Assembly: GCA_002104905.1 (NCBI GenBank) | Contig: MCFE01000081.1 | Span: 116,028 to 180,027 of the forward strand | Reading direction: 5' to 3' | Length of the DNA: 64,000 nt | Source: Basidiobolus meristosporus CBS 931.73 | Lineage: Eukaryota > Fungi > Basidiobolomycota | Shown here: positions 1-64,000 of the stretch, piece after piece | Position numbering within the stretch: the first letter of the stretch is position 1 | Layout of the letters: each line of letters starts with the position of its first letter | Program-made: the position numbers and the translations under genes | The notes under the pieces: model-generated | What the model was told of the DNA's origin: nothing | Databases searched by the model: none | The model's input: only the letters and a program-made list of their open reading frames with translations

Positions 1-556
1 TGGAGCAGTCAGGTAAGCTTGTAGCATTGCATTGGTGAATGGCCCTGTGGCAGGGGGTTGTTCCTCTATTTACAAACAACACACTCGCAGCAATACCCAA
101 AATTGGCCTGCATGATTACGTTTCCCAGCCCACCAATACAAGCTTATCTATAGTACCGAACGATCTGTAGTGAGAGGGGGGGACTACATAGCCAACTTGT
201 AATATGTGTTTGTAAAAAGTCGACCTGCCTGCAGTGGGTTACACAAATCTAATTGATCCTTAATATCCACCTCAGGGATTTCCTTATTTGTCGTCGAAAG
301 GTTAACCTCATTTGATAAGACAAATATTAAATCTTGCCATTTCGGTACCATTTCAATGCTATTTCAATGCTCTGCTGTGTTATATATATAAATCCTAGGC
401 CTTGCTTCTCCTTTCTTTTCCTATTTCCTTCACCCATTCTCCTTTCGCCTATTTTTAGAGCCTATAAAGCGTGTGGCGTTGTCGGCTACTTCGCGTTACC
501 CCACATTTCTTTTTGACTCCGGCAGAAGCTGCTGTTATACATTTACTTCACCCCTC

Positions 557-2896
557 ATGCCAGTGACACCACCCACACTGTTGATAACGGAACCAGACGA
601 GGGTGAGCTTCTATCCGCCAAGAATGACCTACAGGTATATTTCTTGGCACTAGGAACTGGTGTCTTGCATAGGTTAACGTACGCAATATGTAGTTTCTGA
701 ACCCGACTGCAGACCGAATCAACGAATCCTTTACGCTATTGAAAAACGATATGTTCCTCGACAAGCCTACACCCGGGTTGAGGACCGAGCAAGAGGCGGA
801 TATCCTTGCGCGGCGATTGTTCTTGGATGACAAGGATTTATTCAGCAAAGAGGAGGCGGCCCAATTCCTCGGGAAACGGTAGCGCATCAGTTATCCTTCC
901 ACGACGCATAAGTCATTGCTAACCCACGCCCCAGCGGGGAGCTTAATATGCTAACGTTAGAGAAATACCTGGATCATTTCGATTTCTCCAAAATGCGGCT
1001 GGAGGATGGCTTTCGGTATTGTATAGGATGTTGGTCCCGATGAACCGGAGCTGTTGCTGATCCCATTTTTGTCCTAGCCGCTTTTGCTCGAAGCTGTTTC
1101 TGAAGGGAGAATCACAGACTATTGACCGGATTCTAAATCAGTTCGCACGTAGGTACTGGGAGTGCAATCGGGACGGGGCTTTTCCTAATCAGGGTAGGTT
1201 TCCATGAATCCAACTCCCTCGAACACTGATTGATGCTTGTTTGCGCTAGACACTGTGTACACCATCGTGTATTCACTACTGCTGCTCAACACCGATCTCC
1301 ACGGGTCCCACATCACGAGGAAAATGTCAAAGCAGGATTTCATCAAGAATACCTTGGCCAGTGTGCAGACGTGCGCTCCAGACGAGGATCATCCGAGTTT
1401 GAGCGGAGAGGAGCTCACCACGCTACTAAAAGAGATGTACTCTTCTGTCAAACATAACCAAATCCCCCAACCCTTTGAGGGGAAATCAAGGCGTAGATCA
1501 TGCTCTGAGAGTGGCATCGGGTTAACCAGATCCCAGTCGGCACATACCTTGAGGAAAGTTAGGAGTAAATTAACCACAAAGCCTTCAACCTCGAGTTTCT
1601 TTCGATACGACAGCCGAAGCGCTTTTTACACTGAGGGGAAGAATCCCCGATCGATACACCGATTGCCATTTGGCTCGGCTATAGCATCCTTGGGTGAAGA
1701 GGCCGGGGGTTATTCGAAATCCGGGATCTTGGCGCGTAAACATCTCAATGAGAGGACCGGGAAAAAGGCGCAGCATCGCCAGTGGAAGAATTGCTTCGTA
1801 GCGTTGGATCGAGGTGACCTGAAGATGTTCAAAGCCGGAAAGGGCCATCATGGGGGTGATGGCAGTGAGCTCATGGTATTTTCGTTGGCATCTCTTTGGG
1901 GAGTTTGACAAATCGCTTAAACCGATTCTTAGGATCTCACCATGCAGTTGGGGCATATCTCACTTCGACACAGCCTGACCATTGCGCTTCCGCCTCCTGG
2001 CTATTCCAAGTGCCGACCCCACGTTTTCGCGGTTCAACTTCCCAACGGTGGAGTCTTTCTGTTTCAGACGGAGTCCCACGAACAAGTGCAAGAGTGGGTC
2101 AACACTTGTAATTACTGGGCGGCCAGGGAATCAAAAGAGCCGATGCCTGGTGCGGTATGCAATATTGACTATGGCTGGAAGAATCATTTTGAGCCGAAGA
2201 GTAAGCTCGCGGTAGAAATTCGTCTACCGGCTGGCTACGACGATCATACTTATATCAAGGAGTGGAGTCAGCCCAACAACCCTATGCTGCGGTCGAATTT
2301 AAGCGAAGTAAGCCATAATCATGCACCCCTTCCTTGACAACTCTGCTCACCTCCATTTATACAGAATGCTCAGCTTAAATCTCTCATCCAGTATAACGAC
2401 TTCCTGGATAAAGAACTGGCTAATCACATGGAGCTGAGAAGCGTGATATTTGAACGGGTATGTGGCTGCTGCCTGGCATTGATTGGCCTTCCTAACACCT
2501 CTCCTTTCCTCAACCAAGTTTTCTCCCAAATCCTCGAATATGAGCCGCGCATTCTCGAATTGGGAACGCAAGTCACAATACTTGTTACGTGAATTGATCA
2601 AATACCAAACATATGCCGATTCCCTCAAACAGGCTCTACCGGACTTTGATCACGATCTAAGCTTCAATGACTCGCCCAAGATGGAAGCATTTTCAGAAAG
2701 TCCTCTACAGCATTCCTTATCAGCCGTGCCGTTGTTCAATCTTACCAATGATAACATCGACGATCCAGCTCAGTTCGACGCAATCCATTGGGCTGGCCCC
2801 ATTGAAGCGCCAGTGAAAACCACCGAGCTGGAGCCCGATGATGAGAGCATCTACGAACTATGCAGAGAGCACTTGAGCTCGACGGAGTCCGACTGA
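557..2896 (+). CDS. Sec7 + PH domain ARF guanine-nucleotide exchange factor (Syt1/Yel1/EFA6-like), multi-exon
   Basis: Spliced exons give Sec7 motifs (FLKGESQTIDRILNQFARRYW; DTVYTIVYSLLLLNTDLH) and PH motifs (GILARK...WKNCFVAL; FLFQTES...EWVNTCNYWAARESKEP); GT-AG introns visible; start and last exon approximate. Confidence 0.85.
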
Positions 2897-3558
2897 ATCC
2901 TGGGACTGGCATTTCACAAGACCACTTCTCCCACATAGATTAATGCTTTGGCGCATATTGCTCGCATTTCACTCCCTTAATCTCATCCACCGGTATCGAA
3001 CGAACCTCCAATATAGAGCTGATCAGTATTGAGCAAACCTCAAGTGTAGAGCTTAGATGGCCAATGTTTTTTGTGTATGGTGGGCTCAAGTCTAGAGCCA
3101 GTCAGGAAACTTCATCCATCGAGCTTGATCAATGGAATTCCCATAAGTTGGCCGAAAATCATTTAGGCTCGATCAAGTGAGAGGGGAATTCCTTACCTAA
3201 TGAGAATATTTGATTCGCTTGGTGTAAATCCGGCCCCATCACATCACCCATTAGGGGACCGGAACAGGTACAAGCGCAGAGCAAGCTTTCCAATGGATCT
3301 GGATCGAAACATGGGATTGAAACAGTTGTTTATTTCTTATCCATCTCCTCCAGGTTGGAAACAGTGTCACCAGTTGACGAAACAGTAGACAGAGTGTGCG
3401 AAGGGTGGGGTTTGCTATCACTTAAATAGGGGGAGGTGGGGTGTGTGTGACATTGGATGGGTGATGAATACGAGTGGGTGGTGATGGAGATGGTGTGTAT
3501 GTGAAAGTGAGCGTGCCAGGGTAGTTGAGGGTGTAGAAATGAATGTGGCCTCATGTAT

Positions 3559-5100
3559 CTAAACGTTGGTTGGATTTGGTTGATTCCCCTTCTCCTTGCG
3601 CTTTCGGTTGGCTTCTTGTGCCCAACTCTGCATGTCTACCTCGGTGGTTTCGTATTTCTGAAGCCAGGGGTGTGCCTATTCAGCAAAGTCAGAAAAGGAA
3701 CGCCTGGAGGCTGTCTATTGGGCAAGATGCTTACCAACAACTCCGAGTAATTTGGCCTCATCTTGGGATTCTTGATCAGGCTAGAGGGATGGGATAGGTA
3801 AGCGACAAATGCCAGGTTAGTTCCAAATGACTTGCTACCAACTAACCACTGAGCAACAAAGTGTCTGCAATCCTCCGAAAACCTATCTTCGGGAAGTGGT
3901 AATGGGTTCCCAGCAACGATCGCTCTGATTTGAGCGAATGGCGAGTCGAAGGTTTCCGACGGATAGGGATATCTTCCAAGTGCCAACTCAAGGATAGAAA
4001 GGCCAAGTGACCACACATCTGACTGGACCGTGTAGGATTCGGCGGTACTAGAGGTGATTCTTTCGGGCTAATATCGATGGTTACGAAGCAATCAGATGGT
4101 CTCGATCAAAAGGAACTACTTACTGCCATATAACTCTGACACCCAATGTGAGTTTTGGCTAGCGACTGGATCAGTTGTCCAGACACGCCAAAATCGCACA
4201 ACTTCACTTGGCCTTTGGAATTGACCAGGACATTTGTAGGCTTGACATCTGGGAAGAAACCGGCTTGTTAGGCAGTGTCGAGAAACCCTTTGGAAATGCG
4301 CGAATACCTCTATGGATGATGGAAAGGTCGTCCTTCAAAAACTTCAGTCCTTTGATTATCTACGTCGCATACACTTTAGTCAGCACTTCCCATGTCGAGG
4401 CAAACTTGCGAATGACTCTATACAAACCGATAAAGTGATTTTGGCAAGTACGTCCTCTGATACACCCTCGTGGTATAATTTATCCAACGAGCCACAATCC
4501 ATATTCTCCATGCAATAGTACACACACGACTCTATAAAGAAAGCACCATAGAACTCTACGATATAAGGTGATTGTGATTTGTGCAAGACGTCCAACTCCA
4601 TCAAGATTTGGTTCAGCTTCGCCTGGTCCAATTCAAGGCGGATTTCCTAATGAAATAAACGATGTACGTTAGTGCGGATCCGGGGGAAACTGCGAATATC
4701 GGACGGGAAATAGGCGTGTGACAGGAGACGCATCCGACAGATGTATGAGGCGTGGCTCAAACCTAACCTTCATGGCCATGGTTACGTTGGTTGGCTTGTG
4801 GAAAACTCGTTGGACAACCCCATATTGTCCCTTGCCGAGTTCTTCCTCTAACACCAACTCGTCAATGTTGATTTTGTAGCTGTTTCCGTTGCTGAAATCG
4901 ACACCTTGAGCGTGAAGAACTGCCTTGCCATTGAAATTAAGTTTACCAGAAGGATCACTAAGTGTTTTAGGGTTACGAGGGTTAGTTTGGAAAGAGGGGA
5001 TCTGGTGAGCATGGTCTACTTACACGAATTTCGAGAAATTGGCGAATGGGGAAGGACCAGGTGGCAATGCGGGTAGGCCACCAAGTCCTTTGCCCATCAT
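3559..5100 (-). CDS. PBS2: MAP kinase kinase, Pbs2/Wis1-like, multi-exon
   Basis: [69 protein letters not shown]; last exon AHPWLQKY...NV*; ATG at 5100. Confidence 0.8.
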
Positions 5101-6091
5101 GCCTAGATTGAGCTTTGGGTGCTTCATTTTTATGGTTTTCTAACCGATAGAATATGGTTCGTAAAGACCGGGTTGAATTAGAAATCACTAAAAAACGCAT
5201 CAGAGCCCTGAATTAGTGCACCGCATCAACCGGGTGGGGCGGAACAAGTGCTTACCAAACAAACTGGCTATCTAATCTCACAATGTACAGTTGCAAGAAG
5301 GAAGTGGATATGTCCAAAATCGGTTTTGTACAAGCGTTGAAACAGTCAGGAATAAGTGTAGAAGCTCAGTCAAACAAATGGCGCTCGCTGAAGGTGGTGT
5401 GGACTAGTGAGCGCTGGATGGAATTGGATGAGGTAAGAGCAATTTACCAATAAGAGCCCGCGGACTCAATTAAGAAAGTTACCTTGAAAAGGCCCATCAA
5501 TTTAGCGCACAGAAATCCATCGCAATTGAGGAAAAATACCCGCCTTTGGTGAACTAGGGGTAGACACAGGTAAGTTCGATGGGTAGTTTGGGTGAGTGGA
5601 AGGCGAACAAGTAAAACATAATCTTGGATGAAACGTTGGGTAGTGCAATCTTACGAATCCATATATTTAATTGAATTGGGAGATATTAGAAAAACCAAAA
5701 CCGATTTGAAGTTAACCCATTTTAGCAAGCGATGTGTGGGTCACTTGTGGGAAAATCGGGCGTAATCAGCAAGGAATCCACCACTGTTCTATATCCCCCT
5801 AACTGGTAAAGACACCTCAGAAGCCCATTAGTAATATTAATCTATCCGGCCCTTCAGCAATAATAACCCATCCGACCCTCTAGTAACAATAATCCATCTA
5901 CTGATCAATTAATGCGGATGATTCTTCCGAGAGGCTAAGCTAAGAAAACTTTGATTTTTAATTCGACAAGTTGAAAAGAATCTACAATGACGAGAACTCG
6001 ACAACATCTATATCTCGATTGAAATGAAGTTATCAAACCAAACGCAAACCACACGTGTAGCTATGGAATGGCAATGCTGAGGACAATATGC

Positions 6092-6311
6092 TTAGAAGAG
6101 CTTCTGAGCGTATTCGATGGCGAAAGGAACTAGGGTAAACAAACTGCGGTTAGAACCGTGGCCTAGATCTGGTCAATATTTCAAAAAGCATACCCAAGCG
6201 AATGGCGGCTACGAGAGTAACAAAGTTGGTGAAGTTGGACACGGTCTTCTTGCGGTTCATGGCCTTCTCTTCTTCAGAGACCTTAGGGGGTTGTGGTTGC
6301 ATGCCGAACAT
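6092..6311 (-). CDS. TOM5: Mitochondrial outer-membrane translocase subunit Tom5-like (2 exons, about 51 aa)
   Basis: Spliced product MFGMQPQPPKVSEEEKAMNRKKTVSNFTNFVTLVAAIRLVPFAIEYAQKLF resembles the yeast Tom5 pattern MFGLPQQEVSEEEKRA plus one hydrophobic segment; intron starts at 6193. Confidence 0.75.
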
Positions 6312-6618
6312 GGTGGAAGACTGCGGAGTTGAGAAAATGGACAAAGACAAATCTCCTTCCGAGTTGCGGTAAAAGGCTTAAATTTTCGTCTCCCCTCCGG
6401 GGTGCACCCCACTTTTTCGCATGATTCATCGAGTGGCCGCATTGGGTGATTTTTTTCTTTCCAAGCAAGTTGACGCGAGTAAATAATCCTTAGAGAAGTT
6501 CAAGCCTATCGCATATCCACAAGAGTATTTATTCAGATACAACATTACGAGAAGGATTGCGTACATTTGACAAGTAGGAGAGGACAGGATGATTGATAAA
6601 CATTAACTACACGCTAAT

Positions 6619-7045
6619 TTAGTTATCCTCAACAACCTCGGTTTGGAGTCCCTTGAAGGTGGTAACAGGGACAAAGGTAACGTAGGTGTAGAGCTTCTCC
6701 TTGGCATCTTCGTCATCATTACGTCTGCGAGCAAGACGAACACGAATACGGCGTTGGACGTTACGGATACCGTGGCTCCAAACTTGCTTGTTGACGGAGG
6801 GGTCCAGACGGACATCGACAGTGCCCATTTGCTTGGAGGCAAAAGCCTTGATGGCCTTGACAGCAGTGGGGGCCTTCTTCTTGAAGGAACTATTCAAATT
6901 GGTTAGAATCGAGCATGGTGGGTGTTGATGTTGTGGCAGTTGCTGCTTACCGGTCGTGAATAAGCTTGTGAAGATGGATGGTGTACTCTCTGGTTACAAC
7001 ATCGGAGAGGGTAGAACGCTTGGTACCTTTTTGTTCCTTGGCCAT
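6619..7045 (-). CDS. RPL31: 60S ribosomal protein L31 (eL31), 2 exons
   Basis: [13 protein letters not shown]...[43 protein letters not shown]. Confidence 0.97.
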
Positions 7046-7373
7046 TGCTATTGTCGCGTAGGTGGGGGGTTAATGAATGGATGCACAAACGTGATCAAAG
7101 ATTCTGCAGACGTACCGAAAATAAACACTGGATGAACAGCGGAAGAGAGAGAGAACCAGGCAGGCTCTAGATGTCTTGTAATTGAGACGAATTCGATTCC
7201 GTATTTGGAAATGGCCTCGACACCGAGTCATCTTTTTCTTCCAGCAAGTTGATTAAACAGCACATAGAACAAACAGCCTCGATTTCATTGCCTCAATGGA
7301 ATGACAAAAATTTCCTTCGTACTTAAGGCAGCTAACCGGGAATCCACAATTCACCGCGAACACCGCTTTCGAG

Positions 7374-8255
7374 ATGAATCCCGACGAAGACACCGAATGG
7401 AATGATATCCTCCGTGCGAAGGGTATCCTCCCTCCCAAAAATGAAATCACTGAGGAGCAGATCCTGGATGCCTTGGATGAAGTGATCGCTGAAGCCAACT
7501 CCAAAAAGTTAGAGGACAAGGACTTGGATGAACTTGACGAGCTGGAGGATGAGGAGGATGAGAGGGTTTTGTTGGAATACCGGTCGGTACCCCCAGAGAA
7601 ATGCGTATTTCCCCCGATTGTGTAGTAACCCAATCTCCTTAAAGCATGAAGAGGATGGCGGAGATGCAGGCCCAAGCAGAAAAAGATGTCTTCGGCGAGC
7701 TCAACCAAATCTCTGAGCAAGATTTCGTTAAAGAGGTCACGGAAGCCAGTAAAGAAGTTGCAGTGGTTGTGCATCTCTTTAAGGACCAGTAAGTGGCCTC
7801 CTATCTTTGGAATGTACGCTAGCTAAGTGAGGCTCACATTCACCGTTAGGTATCCAGCCTGTCGTTTAATGAATGCACATCTCGCTACGCTAGCGCAGAA
7901 ATACAAGTCGACCAAATTCGTGAAGATCATATCGGATCATTGTATTCATGGCTATCCTGATCAAAACCTTCCTACCCTTCTTATCTACGTCCAAGGAGAT
8001 CTAAGAAAGCAACAGATCGGCTTGTTGGGCCTTGGTGGAATGAACATGAAGCCAGAGGGTAGGTCTTTCTTACTGTGTGTCCGCTTTATGCAGGATCTTA
8101 ACTTGAATGGTTAATTCCTAGATCTGGAGATACTGCTCCATGGTGCTGGTGCAATCGAGGGCTATGTCCCAACCCGCTCTGCAGAGCCAAGTAAAAAGCA
8201 GTTCACCATATATAGTAATACAGCCTTGAGCGATGATGAGGATTCCGACTATTAA
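7374..8255 (+). CDS. PLP2: Phosducin-like protein (Plp2/PDCL3 family), multi-exon
   Basis: EDTEWNDILRAKGILPPK, acidic linker, thioredoxin-like exons (VVVHLFKD; KFVKIISDHCIHGYPDQNLPTLLIY), acidic C-terminus SDDEDSDY*. Confidence 0.9.
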
Positions 8256-8495
8256 AAAGATCCCGAATCTTAATCAATAAATCGATTTTTAATGTTATTC
8301 TATTGGCACAGAGCCCCAACCATTATTATCAAATCTCCCCAGGATATCCTAGCGAACAGTGTCCTACGATTTTATGTGGGGCACATCAATTTTTTGAGGA
8401 ACAAAGGTTGGGTCATAGTATCAAGTTAGTTCAGATAGATAGCTTGTTTAGCGCTGTTGTGTTTGCTTTAGTTTCTACCTAGAGAAGAAAGCAAT

Positions 8496-9207
8496 ATGTC
8501 CAGACAACTACTCAGATTTCGTAACGTTGGAAGTTTACTCACTCGTCAAAATGGCCCCATCAGTAGCGTAAAGAACACTCGTACATTGGCTTCTCAAAGT
8601 GATGCTCACCACGAACAGCATAACTTTCCTGTTGAAGGTTGGTATCCACTTTAGTGGGGAAATCTCGTTGACAATATTTGTACCTATTGCGCTGGCGCCT
8701 TTGAAGTGATCTTGAAAGTAACACGCCATCGGTTATATAGATTTCTCCGGCGGTTTCTGGAAAGGTACTCTTCTTGTTATCGGTGGCATCTTTGCTTGGT
8801 CCAAGTTAGATGAGTCCCTTCTGAGCAAATCGGAGGTATTTTCTTTTTCCTGTCTGCACCCTGTTTCCTCGAAATTCATTCGTGTTTCTTCAGCAACACC
8901 CTATCACTAAATTCATCGAGCGTTTCATGACTCCCGAGGAAGTGTGGAGAGACATCAACCAAAAGGAATTGAAATTGGTTGCCGACTATGTTGAGGATAG
9001 CTTCCTTTTGAGAGAGGATGTTCGTCCTAAGTACCGTGCCCTACGCTATCCTGAGTACGTTATTATAAATGAACCAGATACAACAAAAATGCCTGAAATT
9101 TAACCAACGTTGTTTATAGGATGTTCGAACGTGCTTCACCTCACTTCCTCGTTGCTGGTGAACAAGCTGACCTTTCAGACTTGGTTCTCAAGGGACACCG
9201 CTACTAA
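8496..9207 (+). CDS. Probable mitochondrial complex I accessory subunit (fungal 17.8 kDa type), 4 exons
   Basis: Presequence-like N-terminus, His-rich DAHHEQH, one TM (FWKGTLLVIGGIFAW), HPITKFIE, RALRYPEMFERASPHFLVAG; recalled similarity to the Neurospora 17.8 kDa subunit. Confidence 0.65.
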
Positions 9208-9850
9208 ACAGCCTCCTTTCAAAACGCATGTTAATCCTTATTCAACTTTTTAACACTACCTTCCAATTTCCATCTCACATAACTCATGCAAGTTGAGGTT
9301 ATGTCGGTCAATAAAGACATTATAACTTTGACTAGTATTATTACCCTTGAAAGCAACAGACATCCATCGCCAATAGCCGCTTGGCTTTAATCACGATTTT
9401 AATTAAGCATGGCTTAACTATTACGGAATCATTCAAGATAGAAATAGTCTGTTGGAGAATCAAGTGCCGCACATCATGAAACATGTCCCCAGGCCATTTT
9501 AGAAAATACCCTAAAACACACAGGTTCAATCAATATTGGGTGTGCTCGAACTAATATAGCATGAATTTAACCTAAAGGAGGAGTGCCGTTTGTGCCCCGT
9601 CACATCAAGAGTTCGCTGACGTAGGGGAATTCCAAGATCATCGATCTGTCAAACCAACAATGAGCTCCTGGAACCAGGGTTAGAGTGTAAAGATAGTATT
9701 ATTTTATTATAAACGTTCAGGCATATACAACGATATACATCGACCAGATAGTGAAGCAAAATGGGAGTTCGGTAAACTAGCTTCGAGGCATTCCAGTAAA
9801 GTGATGCAGACGGGATTGTTGATTGTGGGAGGCTTGCAATGCGAAATGAC

Positions 9851-11991
9851 TTAGTTGTATTTGTTCTTTAGAGGAAGGGCAGGGCGGTCGTCTTCATCTT
9901 CTTGATCATTACTCAATGAAAGGGCATTGACTGCTTGATCAATGGGGAACTCTTCCAGAGTATCGAAGGTGGCCTTGGGGGAGCCTGGTACAGAGAGAGG
10001 TCTGGGGATCTTGTGATGTTCACCCTCCCCGAAGGCATCCTCTCCAGAGAAAGAGTCAGAGTAGCATCTTCTAAGTGCAAGTTGTCTAGCCTTCATGTAT
10101 TCAATACCAAGGCGCTTCCAGTCCAGCAAATCACTCAAACGTTCTGTACGGTTACGCTGGTTAATACGTTGACGGCGGGTCTTTTGACAGAAGTCGAACA
10201 TCTGGCTGCACAGCTGCTCAATGGACTCGTCAACAGCCTTCATTCGACGATCGACAATGTAGATACCATAATCGGAAGGATTTTCGATATTATCCTCCAT
10301 GTAACAACCGAAACCAGAGAGATTGGTTGTGATCGAAGGAACACCCATGACTGTACATTCGGCGGGAGTGTAACCCCATGGCTCGTAGTATGAAGCGAAA
10401 ACACCCAAGTGGCAACCACGAACAAAGTCTTCGTAATCAAGGCCGAGAACTGGGTTGTTTGAGTTGAGGAACTCGGGGTGGAAAATGACCTTGACTCTAT
10501 CCCCGTCAAAGTTGAACAGGTGATTGCGACGAAGTGCATTCAACACATCATCGTTGGCGTCATCAACCAGGTTGTGGGTTACAATGGCTGGCAAGTTGTT
10601 GCGCTTCAGTGCGAAGACACGACGCTTGAGAAGGACCTTCTCTTCTTCGGAAAGAAGATCACCACAATCCTTGGGTTCTTGTCCTCTAGCGGCGGCTTCG
10701 AATAGGCGCTCACCAATGTTCTTCTGGATTTGTTCAACGGTATCCTTCAGTTGCTTGGTGACTGCTTGTCCCTTCAAAGTATCTACAGTGTATGATTGGG
10801 TTTGGGCTGGCATAATGATAAAAGCTACAACGGTAGTCTTGGAGTTGGAGTTACGGAGGCGTTGGTTGAGTCTGGCCAAAGATTCGATGAACATGTCTAC
10901 ACCCTTGTTACGGAATTCATAACGACCCGCGGTGAAGAAATACACGGTGTTTTCGAGGTCAAAGTTGTAGTGTCCGTAGAAATGTCCTCTGACGAAGTCA
11001 TTGATCTTCTCTTTAGCAATTGCGTGGAGATTTTGGAATTCGTGCATAGCACTGAACTTGACCACGTTCAAACCATTTGGCAATACACCATCAGGCTTTC
11101 TCTTGAGAAGATGTTCTGCCTCATAGGCTGTGATGTGGGAAACGGTGGTAAACACATCGGCACAATGGGCGGAAGCTCTTTCCAGGCAGTAACGGTGATA
11201 GATTCCGCGTTTACCGGCCTCATGATCGACATCGAAATCGCGAAGACCGTTATAGAAGTCAGCATTACCAGCACACAAGTATCTTCCCAGAAGGGTGGCA
11301 TGGGTGGTGAAGATAGTAGCCACATCGATTTGGCGCTTTCTGCAGAGAACCAAACCAATACCGGCAAGCCACTCATGGAAATGAGCGATGACTGCAGTGT
11401 GACGTTGGCGGCGAACAAACTGTGTATTACGGTTGATTAGGAACCTACTATTGAGCTGCGATACATTACGGTACTAGCTTACCTCTTCCAAGAACCAAGC
11501 GACAAGATAGCCAAAAACGATAGCATCGTTGGTTTCGGTGTCGTTTGCAGGAGAGGGAATACCGGCAATCTTCCAGATATCAGCCTTCCATTCATCGAGC
11601 TTGTTAAAGGCGGACATAATATCAAAGAGTAGAACATGGGGGGCGCCTTCCACCAGCCAGCGACCATAAAGGTACTTCACACCGGCGTCTTCCATGCTTT
11701 TTAAGGTATCTTTCATTTCTTGGCTCGTGGGCTCCAGGCTTTCGACCTCCATAGGGGCGGTTTTCCAGTTGAGAGGACCAATAAGGGTGAAACGATCACC
11801 ATATTCCTTCACCGTGACCGGGGCCTTGGTCTTAATGACGGTGTAAATTCCACCAACTACATAACAAGAAGTAAGCAAGTGATATCTACCAGCAAGTGTT
11901 CTGACGTACTAGTTCACTACTCACCTTTGTTTGCAACCTCCCAAGCAATCTCAAACAAGAGGGGTCTGTGGACATCACGCTTTTGAGCCAT
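9851..11991 (-). CDS. GSY: Glycogen synthase (GT3), multi-exon
   Basis: [11 protein letters not shown] / [12 protein letters not shown]; [15 protein letters not shown]; [16 protein letters not shown]; [14 protein letters not shown]. Confidence 0.97.
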
Positions 11992-13182
11992 TTTAGTTTG
12001 CTACAGAAGTGATAAGGTAGAGAGATGACGCGGTAGTCAGTAGAAAAGAATATGGGGTGCGTAGACTGCAATTCCCGGCTACGTTATATATCTCAGCATT
12101 ACCCCGTAACGATTGGATACTAGTTACCCATTCGAGAACATATCAGGTTGGACGAGATTTCGGAATCGTCAGAGACCCATCAGCCAATGATTTCAAAGGT
12201 TACCTGTACATCATGTACATATTAAAATGTAGATTGGTAAAACAGCGCTAATATGGGCGAATGCAGTGTTCAGTGGGAACGAGAAATGAAGATGCTGTCA
12301 ATCTTACGTAAACAATAGGTAGAAGTGACATTAGATGGTGAAGGACATTCTGGAGGAGAGCGGTGTGGGCTAGTCAAGGCAACCCTATGGTTTTCGTGAC
12401 AGTGATTAGTTCCATTACCAAACCCTCGAATCCCTGGATTATCCGCACCTGCTTTGTAATTTCATGTGGGCAAATATGGAAATGGCGAAAAAGATGGGCT
12501 TTATTAACAGAACATTAGGAATCATCGAATCGGGCCAGATTGTTGAGCTTGATGTGGCTTAAATTGTGCTTCGTAGTTAATCCACCAATGTATAATCTTG
12601 AAGCCACTGGAGTGAATGAGCCAACCTTATCTCCTGTCCTTGGTCCTACTCAAGGAGGCTCTGTATTTGTACACGCTTATCGATCAACCAAGTGCGCCAT
12701 CTATGAATTGAGCTTAGATGTTATGCTGGGAATTTTGCACGATAACCACATTGCTTGGGGTCGCTTTCTGATACCAACCCTGGTCAAGCTCTGATTTATG
12801 CTCCAAAATTAGTCATCTTGCTTCGTTAGTTGTAGTTTATGCAAGCAAGTTAGTCATTTTGCTTTTCTTAGTGCCAGCAATCGTGGTATTTGTAACGTAT
12901 TGGTTTGTGGGACAGAGATGCCGTTTGGCTTGGTGGTGGTTACACTACCAAGAGATCTGGATACCGTCCGATACAAATCAACTCAATCCCACAATTTCTG
13001 TGCGAGGGTTGCTGGTGCGTGTGGAGTACGTGCGGGGTATAATAAAGGCCGAGTTGATGGCTAAAGATTAGAGTTGGTTTATATGTATTATCCGTATTGA
13101 TGGCTTAAGGCTTGATATGAGAGTTGGTTTATTTGTATTATCCGTGGGTAGGGAGGAGCATCACAGTCAATGTAACACATCA

Positions 13183-15649
13183 CTATACATAGCGATTCAT
13201 ACTCTGAGCTAGTGCAGTGATGTTATCATCAACGAAAGTGCCTTGAAGATTGCTTCTTTCCGTGCGTTCCACTAGCTCGACGAAATGATGGACATAGTCA
13301 TCCGCGATGAAGATCTGCTTCAATCCGAGTATCATGTCGTGCTTGATTTGGTCCATGGTCAGCTTGTACGACGAGGCCTTCATTTTTTCAAATGCTCCTT
13401 CGATATCTTCGACTTGGTGGGCGATGTGATGAACAAACCCGTGGCCCTTCTTCTGCAGAAGTTTCCTGAAAACACTTTCTTCAGTAAGACCGCTGGTGAT
13501 CACTAGGACACGGTGGTGATCGTTGGGCACTCCCATTACATGATTCAACATGTCATGCTCTCCCTCGGGGGCAGTGCCCACGTTGAGTCGGATGGTGTTT
13601 ATGTGCTTGTAGCCCAGGATGTTGACATGGAAGTCTTTCACCTTGTCGGCGTCATCAACAATCAGCGTGTAGTGATCAATTCCAGTATGTGCAAGAGCTG
13701 GCTCGGTGGAGAGTGGGGGCAGTGGCTTCATGGAGATATCATGGAAGTTCGTGACGTCAAATGCGTCCTCGAGGATTACAAAGCCATAGCCGCGATCCTC
13801 AGCAGGAATATTCAATCCACCCACAGTCCATAGTGGGTGTGATTTGACCAAATCAAAGGAAACAAAGTTTTGCTTTAGAGTATCTGTCACCAGATCGATA
13901 TCACTGGCACTGAACGCAAGATAATCAATCCCACAATCGGTGATGGCCGATGCGGGATCCTCGGAAATAATCAAGAACGGATCCTCTTTGGTCAAGAAGC
14001 GGATCACACATTGGCGGGTAAAACGGCGATCATTGTAGCTGGCGTTGCTGCCATCAATCATCTTGATCTCACAAGCCATATTCTCTTGGTAAAATTTCAG
14101 TGGGACTGTTAGATCTTGCGTAACGATGTGGTAATGGTGGATCTTTGATATAACAAGATCTTTGCGACGTCCCTCCAACTCCCGTTGTTGACGGATGGCC
14201 TGCGCGTATTTGCTGCAGCACTCATAAGAATTCAACGTTTGGTCAACCAGGGCGGCTCTTTGGATGAATTCGGTGATGTCGTTCCGGATGTCCTCCAGGA
14301 TCACTTTGGTAACGCTCTCCTCATCGGAATACTGTCTGGTGCAAGTCAACATGAACAAGCACGAAGTTCCAGAGTTGGTGACCCATTCTGGAAGCATCTG
14401 GACTCCAGCGTCGGTCAGACAACCCAGAAGAGCTGCCTGTTCCTGTGGAGAGGTGCGTTTAGATTGTCCTTCCTCCCACTTTCCAAAGACGTTGTTGGCC
14501 CCAGCCAAGATGAACCGGCTCCTGTCGTCAGAAGAGGCAAAGGTGGTTTCCACCAAGGCGCTAGCAATCTCAGCGGTCAGACAATATCTTCCTGCACATG
14601 GGGCCCAAACGTCGGCCTGCGTGGATTTGATAAATCTGAAGCATGTCAGCAGAGATGTTTGAATCAAGAGTGGCCCTTCACATACCTCAGCAAATAGTCC
14701 TGGTCATTTTCGTTTTCATCTCTTTTGGAATAGGCCGAGGATGCCAATTGTTCAGGGGTCAGACATGCCTCCACTGATTTGATATCAAGGCCGGCCTCAT
14801 CACGCCTCGCGTGACGAACCCTGAGCAGCTCAAGAACATCTATGTTATCGTCAACGTAAATCCCATCGATGCTCATGATTCCGACCACTCTGCCAATCCC
14901 AAGCTCCTTTAAATAATAGGCAAAGGTACTGCCAACAGTCCCAAACCCTTGAATGATCACTCTGGCCTTACCGATGAGCTCTGGATTGCGCACCTTCATA
15001 AGCTCAAAGAGACTCACAGCGGCACCGTAGCCAACAGATGCTTCGCTTAGGTTGAAGAATTCATTGACATCCATGGTCAGAGGCTTGTGCAAGATATTGA
15101 TCTCATTTTCCAACCCATGAGCCTTGTAGATGCTGTACAGCGCGGTAGAGATTCCAATCTCTTCTTTGAACAAAACATCAATAACGTGATGGTCAGTGTT
15201 AAGGTCAGCACCGGTTCCCCAGTAATTCAGTAGTACGCTCTTGTTATCTCGGAAGAATCTGCGCAGCACTTCTTGAGCACGAGGATCAGTGTGGTCAAAG
15301 CGGATACCCCCCTTGGCACCACGGACAGTCGAGATACGAGAGACGCACATCTTGTTACTCATGGTGTTGGCAATATCACAAACCTCCATGAGAGTTGCTG
15401 AAGAGGACATGAAAAGGCCTCCGCCAGCTGTGCGTGGTTGACTACCATCAATTGCGATCCAGCCGATAGCATTGGTTTCGCAGTCTTTCCATTCAAAGAT
15501 GGTGAAAGGCAGACCGTTATCATAGGTGATTGACTTCACTAAAAACAGAAGACACAGTCAACTACAGGCAAGGTGCACATCCACATGAAGCCTGACTTAC
15601 CAGTAACGAATTCTGAAGGTGAAAAGCTCTGAATGGAAGGCGTAGCCAT
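13183..15649 (-). CDS. Glu/Leu/Phe/Val-family amino-acid dehydrogenase fused to an HPPD-like (two VOC domain) Fe(II) dioxygenase; 3 exons, about 780 aa
   Basis: N-terminal half: AGGGL, MSNK, RGAKGGI (catalytic Lys), IQGFGTVG (NAD-binding), GANN, PEWVTNSG. C-terminal half: KIHHYHIV, GIDHYTLIV, GFVHHIAHQVEDI, LKQIF, FVELVER. Two GT-AG introns join the ORFs in frame. Confidence 0.85.
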
Positions 15650-16673
15650 GTTGAGTAGGTAGATGATGCTGACCAAGGCAACCTTGCAGTAGCATTTATA
15701 CAAGTTGTGGCGTGGACAGGTTTGCTCCATAGTGACACAAACATGAAGTTGACAATGGTGATGGCTTTTGATGAACAGTTGAAAGGCGATTGCAAAAATA
15801 TTCACGGAAATAGCGAGCATACATTACGACACTAGATGATGGTTCGCCTCTACACAAGTACTCGACAAGGTGAACTGTGCTGGCAGAATTGACCAATCGG
15901 CATAGGCCGAAGCAGAACATCTCGACAATAAAGATCTACCTGTAACTTACCAAAAAAGCGAAGGACCGACTACCACTAGAAGGGAAAGGCCTGGGAATCA
16001 ACTCACAATGAATGGCAGCCCTTATTCACAGTGTGATAGAATTCCCTGATTTTCTTAACTCTAGAGTTGTTTGTGTAGCACAGGTATGAGTAGAGTACCG
16101 CTGAATATGTGGCACAACAATTAAAATTGCACTGGAGTCCATGTGCGTCAGGTTGGTCAAATACAGGTCATCCATGGGAAAGAACACAGATTAGAGGGGC
16201 ATACTTAGTTCCGTGTCTATGAAGCAAAGGGCTTGGCAAATCAAGGGCTGAATGGTGCGAAGAGCCAGATGAACAAACACCTGTATTCCGTAACGCATAT
16301 TGTGCTCTTCTATTCCGCAACGTATATTCGATGTAATGAGCCCTTCTATTCCAGACAAAGTTTATTATTGGGAGAAGCTGGCATTATTAATCGAGCTGAG
16401 TCAATTTTCTATTTGGATAGAATTGCTACCGGTTTTGTCAGGCTTTGCAAACCACCTAGCAGGAATTCAATGCTTTATGTGGAATGGATCCCAACGCACA
16501 TGTTGTGCATAACCTTATCCGTAGATATGGTTGATATGCTGTGTCTATGACGTAGATTTGAACTATGCCAAAAGGTTAAAACCCGTCGGTTGAATAATAA
16601 ATCCGCCCTACTGGGAATAAATAAGACCCATTGCCGTTGCCGTTTCTTCACTTCTTCCCTGAAAACTGTGAGA

Positions 16674-18172
16674 ATGTCAGCAAATCCAGATCAAGGTGAA
16701 AAGGGTATCGAGATAAGATCTGAGCCGCCAAATGGGCCCCCAGATGGGCCCCCAGATGGTGGTTATGGGTATGGTTAACCCCGCAACCGACAAATGCGCC
16801 TATTTTCTAATCTCCATTTCTTTTCGATGCAAGGTGGTTTGTGGTGGCTGGCTCATTTCTTTGCCAATGGGTGATATTTGGTTATAATTTCACCTGGGGG
16901 ATCTACGAAGATTACTACCATCGGGAGGTTTTCAAAGAGAGCGTCTCCATTTCCGTCTTGGCGCTGGTTGGCACAGTGGGAACCGCGTTGATTGTAGTAC
17001 TGGGGCCTATAAATGGGCCTCTCATAGATCGCTTTGGCTACAGGAAGCTGGCAGGACTGGGCGCCATTCTGCTTCCATTGGGAATATTCTTGGCTTCGTT
17101 TGCAACTGAGGTACTGACGCGTCTAATATTGATAGCCCAAGCGATCCACTAACCCTTGGTATGCATATAGCTTTGGCACCTCTTCCTAACTCAGGGACTA
17201 CTTTATGGGATTGGTGCGTCTTTAGTATTCTTCCCATCAGTAGGAATTATAGCCGAGTGGTTCAGCGTTAAAAGAGGACTAGCATCGGGTATTGCCGTCT
17301 CTGGCACTGGAGTGGGGGGTCTGGTCCTAGGACCTCTTACTCGTAAATTGATAGATGTGGTCAATGTTGCCTGGACTTTGAGAATCATTGCAATCCATGC
17401 TTTTGTATTCCTAGTCGTTGCAGCATTCCTACTCAAAGGACGTATCGAGAGACCCAAGCGCTCATTTAGCCTCGACTTCTCATTACTTCATGATAGGAGA
17501 TTTGTTGCCCTACTTGTCACCTCTTTCTTTGAATATTTCGCATACGTTATTCCATTTTTCCTGACTCCAGGTATGTGACCGTATTACTGAAATGCTTGCG
17601 CTTATTGCTAATCTCCCGGATAGAGTATTGCGTATACATCGGGCTTGGTTCTAGCACCGGTGGTCTTTTTGTAGGACTTATGAGCGGTGCAAATGCAGTT
17701 GGCCGTATTGTATTCGGATTTGTTGCCGATAAATTTGGGAATACGGTCACCATTACTAGCTGCACTTCTCTTGCAGGCCTATCGATTTTATTATTATGGT
17801 CATTCTCCCACGGCTATGCACTTATGTGTATTTTCGTGCTGGCTTACGGGTTTTTCGGCGGTGGCTTCGTAAGCCTATTGCCAGTGGTAACCGCACAAAT
17901 CACGGGTAGGTATCTTTCTATGACCGTGTCTGGAATAGGCGCTAACAAATCTGCCAGGTGTCCAAAAGCTCGGAAATGCATTGGGCCTGGTATTTGCTAC
18001 TACAATAGTTAGTAATCTGGTGGGAACACCAATTGCGACCGCCTTGAAGGGTACCGCCGGTAGTGGTAATATGGAGTATATTCCCCCAATACTATTCTCT
18101 GGGTTTGTCACCCTTGCTGCTGCTTGCAGTCTGCTGACTCTTCACCTGATGAAGAAACCCCAGAGTCCCTGA
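16674..18172 (+). CDS. MFS monocarboxylate transporter (MCT/Mch family), multi-exon
   Basis: PPDGGYG N-terminal motif, multiple TM segments, DRFGYR and ADKFGN loop motifs, EWFSVKRGLASGIAVSGTGVGG. Confidence 0.9.
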
Positions 18173-19279
18173 ACCCCTGCACTTTTTACGAGTTTTTCTG
18201 TACTATCAATGTCGCCAATAATAATATAATGAACAAATTATAGGTGAATAAATTCCATACTGCTATATAGGTGAATAAATTCCATACTGCTATCAATAGA
18301 GAGGAGGTCTAGACATTGCGACAGTACAATTATCTACTTTTTGTATCACTAGGTATATACGCACATGCCCGCCAAAAGAGAGGCCATATGTGATAACGGC
18401 TGTCTGATGGTTCCAAACATTGATTTAGGCAATTCTCTTATCTAGGTCGCACCTTACAAAAACATGAACACAGATCGCATGAGTGGACGAAGAAATATCC
18501 AAAGTTTTTGTGGAAGTAGAAACCAGTTGTTGATGGATGAAGGTGAGCATTTCATGTTGCATCACTGACGAGGAATGCTAACCAGAGCGGATGATTCTTC
18601 AAGTAATGGTCGCACTACAATGGCTACAAACAATCGAATCCCAGTGCGATCATCAGAAAGCATCCATAAATAGAATCCAAATTAGTGTTCTCACCAGAAA
18701 GAATTCTCTGACCTCTCCTGACAAACATCTTCACAGTTCGATAAGGATAATTGGCTCTGCTCATTGATTTTTCCTATTTAAGCTATATAGTTTGAAGCTT
18801 GAGGGTGATATGGTGGTATCTCGTTAAAAGTGTGTTTTGTAATATATTATACAATACTTCTCATAGAGCTTTGCGTGTTGTAAATGGCCATGGGGTTGGT
18901 TCCACTCTTAATTGTTGCTTATATTTTTAAGAGACCTTTGAAATAACAATGTGGAGGTGTTTTGGGGAAGATTCCAGGAAGCTGCGTGGGATGTTTTTAG
19001 GCATTTCGCCAAGCTCAACAGTTTTAGTGACTTCTGTGGCTTCTCAATTTGAACAGTTAGTCAGATCTTTCAAGCCAGGTGTTAGTCAGCAATACATATT
19101 CTTAACAAGAGAGTTGAAACATGCTTATAAACCCACTGAAAATGGCTGTGGGAGCCTTAAAGTGACTTGGAGTCTATGACAGAGAGTGTGGTTTCCACTT
19201 GATGTTTTAATGGAGAAGTATCATACATAAGCTATCAAGTGATAGCAAAAATTACTTTGATGTATCAGAATATATATTA

Positions 19280-19610
19280 TGTTGTAAAAATTCGGAATTC
19301 CACCTAAATATTGACCTAACTTAGTCACTTAGATCATTACCTTCAAATTCTAGTGAATACTGACCAAATTCATGTTAGGATTTACTTGGAATATTTACCC
19401 AGAACATGAAAATTAGATAAGTTGTCCAAACAGCCCCAAACTTTGCACACATGCTCTTGGGACCTTCTTTAACCTATTCTATGTGTCTTTTATGCCAAGA
19501 TAATGTAAAAGTATAAATACTACTTTTGCATTCAATAAATCATTATGTGAAAACCAAAAAAACTACTTGTTGTCCCAATCACTTGATGTATCACTAAAAC
19601 TCTTACAGCA
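19280..19610 (+). mobile_element. Degenerate solo LTR of the copia family
   Basis: TGTTGTAAAAATTC...CTCTTACAGCA, diverged homolog of the 19873 LTR; no matching TSD. Confidence 0.85.
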
Positions 19611-19872
19611 ATGCTCACGTTGTAGGAGCTTTAAAGTGTTGGCAGTCACTACACAAACTTGGAAAATATGTGACTTTTACTGAATAAATGATCGAATGTA
19701 ATCCAAGCTCTCACAAAGTATGCAGAAAATATACAAGATCATAAACTATAGTTTAAATGACTAGGCTAATAGTATTCAACCTGATATATTACTTCTCAAC
19801 AACTCCAGGCTGTGGTGGAAACTCATCATGAGTATAACAATAGACTTGTAGCAAGACTCTGGGGCATATTGC

Positions 19873-22800
19873 TGTTGTAAAAATTCGTATTTTCCACCTA
19901 AATATTCACCTAACTTAGTCACTTAGATCACCACCTTCAAATCCTAGAGAATACTGACCAAATTCCTTGTCGGGATTTACTTAGAATATTTACCCAGAAC
20001 ATGAAAATTCTCAAAGTTGTCCAAACAGCCCCAAACTTTGCACACATGTTCTTGGGACCTTCCTTAACCTATTCTACGTGTTTGTAATGCCAAGACCATG
20101 TAAAAGTATAAATACTACTTTTACATTCAATAAATCATTAAGTGAAAACCACATAATCTACTTGTTCTCCAAATCACTTCCAATATCTCCAAGACTCTTA
20201 CAACAGGTTATGAGCCCCAAGCTGTCACTCTCTGCAATGTCTACTACTGCTATTACTGGAATTTTTCCCTCTGCTGAAAAGTTGGATGGCTCTAACTACC
20301 AAGTGTGGAAGGTGAAGATGAAGATGCTGCTACAAGAAAGAGGCCTTTGGGATATTGTCATGGGAGAAGAATGTCCTCCTAAAAACATGGGAGAGGAAGC
20401 CTTAAAGTACCAGAAGAAAGAACAAAGTGCCTTTAACTGCATTTGCCTTAATGTCAAGGACAAATTGCTAATTCAATGCTCAAGAGCAAAAACGGCAAAG
20501 AATGCCTGGAAGGCATTAGAAGACACCTACCAGTCATGTTCAGCTGCCAAGAAAATGTATCTGAGAAGAAAATTCTTTACTACAAAGATGCTGCCAAGAG
20601 AAGAAATGAAAAATCTAATTAACAGAATTACCCTGCTGGTAGATGAGATGGAATCTGTGGGCGTACCAACTACTGATGAGGATGTGATAGTTACCATCCT
20701 GAATAGCCTGACAGACGAGTTTCAGGGCCTTGTATCAGCCCTAGAGTCCAGAACTGAAGATTTGACCTTAAATTACGTATATGGAAGGCTCCTGGATGAA
20801 GAATTAAGAAAATCAAGCGCCAATAAGAAGGAAGAAGAAAATGCTTTAATAAGCAATGATAACCAACAAAGGAGGTACCCAAGACCCTACAAAGGCAACA
20901 GCAACCTATTTTGCAACTACTGCAAAAGGAAAGGACACACATCAGACCGGTGTTTCAAAAAGAGAGATTATCAGCAAAAGAAGCCTGAATATGGAAATGC
21001 TGCAACAACTGAAGATAGACTATTCATATCTGCACTAAATATGACCACAAACAAGGATTCTCAGACGTGGTATATTGACTCCAGAGCATCTCAACACTTT
21101 ACACAACAAAAAGAACTTTTTACCCAATATCAAGAAATTCCAATTAAGAAGGTTTTCATGGGTGACAATAGAACACTTGATGCAGTGGGAGAAGGAACTA
21201 TCCAAGTAAACCTTAGAAGCAGTGAAGGAAGCCATACACTGACCTTTAAAGAAGTACTCTATGTACCAGAAATAGCCAAGAACCTACTCTCTGTAAGCAA
21301 GGCCACAGCAGAAGGACTCAGTTTCAGTTTTGACAATTCTGGATGCAGGATCACTGATCAAAATGGTGCTCATATTGCTTTGGGCATCAGAGATCAGAAC
21401 CTATACAAGTTGACTTATATTCCATCATATCTGGAAGCCAATATAAGTAACTTAAATGAAGAAACACCAATGCTTTGGCACAGGAGATTTGGACACATCA
21501 ATTTTGATTATTTGCGTAAAATGATCAAAGATCAGCTAATTTCTGGAGTGAAAATTGATCCCCCAGCTATTTTGGAGCACTGTGAAGCCTGCATATATGG
21601 GAAACAAGCCAGACAACCGTTCAAGAGCTCTGGGTTAATCAAAACTAAGAAAAAATTAGATCTAATTCACTCAGATCTGTGTGGACCTATGCAAAATTTA
21701 TCCTTAGGCGGGATGAAGTATTTAATCACTTTTATTGATGATTATACAAGATACACATGGGTCTACTTCATGGAGAGAAAGGAAGAAGCTCTGTCTAAGC
21801 TCAGGGAGTTTAAAGCCATGGTGGAGAGAGAAACTGGTGAAAAAATCAAGAAAATACGCTCTGACAATGATGGAGAATATACCTCAAAACTCTTCATCCA
21901 CTTCTGCAAAATTCATGGGATAAAGCAAGAGACTACTATACCATACTCCCCACAGCAAAATGGAGTAGCAGAACAAGCTAACAGATCAATAATTGGTATG
22001 GCAAGATCTATGATCCATGATCAAAAATTATCCTATGATTTTTGGGCGGAATCAGTTGCCACTGCTGTATATCTTAAAAATAGGAGTTATAACAGAATAC
22101 TTCGTGATTCTACTCCATTTGAAGCATGGTATGGATACAGACCAAGTGCAGAACATCTAAGAATATTTGGGTGTACAGCATATGCCAAAAAACTGGCCGG
22201 AAATCAGTCAAAATTTGAGCCAAAAAGTGTAAAATGCATATTTTTGGGCTACTGCAATGAGAGTAAGGCATACAGACTCTACAATACTGAAGCAAAGAAG
22301 CTGATCAAGTCCAGGGATGTGTTGTTTGATGAAAATTCAAAATTTTCACAAAAAATGACATCAGATGATGACGAAAATTTGATCTCAAGTCCACCAATTG
22401 TCAGGATTGAATCAGAGCAAAACAATGAAAATTTTTTCACTCCAGAGGACTCTACAACCGTGGTTCAGCCAGAATCAGTGCCCAGGAATATCCCAGAAGT
22501 GATTATTCCAGTATCAAATGCCCGGAGATCCAATCGGACAAGAAATAGCCCAAATTACTATATCAATGAGGGTACAAACTTAGCCTATGCCTATTCAGTC
22601 CATGTTGATGAACCCCAGACTGTAAAAGAGGCCCTAAATAGCCCTCAGACAAAGTTTTGGAGATCTGCAATGACTGAGGAATATCAGGCACTGATGGAAA
22701 ATCAAACTTGGGACTTAGTCAAATTACCAATCAACCAAAAATCAATTGGATGCAGATGGGTCTTCAGGACAAAATACAAGGCTGATGGTACAATTGAAAG

Positions 22801-24541
22801 ATACAAAGCAAGACTTGTAGCCAAAGGATACTCTCAAACAAAAGGACTTGACTATACTGAGACCTTTGCACCGGTAGCCAAATTTAATTCCATCAGATTA
22901 ATATTGGCTATTGCAGCCAAATATAAGTTTTTTATTCATCAAATGGATGTAAAAACTGCATTTTTGAATGGAGAACTTGATGAGGACGTGTATATGGACC
23001 AGCCTGATGGGTTTGTTGACCAAGATAACCCCCATTTGGTCTGCAAGCTTAAAAAGTCACTCTATGGTCTCAAACAATCACCGAGAGCCTGGAATTGCAA
23101 GATAGATTCTTATTTGGAATCTTTGAGTTTCAAAAGGAGTAATGCTGACTATAGTATATACTATAAGCCAGATAGAGCAAATCCAGTCCTATTAGCTCTA
23201 TATGTGGATGATCTTATTATAGCCGCCAATAACCTAGAAACATTGGAAGAGACTAAATCCAGCCTATCTAAGGAGTTCAAGATGTCCGATCTAGGAGAAC
23301 TTAGTTACTACTTAGGGATTAAGTTCTCCATAGACAGAAGTACCCAGACTATTACCCTAAGCCAATCCAAGTATATTCAAGATATACTAAAGAAGTACAA
23401 AATGGAAGACTGTAAACCGGCAGCTACCCCAATGGAGACAAACCTTAACTTGGTCAAAACTCAACCAAATCAAGAGAGCTTGGTGCCATCTGAAAGCCCT
23501 GACTTTCCTTATCAATCTATGGTCGGCAGTCTGATGTATATTGTGCTTGGAACACGTCCAGATATCTCATACTCAGTGGGAGTTGTCAGCCAACATAATC
23601 AGAATTATGGATCTGATCATATTGCAGCAGTTAAGCGGATTTTTAGATACCTAAAAGGAACTGCTGATATCTGCTTAAGATACACTTATAAGGATTCAGA
23701 ACAGGATCTTGTGGGATACTCTGATGCTGATTGGGGACAAAATTTAGAAGACAGAAGATCCACCACAGGATACACCTTTCTTTACTGTAAAGGAGCCATT
23801 TCATGGAATTCAAGAAAGCAACCAACCGTAGCACTTTCTACTACAGAGGCAGAGTATATGGCAGCCTGTGAAGCTACAAAAGAAGCAATGTGGTTAAGAA
23901 AGCTCTTTACAGATTTAGGCCTATGTCAAAAAACGCCTACTACTTTATTTCAAGATAATCAAGGATGTATACAATTAGGTAGAAATCCAACTTTTCATGC
24001 TAGAACCAAGCACATAGATATTAGACATCATTTCATACGTGAAGCTATAGAGAATAACTTAGTTAGCTTAGTTTACTGTCCTACAGATGAAATGATTGCA
24101 GACATATTTACCAAACCATTAGCTAGAGACAAGTTTGAATATCTTAGGTCAAAATTAGGACTAGTCAGTATGAACATTTAGCTGAGTGGGAGTGTTGTAA
24201 AAATTCGTATTTCCACCTAAATATTCACCTAACTTAGTCACTTAGATCACCACCTTCAAATCCTAGAGAATACTGACCAAATTCCTTGTTGGGATTTACT
24301 TAGAATATTTTCACCAAAATACCAGGTACCCAGAACATGAAAATTCTCAAAGTTGTCCAAACAGCCCCAAACTTTGCACACATGCTCTTGGGACCTTCCT
24401 TAACCTATTCTACGTGTTCGCAATGCCAAGACCATGTAAAAGTATAAATACTACTTTTACATTCAATAAATCATTAAGTGAAAACCACATAATCTACTTG
24501 TTCTCCAAATCACTTCCAATATCTCCAAGACTCTTACAACA
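19873..24541 (+). mobile_element. Full-length Ty1/copia LTR retrotransposon
   Basis: 5' LTR 19873-20205, 3' LTR 24193-24541 (TG...CA); TSD ATTGC on both sides; PBS GGTTATGAGCCC at 20206; purine tract before the 3' LTR. Confidence 0.97.
20210..24181 (+). CDS. Copia gag-pol polyprotein (gag, CCHC knuckle, protease, integrase, RT, RNase H)
   Basis: Uninterrupted ORF: KLDGSNYQVWK, CNYCKRKGHTSDRC, WYIDSRASQH, LIHSDLCGP, RLVAKGYSQ, LYVDDL, YSDADW; first plausible ATG at 20210 or 20237. Confidence 0.95.
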   Translation: MSPKLSLSAMSTTAITGIFPSAEKLDGSNYQVWKVKMKMLLQERGLWDIVMGEECPPKNMGEEALKYQKKEQSAFNCICLNVKDKLLIQCSRAKTAKNAWKALEDTYQSCSAAKKMYLRRKFFTTKMLPREEMKNLINRITLLVDEMESVGVPTTDEDVIVTILNSLTDEFQGLVSALESRTEDLTLNYVYGRLLDEELRKSSANKKEEENALISNDNQQRRYPRPYKGNSNLFCNYCKRKGHTSDRCFKKRDYQQKKPEYGNAATTEDRLFISALNMTTNKDSQTWYIDSRASQHFTQQKELFTQYQEIPIKKVFMGDNRTLDAVGEGTIQVNLRSSEGSHTLTFKEVLYVPEIAKNLLSVSKATAEGLSFSFDNSGCRITDQNGAHIALGIRDQNLYKLTYIPSYLEANISNLNEETPMLWHRRFGHINFDYLRKMIKDQLISGVKIDPPAILEHCEACIYGKQARQPFKSSGLIKTKKKLDLIHSDLCGPMQNLSLGGMKYLITFIDDYTRYTWVYFMERKEEALSKLREFKAMVERETGEKIKKIRSDNDGEYTSKLFIHFCKIHGIKQETTIPYSPQQNGVAEQANRSIIGMARSMIHDQKLSYDFWAESVATAVYLKNRSYNRILRDSTPFEAWYGYRPSAEHLRIFGCTAYAKKLAGNQSKFEPKSVKCIFLGYCNESKAYRLYNTEAKKLIKSRDVLFDENSKFSQKMTSDDDENLISSPPIVRIESEQNNENFFTPEDSTTVVQPESVPRNIPEVIIPVSNARRSNRTRNSPNYYINEGTNLAYAYSVHVDEPQTVKEALNSPQTKFWRSAMTEEYQALMENQTWDLVKLPINQKSIGCRWVFRTKYKADGTIERYKARLVAKGYSQTKGLDYTETFAPVAKFNSIRLILAIAAKYKFFIHQMDVKTAFLNGELDEDVYMDQPDGFVDQDNPHLVCKLKKSLYGLKQSPRAWNCKIDSYLESLSFKRSNADYSIYYKPDRANPVLLALYVDDLIIAANNLETLEETKSSLSKEFKMSDLGELSYYLGIKFSIDRSTQTITLSQSKYIQDILKKYKMEDCKPAATPMETNLNLVKTQPNQESLVPSESPDFPYQSMVGSLMYIVLGTRPDISYSVGVVSQHNQNYGSDHIAAVKRIFRYLKGTADICLRYTYKDSEQDLVGYSDADWGQNLEDRRSTTGYTFLYCKGAISWNSRKQPTVALSTTEAEYMAACEATKEAMWLRKLFTDLGLCQKTPTTLFQDNQGCIQLGRNPTFHARTKHIDIRHHFIREAIENNLVSLVYCPTDEMIADIFTKPLARDKFEYLRSKLGLVSMNI

Positions 24542-25079
24542 ATTGCAAGTGATATATGGAACTTGAAGAATTGCACTAAATTTACTGGCTGTTTATTAAG
24601 CTCTAGTGAGGTGTTCATATTGCTGGAGCAGCCTCACTGGAAATTTTATACAGATACCCCTATTAAAGCTCCAAAGGTTGTTGTGCCAAGGTTGAGCAAA
24701 TATGACAACTGCTATGTTTTTATTAGTTCTGAAAAATAGCTAATTTGTCACAAAATAAGTCTAAAGCAGGTGGCACATAGATTTGCAATATGCAAGATGC
24801 TTTCTTGGGGTATGTGAGCAGTACCAATGTAAGCATAATGTTTGCAGTTTCAACAGGTGTACATTCCAACAAGATTGCAAATTTGGATGCTATACTGATT
24901 GAGGAACAATTAAAGTATTTGTAGGAAGCCTTGCATTTGCACATATATATTCCATTAACTCAATCACCAAGACAATAGTTTATGAACTGTATAGTTTTCT
25001 TCCTAGTCTTCTGGTCACAGCATAGATAGAGCAATCTGGATAGAATACTATATGCCAATATCATGACAATACTTGGGGT

Positions 25080-25525
25080 TGACCAGAAGCCCCTCAAACT
25101 TTGCACATATCCTTTGAGGACCTTCCTAAGCCTATTTCACATGCTTTTATTGTTGCGAGGCACTAGTGAGTATTGAATGTGACTTTGAGAGTTAGAAGAA
25201 CAGTGTGCTATCTTTTGCTGTTTTATTGAGCTCAGGTACACAATATAGACTAGGAGGGCTCTGGGAGATTATTGATAGGAATGCATTAAAGAAGGTTTCA
25301 GGAGGTTGCATACAAAGCTTGAACTTTTTTTGCTGTGAGAGTCTCGAAGATATCGGAAGTGAATGAGAGAACACATATATTATGTGGTTTTCACTTTATG
25401 GTTGATGGAATGTAAATGCAGTATTTATACTTTTACATTGTCTTGGCAAGACAAACACATAAAATGTGATTCGGAAGGTTCCAAGAGCATGTATGCAAAG
25501 TTTGGGGCTGTTTGGTCAACTTAAC
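25080..25525. mobile_element. Degenerate copia LTR fragments (a forward piece, then a reverse piece)
   Basis: CCCCTCAAACTTTGCACA near 25088; reverse-complement LTR motifs (GTGGTTTTCACTT, CAAAGTTTGGGGCTGTTTGG) at 25330-25525. Confidence 0.7.
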
Positions 25526-26394
25526 ATCCAAAGGTTGCACCTCAAGTCAATCCGTTCTATATCATTACAATTTCAGTCAACTGGGAACCCCAAGAAATGA
25601 CCATTTAGTAGGTAGCATGCTTTTACTTTATCAATAATACTGTACTGTGGAACATAGTTGATGGAATTTACATTTAAGCAAGTGTATGACCTTGAAATTG
25701 AAACAGTATCAGATTTCCTTGTGAATTAGCTATACCAGAATTATTGCTCGCAACAACAACAACAATAGCGAGTGCTGCAATCATAATTTTTGAATCCAGA
25801 TGTACTGTGGAATTGTAATTCCGTGAGATTAACCGCAAGTTCACTGTAAAATATAATTCCCTACTTAGCGCTAGAGCGGCACTAGTGAAAACCTAAACAA
25901 TACTGCTGTCAATAAGCCTACTCAAGGGGGAGCTGGCTGGTAAAACTTGTCGAATTATATTGTTGTGTGTAGGCAGGAATAAGAATAAGAGTCGATACTT
26001 ATCAATTCAACCCCAGCTCTATGGGAGAGAAACGAGCAACATCTACAGAGAATTGACTCCGCGCACTCTTATGTGCAAATTGCTTTCCTTGCCCTACCAC
26101 TGTACCTGTGCGAATGTTGAATTTAACTATATATATCTGGCTGACGCTATAGAGTAAGTCTAACCGATGATATAGCACGTTTGGGTTTGAATCCTTCACA
26201 GTCCATATGAGAAACCAGTTGGAGCTCACGTTAGACGCTATGCTATACTACGATCCTTGCCTAATTAATTCAAATTTAGTTACACTCTATCGCAAACACC
26301 TGAGAAAATCATATTTGCTAGAGAAGGCTAAGTGCTATAAAAGGTATCGATTCAGAGTCGATGATGAGCATTATACCAGCGGTCTCAACACATC

Positions 26395-27261
26395 ATGAAA
26401 GTACTAGCTTGCTTAGCCTCACTGTGTATCTTAAGCTCCGTGTCAGGCCACATGGAGATTCAGTCACCGGCCCCTCGTAAATCTACCTTCAGCAAGTACT
26501 ATCAGTCAATTAGGGATATTGACTATGATATGAATGGTCCGCTAGGCGTATTCCCTTGTAAGGGATATAAACCAGGGCATGTTGAATACACCTACAACGC
26601 TGGTGATACTGTGCAAGTCCAGTTTGCTCCCGGAAATACCCATGATGGTGGGCATTGTCAATTTGCCCTCTCTTATGATAATGATCAGACATTTGTTGTG
26701 TTAAAGACAGTCGTTCGCGACTGCTTCAAGAATGGTCTCACTTTTGACGTACCAATCCCTGCCAATGCTCCTCCTAGTAAACGGGCCACCCTAGCATGGA
26801 CATGGGTTAATGCCGAAGGTAATAGGGAATACTACATGAACTGCGTTGATATTACAATTAATGGTGGAGTCCCTGGTGGAAAGGTCACTGGTCCGAAGCT
26901 CATGGTAGCAAACCTTCCTGGCTATCCCACCATTCCTGAATTTGCTCTTGGTAAAGGTGATGGCCACCAGTTGCTTGACAATCGCCCTATTATTACAGTT
27001 GGTGCTACAGATAGCGGATCAACCCCAGAGCCTACCACCACTTCTACAACTAAGCCTTCTGCAACAACTTCAGCCACACCAACCGCCACCAATAATCCGG
27101 GCAGCGGCTTATGTACTGGTGTAGCAGTATGGACGGCCAATTCAGCATATAGTGCTGATCAAAAAACCACGTATAATGGTCATCTTTGGCAAGCCAAATG
27201 GTGGACCCAGAATGAAACTCCAGGCAAGCAAGGAGTCTGGACCGACCTGGGAGTCTGTTAA
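26395..27261 (+). CDS. Secreted AA11-like lytic polysaccharide monooxygenase with C-terminal CBM5/12 chitin-binding domain
   Basis: Signal peptide followed by N-terminal His (VSG|HMEI), NTHDGGHCQF, LAWTWVNAEGNREYYMNC, T/P linker, YNGHLWQAKWWTQNETPG; intronless. Confidence 0.85.
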   Translation: MKVLACLASLCILSSVSGHMEIQSPAPRKSTFSKYYQSIRDIDYDMNGPLGVFPCKGYKPGHVEYTYNAGDTVQVQFAPGNTHDGGHCQFALSYDNDQTFVVLKTVVRDCFKNGLTFDVPIPANAPPSKRATLAWTWVNAEGNREYYMNCVDITINGGVPGGKVTGPKLMVANLPGYPTIPEFALGKGDGHQLLDNRPIITVGATDSGSTPEPTTTSTTKPSATTSATPTATNNPGSGLCTGVAVWTANSAYSADQKTTYNGHLWQAKWWTQNETPGKQGVWTDLGVC

Positions 27262-27507
27262 ACTTGATATAAGAGACAAAGTGAACCAACAGTATTCTCT
27301 CGAATAAAGCGATACTTCAAAAATACGTATGCGAAGTTGGGATATATTGTGTAACCATACATATATATACCACTAGTAAGGAAAATCATGTTGCACAAAA
27401 GTTTACGAATCGTTGAACACTTGACTAGACAACCCCCATTGCATATGCATTACTGATTGGTAAATATAGGATCTAATGCTGTCTTACTACAAACAACAGC
27501 GGGGATT

Positions 27508-28963
27508 TTATTCAGACCATACTTTGACGTAGTCAATTGCGAGTGCTCTGTACTCATCATCTGGCCACGTCTTAAGCCACTCATCTTTAGCAAGCCAGAA
27601 CTCCTTTGCTGCTACAGGAGACTGGTTTGACCAAGGTTTGGTTGGGTGCTCGGGGAAATAGCCATTTACTCCACCAACAGCGACATTGAAGATAAGATAG
27701 AATTCTTGATCGAATGGCGCATCATTTCCTCTACCCTCCCAGGGATTGTTGAAATCCGAAGGGAAATTGCCACGTTGCCAGAAAGATTCCTTGATGGGAA
27801 CTTCCAGAACCTGGTTATTGTCCACGCTGGTTTTGATGGAAGTAGAATCCCATTCTAGAGTAAATATGTGGAAATCCTGGCTGAAATCAGCATCGCCTGG
27901 TAATGTGTACTTTGCGGTCGTCTTCAAGTATTGGTTGTAGACGCTCGAAGGTCCTGAAAATCATTAGCCATTGTTGATTTACACGCATGCAGTCTTTAAA
28001 CGTACCCCAGTGTAATGTTGATGAAATCGTATTTAAGCCATCAGGGTAACCACCCGCGTTTCCACGTGACTCGACAATATCAATTTCACCTGATGCTGGC
28101 CAAGGCCCGTATTGTTCATATTTGGGCAGCATCCAAATGGCCTGCGGAGATCAGCATTAATGACGTATCCATTTCTGGCAAATTCAAATTCAAACCTACT
28201 GGCCTAAACAAAAATGTCAGCATAGATTGAGGTACGAGATGATGATATAACCCAATACCAAATCCAATCACCACGTGGCAATCTAGCGCGAATCTCGACC
28301 TTCCCATATTTCAAATTCATGGAATTGTACGAGCGAACAAGTGCGGATTGTATGGGATTGAGTATACTGTTTCCATTACTTGAGCGCTTGCACCCGTAGA
28401 AGGCATTTCCTAAGTAACACTGTCAAACCAAATCCCCACCGACGTTGCTAGCATGATGGAAACGTACCAGTACAAGCATTAGCAGGATCAGAGCCCCTTC
28501 AATAACAATCGATTAGGATATCGTAATAGTCATGATTAAACAACGTTTTTACCATAGATCAATAGTACCGCCGTTCATTACAGCAGCCTCGCCGATTCTG
28601 TCAGCTGTCAAAGTAGGCTTGATATAGAGAACACCATCTTCAACATACGAGTTGCTACGATTGTTGTAATAATACTCGAACTCCCAGTTCCTGAGCAATA
28701 TCCATTTAGTGGGATTTCTTGACAAGATTCTGGTGAAACCTACCCGCCACCGCTCAAGGTAATATCGTGCTAATAAAAGAATTAGTTACAAAGCAGCAAA
28801 CTATCAATCAAAACTAACGTACCCTCCAGACACTCACATCAAAAGTGTCAAAATCATCCTGGAAGACTAATTGCCGGGCGGCTATTACTTGCGCAAAAGC
28901 TAACAGCAGTAAAAAAGCCAAAAACCCTGCTGGGCGAAGAAGCACAGGGGATCGTGAAAACAT
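27508..28963 (-). CDS. Secreted GH16 beta-1,3-glucanase (GNBP/betaGRP-like subfamily), multi-exon
   Basis: Signal peptide, LVFQDDFDTFD, WEFEYYYNNRSNSYV, WPASGEIDIVESRGN (ExDxxE intact), APFDQEFYLIFNVAVGG. Confidence 0.9.
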
Positions 28964-29487
28964 GTCTGTGTGGCAACAAATTGACCTTTATTAATCTTTA
29001 TATAAAAGCTCGCTGAAAAAAGAAATTCAAGGGCCTCTAGAGTTGGAAGATACCGTGTGTGACCCTGTCAATTGAAAAAGGAATATCTTCCACTTGTCTC
29101 GAATGCCGATGCCTCTCAAGGATGGCACCCAATCACCAGCGTAACAATTTGTAGCCACGATCGATTAAAAGGCTTGAGCAATCTATTATGGCAAAAGCGT
29201 AGGGTATGGATCGAGTATGGATCATCGTTATCACCAACCTTCTCCTGCGATTGTCATTGCCGTGAAGCTTTTCGCACGCTTTTGGTAATCCGTGATATAT
29301 ATGTCATAGATACAGATTTGCTTCAGGCGTGGAGCGTCCAATTTTGTATTTATCATATATGCATTGAACATCTAATTTTGTATTTATCAAGATACCCGTA
29401 ACCATTTTTTTTACTCCTCGATCTGTGCGCTGTAGATCGGCGTATATAAGGATTGACTTTACTCTGTGGTTGATTCTTGAGTGAAGA

Positions 29488-32400
29488 ATGCGTGTCAGTT
29501 GGTTCCAGAACTACAGAGCCGCGCTGATTGCTGCCTCTCTGTCTGCGTTGCACGCAGAGGCTTCCTACAAACTGGTATTTGAAGATAACTTCAATACATT
29601 CGACTTGAGCCGATGGAAGGTGAATATTGTGCTGTTTACGCGTATTTAAAGTATCAAGCTAACGTTTTTCTGAAGCACGATATCACCTTGAGCGGTGGAA
29701 GGTAGTTCTACACTTGTCATTGCTCTATTGCATGTTGATTCACCAGGTGTTACCTAGCAATTGGGAGTTTGAGTACTATTATAACAACCGCTCTAACTCG
29801 TACGTGAAGGATGGAGTCCTCTACATCAAGCCCACTTTTACTGCCGACAGAATTGGTGAAGCTGCAGTCATGGATGGTGGGGAAATCGATCTTTGGTAAG
29901 TTCACATCGAAATGTTAGCCGCCTTTTTTCTGAATACTGACCTCATCTCACAGGGGCACGGTGCCTGCCGATGTTTGTACGGGTAAATACTTATCAGATA
30001 TACCTTAAAGTGGCTAGGCTCTAACTGTAACCCAAAAAGGAAACGAGGACTATGGGTGTCTGCGCGCGAGTAACGGGCAGAATATTCTAAACCCAATTCA
30101 GTCTGCGCTTGTTCGTTCATACGAGTCTATCAATGTACAATACGGTAAAGTCGAGATTCGAGCCAGATTGCCGCGTGGTGATTGGATATGGTACTCAAAT
30201 GTCATAGCCGAATTTCTGGAAGTGTTTTACTAATGCTTTTGATTTCAGGCCGGTAAAGTGAAATGTTGTTGAACACTGCGAATGTAGCATTTATTAACTC
30301 CAGAATAGGCCATCTGGATGTTACCCAAGTCCGAGCAATATGGTCCTTGGCCCGCTTCTGGTGAAATCGATATTGTTGAATCCCGTGGAAACCTGGGTAA
30401 TTACCCAAATGGGCTAAACACAATGTCATCGACGTTGCACTGGGGTATCTGTTTTACTATACGCATAACTGCATACCGCATAGAGCTAATCTTTAAAAAT
30501 ACGAATTGTAAGGCCCTTCTTATCAATACGATAGATATCAGAAGACCACTGCATCCTATAGGTTACCGGGAAATGCTGATTTTAGTCAGGACTTCCATAT
30601 TTTTACTCTCGAGTGGAATAGTAACACCATCAAAACAAGTGTGGATAACACAACCGTCTTGGAAGTCGCGTTTGACGAGCCCTTATGGGAAAAAGGCGAT
30701 TTTCCAGAAGGATTAAACAATCCTTGGGCCTCAGGGGGTAAAAATGCTCCATTTGACAAAGAGTTTTATCTTATATTTAATGTTGCTGTTGGTGGAGTAA
30801 ATGGATACTTCCCAGACCACCCTGACAAGCCATGGTCAAATACTTCCCCAACAGCACCTGAGGAGTTTTGGGAAAGAAGGAATGAGTGGATGGGAACTTG
30901 GCCGGACAACGAATACAGAGCGATGGCTATAGACTACGTCAAAGTTTGGTCAGATACAGCTGATCAAACCGACAAGAGCACGGCAACAAGTCAGCATAAA
31001 ACCAAGTCAACAGAATCTGCGCAAAGCAAAGGCAACAAGGCCAAGAGTGCACACTTAACAACAACAAAGCCCCCTTCCAGTGAGCACAACACCATAAAGA
31101 GCTCTCACCCGGCTAAGTCAACCGAGTCTCACTCAAGCAAGCATACTACTGTGAAGAGCGAACACTCAGTCAACCCAACAGAGTCTCACTCGAGCGAGCA
31201 CACTACTAAGAAGAGCGAACACCCGGTTAAGCCAACTGAGTCTCACTCCAGTGAGCACACTACTGCGAAGAGCGAACACTCAGCCAAGCCAACTAAGTCT
31301 CACTCAGTCGAGCACACCACTGTCAAAAGTGAACACTCGGTCAAGCCAACAGAGTCTCACTCGAGCGAGCACACTACTAAGAAGAGCGAACACTCGGTCA
31401 AGCCAACCAAGTCACATTCCAGCGAGCACACCACCATGAAGAGCGAACACCCGGTGAAGCCAATTAAATCTCACTCAAGCAAGCACACTACCGAGAAGAG
31501 CGAACACTCGGTCAAGCCAACTGAGTCTCACTCAAGCAAGCACACCACCATGAAGAGCGAGCACTCGGTCAAGCCAACTGAGTCTCACTCCACCAAGCAC
31601 ACTACTGAGAAGAGTGAACACTCAGTCAAGCCAGCTGAGTCTCACTTGAGCGTGCACACTACTGAGAAGAGTGAAAACTCGGTCAAGCCAACTGAGTCTC
31701 ATTCCAGTGAACACACTACTGCGAAGAGCGAACACTCAGTCAAGTCAACTGAGTCTCACTACAGCAAGCACACTACCGAGAAGAGTGACAACTCAGTCAA
31801 GCCAACTGAGTCTCATTCCACTGAGCACACTACTGCGAAGAGTGAACACTCGGTCAAGCCAACTGAGTCTCATCCCAGCAAGCACACTTCTGCGAAGAGT
31901 GGCCACTCGGTCAAGCCCACTGAGTCTCACTCCAGCGAGCACACAAGCATCAAGAGCGAACACTCGGTGAAGCCAACTGAATCTCACTCAAGCAAGCACA
32001 CTACCGAGAAGAGTAACCACTCAGTCAAGCCCACTGAGTCTCATTCCAGTGAACAAACTAGTGAGAAGAGCGAACGCTCGGTCAAGACAACTGAGTCTCA
32101 CGCAACCGAACACACTACCCAGAAGAGTGAACACTCGGTCAAGCCAACCAAGTCTCATTCCAGTGAGCACTCGGTCAAGACAACTGAGTCTCACTCGAGC
32201 GAGCACACCACCATGAAGAGCGAACACTCGGCCAAGCCAACTGAGTCTCACTCAAGCGAGCACACCACCATGAAGAGCGAACACTCGGCCAAGCGAACTG
32301 AGGCTCACTCAAGCGAGCACGCCACCATGAATAGTGAACACTCGATCAAGCCAACTGAGTCTCACTCCAGCGAGCACACCGCCATGAATAGTGAACACTC

Positions 32401-35400
32401 GATCAAGCCAACTGAGTCTCACTCAAGCGAGCACACCACCATGAACAGTGAACACTCGGCCAAGCCAACTGAGTCTCACTCAAGCGAGCACACCACCATG
32501 AAGAGTGAACACTCGGCCAAGCCAACTGAGGCTCACTCAAGCGAGCATGCTACCGAGAAGAGTGAACACTCGGCCAAGCCAACTGAGTCTCACTCGAGCG
32601 AGCACACCACCGTGAAGAGCGAACACTCGGTCAAGCCAACTGAGTCTCACTCAAGCGAGCACACCACCATGAAGAGTGAACACTCGGTCAAGCCAACTGA
32701 GTCTCACTCGAGCGAGCACACCACCTTGAAGAGTGTACACTCGGTCAAGCCAACTGAGTCTCACTCGAGCGAGCACACCACCATGAAGAGCGAACACTCG
32801 GTCAAGCCAACTGAGTCTCACTCGAGCGAGCACACCACCATGAATAGTGAACACTCGATCAAGCCAACTGAGTCTCACTCAAGCGAGCACGCCACCATGA
32901 AGAGCGAACACTCGGCCAAGCCAACTGAGGCTCACTCAAGCGAGCATACTACCGAGAAGAGTGAACACTCAGCCAAGCCAACTGAGTCTCACTCGAGCGA
33001 GCGCACCACCGTGAAGAGCGAACACTCGGTCAAGCCAACTGAGTCTCACTCAAGCGAGCACACCACCATGAAGAGTGAACACTCGGCCAAGCCAACTGAG
33101 TCTCACTCAAGCGAGCACGCCACCATGAAGAGCGAACACTCGGTCAAGCCAACTGAGGCTCACTCCAGCGAGCACACCACCATGAATAGTGAACACTCGA
33201 TCAAGCCAACTGAGTCTCACTCAAGCGAGCACACCACCATGAAGAGTGAACACTCGGTCAAGCCAACTGAGTCTCACTCGAGCGAGCACACCACCATGAA
33301 GAGCGAACACTCGGCCAAGCCAACTGAGTCTCACTCGAGCGAGCACACCACCATGAATAGTGAACACTCGATCAAGCCAACTGAGTCTCACTCCAGCGAG
33401 CACACCGCCATGAATGGTGAACACTCGATCAAGCCAACTGAGTCTCACTCAAGCGAGCACACCACCATGAACAGTGGAACACTCGGCCACGCCAACTGAG
33501 TCTCACTCAAGCGAGCACACCACCATGAAGAGTGAACACTCGGCCAAGCCAACTGAGGCTCACTCAAGCGAGCACACCACCATGAAGAGTGAACACTCGG
33601 CCAAGCCAACTGAGTCTCACTCGAGCGAGCACACCACCGTGAAGAGCGAACACTCGGTCAAGCCAACTGAGTCTCACTCAAGCGAGCACACCACCATGAA
33701 GAGTGAACACTCGGTCAAGCCAACTGAGGCTCACTCAAGCGAGCACGCCACCATGAACAGTGAACACTCGGCCAAGCCAACTGAGTCTCACTCAAGCGAG
33801 CATGCTACCGAGAAGAGTGAACACTCGGCCAAGCCAACTGAGTCTCACTCAAGCGAGCACACCACCATGAAGAGTGAACACTCGGTCAAGCCAACTGAGT
33901 CTTACTCCAGCGAGCACACCACCGTGAAGAGCGAACACTCGGTCAAGCCAACTGAGTCTCACTCAAGCGAGCACACCACCATGAAGAGTGAACACTCGGT
34001 CAAGCCAACTGAGGCTCACTCAAGCGAGCACACCAATATGAAGAGTGAACACTCGGCCAAGCCAACTGAGTCTCACTCAAGCGAGCACACCACCATGAAG
34101 AGTGAACACTCGGCCAAGCCAACTGAGTCTCACTCGAGCGAGCACACCACCATGAAGAGTGAACACTCGGTCAAGCCAACTGAGGCTCACTCAAGCGAGC
34201 ACACCACCATGAAGAGTGAACACTCGGCCAAGCCAACTGAGTCTCACTCGAGCGAGCACACCACCATGAACAGTGAACACTCGGCCAAGCCAACTGAGTC
34301 TCACTCGAGCGAGCACACCACCATGAAGAGTGTACACTCGGTCAAGCCAACTGAGTCTCACTCAAGCGAGCACACCACCATGAAGAGTGAACACTCGGCC
34401 AAGCCAACTGAGTCTCACTCGAGCGAGCACACCACCGTGAAGAGCGAACACTCGGCCAAGCCAACTGAGTCTCACTCAAGCGAGCACACCGCCATGAAGA
34501 GTGAACACTCGGTCAAGCCAACTGAGGCTCACTCAAGCGAGCACGCCACCATGAACAGTGAACACTCGGCCAAGCCAACTGAGTCTCACTCAAGCGAGCA
34601 TGCTACCGAGAAGAGTGAACACTCGGCCAAGCCAACTGAGTCTCACTCAAGCGAGCACACCACCATGAAGAGTGAACACTCGGTCAAGCCAACTGAGTCT
34701 CTACTCCAGCGAGCACACCACCGTGAAGAGCGAACACTCGGTCCAAGCCAACTGAGTCTCACTCAAGCGAGCACACCACCATGAAGAGTGAACACTCGGT
34801 CAAGCCAACTGAGGCTCACTCAAGCGAGCACACCACCATATGAAGAGTGAACACTCGGCCAAGCCAACTGAGTCTCACTCGAGCGAGCACACCACCATGA
34901 AGAGTGAACACTCGGTCAAGCCAACTGAGGCTCACTCAAGCGAGCACACCACCATGAAGAGTGAACACTCGGCCAAGCCAACTGAGTCTCACTCGAGCGA
35001 GCACACCACCATGAACAGTGAACACTCGGCCAAGCCAACTGAGTCTCACTCGAGCGAGCACACCACCATGAAGAGTGTACACTCGGTCAAGCCAACTGAG
35101 TCTCACTCAAGCGAGCACACCACCATGAAGAGTGAACACTCGGCCAAGCCAACTGAGTCTCACTCGAGCGAGCACACTACCGTGAAGAGCGAACACTCGG
35201 CCAAGCCAACTGAGTCTCACTCAAGCGAGCACACCGCCATGAAGAGTGAACACTCGGTCAAGCCAACTGAGGCTCACTCGAGCGAGCACACCACCGTGAA
35301 GAGTGTACACTCGGTCAAGCCAACTGAGTCTCACTCGAGCGAGCATACTACTGAGAAGAGTGAACACTCGGCCAAGCCAACTGAGGCTCACTCAAGCGAG

Positions 35401-37038
35401 CACAGCACTATGAAGAGTGAACACTCGGTCAAGCCAACCGAGGCTCATTCCAGTGAGCATACCACTGTGAAGAGCGAACACTCGGTGAAGCCAACTCAGT
35501 CTCACACAACCGAGCGTACTAATGAGAAGAGCGAACACTCCGTCAAGACAACTGAATCTCACTCAAGAAAGCACACTAACGAGAAGAGTGAACACTCGGT
35601 CAAGCCAACTGAGTCTCACTCGAGCGTGCACACTACGGAGAAGGGCGAATACTCGGTCAAGTCAACTGAGTCTCACCCAAGCGAGCACGCCACCATGAAG
35701 AGCGAACACTTCGTCAAGCCAACTGAATCTCACTCCAGGAAGCGCACTGCCCAGACGAGTGAACACTCGGTCAAGCCAACCGAGTCTCACTCAAGCAAGC
35801 ATACTACCGTGAAGAGCGAGCACTCGGTCAGGTCAACTGAGTCTCATTCGAGCGAGCAAACCACCGTGAAGAGTGAGCACTCGGTCAAGCCTACTGAGTC
35901 TCATTCCAGCGAGCACACTACTGAGAAGGGCGAACACTCCGCCAAGCCAACTGAGTCTCAATCAAGCGAGCATACTGCCGTGAAGAGTGAATACTCGGTC
36001 AAGTCAAACGAGCCTCACTCGAGCGAGCACACCACCGTGAAGAGCGAACACTCGGTCAAGCCAACTGAGTCCCATTTAAGCGAGCATACTGCCGTCAAGA
36101 GTGAGCATTTAGCTAAGCCAACAGAATCAAGAGAGCGCGCTACCATGAAGAGTGAAAGCTCGATCAAGCCTACTGAGTCTCATTCCGGCGAGCGCACTAC
36201 GGTGAAGAGCCTGCCCTCGTTCCCGCCAGTTGAGTCTCATCCCAGCGAGCCCTCTGCTGTTAAGAGTGGGCATCCAACCAAAGCTACTGAGGCGCATTCA
36301 GTCGAGCATACTACTGTAGTGAGTGAATATTCCTCAAAACCATCGGAATCCCATACCAGTGAACGTGCTATGGCTAAGAGTGAACACCCAACTAAGGCAA
36401 CTGAGTCTCCTTCCAGTGGGCACACTGCGGTGAAGGTGGAGCATTCTGCAAAGCCTGCTCAATCCCATTCTGCCGAACATGTCACCATGCGGAGCGAACG
36501 CCCCACTATGATGCATAAAGCCTCGGAGAGTCAGCACTCTTCTAGGACAGTTGGGTCCCATTCTATTGCGCGTGGTGCCTCCATGGACGAGCCTTTGACT
36601 AAGGCGGAGATGTCTCAAACCAGTGTACATAATATTTACAAGAGCGGAGGCTTAACCAAACCAACAGAGTCTCTTTCTAGCGAACACATTGTCACCCACA
36701 GCCAGTATCCGACTAAGCCAGCGGTGTCTCTTTCAAGCCACCTTCAAGTCTCTTCAACCAGTCGCTCATCAATCACGCCAATTGAACCAAATTGGTGCTT
36801 GAATTATACAGTTACTGTGACAAAAACCGTTACTGTGAGTACAGCTTCAACTACTGTCGCTGCGACTGCCACTGCTGCTGGATGTATTGATGGCCAGCAT
36901 ACTTGCATTGACTCGGGGCTTTCAAATAAGTTTACTATTTGCTCAAACAACAACTTGGTGCATCAAGAATGTGCCCCAGGTACAGTTTGTCGTACCTTCA
37001 TGGACTCGATCATATGTGACTGGCCTTACGAAGATTAG
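29488..37038 (+). CDS. Giant secreted GH16 glucanase - His/Ser/Thr-rich tandem repeat - CBM19-like protein (apparent frameshifts inside the repeat)
   Basis: Signal peptide and GH16 exons with intact EIDIVE; in-frame 19-aa repeats; C-terminal CIDGQHTC...CSNNNLVHQECAPGTVC...CDW; single-base insertions near 33476, 34702 and 34743, and a 2-bp insertion near 34838. Confidence 0.8.
31110..36480 (+). repeat. Coding minisatellite, 57-bp unit (KSEHSVKPTESHSSEHTTM), roughly 90 units, degenerate at both ends
   Basis: Recurrent AAGAGTGAACACTCGGTCAAGCCAACTGAGTCTCACTCAAGCGAGCACACCACCATG. Confidence 0.97.
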
Positions 37039-37368
37039 TAACTATTAGACTCCAAATATCAATGAAATAGAGGTTAAATAAAGTATATTTTGAACTACCA
37101 TCCAGATATTATGGGGGAAATAGTAGTTTTTAATTGGTAACCATTTGATCTACACTGTAACGTGTGTTTATTACCAAGAAATACAATATCAGATACAAGT
37201 TGCAATTTGAATCTTTACATAATAATTATGTGTAGAAGAAATTTTAATTCTCCTCTTATTGCGATATCTTGGGAAAACTTATTCAAGAAACCGTACACAT
37301 TACAGACAGTTTGTTTGCGTTGTAAGAGATTTGGATATAGTGGAAGTGAATGGTAGGACAAGTAGATT

Positions 37369-38330
37369 ATGTTGAAAATTTTGTAATTACAACTAGACAT
37401 TCACATAAATTGGTCACTTGGATCATTACCTACAAATCGTAGAGAATTCTGAGCAAATTCCTTGTTGGAATTCACTTTGAATATTTTCACAAAAACTTCA
37501 TGTACCCAGCAAATGTGATTTCTCAAAGCTGCTCAAACAGCCCCAAACTTTGTAAACATGCTCTTGGGGCCTTCCTAAACATATTCTACATATGTGTATT
37601 GCCAATACCTTGTAAAAGAATCAACATACTTTTGTTGTAAAAATTCGTATTTCCACCTAAATATTCACCTAACTTAGTCACTTAGATCATCACCTTCAAA
37701 TCCTAGAGAATATTGACCAAACTCCTTGTCGGGATTTACTTAGAATATTTTCACCAAAATACCAGGTACCCAGAACATGAGAATTCTCAAAGTTGTCCAA
37801 ACAGCCCCAAACTTTGCACACATGTTCTTGGGACCTTCCTTAACCTATTCTACGTGTTTGCAATGCCAAGACCAGGTAAAAGTATAAATACTACTTTTAC
37901 ATTCAATAAATCATTAAGTGAAAACCACATAATCTACTTGTTCTCCAAATCACTTCCAATATCTCCAAGACTCTTACAACAACTTTTCCATTCAACAAGT
38001 CATTGAGTGAAAACCACATAATCTCCTTGTTCTCTGAATCACTACCAATATCTCAAGTGCTGTTACAACACATTATAAGCAAAAAGCTATAACTGTCTGG
38101 AATGTCTACTACTGCTATTACTGTAACTTTTCCCTCTGCTGAAAAAATGTATGGATCCAACTACCATATCTGGAAGGTGAAGATGTAGATGCTACTACAG
38201 GAACAAGACCTTTGGGCTATTTTTATGGGGAATAAATGCCCTCCAAAAGGTGTAGGGAAGCCATACAGTACCAGAAGAAAGTACAAAATGCTCTTAACTG
38301 CATTTGCCTTGAGCCTATTAATAGTAACTT
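37369..38330 (+). mobile_element. Old copia LTR with gag relic, interrupted by a younger solo LTR
   Basis: Degenerate LTR 37369-~38070 followed by a decayed PBS and gag (KMYGSNYHIWKVKM*). Confidence 0.75.
37633..37981 (+). mobile_element. Solo copia LTR (349 bp)
   Basis: TG...CA termini; TSD ACTTT at 37628-37632 and 37982-37986. Confidence 0.93.
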
Positions 38331-38348
38331 GGTCACACAGGTGGATCC

Positions 38349-41143
38349 TGTTGTAAGAGTCTTGGCAATAATGGAAGTGATTGGGAGAACAGGTAGATTA
38401 TGTGGTTTTCACTTAATGATTTATTGAATGTAAAAGTAGTATGTATACTTTAACAAGGTCTTGACATAAAAAGCTCATAGAAAAGGTTAAGGAAAGACCT
38501 AAGAATATGTGTGCAAAGTTTGGAGCTGTTTGGACAACTTATCTAATTTTCATGTTCTGGGTAAATATTCTAAGTAAATCCCAACAAGGAATTTGGTCAG
38601 TATTCCCTAGGATTTGAAAGTAATGATCTAAGTGATTAAGTTAGGTGGATATTAAGGTGGAATTACAAATTTTACATCACCCCCACTCAGCTAAATGTTC
38701 ATACTGACTAGTCCTAATTTTGACCTAAGATATTCAAACTTGTCTCTAGGTAATGGTTTGGTAAATATATCTGCTATCATTTTGTCTTGAGGACAGTAAA
38801 TCAAGCTAATCAAGTTATTCTCTATTGCTTCACATATGAAATGATGTCTAATATCTATGTGCTTAGTTCTAGTATGAAAAGTTGGATTTCTACCTAATCT
38901 TATACATCCTTGATTATCCTGAAATAAAGTAATAGGCATTTTTTGACATAGGCTCAAATCTATAAACAGCTTTCTTAACAACATTGCTTCTTTTGTAGCT
39001 TCACAGGCTGCCATATACTCTGCCTCTGTGGTGGAAAGTGCTACAGTTAGTTGCTTTTTTGAATTCCATGAAATTGCTCCTTGACAGTAAAGAAAGGTGT
39101 ATCCTGTGGTGGATCTTCTATCTTCTAAATTTTGTCCCCAATCAGCATCAGAGTATCCCTGAAGATCTTGTTCTGAAACATTATAACTGTATCTTGAGCA
39201 GATAACAGTAGTTTCTTTTAGGTATCTAAGAATCCACTTAACCGCTGCAATGTGATCAGATCCATAGTTCTGATTATGCTGGCTGACAACTCCCACTGAA
39301 TATGTGATCACTAGACATGTTCCAAGCATAATATACATCAGACCCTCTACCATATATTGATAAGGAAAGTCAGGGCTTTCAGATGACAACAGGCTCTCTT
39401 GATTTGGATGAGTTTTGACCAAGTTAAGGTTTGTCTCCATTCTGGTAGCTGCAGGTTTACAGTCTTCCATTTGGTACCTCTTTGGTATATCTTGAATATA
39501 CTTGGATTGGCTTAGGGTGATAGTCTGGGTACTTCTGTCTATGGAGAGCTTTATCCCCAAGTAGTAACTGAGTTCTACTAGATTGGACATCTCAAACACT
39601 TTTGATAGGCTTGATTTAGTCTCTTCCAATGTTTCTAGGTTATTGGTGGCAATATTAAGATCATCCACATATAGAGCTAATAGAACTGGATTTGCTCTAC
39701 CTGGCTTATAGTATATGCTACAGTCAGCATTACTCCTTTTGAAGCTCAAAGATTCCAAATAAGTATTTATCTTGCAATTCCAGGCCCTTGGTGATTGTTT
39801 GAGACTATATTGAGATTTTTTAAGCTTGCCAACCATATAATGGTTGTCTTGGTCCACAAGCCCATCAGGCTGGTCCATATACATGTCCTCAACAAGTTTT
39901 AGATTCAAAAATGCAGCTTTTACATCCATTTGATGAATAAAAAACTTATATTTGGCTGCAATAGCCAATATTAATCTGATGGAATTAAACTTGGCTACTG
40001 GTGCAAAGGTCTCAGTATAGTAAAGTCCTTTTGTTTGAGAGTATCCTATGGCCACAAGTCTTACTTTGTATCTTTCAATTTTACCATCAGCCTTATATTT
40101 AGTTTTAAAGACCCATCTGCATCCAATTGATTCTAGATTGATTGGTAACTTGACCAAGCCCCAAGTTTGATTTTCTATCAGGGCCTGATATTCCTCAGTC
40201 ATTACAGATCCCCAAAACTCTGTGTGAGGGCTACTTAGGGCCTCTTTTATAGTCTGGGGCTCATCAATATGGACTGCATAGGCATAGGATAAGTTTGTAC
40301 CCTCATTGGTGCAGTAATTTGGGCTATTTCTTGTCTGGTTGGATCTCCTGGCATATGATACTGGAATGATCACTTCTGGGATATTCCTGGGCACTGATTC
40401 AGGCTGAACCATGGTTGTAGAGTGCTCTGGAGTGAAAAGATTCTCATTGTTTTGCTCTGATTTAATCCTGACTATTGGTTGACTTGAGATGAAGTTTTGT
40501 CATCATCTCATGTTACTTTTTATGAAAATTTTAAATTTCATCAAACAGCACATCCCTGGACTTAAATGGCTTTTTTCTTTGGTGTTGCAGAGTCTGTATG
40601 CTTTACTCTCATTGCAGTGGCCAAAAATATGTATTTTACACTTTTTGGCTCCAGTTTTGATTGATATCTGGCCAGTTTCTTGGCATATGCTGTACACCCA
40701 AATATTCTTAGATGTTCTACACTTGGTCTGTATCCATACCATGCTTCAAATGGAGTAGAAGCACATAGTATTCCATTATAACTCCTATTTTTAAGGTATA
40801 CAGCTGTGGCAACTGATTCTGCCCAATACTCACAGGTCAATTTTTGATCAGGAATCATTTATCTTGCCATATCAGTTAGTGATCTGTTTCCACTTTCTGC
40901 TACTCCATTTTACTGTGGGCAGTATGGTATAGTAGTCTCTTGCTTTATCCCATGAATTTTACAGAAGTGGATGAAGAGTTTAGAGGTATATTCTCCACCA
41001 TTGTTAGGGCATATTTTCTTGATTTTATCACCAGTTTCTCTCTCCACCATGGCTTTAAGCTCCGTGAACTTAGACAGAGCTTCTTCTGTTCTCTCCATGC
41101 AGTAGACCCACATATATCTTGTATAATTATCAATAAAAGTGAT
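38349..41143 (-). mobile_element. Degenerate copia, 3' part (3' LTR 38349-38679, RT/RNase H, integrase core)
   Basis: ORF 38691-40412 closely matches the RT/RH of the 20-kb copy; frameshifted integrase fragments; PPT next to the LTR. Confidence 0.93.
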
Positions 41144-41329
41144 TAGACTTGTTCTATTGGATAGTACCACATAGTGCCAGCCTGTTTATAATGCTGGATT
41201 GATCTGGCACTCTACGGCACTATCTGGCACTATATTTTCTACCATGATACCAGTGGTATGATACAGCTACTGGTAATTTTACTCAATCTTACTTATGTTG
41301 CTCAGAATAGTGCTTTCCTTGCGTTATTT

Positions 41330-42212
41330 ACTCTTCATAATGCTCCAGACACATTTCTCTCAATGGATATCTTCTTGTATGAGCATACTGCACATTAATA
41401 AGTATCTTTACTATTTTACCTATTCTGCTGTTTTCTCCAATACATATGACTTTCCTCTGTATTTACCTGCCAATATGCTGAATCTCTTCTGATATCCAAA
41501 TGTGTGCTCTACCCTCACTCTGAAATGATTGAATATCTCATTGTAGAGCTTCTGCTTCCTGCCAAGCACACCATTCCTTGGCTTCCTATAAGCTGTAATA
41601 CATCCTAATCTGTGACAATCCTATTCAATATAGGCTGCATCTGCCATATATTTCTCCCCTCTACTGAATTCAGGATGATTCTCTACCCAGAGTGCTTTGT
41701 CATGCCTACTTCCAGCAAATGGCCTGCTAAACCAGATGATGTTACCCTCAATGTCAGACAGTGCTTGAAACTTCACAGTGTGCCTTGTACTTGCCAGACT
41801 AAAAGTGCCTCTGCCCTCTAGAAGGTCTGTTAATCCTCACTGGGAAGGTATCCAAAATACTCCTGATATGGAACCTGTTGCTGAGCACTCTGGGATATGG
41901 AAGTCTATTGGAGCTTCTAAACCTAGTATTCCAAGCTTGCTCTAGGTCATTCATACACTCTGCAAGGTGGTTCTCCATTGATGTCAGCTGGGAATGAAAG
42001 CTTCTAGGACTTTTGTTGCCATGGATGGTGGGATGAAACCTTGTAGGGCAATAGTTCTGGTAATAGTGGAGAAGCTTAACAAGGGATCTCCTTGAGTAGA
42101 TTGGGGTAGATGGTCCACAATACTTGGAAAAGATCTCCTCTAGTGTGTCACAAGGAAATCCAGTGGTAGTGATGGGATTGATGAGAAAAGACCATTCAGA
42201 TGAGTAAGTCAT
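41330..42212 (-). pseudogene. Degenerate DDE_Tnp_4 (Harbinger-type) transposase
   Basis: Across frameshifts: ILDTFPVRINRP, SGKYKAHC, FAGSRHD, ADAAY, RVRVEHTFGYQKRFSILAGKYR (D-D-E triad recognisable). Confidence 0.8.
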
Positions 42213-43487
42213 ATTAAAATTGGTAGATGATTGTATGAAGGTGGTTTGAATGAATTCAGCACAATCTGAGTTATTTATCTGATTTTTAATGCATTATGAT
42301 TAAATCTCCATCAATTGCCATGTATCCCATCATTATGTTGCAAAAATTATCCGCAAACAATGCTTTGGTACTTTTATTGATGCTTTGCTCATAGGTCTGT
42401 AATCAAACAGGAAATCTGCAATTGATGTGATCTGATCCGTGTCAACGCAATCCAAGAGGCATCATGCATAATATATGGAAAATTCAACAATCACATTAGT
42501 TTTCATATATATTTCATATAAGACCAGGTTGATGCCAATATACTGCTGTATAAGTATCCAAATCCGTTGCTATGGTCCCCATACCAAGTCTCAACTCATC
42601 TTTAGTACAACCCAGACAAAACCCATCCCCAAGCTCACAAGCGTGGTCCGGACCGGAAGAGTTGATGTCAGATCCATTTGAGTTCTTGCCAAATGATTTT
42701 AGTATGGCCCAAGTGTCTATGATGAGCCTTCATACAGACATTTGGGCACTACTGACTAATCTAGCAGAACTAGATACCTCAGAGAGTCAACAAAGATGGA
42801 AGAATTTGAGTAGAAAGCTGTGGCATGAGTTCTACATCAAGATGCAGCCAATGTATGTAAGAAGATATTTAACAAGACAAGTATTGAAATCAAGAATGAG
42901 CTGAGAGTGAGGGGATATGATGAAGAAGCTGTGCGGGAACAATTTTGCAAGCAATTTGCACAGTACGGGCTGGACATGTCCATTTGTGCCTCAACTTTGG
43001 GAACCAAAGAGATTTTGAATAAGTTTTTGCCTCAAATGACTAATGTACTATGTGATATATTAGTAGAGCTAAGTGGCTTCTAAGAGCAATATACACAGGA
43101 CTCATTCAGGCAACAGCTCCAAAGTATCAGACAGAGGGTAAGTGAATACCTTGAGAAATCAGATGAAGCTTCAGGAGGAAGAATACAGACTGCAAGCAAC
43201 ATCATCCAGATTGCGCCAGCACACCTTGCTGGATTCCTTACCATCTCGTGCAATCACAGCGCGCTGGCACACATCAGTCCAGACTATGCCAACGCCCTTT
43301 ACCAGAATGCCCTGCATTGAGTCAACATGCGTCAGGTCAACGTGCACGCTTCAGAGCAAAACTACCAGAACTTGCCAAACTGCTCATTTAGACACAAGTC
43401 CATTGGAGCAGACCAAGTTGCATCAACATGCAGCATCACATCAAACTCAGCCAAGGGCCATCTCAATGTGTCAAGTAGCGCCTGCGC

Positions 43488-46400
43488 TGTAGTGGGGTGA
43501 CAGTGACACCCACTGACAGATGTGCTCATTCCCTTATTTTCTACTTCCCTATATCTCTACTACACTTATTTTAGTTTTATCCCATTTGTCTTACCCAATC
43601 AGTACTATCCCATAAGCCGGTTGACTATCACACCTGCTTACCTTATTGCATAAGTTAACCCTCACTTTATGTAAGATTACTAGCTATAAGTACTTCTATA
43701 TTAGGCAAGTACCCGCGCCAGTACCCGTGACACATGATCAGCCCGTGTCACCATCCATACCACTTCCATACCATATATGGTATCCCCATGTTACACAGGT
43801 TTCAGAATACTGATTCCTGATTGGTCGGATGTGCTGTGCCTCTTAGAACCTTCCGGCACCTACTTAGAACATTCTTAGGTCATTCTGATGTCATTAAGAT
43901 TTCTATTGATCTCCGGAACCTTCTGGAACACCATGATTAGTAATCACTTAGCCAGTAAGAAAAGTATATAAGGGAGGCTATCCCTCAACAATAAATCATC
44001 ATCCCTTTTATCAATATACCGACTTGTTGATTAGTGTGATCACTGCTACCTGCTGCTACCTGAACTTCCAACCCTAGACCACAGGACACTCCCAGGAAAC
44101 CGCGCTGACAGCCAACTGACCTTGGAGGCACTACTTGTGAGGAATACTCAGAGTAGGTATCTTTTATTATATTTGATTCTTTCCCAAGTTTGTTCTTGTA
44201 CAGGCAAAGATACTTTTCTGTCTTTGTAACTATTGACCAAAGCTGCATTCTTATCAAGTCCCTGCTGGTGGAGTTTACAGTTGTTTTGACTTTGGAAGCT
44301 TTAGTACATTGTCATCTCAAAGGACGCTGAACCCAGCACATACTTTTGTTAAGACGCCAACTAAGTTGGGGATTGTAGCTCAATAGTTTTCCCTTGACAA
44401 GCTTGTGGCTTTATTCCCCTTCACATTAGATTAGAGACAGAACCCAAGTATTCCTAGCAAGCTTTTGCCAGAGGTTATCGCACCCAGTGAACACCCCACA
44501 CACAAAACACTTGAGAAGTGTTGGACGTATCTCTCCCTTGGACCTATACACCACCACATATTTGGCACCCAACGTGGGGGGTTCATACAAGCTCCCTAGG
44601 ACCCAACAAGATTTACCTGAAGATTTGAGCTGTTATCCACCTATTGAAAAGAGACTACCGATATTACCAAGATTACAACACCAACATACCTGCCCAAAAA
44701 TGAACTCTATGCCATTACCACTCTCACATGGAGCCCCACAGTTTGATGGAAAGAATGTGGAGAGCTTCATATTCAAATGGGAGAAGCTCTGCAAGATGTG
44801 CAGCCTATCTGAACAAGAAATGGCTGAAGACTTCCCCTACTACTGCACCGATGATATTACCACTAAGCTTCTCAGACAAGGAGACATTCTCACTGACTGG
44901 GCCTTAATGAAGACCTACCTACAGACCAAGTATGGTAGACCCCAGATATACTATGGAATTGAAGACCTCAGGCACTTTGGAAGAACTGGACTTTCCAAGC
45001 TACCACTTGAAGAGTTCATTCAACAGTATGAAGATATGGCCAAGCCACTCCTAGAGTCCCAGGCTATAACTGAGTTTACCATGACACTTTACCTTGCACA
45101 AGGGCTTCCCCAGGACTTGGCAAGGAAAGTTGACTTACATGCAGCCAAGGATGACAAGTCTGGCATTCCTTGCTTTGCAGAGATGAAACGTGTTCTCCTA
45201 GAGGCAAAGCAAACTTCTACCTTTATGAGACTCCTGACATCTAATCTGCCAGACCAGTCAACCAAGGAGCCAAGGAGTGCTGCTGCTGACAATCAGACCT
45301 ACACTACCGACAGAATTGACCAACTTGCTGAACAGCTACAAAAGCTAGCCCTCAAGATTAATGGCTCAGCTGAGGTTGCTACTGAGGGACAAAGACCTTT
45401 GCCTAGGCACTGCATCTGGTGTGACTCTACTCAGCATGCCAGACGAGAATGCTCAGAGCTTAGCCAGCTACTCAGAGAAGGAGCAGTACAGTTTGATGCT
45501 GATGGAATGCTTGCTGACAAGGAAGGAAGAAGGATTCCCACTAATTTCCGAAGAGGAGGGATGAGAGCCCTTTTCCAGAAATCTGACTCAGCAACCAGAA
45601 AGATTACTGTTGATGCCCCTATTGGGACACATAAAGTGAATCCAAGCAGCCCTGACAACAGACAATATGAAGTTGATGCCTTTGCTACCAAAAGACACCT
45701 CCCTGAAGAACCTGCCAAACCCATCCTTAGAAGACCACAATTTGAAGAACCTGAAGTTGTTATTGACAAGAGGCCTAGTATGCTGCCCACCCAAAATCCA
45801 TCGCCTCACTTTCAGATGACCTCAAAGATAGCAAGCTACTCAAGCCCTCAACTGATTACTGAGAAGCTGCTGAAGCAGAACCTCACTTTGTCGGTTGGAG
45901 AAATCATGAGTGTATCCCCATCTGTTAGGAAGACCTTTGATGAGCAGCTTAGAACAAGATGACAAGCTGTTGAACATATGGACACTCATATAATTCAGAC
46001 AAACCATGAAGACCACCAAAAGGATGACAACACTACTGAATATAAGACCTTTTACTCAGTTGCAACTGCTGTGGTGAAAGGGTATATATATGATGACCCT
46101 GTTGACTGCCATATTGACAGTGGCTCAGAGATTTGTGTTATGCCGCTAGACTTCTGGAAGACACTTAAAAGCAAGGAGCTACTGCCTGTTGATAGAGATA
46201 TTGGATGGAACATGACCGATGCAAACTCAGGATCTAGTCCACTCTATGGTGTAGTACACAAGTTTCCTATTGAGGTACAAGGAATCAAGGTCTGGCTTCC
46301 CCTCTTCATCTGCCAGAAGGCAAACTTTGACCTTCTGCTAGGTAGACCATGGGAAACCAGTACTAAGGCTACAACTACCAACTATTCCGATGGGTCAGTA

Positions 46401-49400
46401 TGGTACACCATACAAGGATCCAATCCAGGACTACAGTCAACCTTCTGTGGTGTAACACCCAACAATAAGAGGACACATACTGCTTGCCAGAAGGCACATC
46501 TTGTTATGGAAGAAGATGAAGAGCCTGACAATATACACCCCAACATTTGGAGCTGCTCATTAGGTATACAGGAGCAAACAGCTATGGTTTGAACAAAATA
46601 CAAGACAGTAGAACAGAAGATTTGACCATCACTTACCCCACTGACTGATGGATCTCGACCTGCTGATTACATTAGACCACCAGAAAAAACACCAGATGAT
46701 ATACGACTTACACCTGAGAGACTTAAGCAACTTATCATTGGTGATGGAAACCTAACACCAGAGGAGATACTATTATTCAAGGAGACCTTGAAAAGGCATG
46801 ATAAGGTCTTCTCGTATAATGACAAGGAGATGGGACTCTTAAAGACATCGGTTGAAAAACCTATCAAGATTCATACAGTGCCACACACACCCTGGTCATT
46901 TAAGCCTTACCCACTGCCCAGAGGACTCCAAGCTGATGTGCATGACCTACTTAAGAAGAAGATAGAAGCTGGCATCCTAGAACCTTGCCATGGACCCTAT
47001 GCTAACAGATGGTTTGTGACCAAAAAGAAGAATGGAAAGCTCCGATTCATTCAAGACATGCAACCTGCAAATGCTGTCACTATCAGAGATGCTGCTATAC
47101 CTCCATCTATTGATGACTTTGCAGAAAGCTTTAGTGGCCACTCCATCTACTCAACATATGATCTCTACTCAGGATATAACCAGATCCCCCTTGATGAGAC
47201 ATCAAGAGATATGTTTGCACTACAGACACCATTTGGACTGTTAAGGATGACAAGACTCAGTCAAGGGGCTACAAACTCCGTGGCTCAGTTCCAGAGATGC
47301 ATGGTAAATGTGCTGTATCAGTTTATACCTGAGAAACTTGCTGTCTTTGTGGATGACATAGGCATCAAAGGATCAAAATTCTGGGACACCACTGAAGTTA
47401 TGCCTGGAGTAAGAAAGTTTGTCTATGACCATATTGCAGACAATGATGCCATATTAGGAGCCATTGAAGAAGCTGGACTCACCATCAGTGGTGAGAAAAG
47501 CAGCTTTGGTGTATCAGAGATATCCATTGTTGGACAAAAATGCAACACCTTTGGTCGTTCACCTGGAGACTCCAAGACACAAAAGATATGCAACTGGCCT
47601 ACCCCCACAAATCTCACACAAGCTCGTGGCTTTGTGGCTGCTTGTGGGCTCTTTAGGATCTGGATCCCAAGATTTTCTGAGATAGCAGAACCAATTTACC
47701 AACTACAGAGAAAGAACACCCCATTTATCTGGGGAGAAGAGCAAGAAGAAGCCATGCAATTACTGAAAGAGGCCTTAGTATCTCCACCAGTTCTGAGACC
47801 TCTTGACTATCAAAACACTGAATGCCCACCTATTTTGACAGTGGATGCAAGCCCCATAGGAGCTGGAGCACTACTTGGACAAGATGATGAAGATGGCAAC
47901 CGCTATGCCTGCAGATATGAGAGCTGCCTACTCTCTCCTAGAGAACAAAGATACTCACAGATTAAGAGAGAACTACTAGGAGTTGTAAAGATGCTGAGGA
48001 AACTGAAGTCACAACTCTACATGACACATTTTATCCTGGAGACAGATGCCAAGCCACTGACAGGAATGATCAACAAGCCTGACCTACCTGATGATGCCAC
48101 AAACCAATGGATGGCATGGCTGAAAATGTTTGACTTTGAGGTCAAACATATCCCTGGCAAGACAAATGTTGTGGCTGATGCACTCTCCAGGAAGGGACCA
48201 CAATTATTTGAAGACTTGGACCCTCACTTTGATGATATTATTGATGCAGAGATCCAACAGATTGCCATCAAAGACCAAGAGAGAACTACCTGGAGCCTGA
48301 TCAAGGAATATCTAAGGACACTTAAGAAACCTAGTTGGATGGATATTCAGGAGTTTAGAAACTCAGGAAGAAGGCACACCACTACTATCTTAAAGATGAT
48401 CTTCTCTTTAAGCGAGTGAAACCTGGACTTATGCCAAGAAGAGTAGTCACTACCCCTCAAGAGCAACTGAACATCATGACAAGTATCCACCAAGGTGAAC
48501 CAGGAGGACATAGAGGACAAGAAGCCACATACAATACTACAGCTCAGAGGTACTACTGGGAAAACATGTACTATGATATCCAACACTTTGTTGAGTCATG
48601 TGTAGCCTGCCAGAAGAGATCCTCAAAGCGTTATGAAGAACCACTGCATCCTACTTACACAATCTGTCTATGGCAAAAGGTTGGTATTGACCTTGTCCAC
48701 ATGCCAACAGCTGGATCAAAAAAGTACCTGATTGTTGCTAGAGATGACCTTAGTGGATGGGCAGAGGCTCAAGCCTTGCCCAACAACAAGAGCCATACCA
48801 TATGGAGATTTATACTTGAAGACATCATCTGCAGATTTGGCTGCATCCAACAGTTTGTTGCTGACAGAGGAGAGATGACATCCCAAATGATCCAGGAGTT
48901 GTGCTCAAAGTACAAGATACACATTGCTTTTACAACAGCTTACCACCCTTAAGCCAATGGAATGATAGAGAGAGGACATGGACCATTGGTGAACTCTCTT
49001 GTCAAGACCTGTGAGAATAACACAACACTGTGGCCACAGCAATTACATCTAGCACTCTGGGCAGATAGAATTACTACTAAGAGGACAACTGGATTATTGC
49101 CATTCAAGCTACTCTATGGACATGACTGCATACTACCAGTTGAGTTAAACACAGTCACTTGGAACTCATTGAATTGGAGATCCAATATGCAGACTGAAGA
49201 CCTCCTTGCAACTCGCATACAGCAACTTGATCACCATGACTTGAATATCAGCAGAGCTGCTGAACAACTTAAGGATACACGACTAAAGAACAAGGTGCCC
49301 TTTGACAAATCACACCCAACAAGACCAAAACCACTATCACTAGGAGACCCAGTATTACTCTATGATTCTACCTTGGACAAGCAATGGAGTCGGAAGTTTG

Positions 49401-49867
49401 ACAACAAATGGACTGGCCCCTACCTCATTTCCAAAGTGATTGGAAATGGAAGTTATTACATATCTGAGCTTGACAACACCCAGTTGAGAGCACCAGTTGC
49501 TGGAAATCAACTTAAGTTATTCAAGCATAGGAATTTTGCACATCAAGATTAGTTTGCTTTGACCCAAGTTCAAAGCTGAGAGGGGGGTGGATGTAGTGGG
49601 GTGACAGTGACACCCACTGACAGATGTGCTCATTCCCTTATTTTCTACTTCCCTATATCTCTACTACAACTAAGTTGGGGATTGTAGCTCAATAGTTTTC
49701 CCTTGACAAGCTTGTGGCTTTATTCCCCTTCACATTAGATTAGAGACAGAACCCAAGTATTCCTAGCAAGCTTTTGCCAGAGGTTATCGCACCCAGTGAA
49801 CACCCCACACACAAAACACTTGAGAAGTGTTGGACATATCTCTCCCTTAGACCTATACACCACCACA
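43488..49867 (+). mobile_element. Ty3/gypsy LTR retrotransposon, inactivated
   Basis: 5' LTR 43488-44558 (1071 bp); 3' LTR 49592-49867 (276 bp, internal deletion); TSD GCGC; PBS TGGCACCCAACGTGGGG (tRNA-Lys-like); PPT GAGAGGGGGGTGGA. Confidence 0.95.
44700..49552 (+). pseudogene. Gypsy gag-pol with four premature stops and one frameshift
   Basis: CIWCDSTQHARREC knuckle, HIDSGSE protease, VFVDDI RT, TVDAS RNase H, HHCC and DDE integrase; stops at 45960, 46590, 46623, 48950; frameshift near 48360. Confidence 0.92.
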
Positions 49868-50767
49868 GCGCATGTTGTTTTGCTTGACTATCAGCAAGTT
49901 ACTTCTGGTGAACTGACTGATGATGACCAACATGAAGTGCCTCAACCACCAGAGCCCTTGGCAAGTAAAAGAACACGTCAGTGCGTGGCACTCCAGGCCA
50001 GTTCTGTTAGTTCAGTTGGAGCATTTCAGTGCAACCAAGCTGCAGCATCACACTCATCAACTAGGAGGCAAAATACTGACTACAAATACACAAGTAGCCA
50101 AGATGATAGTCAGCCAAGTAGTAGTATAGGTGTGCAAGGTAAGTCACTACCATGCTTCAGTAGTAATCCCTGTGAGAAAAAAACCCAGGAGAAGATGATG
50201 CAATTGCTTTGAATTGCTATTATATGTAATGATCCCAACAACCCATTTTTTTTGCAATCCAAATTGAGCCATTGCAAATCAGTGATCATCAAATTTTTGA
50301 TATAAGTAATACCAAGGTTGTCTCACATTTGAGACAGAACCCCTACAAATAAACACCCTGCATATATATACACCATCTGTAATACCAGTGCAGCTATTTA
50401 ATCTGTTTTGCACCTACCTGATTGCTTGCGTGCTAGCTATGACACCTTGTCCAATCACTAGGATCAGGGATTTACTTGCTCAATGGGCAAAATGGGATAT
50501 TTGACGGTGAATCAGGTAGCTTGTTTAGTAGTCAATGAGCCAATTGGAGGCTGCCCACTTCAGGATACTTTTGGACCAATTAACCACCAAGATACCGTCC
50601 AATTGGAGTGATGGTAACCAAAATGGTAAGTATCAGTGTAGTTTATAGTGTGATACACATTTATTTCCATTTACATTAAAGAAACATATCCAAAAACCGG
50701 ATTTTACCTGCCATAATAGCAGTATCCAATTGCGCACATGATGCAAACATTACAAGTTGGCACAATC

Positions 50768-51116
50768 TGTTGTAAAAATTTGTATTTCCACCTAAATATT
50801 CACCTAACTTAGTCACCTAGATCATCACCTTCAAATCCTAGAGAATATTGACCAAATTCCTTGTTGGGATTTACTTAGAATATTTTCACCAAAATGCCAG
50901 GTACCCAGAACATGAAAATTCTCAAAGTTGTCCAAACAGCCCCAAACTTTGCACACATATTTTTGGGACCTTCCTTAACCTATTCTACGTGTTTGTAATG
51001 CCAAGACCAGGCAAAAGTATAAATACTACTTTTACATTCAATAAATCATTAAGTGAAAACCACATAATCTACTTGTTCTCGAAATCACTTCCAATATCTC
51101 CAAGACTCTTACAACA
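50768..51116 (+). mobile_element. Solo copia LTR (349 bp)
   Basis: TG...CA termini; TSD CAATC on both sides. Confidence 0.93.
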
Positions 51117-51296
51117 CAATCATCTGTGCCAACCTCATAGTGTCAGATTGTGCCATAGTGTGCAAGATTGTCCCACATAGTGCAAAATTGTCCTAGAACA
51201 ATCCTGCCTACTGGTAGCTAAAATATTGCACCCAATTGTTCTTTACAACCACGGATTGCGCCACGCACCCTGGCATGGTACAATGAAACAAGTCTA

Positions 51297-51541
51297 TCAA
51301 GTACATCATCCTGCCTGGGGATAAACTTTGCGTAGATCCGCACAGATCTGAGTGAATTAGATCTGGTTTTTTTAGTTTTGATAAACCCAGAGCTCTTAAA
51401 TGGTTGTCTGGCTTGATTCTCAAGTATGCAGACTTCACAGTGCTCCAAATTAGCTGAGGGATCAATTTTTACTCCGGAAATTAGCTGATCTTTGATCATT
51501 TAGCTCAATGAATCAAACTGATGTGTCCAAATCTCATGTGC
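51297..51541 (-). mobile_element. Upstream continuation of the 38.3-41.1 kb copia (pre-integrase region), truncated at 51541
   Basis: Matches the intact copy at about 21478-21722; joins the 41143 end across the DNA-transposon insertion. Confidence 0.88.
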
Positions 51542-51609
51542 TAGGGTTAGGGGGGAGACAGTTAACAACAGGTGAAATCTTTATTTCAGTTGAAACAAAG
51601 AAGCCAGCG

Positions 51610-54378
51610 CTAATGTTGTAGCTTTGATACAAGAGTGTGTAGCTGAGGGGAATTTGTTGGCAAGTTAATGAGAAGTGATGATAGCTCTTCAGTGCTCAAG
51701 ACACTGTTTGGTGGGAAGGGGGGTAGCAAGAGAGGTAAGAATGACTTGTGAACAACATTAATGAGGGGAATTTGATAAGGATTGATATTGATCATAAAGG
51801 GAGTGTGCTGCTGCAGATATTGCTGCCGAAGGTCTGTCAAGTACTTCAGGTAGGCCAGCTTGGGTTTTTCTGACTGCAGAATATAGTGTGCAAACTTCTT
51901 GACTTCAGGATCTCCAAGTATAGTTCTCCAGCAGGAGCCAGGTGTTGTGTGGTGTGTTCTCTTCCAGGCCTTAATCAGTGGGTTGTTGCAGTTGTAAAGT
52001 CTGAGGTATGATCTGGTTCTAAGGTAGAGAAGTCTGATCTTATAGGGCATAAACCCAAAAGCACCAAGAATAGCATGTCTGTAGGGGCATTCAGGCAAAT
52101 GAGGCACCAAGGAGGTAATGCACCATACTGCAAACTTGTCAAGCTTAGTGCAGTCTCTAGAAGTAAGAGAGAGAAGTGGTAAGCCAAATTCCAGGACAGG
52201 GAAGACAAACTGCTTGAGTAGAAGGAGGCAGCTGGGAGCTGAAGTTGTAGGAGGAGTAACAGCCAGTAGCTTGTGGAGTGCCTGTCTTGCCAGGATAATT
52301 CTCTACTTCAGGTGTGCTCCAGAGTCTAGTCCAGTAGGAAGGAAAGGAAAGCCAAGATATGTAGCAGAAACCTGAGCAGGTAGAGTGGAGTTCTCCAAGT
52401 TGATGGGAGAGCCCAAAGGTACTGTCTTTGCAATGGAAAGCTGGAGATTATTCTTCTGCAGATACTGGTGGATGGTCTGGGAGTCTTGTTGCACATTGGA
52501 GGAGGATATTCTGATGTCATCAGCAAAGAGAGTAACCAGGCAGTCAGCTGAGAGTCTTGGGAAATCATTCAGGAAGATGGCAAACAGTATAGGACCAAGC
52601 ACAGAGCCTTGAACCACTCCATTAGGAACTGAGAACACAGCTGATTGCTCACTTGGGTGCAGAATTCTTGCTTGTGGATCCAGAAACAGAGACCTGACAA
52701 GGAGGGTGAGAGAGGTACTGGAGAAGCATTGCAACTTGGACCAAAGCAGATTTCTGTCAACTGAATCAAAGGCCTTAGTAATATCAAACAGAACTGAGGG
52801 ATACTTGCACTGGAGAGAGTGATCTTGGCTAAGTATGACTGCATATTCAAAGGAGAGGCCAGGAACACAGCCAAACTGTGCAGGATGAAACTTGAGGGAG
52901 GCAGAGTAGAGCTCCTGGGCAAGCAGAAGCTCAAACACCTTTCTGCAGGTGGGCAGCAGAGATATTGGCCTGTAGGAGCTAGGATCCAGGTGCTTTCCTT
53001 TACCCTTGTATAGTGGCAGAACATTTGCAAAGGACTATTCCTCAGGAGTAGAAACCTGGGCTGAGCATTGCTGAAACAGTGGAAGCAGAAGTGCAGACAT
53101 GGCCTTGGTACTAGTCTTCAGAAGCTCATAGGATATTGTGTCCACACCTGGAGCAGTAGAGTTGGGAAGCCTCTTGAGCACATTATAGATTCTCCCTTGA
53201 TCAAGTGCAAGTGGGATGGGCAGAGTCTTGAAGTCAGGATGAAAGCCAGGAGTTGAATACTGCTTTGTAGAGAAGAAGATGTTAGCCAGCTGTTCTGTTG
53301 AAGGTAACTTCCTGGAAGAGGGCCTCATTGCCCTGTAGAGTCTTGATACTGTTCTTGTTATAGAGTTGGAAGATTGCAGAGGCAAGGAACTCATAATATG
53401 ATCCCAGAGCTGAGTATGCAGAGTGTGGTGAATTGCCTTGGTGTGGTGTATTGCTGTCAGGAGGAGTTTCTCTGTTTTTGGGTTAGGGAAACTCAGGTAG
53501 CTTTGTTGCAGGGCTGAAACAATGGATTCCCATTTTCTTGAGGTAACAGCAGTAGTCTTGCATGGCAGTGAGAGGGAGGCAGACACCAGAATCAGATGCT
53601 TCACAAGGAGCCAGGCATAGTTGAGATCATCAGGCAGAGAAAGTAGCAAGCTGGCAAGCTTCAAGTAGTTCCCAAAGTCTTTCTTCTGATTCTTGGTAGC
53701 TCTGTGGGTGAGCACAGTAAGTTTTGGCAGCTTCTTCTTCACAACTGGTTCCATAGAAAGGGACCAGGCTGGGTGGTCAGAGGCTCTCAAGGATCCTTGC
53801 TCAGCTCCAGAGAATTGCTTAACTTCATTCACAAAGTAGAGGGCAGCAGCAGAAGGGCAGATCCAGTCAACACATCTTTTCTCAGATTGAGCACCTAGTG
53901 CTAGCAGATGGCTTTCTCTCAGGAAGTTCAGTAGGAATGTAGACCTTGGCTTTATTCTTGCAGTCAGAGTAGTCTTGTTCTCAGGATGGGGAATGTTGAG
54001 ATCTCCAAGCAAGATAATAGGTGTTGATACAGATTGCTGGTATTGCTGAACTTTCTGGCATATAACTTGCACTTCCTGAAGGGCAAGACTTGGAGGCAGA
54101 TAGCAGAGCACCAGACTGATAGTTGGCAACTGGAGAGCAGCACAGTAAGGGGAGTAAAGAGGAACACAGAGCTGAGGAGTATTGATGGTAGAAGAGATGA
54201 AGCAGACAGAGGAGGTATTCTTTGTTCTAGGAGTAGAAAAGCAATATAGATTAGTCAAAAGTATAGAGGGTAGCTGGACATCAATCAAACACAGGAGGGA
54301 AAATCATGAAAGAAGTCTCTCTGAAGTTGGTCTTGATGGCTGTATGCTGTTGCAGTTAAGCAACAGAACTTCAGGTAG
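51610..54378 (-). pseudogene. LINE ORF2: APE endonuclease + reverse transcriptase, one frame with internal stops
   Basis: APE: LNCN, CYLPP, LLGDLN, VDWI, SDH. RT: APGVDTI, YRPISLL (intact in copy C), FDITKAFDSV, GVVQGSVLGP, LFADDI. In-frame stops at 54306, 53037 (TGG>TAG) and 52305 (AAG>TAG). Confidence 0.9.
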
Positions 54379-55887
54379 TCAGCCAGAGGTTGTAGCTTCT
54401 TCAGAGGCAGCATTGACAATGTGACCTGCAGAGTCCCAGAGCTCTTCAAATGGTGCATCACTTAAGTCAGCAAGGAGGGAAATGGCATGGTTATTGAGGA
54501 AGTATGCCACATCATAGGAGGGGGCTTGTCTCTTGATGGCAGCAAAGAAAGACAGAATGGCAACATGGGCTGGAGGCTTGTTGAACAGTAGAGAGTCAGA
54601 GAATTCAGATTCTTCAGGCACTATCTTGAAGTCAGTTTTCAGCCAGTTAAGGTTCTTCTCCACAAAGGCAACAAATGGGTCAGCAATGTTTTGGTCTAGG
54701 ATAACCTCCAGAATCTTCCCTTTTCTCCAGGCCAGGTTGACAACTCTTGAGAGCTGAATATTGCATGCCTTGAGTGCTTTCCTGATGTTGGAAATGGGAG
54801 TCCAGGGAACTTGCTTCAAGTACACCACAGTCCAGGTAGAAGCTGGTGGTAGGTTTGCTGGGGGCTTGTAAGTCCTTCTGTGTGGCAATGGAGCTGCAGT
54901 AGTCAGATTGGAGTCCACATTCTCAGTAGAGGGTTTTCTTGATGTGTCTTGCTGAATGGTACTGGAGCTGGATGTGCTGATAATTCTTGCTAGAACCTTG
55001 CCTGCATAAGTCTGAGGTATAGCTGAGGTGAATGTAGAGGTGGTGGCAGCTGGTGCAGGTGGAGAGGCAGAAACTGAAGCAGGAACTGAGGTCACCTGGG
55101 AGAAGGCAGTAGAAGCAGGTTTTCTGGGAGGAACAGAGTTCACTATCCAGTTGTTCTGTAAAACACTGGAGTAGCTTTTCTGTGGAACAGGATCTTGCTC
55201 TTGAACAGGAACAGAAGCAGGAGGCTGGGGCTGAGCAGTAGTGGTAAGGCAGTGGCACTCCAAGGAAGCTTTTTGCAAGGCATCTCTGGTAGCTTTCAGG
55301 GCAGTATTGGCTTCATTCTTGAGCTTCTTGCATTGGGCATCCAGTCTCTTGTTTTCAATAGCCAGGGCAGTATTGGCAGCCTCTAAATCAGCAATTCTCT
55401 TCTCAATTGCAAGGAATCTCTGAAGAAATGCATCAGTAGAAGTGCTGGCATCTGGGAGAGCAGTGGCAGGAATAGAGTCCATTGACAGTGGGCTTCTTGG
55501 AGGCAAGGAAAGTGGACTGGCAGATTCAAGCACAAAAGGAGATATCCTGGCAGGAGGAGAAGGAGTATCCAAGGCAGTAACAGAGGCAATTCTTGTTGGT
55601 GAAGCAGCAGCAGGGGAGGCAAGCCTGTTCAGAAACTGGGCAGGAGAGAGTGCTTGAGGAGAGGGAGTCTTCAGCTTGCCAAGCATGTCTTCCATCAGAG
55701 TGATACCAATATTCCTGGTGCATTTGCAGAGAAAAGTAAGCTTCCTGAGTCTGCCAGCTCTTCCATTCCTTCTGATAGTTCCTTTGTTTCCACAGTTGGG
55801 GCAAGAAATCTTCTTGACAGACTTGTCAAAGCAGTCAAGAACCTTCCTTTCAGGTGTAGTGGGCTCCTGTTGAGGTTTTGGTGGCAT
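54379..55887 (-). CDS. LINE ORF1-like protein (zinc ribbon, coiled coil, conserved C-terminal domain), about 502 aa
   Basis: CPNCG...FLCKC; heptad region IEKRIADLEAANTALAIENKRLDAQ; C-terminal WTVVYLKQ...ILEVILDQ; first ATG at 55887. Confidence 0.8.
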   Translation of the reverse strand: MPPKPQQEPTTPERKVLDCFDKSVKKISCPNCGNKGTIRRNGRAGRLRKLTFLCKCTRNIGITLMEDMLGKLKTPSPQALSPAQFLNRLASPAAASPTRIASVTALDTPSPPARISPFVLESASPLSLPPRSPLSMDSIPATALPDASTSTDAFLQRFLAIEKRIADLEAANTALAIENKRLDAQCKKLKNEANTALKATRDALQKASLECHCLTTTAQPQPPASVPVQEQDPVPQKSYSSVLQNNWIVNSVPPRKPASTAFSQVTSVPASVSASPPAPAATTSTFTSAIPQTYAGKVLARIISTSSSSTIQQDTSRKPSTENVDSNLTTAAPLPHRRTYKPPANLPPASTWTVVYLKQVPWTPISNIRKALKACNIQLSRVVNLAWRKGKILEVILDQNIADPFVAFVEKNLNWLKTDFKIVPEESEFSDSLLFNKPPAHVAILSFFAAIKRQAPSYDVAYFLNNHAISLLADLSDAPFEELWDSAGHIVNAASEEATTSG

Positions 55888-56014
55888 ATCCAGAGTTTCA
55901 GCTTCAAATTTCAATTTTTGAGATTTTTGGGTGATTTTTGATGGGCAGGATCAAAATTAGGGTTAGGGTTGCGCGCTGTGACTGCTTTTTACGATTGCAA
56001 GGTCAGAACCTAGG

Positions 56015-56318
56015 AAAAAATAAAAATAGTTAGTAAAGGTGATTTAATGGATGGATGGATGGATTCGGAGTCAGATTCAATCAAAATATCAAATTGTTGA
56101 CTAATTTAAAAGAGCAGAAAAAATAAAAATAGTTAGTAAAGGTGATTCAATGGGTGGATGGATGGATTTGGAGTCAGATTCAATCAAAAAATCAAATTGT
56201 TGACTAATTTAAAAGAGGAAAAAATAAAAATAGTTATTAAAGGTGATTTAATGGATGGATGGATGGATTTGGAGTCAGATTCAATAAAAAAATCAAATTG
56301 TTGACTAATTTAAAAGAG
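56015..56318. repeat. Three tandem 101-103 bp monomers containing (GGAT)n
   Basis: Units start at 56015, 56118 and 56219: AAAAAATAAAAATAGTTAGTAAAGGTGATTTAATGGATGG...GACTAATTTAAAAGAG. Confidence 0.95.
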
Positions 56319-56329
56319 AGGGTTAGGGG

Positions 56330-57307
56330 ATGATAATCACCACAGGGTGAAATCTTTATTTAATCATAAATAAAGAAGCAAAGTTCAAATATGAATATTT
56401 GAGATGCAGTAAGCCTACAAGATAAACTTGGACTTTGCTGTATCCCAAATATCCTCAATATCAAAGTCTAGAGGAGAATGTAGCAAAACTGCTTGTTCAC
56501 TGTAGTATTTCTTGAGGAAGTTTGTGACTTGAAGGGAAGGAGAGTTTTTCAACAAGCTGGTAAACATTTTGAGGAGTTCTTTTTCCAGAGAGAATGGTAC
56601 AAAGAGTGGAATGTCTAAATGATGTCTGAATATATGCTCTGAGGGCTCCCAATCCAGCATATTTTTGACTTCCTCTGTAAAATCTTCAACAATATCTTTG
56701 TCAAGAATAACTTCCAAGAGATCCCTGGCAATGTACTGAATGTTAATAATCTTAGGCATATGAATACCTAGGTCCTTGAGGTAGTTTCTTTGTTCTGAAA
56801 TTGGGAGATAGCCAGCATTTCTGAAATAGCAAACAGCCCAGTTGGCAGTGGGAGGAGTATCAGGGCTGACAGGGAATCTTCTTCTGGCTTTAGGGAGCAC
56901 TGGCTTAGTTGACTGTCTTGTTGGAAGGGCAGCTGGCTTTGGATGATCTTGAAGTGCTTGGGAGTATGTCTGAGTATGAATGGCAGGAGTAGCTGGTTGC
57001 TGACAGTGATCAGATTGACTGGAGGAAGTGCTGGTTGAGGGGTTGCAAGGTAAGGAAGAAGCTGAAAGAGAAGTAGAGAGTGCAGGGTGAAGTTCAGAGA
57101 GAGTTTTGAAAAGAACCTGGATCTGAGATTTCAACATTGAGTTTTCAGCTTCAAGAAGAGAAACTCTTTGTTCAAGGTAAGAGGTCTGTAAAGAGTGAAA
57201 GCTGGGTAAAGACATAGAAGTAGTAGATAATAAGAAGAAAGGAGTAGTTGGGGTGGGAGGGTGGAAAAATAGTCAAGAAGAAAAGAGAGGAAAGATCTGA
57301 AATTGAA
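56330..57307 (-). mobile_element. ORF1-only non-autonomous telomeric retroelement (element B)
   Basis: Flanked by GGGTTAGGGG and GGGTAGGGGGG; single ORF followed directly by the shared 3' structure. Confidence 0.8.
56415..57215 (-). CDS. ORF1 paralog (266 aa) of element B
   Basis: ATG to TAG; coiled coil LEQRVSLLEAENSMLK; WAVCYFRN...ISEQRNYLKDLGIHMPKIINIQY...LLEVILDKDIVEDF aligns by eye to the copy A ORF1 C-terminus. Confidence 0.8.
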   Translation of the reverse strand: MSLPSFHSLQTSYLEQRVSLLEAENSMLKSQIQVLFKTLSELHPALSTSLSASSLPCNPSTSTSSSQSDHCQQPATPAIHTQTYSQALQDHPKPAALPTRQSTKPVLPKARRRFPVSPDTPPTANWAVCYFRNAGYLPISEQRNYLKDLGIHMPKIINIQYIARDLLEVILDKDIVEDFTEEVKNMLDWEPSEHIFRHHLDIPLFVPFSLEKELLKMFTSLLKNSPSLQVTNFLKKYYSEQAVLLHSPLDFDIEDIWDTAKSKFIL

Positions 57308-57318
57308 GGGTAGGGGGG

Positions 57319-58817
57319 AGACAGTCACCAACAGGTGAAATCTTTATTTCAGTTGAAACAAAGAAGCCAGCACTACTGTTGTAGCTTTGATACAAGAGTG
57401 TGTAGCTGAGGGGAATTTGTAGGTAAGTTAATAAGAAGTGATGATAGTTCTTCAGTGCTAAACACACTGTTCAGTGGGAAGGGGGGTAGCAAGAGAGGTA
57501 AGAATGACTTGTGAACAACATTAATGAGGGGAATGTGATAAGGATTGATATTCATCATAAAGGGAGTGTGCTGCTGCAGATATTGCTGCCAAAGGTCTGT
57601 CAAGTACTTCAGGTAGGCCAGCTTGGGTTTTTCTGACTGCAGAATATAGTGTGCAAACTTCTTGACTTCAGGATCTCCAAGTATAGTTCTCCAGCAGGAG
57701 CCAGGTGTAGTGTGGTGTGTTCTCTTCCAGGCCTTAATCCGTGGGTTGTTGCAGTTGTGAAGTCTGAGGTATAATCTGGTTCTAAGGTAGAGAAGTCTGA
57801 TCTTATAGGGCATAAACCCAAAAGCACCAAGAATAGCATGTCTGTAGAGGCATTCAGGCAAATGAGGCACCAAGGAGGTAATGTACCATACTGCAAACTT
57901 GTCAAGCTTAGTGCAGTCTCTAGAAGTAAGAGAGAGAAGTGGTAAGCCAAATTCCAGGACAGGGAAGACAAACTGCTTGAGTAGAAGGAGGCAGCTGGGA
58001 GCTGAAGTTGTAGGAGGAGTAACAGCCAGTAGCTTGTGGAGTGCCTGTCTTGCCAGGATAATTCTCTTCTTCAGGTGTGCTCCAGAGTCTAGTCCAGTAG
58101 GAAGGAAAGGAAAGCCAAGATATGTAGCAGAAACCTGAGCAGGTAGAGTGGAGTTCTCCAAGTTGATGGGAGAGCCCAAAGGTACTGTCTTTGCAATGGA
58201 AAGCTGGAGATTATTCTTCTGCAGATACTGGTGGATGGTCTGGGAGTCTTGTTGCACATTGGAGGAGGATATTCTGATGTCATCAGCAAAGAGAGTAACC
58301 AGGCAGTCAGCTGAGAGTCTTGGAAAATCATTCAGGAGGATGGCAAACAGTATAGGATCAAGCACAGAGCCTTGAACCACTCCATTAGGAACTGAGAACA
58401 CAGCTGATTGCCCACTTGGGTGCAGAATTCTTGCTTGTGGATCCAGAAACAGAGACCTGATAAGGAGGGTGAGAGAGGTACTGGAGAAGCATTGCAACTT
58501 GGACCAAAGCAGATTTCTGTCAACTGAATCAAAGGCCTTAGTAATATCAAACAGAACTGAGGGATACTTGCACTGGAGAGAGTGATCTTGGCTAAGTATG
58601 ACTGCATATTCCAAGAAGTGGCCAGGAACAAAGCCAAACTGTGCAGGGTGAAACTTGAGGGGGTCAGAGTAGAGCTCCTGAGCAAGCAGAAGCTCAAACA
58701 CCTTTCTGCAAGTGGGCAGCAGAGATATTGGCCTGTAGGAGCTAGGATCCAGGTGCTTTCCTTTACCCTTGTACAGTGGCAGAACATTTGCAAAGGACCA
58801 TTCCTCAGGAGTAGAAA
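57319..58817 (-). mobile_element. 5'-truncated LINE copy C (about 1.5 kb)
   Basis: Shared 3' end; truncated at ...STPEEW; followed by GGGTTAGGGGGG. Confidence 0.95.
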
Positions 58818-58829
58818 GGGTTAGGGGGG

Positions 58830-60084
58830 AGACAGTCACCAACAGGTGAAATCTTTATTTCAGTTGAAACAAAGAAGCCAGTGCTACTGTTGTAGCTTTG
58901 ATACAAGAGTGTGTAGCTGAGGGGAATTTGTAGGTAAGTTAATAAGAAGTGATGATAGTTCTTCAGTGCCCAAGACACTGTTCAGTGGGAAGGGGGGTAG
59001 CAAGAGAGGTAAGAATGACTTGTGAACAACATTAATGAGGGGAATGTGATAAGGGTTGATATTCATCATAAAGGGAGTGTGCTGCTGCAGATATTGCTGC
59101 CAAAGGTCTGTCAAGTACTTCAGGTAGGCCAGCTTGGGTTTTTCTGACTGCAGAATATAGTGTGCAAACTTCTTGACTTCAGGATCTCCAAGTATAGTTC
59201 TCCAGCAGGAGCCAGGTGTTGAGTGGTGTGTTCTCTTCCAGGCCTTAATCCGTGGGTTGTTGCAGTTGTGAAGTCTGAGGTATAATCTGGTTCTAAGGTA
59301 GAGATGTCTGATCTTATAGGGCATAAACCCAAAAGCACCAAGAATAGCATGTCTGTAGGGGCATTCAGGCAAATGAGGCACCAAGGAGGTAATGCACCAA
59401 ACTGCAAACTTGTCAAGCTTAGTGCAGTCTCTAGAAGTAAGAGAGAGAAGTGGTAAGCCAAATTCCAGGACAGGGAAGACAAACTGCTTGAGAAGAAGGA
59501 GGCAGCTGGGAGCTGAAGTTGTAGGAGGAGTAACAGCCAGTAGCTTGTGGAGTGCCTGTCTTGCCAGGACAATTCTCTTCTTCAGGTGTGCTCCAGAGTC
59601 TAGTCCAGTAGGAAGGAAAGGAAAGCCAAGATATGTAGCAGAAACCTGAGCAGGTAGAGTGGAGTTCTCCAAGTTGATGGGAGAGCCCAAAGGTACTGTC
59701 TTTGCAATGGAAAGCTGGAGATTATTCTTCTGCAGATACTGGTGGATGGTCTGGGAGTCTTGTTGCACATTGGAGGAGGATATTCTGATGTCATCAGCAA
59801 AGAGAGTAACCAGGCAGTCAGCTGAGAGTCTTGGGAGATCATTCAGGAAGATGGCAAACAGTATAGGACCAAGCACAGAGCCTTGAACCACTCCATTAGG
59901 AACTGAGAACACAGCTGATTGCCCACTTGGGTGCAGAATTCTTGCTTGTGGATCCAGAAACAGAGACCTGACAAGGAGGGTGAGAGAGGTACTGGAGAAG
60001 CATTGCAACTTGGACCAAAGCAGATTTCTGTCAACAGAATCAAAGGCCTTAGTAATATCAAACAGAACAGAGGGATACTTGCAC
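58830..60084 (-). mobile_element. 5'-truncated LINE copy D (about 1.25 kb)
   Basis: Shared 3' end; followed by TTA(G)9. Confidence 0.95.
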
Positions 60085-60096
60085 TTAGGGGGGGGG

Positions 60097-61694
60097 AGAC
60101 AGTCACCAACAGGTGAAATCTTTATTTCAGTTGAAACAAAGAAGCCAGCGCTACTGTTGTAGCTTTGATACAAGAGTGTGTAGCTGAGGGGAATTTGTAG
60201 GTAAGTTAATAAGAAGTGATGATAGTTCTTCAGTGCTAAACACACTGTTCAGTGGGAAGGGGGGTAGCAAGAGAGGTAAGAATGACTTGTGAACAACATT
60301 AATGAGGGGAATGTGAAAAGGATTGATATTCATCATAAAGGGAGTGTGCTGCTGCAGATATTGCTGCCAAAGATCTGTCAAGTACTTCAGGTAGGCCAGC
60401 TTGGGTTTTTCTGACTGCAGAATAAAGTGAGCAAACTTCTTGACTTCAGGATCTCCAAGTATAGTTCTCCAGCAGGAGCCAGGTGTTGTGTGGTGTGTTC
60501 TCTTCCAGGCCTTAATCAGTGGGTTGTTGCAGTTGTGAAGTCTGAGGTATAATCTGGTTCTAAGGTAGAGAAGTCTGATCTTATAGGGCATAAACCCAAA
60601 AGCACCAAGAATAGCATGTCTGTAGGGGCATTCAGGCAAATGAGGCACCAAGGAGGTAATGCACCAAACGCAAACTTGTCAAGCTTAGTGCAGTCTCTAG
60701 AAGTAAGAGAGAGAAGTGGTAAGCCAAATTCCAGGACAGGGAAGAAAAACTGCTTGAGTAGAAGGAGGCAGCTGGGAGCTGAAGTTGTAGGAGGAGTAAC
60801 AGCCAACAGCTTGTGGAGTGCCTGTCTTGCAAGGATAATTCTCTTCTTCAGGTGTGCTCCAGAGTCTAGTCCAGTAGGAAGGAAAGGAAAGCCAAGATAT
60901 GTAGCAGAAACCTGAGCAGGTAGAGTGGAGTTCTCCAAGTTGATGGGAGAGCCCAAAGGTACTGTCTTTGCAATGGAAAGCTGGAGATTATTCTTCTGCA
61001 GATACTGGTGGATGGTCTGGGAATCTTGTTGCACATTGGAGGAGGATATTCTGATGTCATCAGCAAAGAGAGTAACCAGGCAGTCAGCTGAGAGTCTTGG
61101 GAAGTCATTCAGGAAGATGGCAAACAGTATAGGACCAAGCACAGAGCCTTGAACCACTCCATTAGGAACTGAGAACACAGCTGATTGCTCACTTGGGTGC
61201 AGAATTCTTGCTTGTGGATCCAGAAACAGAGACCTGACAAGGAGGGTGAGAGAGGTACTGGAGAAGCATTGCAACTTGGACCAAAGCAGATTTCTGTCAA
61301 CTGAATCAAAGGCCTTAGTAATATCAAACAGAACTGAGGGATACTTGCACTGGAGAGAGTGATCTTGGCTAAGTATGACTGCATATTCTAAGGAGAGGCC
61401 AGGAACAAAGCCAAACTGTGCAGGATGAAACTTGAGGGAGTCAGAGTAGAGCTCCTGAGCAAGCAGAAGCTCAAACACCTTTCTGCAGGTGGGCAGCAGA
61501 GATATTGGCCTGTAGGAGCTAGGATCCAGGTGCTTTCCTTTACCCTTGTACAGTGGCAGAACATTTGCAAAGGACCATTCCTCAGGAGTAGAAAGCTGGG
61601 CTGAGCATTGCTGAAACAGTGGAAGCAGAAGTGCAGACATGGCCTTGGTACTAGTCTTCAGAAGCTCATAAGAGATTGTGTCCACACCTGGAGC
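60097..61694 (-). mobile_element. 5'-truncated LINE copy E (about 1.6 kb, 1-bp deletion near 60669)
   Basis: Shared 3' end; followed by TTAGGG TTAGGG TTAAGGG TTA(G)6. Confidence 0.95.
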
Positions 61695-61722
61695 TTAGGG
61701 TTAGGGTTAAGGGTTAGGGGGG

Positions 61723-62168
61723 AGACAGTCACCAACAGGTGAAATCTTTATTTCAGTTGAAACAAAGAAGCCAGCGCTACTGTTGTAGCTTTGATACAAG
61801 AGTGTGTAGCTGAGGGGAATTTGTAGGTAAGTTAATAAGAAGTGATGATAGTTCTTCAGTGCTCAACACACTGTTCAGTGGGAAGGGGGGTAGCAAGAGA
61901 GGTAAGAATGACTTGTGAACAACATTAATGAGGGGAATGTGATAAGGATTGATATTCATCATAAAGGGAGTGTGCTGCTGCAGATATTGCTGCCAAAGGT
62001 CTGTCAAGTACTTCAGGTAGGCCAGCTTGGGTTTTTCTGACTGCAGAATAAATTCAGCAAACTTCTTGACTTCAGGATCTCCAAGTATAGTTCTCCAGCA
62101 GGAGTCAGGTGTAGTGTGGTGTGTTCTCTTCCAGGCCTTAATCAGTGGGTTGTTGCAGTTGTGAAGTC

Positions 62169-62169
<1 letters not shown>
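61723..62169 (-). mobile_element. 5'-truncated LINE copy F (about 0.45 kb)
   Basis: Shared 3' end; followed by about five telomeric repeats, one of them TTTAGGG. Confidence 0.95.
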
Positions 62170-62199
<30 letters not shown>

Positions 62200-62204
62200 G
62201 GGGG

Positions 62205-63248
62205 AGACAGTCACCAACAGGTGAAATCTTTATTTCAGTTGAAACAAAGAAGCCAGCGCTACTGTTGTAGCTTTGATACAAGAGTGTGTAGCTGAGGGGA
62301 ATTTGTAGGTAAGTTAATAAGAAGTGATGATAGTTCTTCAGTGCTCAAGACACTGTTCAGTGGGAAGGGGGGTAGCAAGAGAGGTAAGAATGACTTGTGA
62401 ACAACATTAATGAGGGGAATGTGATAAGGATTGATATTCATCATAAAGGGAGTGTGCTGCTGCAGATATTGCTGCCAAAGGTCTGTCAAGTACTTCAGGT
62501 AGGCCAGCTTGGGTTTTTCTGACTGCAGAATATAGTGAGCAAACTTCTTGACTTCAGGATCTCCAAGTATAGTTCTCCAGCAGGAGCCAGGTGTTGTGTG
62601 GTGTGTTCTCTTCCAGGCCTTAATCAGTGGGTTGTTGCAGTTGTGAAGTCTGAGGTATAATCTGGTTCTAAGGTAGAGAAGTCTGATCTTATAGGGCATA
62701 AACCCAAAAGCACCAAGAATAGCATGTCTGTAGGGGCATTCAGGCAAATGAGGCACCAAGGAGGTAATGCACCATACTGCAAACTTGTCAAGCTTAGTGC
62801 AGTCTCTAGAAGTAAGAGAGAGAAGTGGTAAGCCAAATTCCAGTACAGGGAAGACAAACTGCTTGAGTAGAAGAAGGCAGCTGGGAGCTGAAGTTGTAGG
62901 AGGAGTAACAGCCAGTAGCATGTGGAGTGCCTGTCTTGCCAGGATAATTCTCTTCTTCAGGTGTGCTCCAGAGTCTAGTCCAGTAGGAAGGAAAGGAAAG
63001 CCAAGATATGTAGCAGAAACCTGAGCAGGTAGAGTGGAGTTCTCTAAGGTGATGGGAGAGCCCAAAGGTACTGTCTTTGCAATGGAAAGCTGGAGATTAT
63101 TCTTCTGCAGATACTGGTGGATGGTCTGGGAGTCTTGTTGCACATTGGAGGAGGATATTCTGATGTCATCAGCAAAGAGAGTAACCAGGCAGTCAGCTGA
63201 GAGTCTTGGGAAATCATTCAGGAAGATGGCAAACAGTATAGGACCAAG
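62205..63248 (-). mobile_element. 5'-truncated LINE copy G (about 1.04 kb)
   Basis: Shared 3' end; followed by GGTTAGGGTTAGGGTTA(G)7. Confidence 0.95.
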
Positions 63249-63272
63249 GGTTAGGGTTAGGGTTAGGGGGGG

Positions 63273-63757
63273 AGGAAAGTCACCAAGTGGTGAAATCTTT
63301 ATTTACTTATGACAAGTATTTAAAGAAGCCAAGTTAATCTGAAGTTATTCCTAGAAAGCTAGGTCTGAGAGATATCTTCCTGGTAAGCCAGGTCTAAGAG
63401 TTTTGAGGCTGAGTGGTACTATATTTCCTAGTTAGCTAGGTCTGAGAGAGGTTTCCTGGAAAGCCAGGCCTGAGAAGTGAGAATCTGAATATATCTGAGC
63501 TAAGTTATACTGGTTTGTGGTAGCTGAATTGTGGCCGGAATGGCCAGTAGACTGGGGGAACTGAGAGGAATTTCTGGGCGATCACTGGCCAAATTTACTA
63601 GGAAAATCTGGCCAATTAGCATTTCAAGGATTTCAGCCAATCAGAGCCTTTACTTTGCCCGATGGTTGATCAAGCCATCTCCCAATGAGCACACATCAAT
63701 TTTATTAATCAAATTTTGCTGGATCCAGGATTTGAACCCACAACCATGGGTATGGAA
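63273..63757 (-). mobile_element. Non-coding telomeric retroelement (element H), candidate tRNA-derived SINE
   Basis: Shared 3' double hairpin; no convincing sense ORF; GGTTCAAATCC B-box-like motif at 63738-63728; internal ~27-bp subrepeats at 63348-63476. Confidence 0.6.
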
Positions 63758-63809
63758 GGGTTAGGGATAACCACAAGGCTAAGTGTTCTTGGTTAGGGGG
63801 GGGAGACAC

Positions 63810-64000
63810 TTAGGGTTAGGGTTAGGGTTAGGGTTAGGGTTAGGGTTAGGGTTAGGGTTAGGGTTAGGGTTAGGGTTAGGGTTAGGGTTAGGTTAGGGTT
63901 AGGGTTAGGGTTAGGGTTAGGGTTAGGGTTAGGGTTAGGGTTAGGGTTAGGGTTAGGGTTAGGGTTAGGGTTAGGGTTAGGGTTAGGGTTAGGGTTAGGG
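63810..64000 (+). repeat. Terminal telomere tract (TTAGGG)n, about 32 units with one TTAGG variant
   Basis: Hexamer array running to the window end, G-rich strand oriented outward. Confidence 0.99.

What the first reader, a model, noticed from the sequence alone, without database searches (positions are those of the whole stretch)
13183..15649. Amino-acid dehydrogenase fused to an HPPD-like dioxygenase: a possible two-step pathway in one polypeptide
Seen: after splicing two short introns, an ELFV-family dehydrogenase with both key Lys motifs (MSNK, GAKGG) and GxGxxG continues in frame into tandem VOC domains. These retain the HPPD-type His-His-Glu Fe(II) triad (IDH, HHIA, ELVER) and the C-terminal QIF...F..N..AL pattern. 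Established: these dehydrogenases make 2-oxo acids from amino acids, and HPPD/hydroxymandelate synthase consume aryl-2-oxo acids. Inference: channelled conversion such as Tyr/Phe to (hydroxy)phenylpyruvate to homogentisate or (hydroxy)mandelate. I do not recall this fusion being described. The low intron number and bacterial-style motifs hint at horizontal origin.
Basis: partly seen in the sequence, partly recalled or inferred. Interest (0 to 1): 0.75.

Follow-up and report, generated by a model that had tools for sequence, protein, structure and literature searches.

The report
Amino-acid dehydrogenase fused to HPPD-like domains
This is a real three-exon gene of the fungus Basidiobolus meristosporus that joins an intact-looking, non-glutamate amino-acid dehydrogenase to an HPPD-like metal-binding domain pair; about twenty other fungi share the architecture, I found no paper on it, and it probably carries out two consecutive steps on one amino acid.

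Summary
On the minus strand, three exons (15649-15601, 15538-14686, 14635-13186; stop 13185-13183) encode 784 aa. The public record K493DRAFT_312792 of Basidiobolus meristosporus matches them exactly.

The N-terminal ~460 aa are a divergent but complete Glu/Leu/Phe/Val (ELFV) dehydrogenase. It keeps both Lys, the Asp and the GxGxxG motif. It lacks the Lys that binds the glutamate side chain.

The C-terminal ~325 aa fold as two VOC domains. Their best structural matches are hydroxymandelate synthase and HPPD (Z 22-24; Foldseek 3e-18). Extradiol dioxygenases are only 2-3 Z units behind. By sequence, the catalytic C-terminal domain is closest to methylmalonyl-CoA epimerase. It fails the HPPD family cut-off.

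The same fusion occurs in about 20 database proteins from other fungi, including Fusarium, Claviceps, Colletotrichum and Trametopsis. I found no paper on it.

New support comes from 22 bacterial loci. There the orthologous VOC domain sits beside a VAO-type flavoprotein in 21. It also sits beside a flavin amine oxidase (10) or an aminotransferase (8). So three unrelated amino-group-removing enzymes partner one VOC clade.

The two-step "amino acid to 2-oxo acid to VOC" idea is plausible (about 0.45). Substrate, product and oxygenase chemistry are untested. A horizontal origin is not shown.

The parts
15601..15649 (-). Exon 1 (ATG at 15649; 16 codons plus the first base of a split GTG codon)
   Evidence: identical to the N-terminus of public protein P0001
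15539..15600 (-). Intron 1, 62 nt, GTAAGT...TAG
14686..15538 (-). Exon 2: ELFV dehydrogenase substrate/dimerisation domain and the first part of the NAD(P) domain. Holds GGGLF, MSNK, GAKGG, DLNT and QGFGTVG.
   Evidence: Pfam PF02812 and PF00208. Invariant residues in alignment A3. Aligned to glutamate dehydrogenase motifs. Codon positions.
14636..14685 (-). Intron 2, 50 nt, GTATGT...CTGAC...CAG; contains the in-frame TGA at 14666-14664
   Evidence: gapless junction against intronless orthologues
13183..14635 (-). Exon 3 (483 whole codons plus the stop at 13185-13183): the rest of the NAD(P) domain and both VOC domains
14185..14635 (-). C-terminal part of the ELFV dehydrogenase fold (APCAG, AGANN, LPEWVTNSGT motifs)
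   Evidence: Family-conserved columns. Profile aligns to phenylalanine and glutamate dehydrogenase C-terminal parts. Full GDH-like fold in the orthologue model.
13735..14157 (-). N-terminal VOC domain. It is poorly conserved (15-20% identity among fungi) and the second metal-binding His is replaced (DYLAF). Probably structural, like the N-domain of HPPD.
   Evidence: NCBIfam NF050075 at 1.2e-10; identities; AlphaFold2 model
13186..13686 (-). C-terminal VOC domain with family-invariant His (13674-13672), His-His (13431-13426), Gln-x-Phe (13317-13309), Glu (13278-13276) and tail Asn (13224-13222). Probable catalytic metal site.
   Evidence: Invariant columns; Pfam PF00903; 42-49% identity to bacterial VOC proteins; fold searches; residue alignments to HPPD and HMS

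Best explanation
One three-exon gene encodes a 784-aa bifunctional enzyme.

Shown: the architecture, the splice structure, the conservation of the fusion in other fungi, and the retention of the catalytic residue sets.

Inferred: the N-terminal ELFV-type domain uses NAD(P)+ to oxidatively deaminate an amino acid that is not glutamate, giving its 2-oxo acid. The Lys that binds the glutamate side chain is replaced by Gly. The C-terminal VOC domain is packed against a degenerate N-terminal VOC domain, as in HPPD and hydroxymandelate synthase. It is inferred to bind that 2-oxo acid on a His/His/Glu metal centre, probably Fe(II), and to convert it. The most likely conversion is an O2-dependent oxidative decarboxylation and hydroxylation of the HPPD/hydroxymandelate-synthase type.

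The substrate is unknown. Aromatic (Tyr/Phe) and branched-chain (Leu to 2-oxoisocaproate to 3-hydroxyisovalerate) routes are both conceivable. Channelling between the two sites is not shown.
For: Gene model:
- It is identical to public protein P0001.
- The splice junction aligns gaplessly with intronless orthologues.

Fusion:
- About 20 proteins of 626-835 aa have the same architecture, from Trametopsis, Claviceps, Colletotrichum, Fusarium and unnamed assemblies.

ELFV half:
- Pfam scores exceed the cut-offs.
- Invariant in fusions and stand-alone relatives: K62, GAKGG, D-x-N-T, QGFGxVG and NSGT. These align to the corresponding glutamate dehydrogenase motifs.
- The GDH KGGxR motif reads GGGLF here.
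- The orthologue model matches hexameric GDHs over about 430 columns (Foldseek 5e-18, TM 0.69).

VOC half:
- AlphaFold2 model with pLDDT 84 and pTM 0.84.
- The Foldseek top 50 are all HPPD or HMS; the best is 1cjx at 2.7e-18.
- VIA-align gives HMS 2r5v Z 23.8 and HPPD 8xtv Z 22.2.
- Invariant in 44 sequences: D-H, HH, Q-x-F and E; the tail N is nearly invariant (at least 90%) there and invariant in the 12-sequence alignment.
- GVHHIA aligns to HPPD GVQHIAL. The tail aligns to S. coelicolor HMS at Q-I-F, E-x-I-x-R and F...N...LA.

Context (22 bacterial loci holding the orthologous VOC):
- 21 have an adjacent FAD_binding_4/cytokinin-dehydrogenase-like oxidase.
- 10 have a flavin amine oxidase.
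- 8 have a class I/II aminotransferase. One further metagenome locus has an aminotransferase-GNAT fusion.
- With the fungal ELFV fusion, this makes three non-homologous amino-group-removing partners.
Against: - No HPPD/HMS family profile is met: TIGR01263 scores 23-27 bits against a cut-off of 277, and its best stretch is to the N-domain part of the profile.
- The C-terminal domain is closest by sequence to methylmalonyl-CoA epimerase (1.7e-9) and matches it closely in structure (Z 14.6, rmsd 2.2).
- Its His-to-Glu spacing is 50 residues, as in the epimerase. In P. fluorescens HPPD it is about 82 (my own knowledge).
- The tail alone gives no significant hit. In one search the tail alignment scores -1 bit.
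- Extradiol dioxygenases reach Z 20-21.
- The universal bacterial partner is the VAO-type flavoprotein, not the amino-group remover. Four loci show no amino-group remover.
- That flavoprotein is absent next to the fungal genes.
- A stand-alone ELFV relative sits beside a MaoC dehydratase, not a VOC gene.
- There are no expression or activity data.
Confidence: 0.45

Rival explanations
1. The fusion is real, but the VOC domain is not an oxygenase. It would act as a metal-dependent isomerase, epimerase, tautomerase or lyase of the methylmalonyl-CoA epimerase or glyoxalase type. Its substrate could be the 2-oxo acid (or its enol) made by the dehydrogenase, or an unrelated compound.
For: The best sequence matches of the C-terminal VOC domain are methylmalonyl-CoA epimerase and small glyoxalase-like proteins. 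As a single domain it superposes on the epimerase at Z 14.6, rmsd 2.2. The His-to-Glu spacing matches the epimerase. The bacterial relatives are single VOC domains, one of them named as an epimerase by its source.
Against: All epimerase family scores are far below cut-off: TIGR03081 gives 38-41 bits against 115. The family has the Q-x-F, E-x-I-x-R and F...N...LA tail that aligns to hydroxymandelate synthase. The two-domain model ranks HMS and HPPD first. Partnership with oxidases and amino-group removers is not epimerase-like.
Confidence: 0.25
2. The order of steps is reversed, or the pathway is cyclic. The VOC domain would make a new 2-oxo acid, directly or through a further oxidase. The ELFV domain would then reductively aminate it with NAD(P)H to a non-proteinogenic amino acid. 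This is analogous to the last step of hydroxyphenylglycine biosynthesis.
For: ELFV dehydrogenases are reversible (established knowledge). The bacterial module of VOC + flavoprotein oxidase + aminotransferase has the same three-part logic as HmaS + Hmo + HpgT (my own knowledge). Extradiol dioxygenase folds score Z 20-21.
Against: The fungal loci lack the flavoprotein oxidase needed to regenerate an oxo acid. No direct evidence bears on the direction.
Confidence: 0.15
3. The dehydrogenase is an ordinary glutamate dehydrogenase, as some database names say. The VOC domains would be a regulatory or stress-related add-on with no metabolic link.
For: Source names such as 'Glutamate dehydrogenase 1' for the Colletotrichum orthologue. 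The best structural and sequence matches of the ELFV half are GDHs.
Against: The GDH Lys of KGGxR aligns to Gly and the Arg to Phe in the whole subfamily. All GDH equivalog profiles score far below cut-off: 35 bits against 750. Bacterial partners of the same VOC clade point to a metabolic link.
Confidence: 0.07
4. Gene-model artefact: two genes, or a truncated dehydrogenase ending at the TGA at 14664, with the downstream part not translated as one chain.
For: There is an in-frame stop at 14666-14664 if intron 2 is retained. No RNA-seq was available here.
Against: Intron 2 has canonical signals. Its removal restores a gapless match to intronless orthologues across the junction. The junction lies inside the dehydrogenase fold, so a stop there would truncate the NAD(P) domain. 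The fusion is encoded without introns in Fusarium, Colletotrichum, Claviceps and an unnamed fungus.
Confidence: 0.03

Closest known systems
4-hydroxyphenylpyruvate dioxygenase and hydroxymandelate synthase (VOC superfamily, 2-His-1-carboxylate Fe(II), 2-oxo-acid substrates)
   Same: Two tandem VOC domains, with the metal ligands only in the C-terminal one. These are the best structural matches (Foldseek 2.7e-18, Z 22-24). The second metal His aligns to HPPD GVQHIAL. The tail shares Q-I-F, E-x-I-x-R and F...N...LA with S. coelicolor HMS.
   Different: Only 13-18% identity. TIGR01263 is far below cut-off. The C-terminal domain is about 30 residues shorter between the second His and the Glu. The tail similarity is not significant on its own. 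The protein is fused to a dehydrogenase. Bacterial relatives are single VOC domains followed by an SRPBCC-like domain.
Glu/Leu/Phe/Val (ELFV) amino-acid dehydrogenases
   Same: Both Pfam domains are above cut-off. The catalytic Lys (GAKGG), the carboxylate-binding Lys, the Asp of the D-x-N-T motif, GxGxxG and the NSG motif are conserved. The fold is GDH-sized and GDH-like.
   Different: Very divergent: 15-20% identity to solved GDHs. The Lys that recognises the glutamate side chain is Gly. It belongs to a small subfamily together with stand-alone proteins of pandoraviruses and unnamed metagenome contigs at 34-40% identity. It is fused to VOC domains.
Methylmalonyl-CoA epimerase and small glyoxalase-like VOC proteins
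   Same: Best sequence matches of the C-terminal VOC domain. Same domain size and His/His/Glu spacing. Z 14.6, rmsd 2.2.
   Different: Scores are far below the family cut-off. The family here has an extra C-terminal helix with a conserved Asn. It has a different context: a dehydrogenase fusion in fungi and oxidase or aminotransferase neighbours in bacteria.
QuiC1-type dehydroshikimate dehydratase (TIM barrel fused to an HPPD-like domain, PDB 5hmq)
   Same: Precedent for an HPPD-like two-domain VOC module fused C-terminally to another enzyme. Structural match Z 20.1 over 281 residues.
   Different: The N-terminal partner is a xylose-isomerase-like TIM barrel, not an ELFV dehydrogenase. Identity is only 12%.

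Membership tests
ELFV amino-acid dehydrogenase superfamily (PF02812 + PF00208) | Both Pfam domains above the gathering score | tested here: met
   PF00208 scores 33.2 bits (cut-off 23.4); PF02812 scores 26.2 bits (cut-off 25.3).
ELFV amino-acid dehydrogenase superfamily (PF02812 + PF00208) | Catalytic Lys in G-G-x-K-G-G, carboxylate-binding Lys, catalytic Asp, GxGxxG dinucleotide motif | tested here: met
   K62, GAKGG (K75), D111-L-N-T and QGFGTVG are invariant in alignment A3. They align to GDH MTWK, GGAKGG, PAPDVNT and QGFGNVG.
ELFV amino-acid dehydrogenase superfamily (PF02812 + PF00208) | Two-domain GDH-like fold | tested here: met
   Tested on the orthologue P0007 (43% identical in exon 2). 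The model matches GDHs at Foldseek 5e-18, TM 0.69 over about 430 columns. The window's own full chain was not folded.
Glutamate dehydrogenase proper | Lys of K-G-G-x-R that binds the glutamate side-chain carboxylate; equivalog profile above cut-off | tested here: not met
   That Lys aligns to Gly and the Arg to Phe (GGGLF). NF040817 scores 34.6 bits against a cut-off of 750.
HPPD / hydroxymandelate synthase family (TIGR01263) | Family profile above cut-off | tested here: not met
   23.3 and 26.8 bits against a cut-off of 277. The best stretch maps to profile positions 2-135, the N-domain.
HPPD / hydroxymandelate synthase family (TIGR01263) | Two VOC barrels, with His/His/Glu in the C-terminal one | tested here: met
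   Model with pLDDT 84. HMS and HPPD are the top structural matches. His, HH and Glu are invariant on the first, fifth and eighth strands of the C-terminal domain. Geometry could not be inspected because no coordinates were available.
HPPD / hydroxymandelate synthase family (TIGR01263) | C-terminal gating helix with Q-I-F, E-x-I-x-R and G-N-F-x-x-L motifs | tested here: inconclusive
   A helix is predicted at the C-terminus. The pattern aligns to HMS 3zgj with about 17 of 40 residues identical, but the domain score is -1 bit. The tail alone finds nothing.
HPPD / hydroxymandelate synthase family (TIGR01263) | Fe(II)- and O2-dependent oxidative decarboxylation of a 2-oxo acid | not testable with these tools
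   Needs an enzyme assay.
Methylmalonyl-CoA epimerase (TIGR03081) | Family profile above cut-off | tested here: not met
   38.3-40.9 bits against a cut-off of 114.95.
Type I extradiol dioxygenases (e.g. TIGR03213) | Family profile above cut-off | tested here: not met
   15.5-16.7 bits against a cut-off of 366. Fold similarity is Z 20-21, so the fold alone does not exclude it.

The most novel reading that the evidence does not exclude
The fungal ELFV-VOC fusions and the bacterial module together mark an unrecognised, widely scattered pathway. The bacterial module is VOC-SRPBCC plus a cytokinin-dehydrogenase-like flavoprotein plus an amine oxidase or an aminotransferase. At its centre would be a new minimal clade of 2-oxo-acid-consuming VOC oxygenases: a single epimerase-sized domain with an HPPD/HMS-type tail. 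The pathway would shorten or rearrange an amino acid through its oxo acid, with hydroxyphenylglycine-like logic but non-homologous parts. In fungi the first two steps would have been welded into one polypeptide.
Probability: 0.3. Interest if true: 0.7.

Novelty: new variant of a known kind. Interest (0 to 1): 0.55.

Why it matters
If the two halves act in sequence, this would be a self-contained catalyst. It would turn an amino acid into a decarboxylated, hydroxylated acid using only NAD(P)+ and O2. Possible products are of the homogentisate, mandelate or hydroxyisovalerate type. That is of interest for biocatalysis and for assigning orphan steps in fungal metabolism.

It would also give a function to a conserved bacterial gene module found in Myxococcota, Bacteroidota, Planctomycetota, Acidobacteriota, Pseudomonadota and Legionella.

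It would further show that HPPD-type chemistry can run on a much smaller VOC domain than in known HPPDs.

If the VOC part is not an oxygenase, the finding is a modest one: an uncharacterised domain fusion of two well-known superfamilies.

Tried and rejected
1. Searching the 51-aa tail alone against PDB sequences and NCBIfam gave no hits. The HPPD-type tail therefore rests on a weak printed alignment plus the fold.
2. Seven literature searches found nothing on this fusion or on the bacterial module. They used locus tags, domain names, fusion terms and cluster terms.
3. I looked for a stand-alone ELFV gene next to a stand-alone VOC gene and did not find one. P0057 sits by a MaoC dehydratase. P0046 and P0048 sit on contigs that look like giant-virus DNA.
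4. I tested for a conserved fungal gene cluster. An O-methyltransferase is the divergent neighbour in Fusarium verticillioides and Colletotrichum spinosum (66% identical orthologues). An unrelated one lies 3 kb away in one unnamed fungus. None is present in Claviceps africana, Trametopsis, another unnamed fungus or this window. I reject this as a general feature.
5. The bacterial flavoprotein partner is not present in the window.
6. The protein-language-model atlas gave only generic VOC clusters.
7. Horizontal origin: the gene's GC (0.484) is close to that of its flanks (0.45-0.46). The VOC tree puts Basidiobolus on the branch between the Dikarya fusions and the bacteria, on a long branch. This is undecided, not supported.
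8. The large representative-protein search was not run. It was flagged as costly and the claim does not rest on an absence of relatives.
9. I did not build or search a joined spliced sequence of my own. Searches were done exon by exon, by reference. The joined chain entered only as the database record P0001 returned (Pfam scan, a row in alignment A5). The full-length fold was done on the intronless orthologue P0007.
Full report
**1. What is in the sequence**

The feature lies on the minus strand. Two long ORFs, 15539-14664 and 14667-13183, are separated by a TGA at 14666-14664.

That stop lies inside a 50-nt intron (14685-14636) with textbook fungal signals: GTATGT, a CTGAC branch site and CAG. 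A 62-nt intron (15600-15539, GTAAGT...TAG) follows a 49-nt first exon that starts at the ATG at 15649.

The three exons are 15649-15601, 15538-14686 and 14635-13186 (stop 13185-13183). Together they give 784 codons.

The word search returned a 100% identical, 784-aa public protein. It is 'hypothetical protein K493DRAFT_312792' of Basidiobolus meristosporus CBS 931.73. So the window is from that early-diverging fungus. One search shows that this record equals exon 1 + V + exon 2 + R + exon 3, where V and R are the two split codons.

The exon 2/3 junction lies in the middle of the dehydrogenase fold. It aligns without a gap to orthologues that are encoded without introns. A retained intron would truncate the NAD(P) domain.

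I built and searched no joined sequence of my own. All searches used the exons by reference. The joined chain appears only as the database record that one search returned.

**2. The dehydrogenase half**

Pfam finds ELFV_dehydrog_N and ELFV_dehydrog above their curated cut-offs, though weakly. All glutamate dehydrogenase equivalog profiles score far below cut-off.

A profile of the family aligns to solved glutamate dehydrogenases at 1e-13 and to phenylalanine dehydrogenase at 2e-7. The motifs line up as follows:

| This family | Glutamate dehydrogenase |
|---|---|
| MSNK / smsaK | MTWK |
| GAKGG | GGAKGG |
| GGDLNT | PAPDVNT |
| QGFGTVG | QGFGNVG |
| LPEWVTNSGT | LPDxxANxGG |

These residues are invariant in the sampled fungal fusions and in the stand-alone relatives.

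The GDH motif K-G-G-x-R reads G-G-G-L-F here. Its Lys binds the glutamate side chain (established knowledge of the family). So a glutamate-specific enzyme is unlikely.

An AlphaFold2 model of the intronless orthologue P0007 has pLDDT 75 and pTM 0.60. It matches hexameric GDHs over about 430 columns (Foldseek 5e-18, TM 0.69).

The nearest stand-alone relatives are 34-40% identical. They are 416-495-aa proteins of pandoraviruses and of unnamed metagenome contigs. Two of those contigs look like giant-virus DNA. One is bacterial and sits beside a MaoC dehydratase.

**3. The VOC half**

Exon 3 residues ~160-300 and ~317-483 are two complete VOC domains.

The N-terminal VOC domain:
- It is only 15-20% identical among the fungal proteins.
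- It has lost the second metal-binding His (DYLAF in place of HHIA).

The C-terminal VOC domain:
- It is 32-52% identical among fungi.
- It is 42-49% identical to bacterial proteins of about 330 aa.
- Invariant in 44 sequences: D-H (IDH), H-H (HHIA), Q-x-F and E (ELVER); the tail Asn is nearly invariant (at least 90%) there and invariant in the 12-sequence alignment.

The AlphaFold2 model of the two domains has pLDDT 84 and pTM 0.84. It places these residues on the first, fifth, seventh and eighth strands of the C-terminal domain and on a terminal helix.

Structural matches:

| Search | Match | Score |
|---|---|---|
| Foldseek vs PDB | Top 50 all HPPD or hydroxymandelate synthase; best 1cjx | 2.7e-18, TM 0.69 |
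| VIA-align, Foldseek-independent | HMS 2r5v | Z 23.8 (286 residues, rmsd 3.3) |
| VIA-align | HPPD 8xtv | Z 22.2 |
| VIA-align | Catechol 2,3-dioxygenase and other extradiol enzymes | Z 20-21 |
| VIA-align | Methylmalonyl-CoA epimerase, C-terminal domain alone | Z 14.6, rmsd 2.2 |

By sequence, the C-terminal domain is closest to the epimerase profile (1.7e-9). The HPPD profile follows at 3e-6, matched to its N-domain part. Both are far below the family cut-offs.

The tail alone finds nothing. A printed alignment of the bacterial relative P0016 to S. coelicolor hydroxymandelate synthase does line up Q-I-F, E-x-I-x-R and F...N...LA. About 17 of 40 residues are identical, but the score is -1 bit. 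GVHHIA aligns to the HPPD motif GVQHIAL, which holds the second metal His.

My reading is this. The module has the architecture of HPPD/HMS and a similar tail, built on an epimerase-sized catalytic domain. It is not a member of the HPPD family as that family is defined.

**4. Relatives and context**

About 20 database proteins of 626-835 aa share the whole architecture. They come from Trametopsis cervina, several Claviceps, Colletotrichum and Fusarium species (including FVEG_06594), and unnamed assemblies. Sources name them only 'VOC domain-containing protein', 'Glu/Leu/Phe/Val dehydrogenase family' or 'Glutamate dehydrogenase 1'. Seven full-text searches found no paper on them.

The fungal neighbourhoods show no conserved cluster:
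- An O-methyltransferase is the divergent neighbour in Fusarium verticillioides and Colletotrichum spinosum only.
- In this window the neighbours are glycogen synthase and an MFS transporter.

The bacterial relatives are not two-VOC proteins. They are one VOC domain followed by an SRPBCC-like domain of about 150 aa.

A scan of species-representative genomes gave 22 true loci. They come from Myxococcota, Bacteroidota/Flavobacteriales, Planctomycetia, Acidobacteria, Pseudomonadota and Legionella qingyii. The neighbours of the VOC gene are:

| Adjacent gene | Loci (of 22) |
|---|---|
| FAD_binding_4 / cytokinin-dehydrogenase-like flavoprotein | 21 |
| Flavin amine oxidase, often fused to that flavoprotein | 10 |
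| Class I/II aminotransferase immediately downstream | 8 |
| No amino-group remover detected | 4 |

One further metagenome locus has an aminotransferase-GNAT fusion upstream. Of the four loci with no amino-group remover, two are planctomycete loci among housekeeping genes, one is cut off, and one is Legionella.

So the same VOC clade is partnered with a flavin amine oxidase, a PLP aminotransferase or, in fungi, a fused NAD(P) dehydrogenase. These are three unrelated ways of turning an amine into a carbonyl.

Two caveats apply. The universal bacterial partner is the flavoprotein, and that flavoprotein is missing next to the fungal genes.

**5. Mechanism**

Most likely (about 0.45): oxidative deamination of a non-glutamate amino acid by the ELFV part. 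This would be followed by metal-dependent conversion of the 2-oxo acid by the C-terminal VOC domain, probably by HPPD/HMS-type oxidative decarboxylation.

Rivals:
- A non-oxidative epimerase- or glyoxalase-like reaction (0.25).
- The reverse or cyclic order, with reductive amination last, as in hydroxyphenylglycine biosynthesis (0.15).
- A plain glutamate dehydrogenase with an unrelated add-on (0.07).
- A gene-model artefact (0.03).

Substrate, product, metal, oxygen use and channelling are all inferred, not shown.

**6. Origin**

The gene's GC (0.484) is close to that of its flanks (0.45-0.46), and it carries two spliceosomal introns.

In the tree of the C-terminal VOC domain, the Dikarya fusions and the bacteria each form a well-supported group (99/91 and 100/100). 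Basidiobolus sits on a long branch between them. This fits vertical descent with bacteria as the outgroup. It also fits an old transfer.

**7. Verdict**

This is an uncharacterised domain fusion of two known enzyme superfamilies, conserved in a small family. It is a new variant of a known kind. A testable two-step hypothesis now has comparative-genomic support. Interest is 0.55.

Noticed in passing
L018-L039 (bacterial loci); e.g. L009:3473-7727 and L032:5202-9193: A conserved, apparently uncharacterised bacterial module. It consists of a VOC-SRPBCC protein (about 330 aa) next to a FAD_binding_4/cytokinin-dehydrogenase-like flavoprotein in 21 of 22 loci. A flavin amine oxidase, often fused into a 952-aa protein and preceded by a small TerB-like protein, is present in 10 loci. 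A class I/II aminotransferase is present in 8.
   Followed up: partly
L038:5578-7953 (Legionella qingyii): Here the VOC domain (178 aa) and the SRPBCC-like domain (144 aa) are separate adjacent ORFs after the flavoprotein gene. No amine oxidase or aminotransferase is nearby.
   Followed up: partly
P0047, P0053-P0056, P0058 (Pandoravirus proteins); L003, L004, L017: Pandoravirus 'glutamate dehydrogenases' and proteins on contigs that look like giant-virus DNA belong to the same divergent ELFV subfamily as the fungal fusions (34-40% identity). They share the loss of the glutamate-binding Lys, so they are probably not glutamate dehydrogenases.
   Followed up: partly
window 9851-11878 (-): Glycogen synthase gene (PF05693, 2e-259 and 1e-50), split by at least one intron. 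It is the downstream neighbour of the fusion gene.
   Followed up: partly
window 16841-18012 (+): MFS transporter fragments (PF07690) in several exons. The gene is transcribed divergently from the fusion gene, about 1.2 kb from its start codon. It could import the substrate or export the product, but the pairing is not seen in other fungi.
   Followed up: partly
window 20078-24181 (+): A copia-type LTR retrotransposon with an uninterrupted 1367-aa gag-pol ORF (gag, protease-like barrel, integrase, RVT_2). It looks intact.
   Followed up: no
window 26395-27261 (+): ORF with a CBM5/12 chitin-binding module and a weak AA9-like (lytic polysaccharide monooxygenase) match.
   Followed up: no
window 30641-33499 (+), composition anomaly 32000-36000: A 952-aa ORF with no Pfam hit. 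It begins with what I read by eye, untested, as the end of a glucanase-like domain. It continues as a long tandem repeat of a Ser/His/Thr/Lys/Glu-rich unit of about 19 aa (...SEHTTxKSEHSVKPTESHS...). This explains the GC of 0.545 and AT skew of 0.4 in that region.
   Followed up: partly
window 52000-64000: Strong positive GC skew (0.22-0.36). Earlier notes of this scan describe telomere-associated retroelements here. I did not examine this.
   Followed up: no
L011:8259-9239 and L013:8216-9274: Orthologous O-methyltransferases (PF00891, 66% identical) are the divergent neighbours of the fusion gene in Fusarium verticillioides and Colletotrichum spinosum. This is a possible two-gene unit in Sordariomycetes. 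It would fit a phenolic product.
   Followed up: partly
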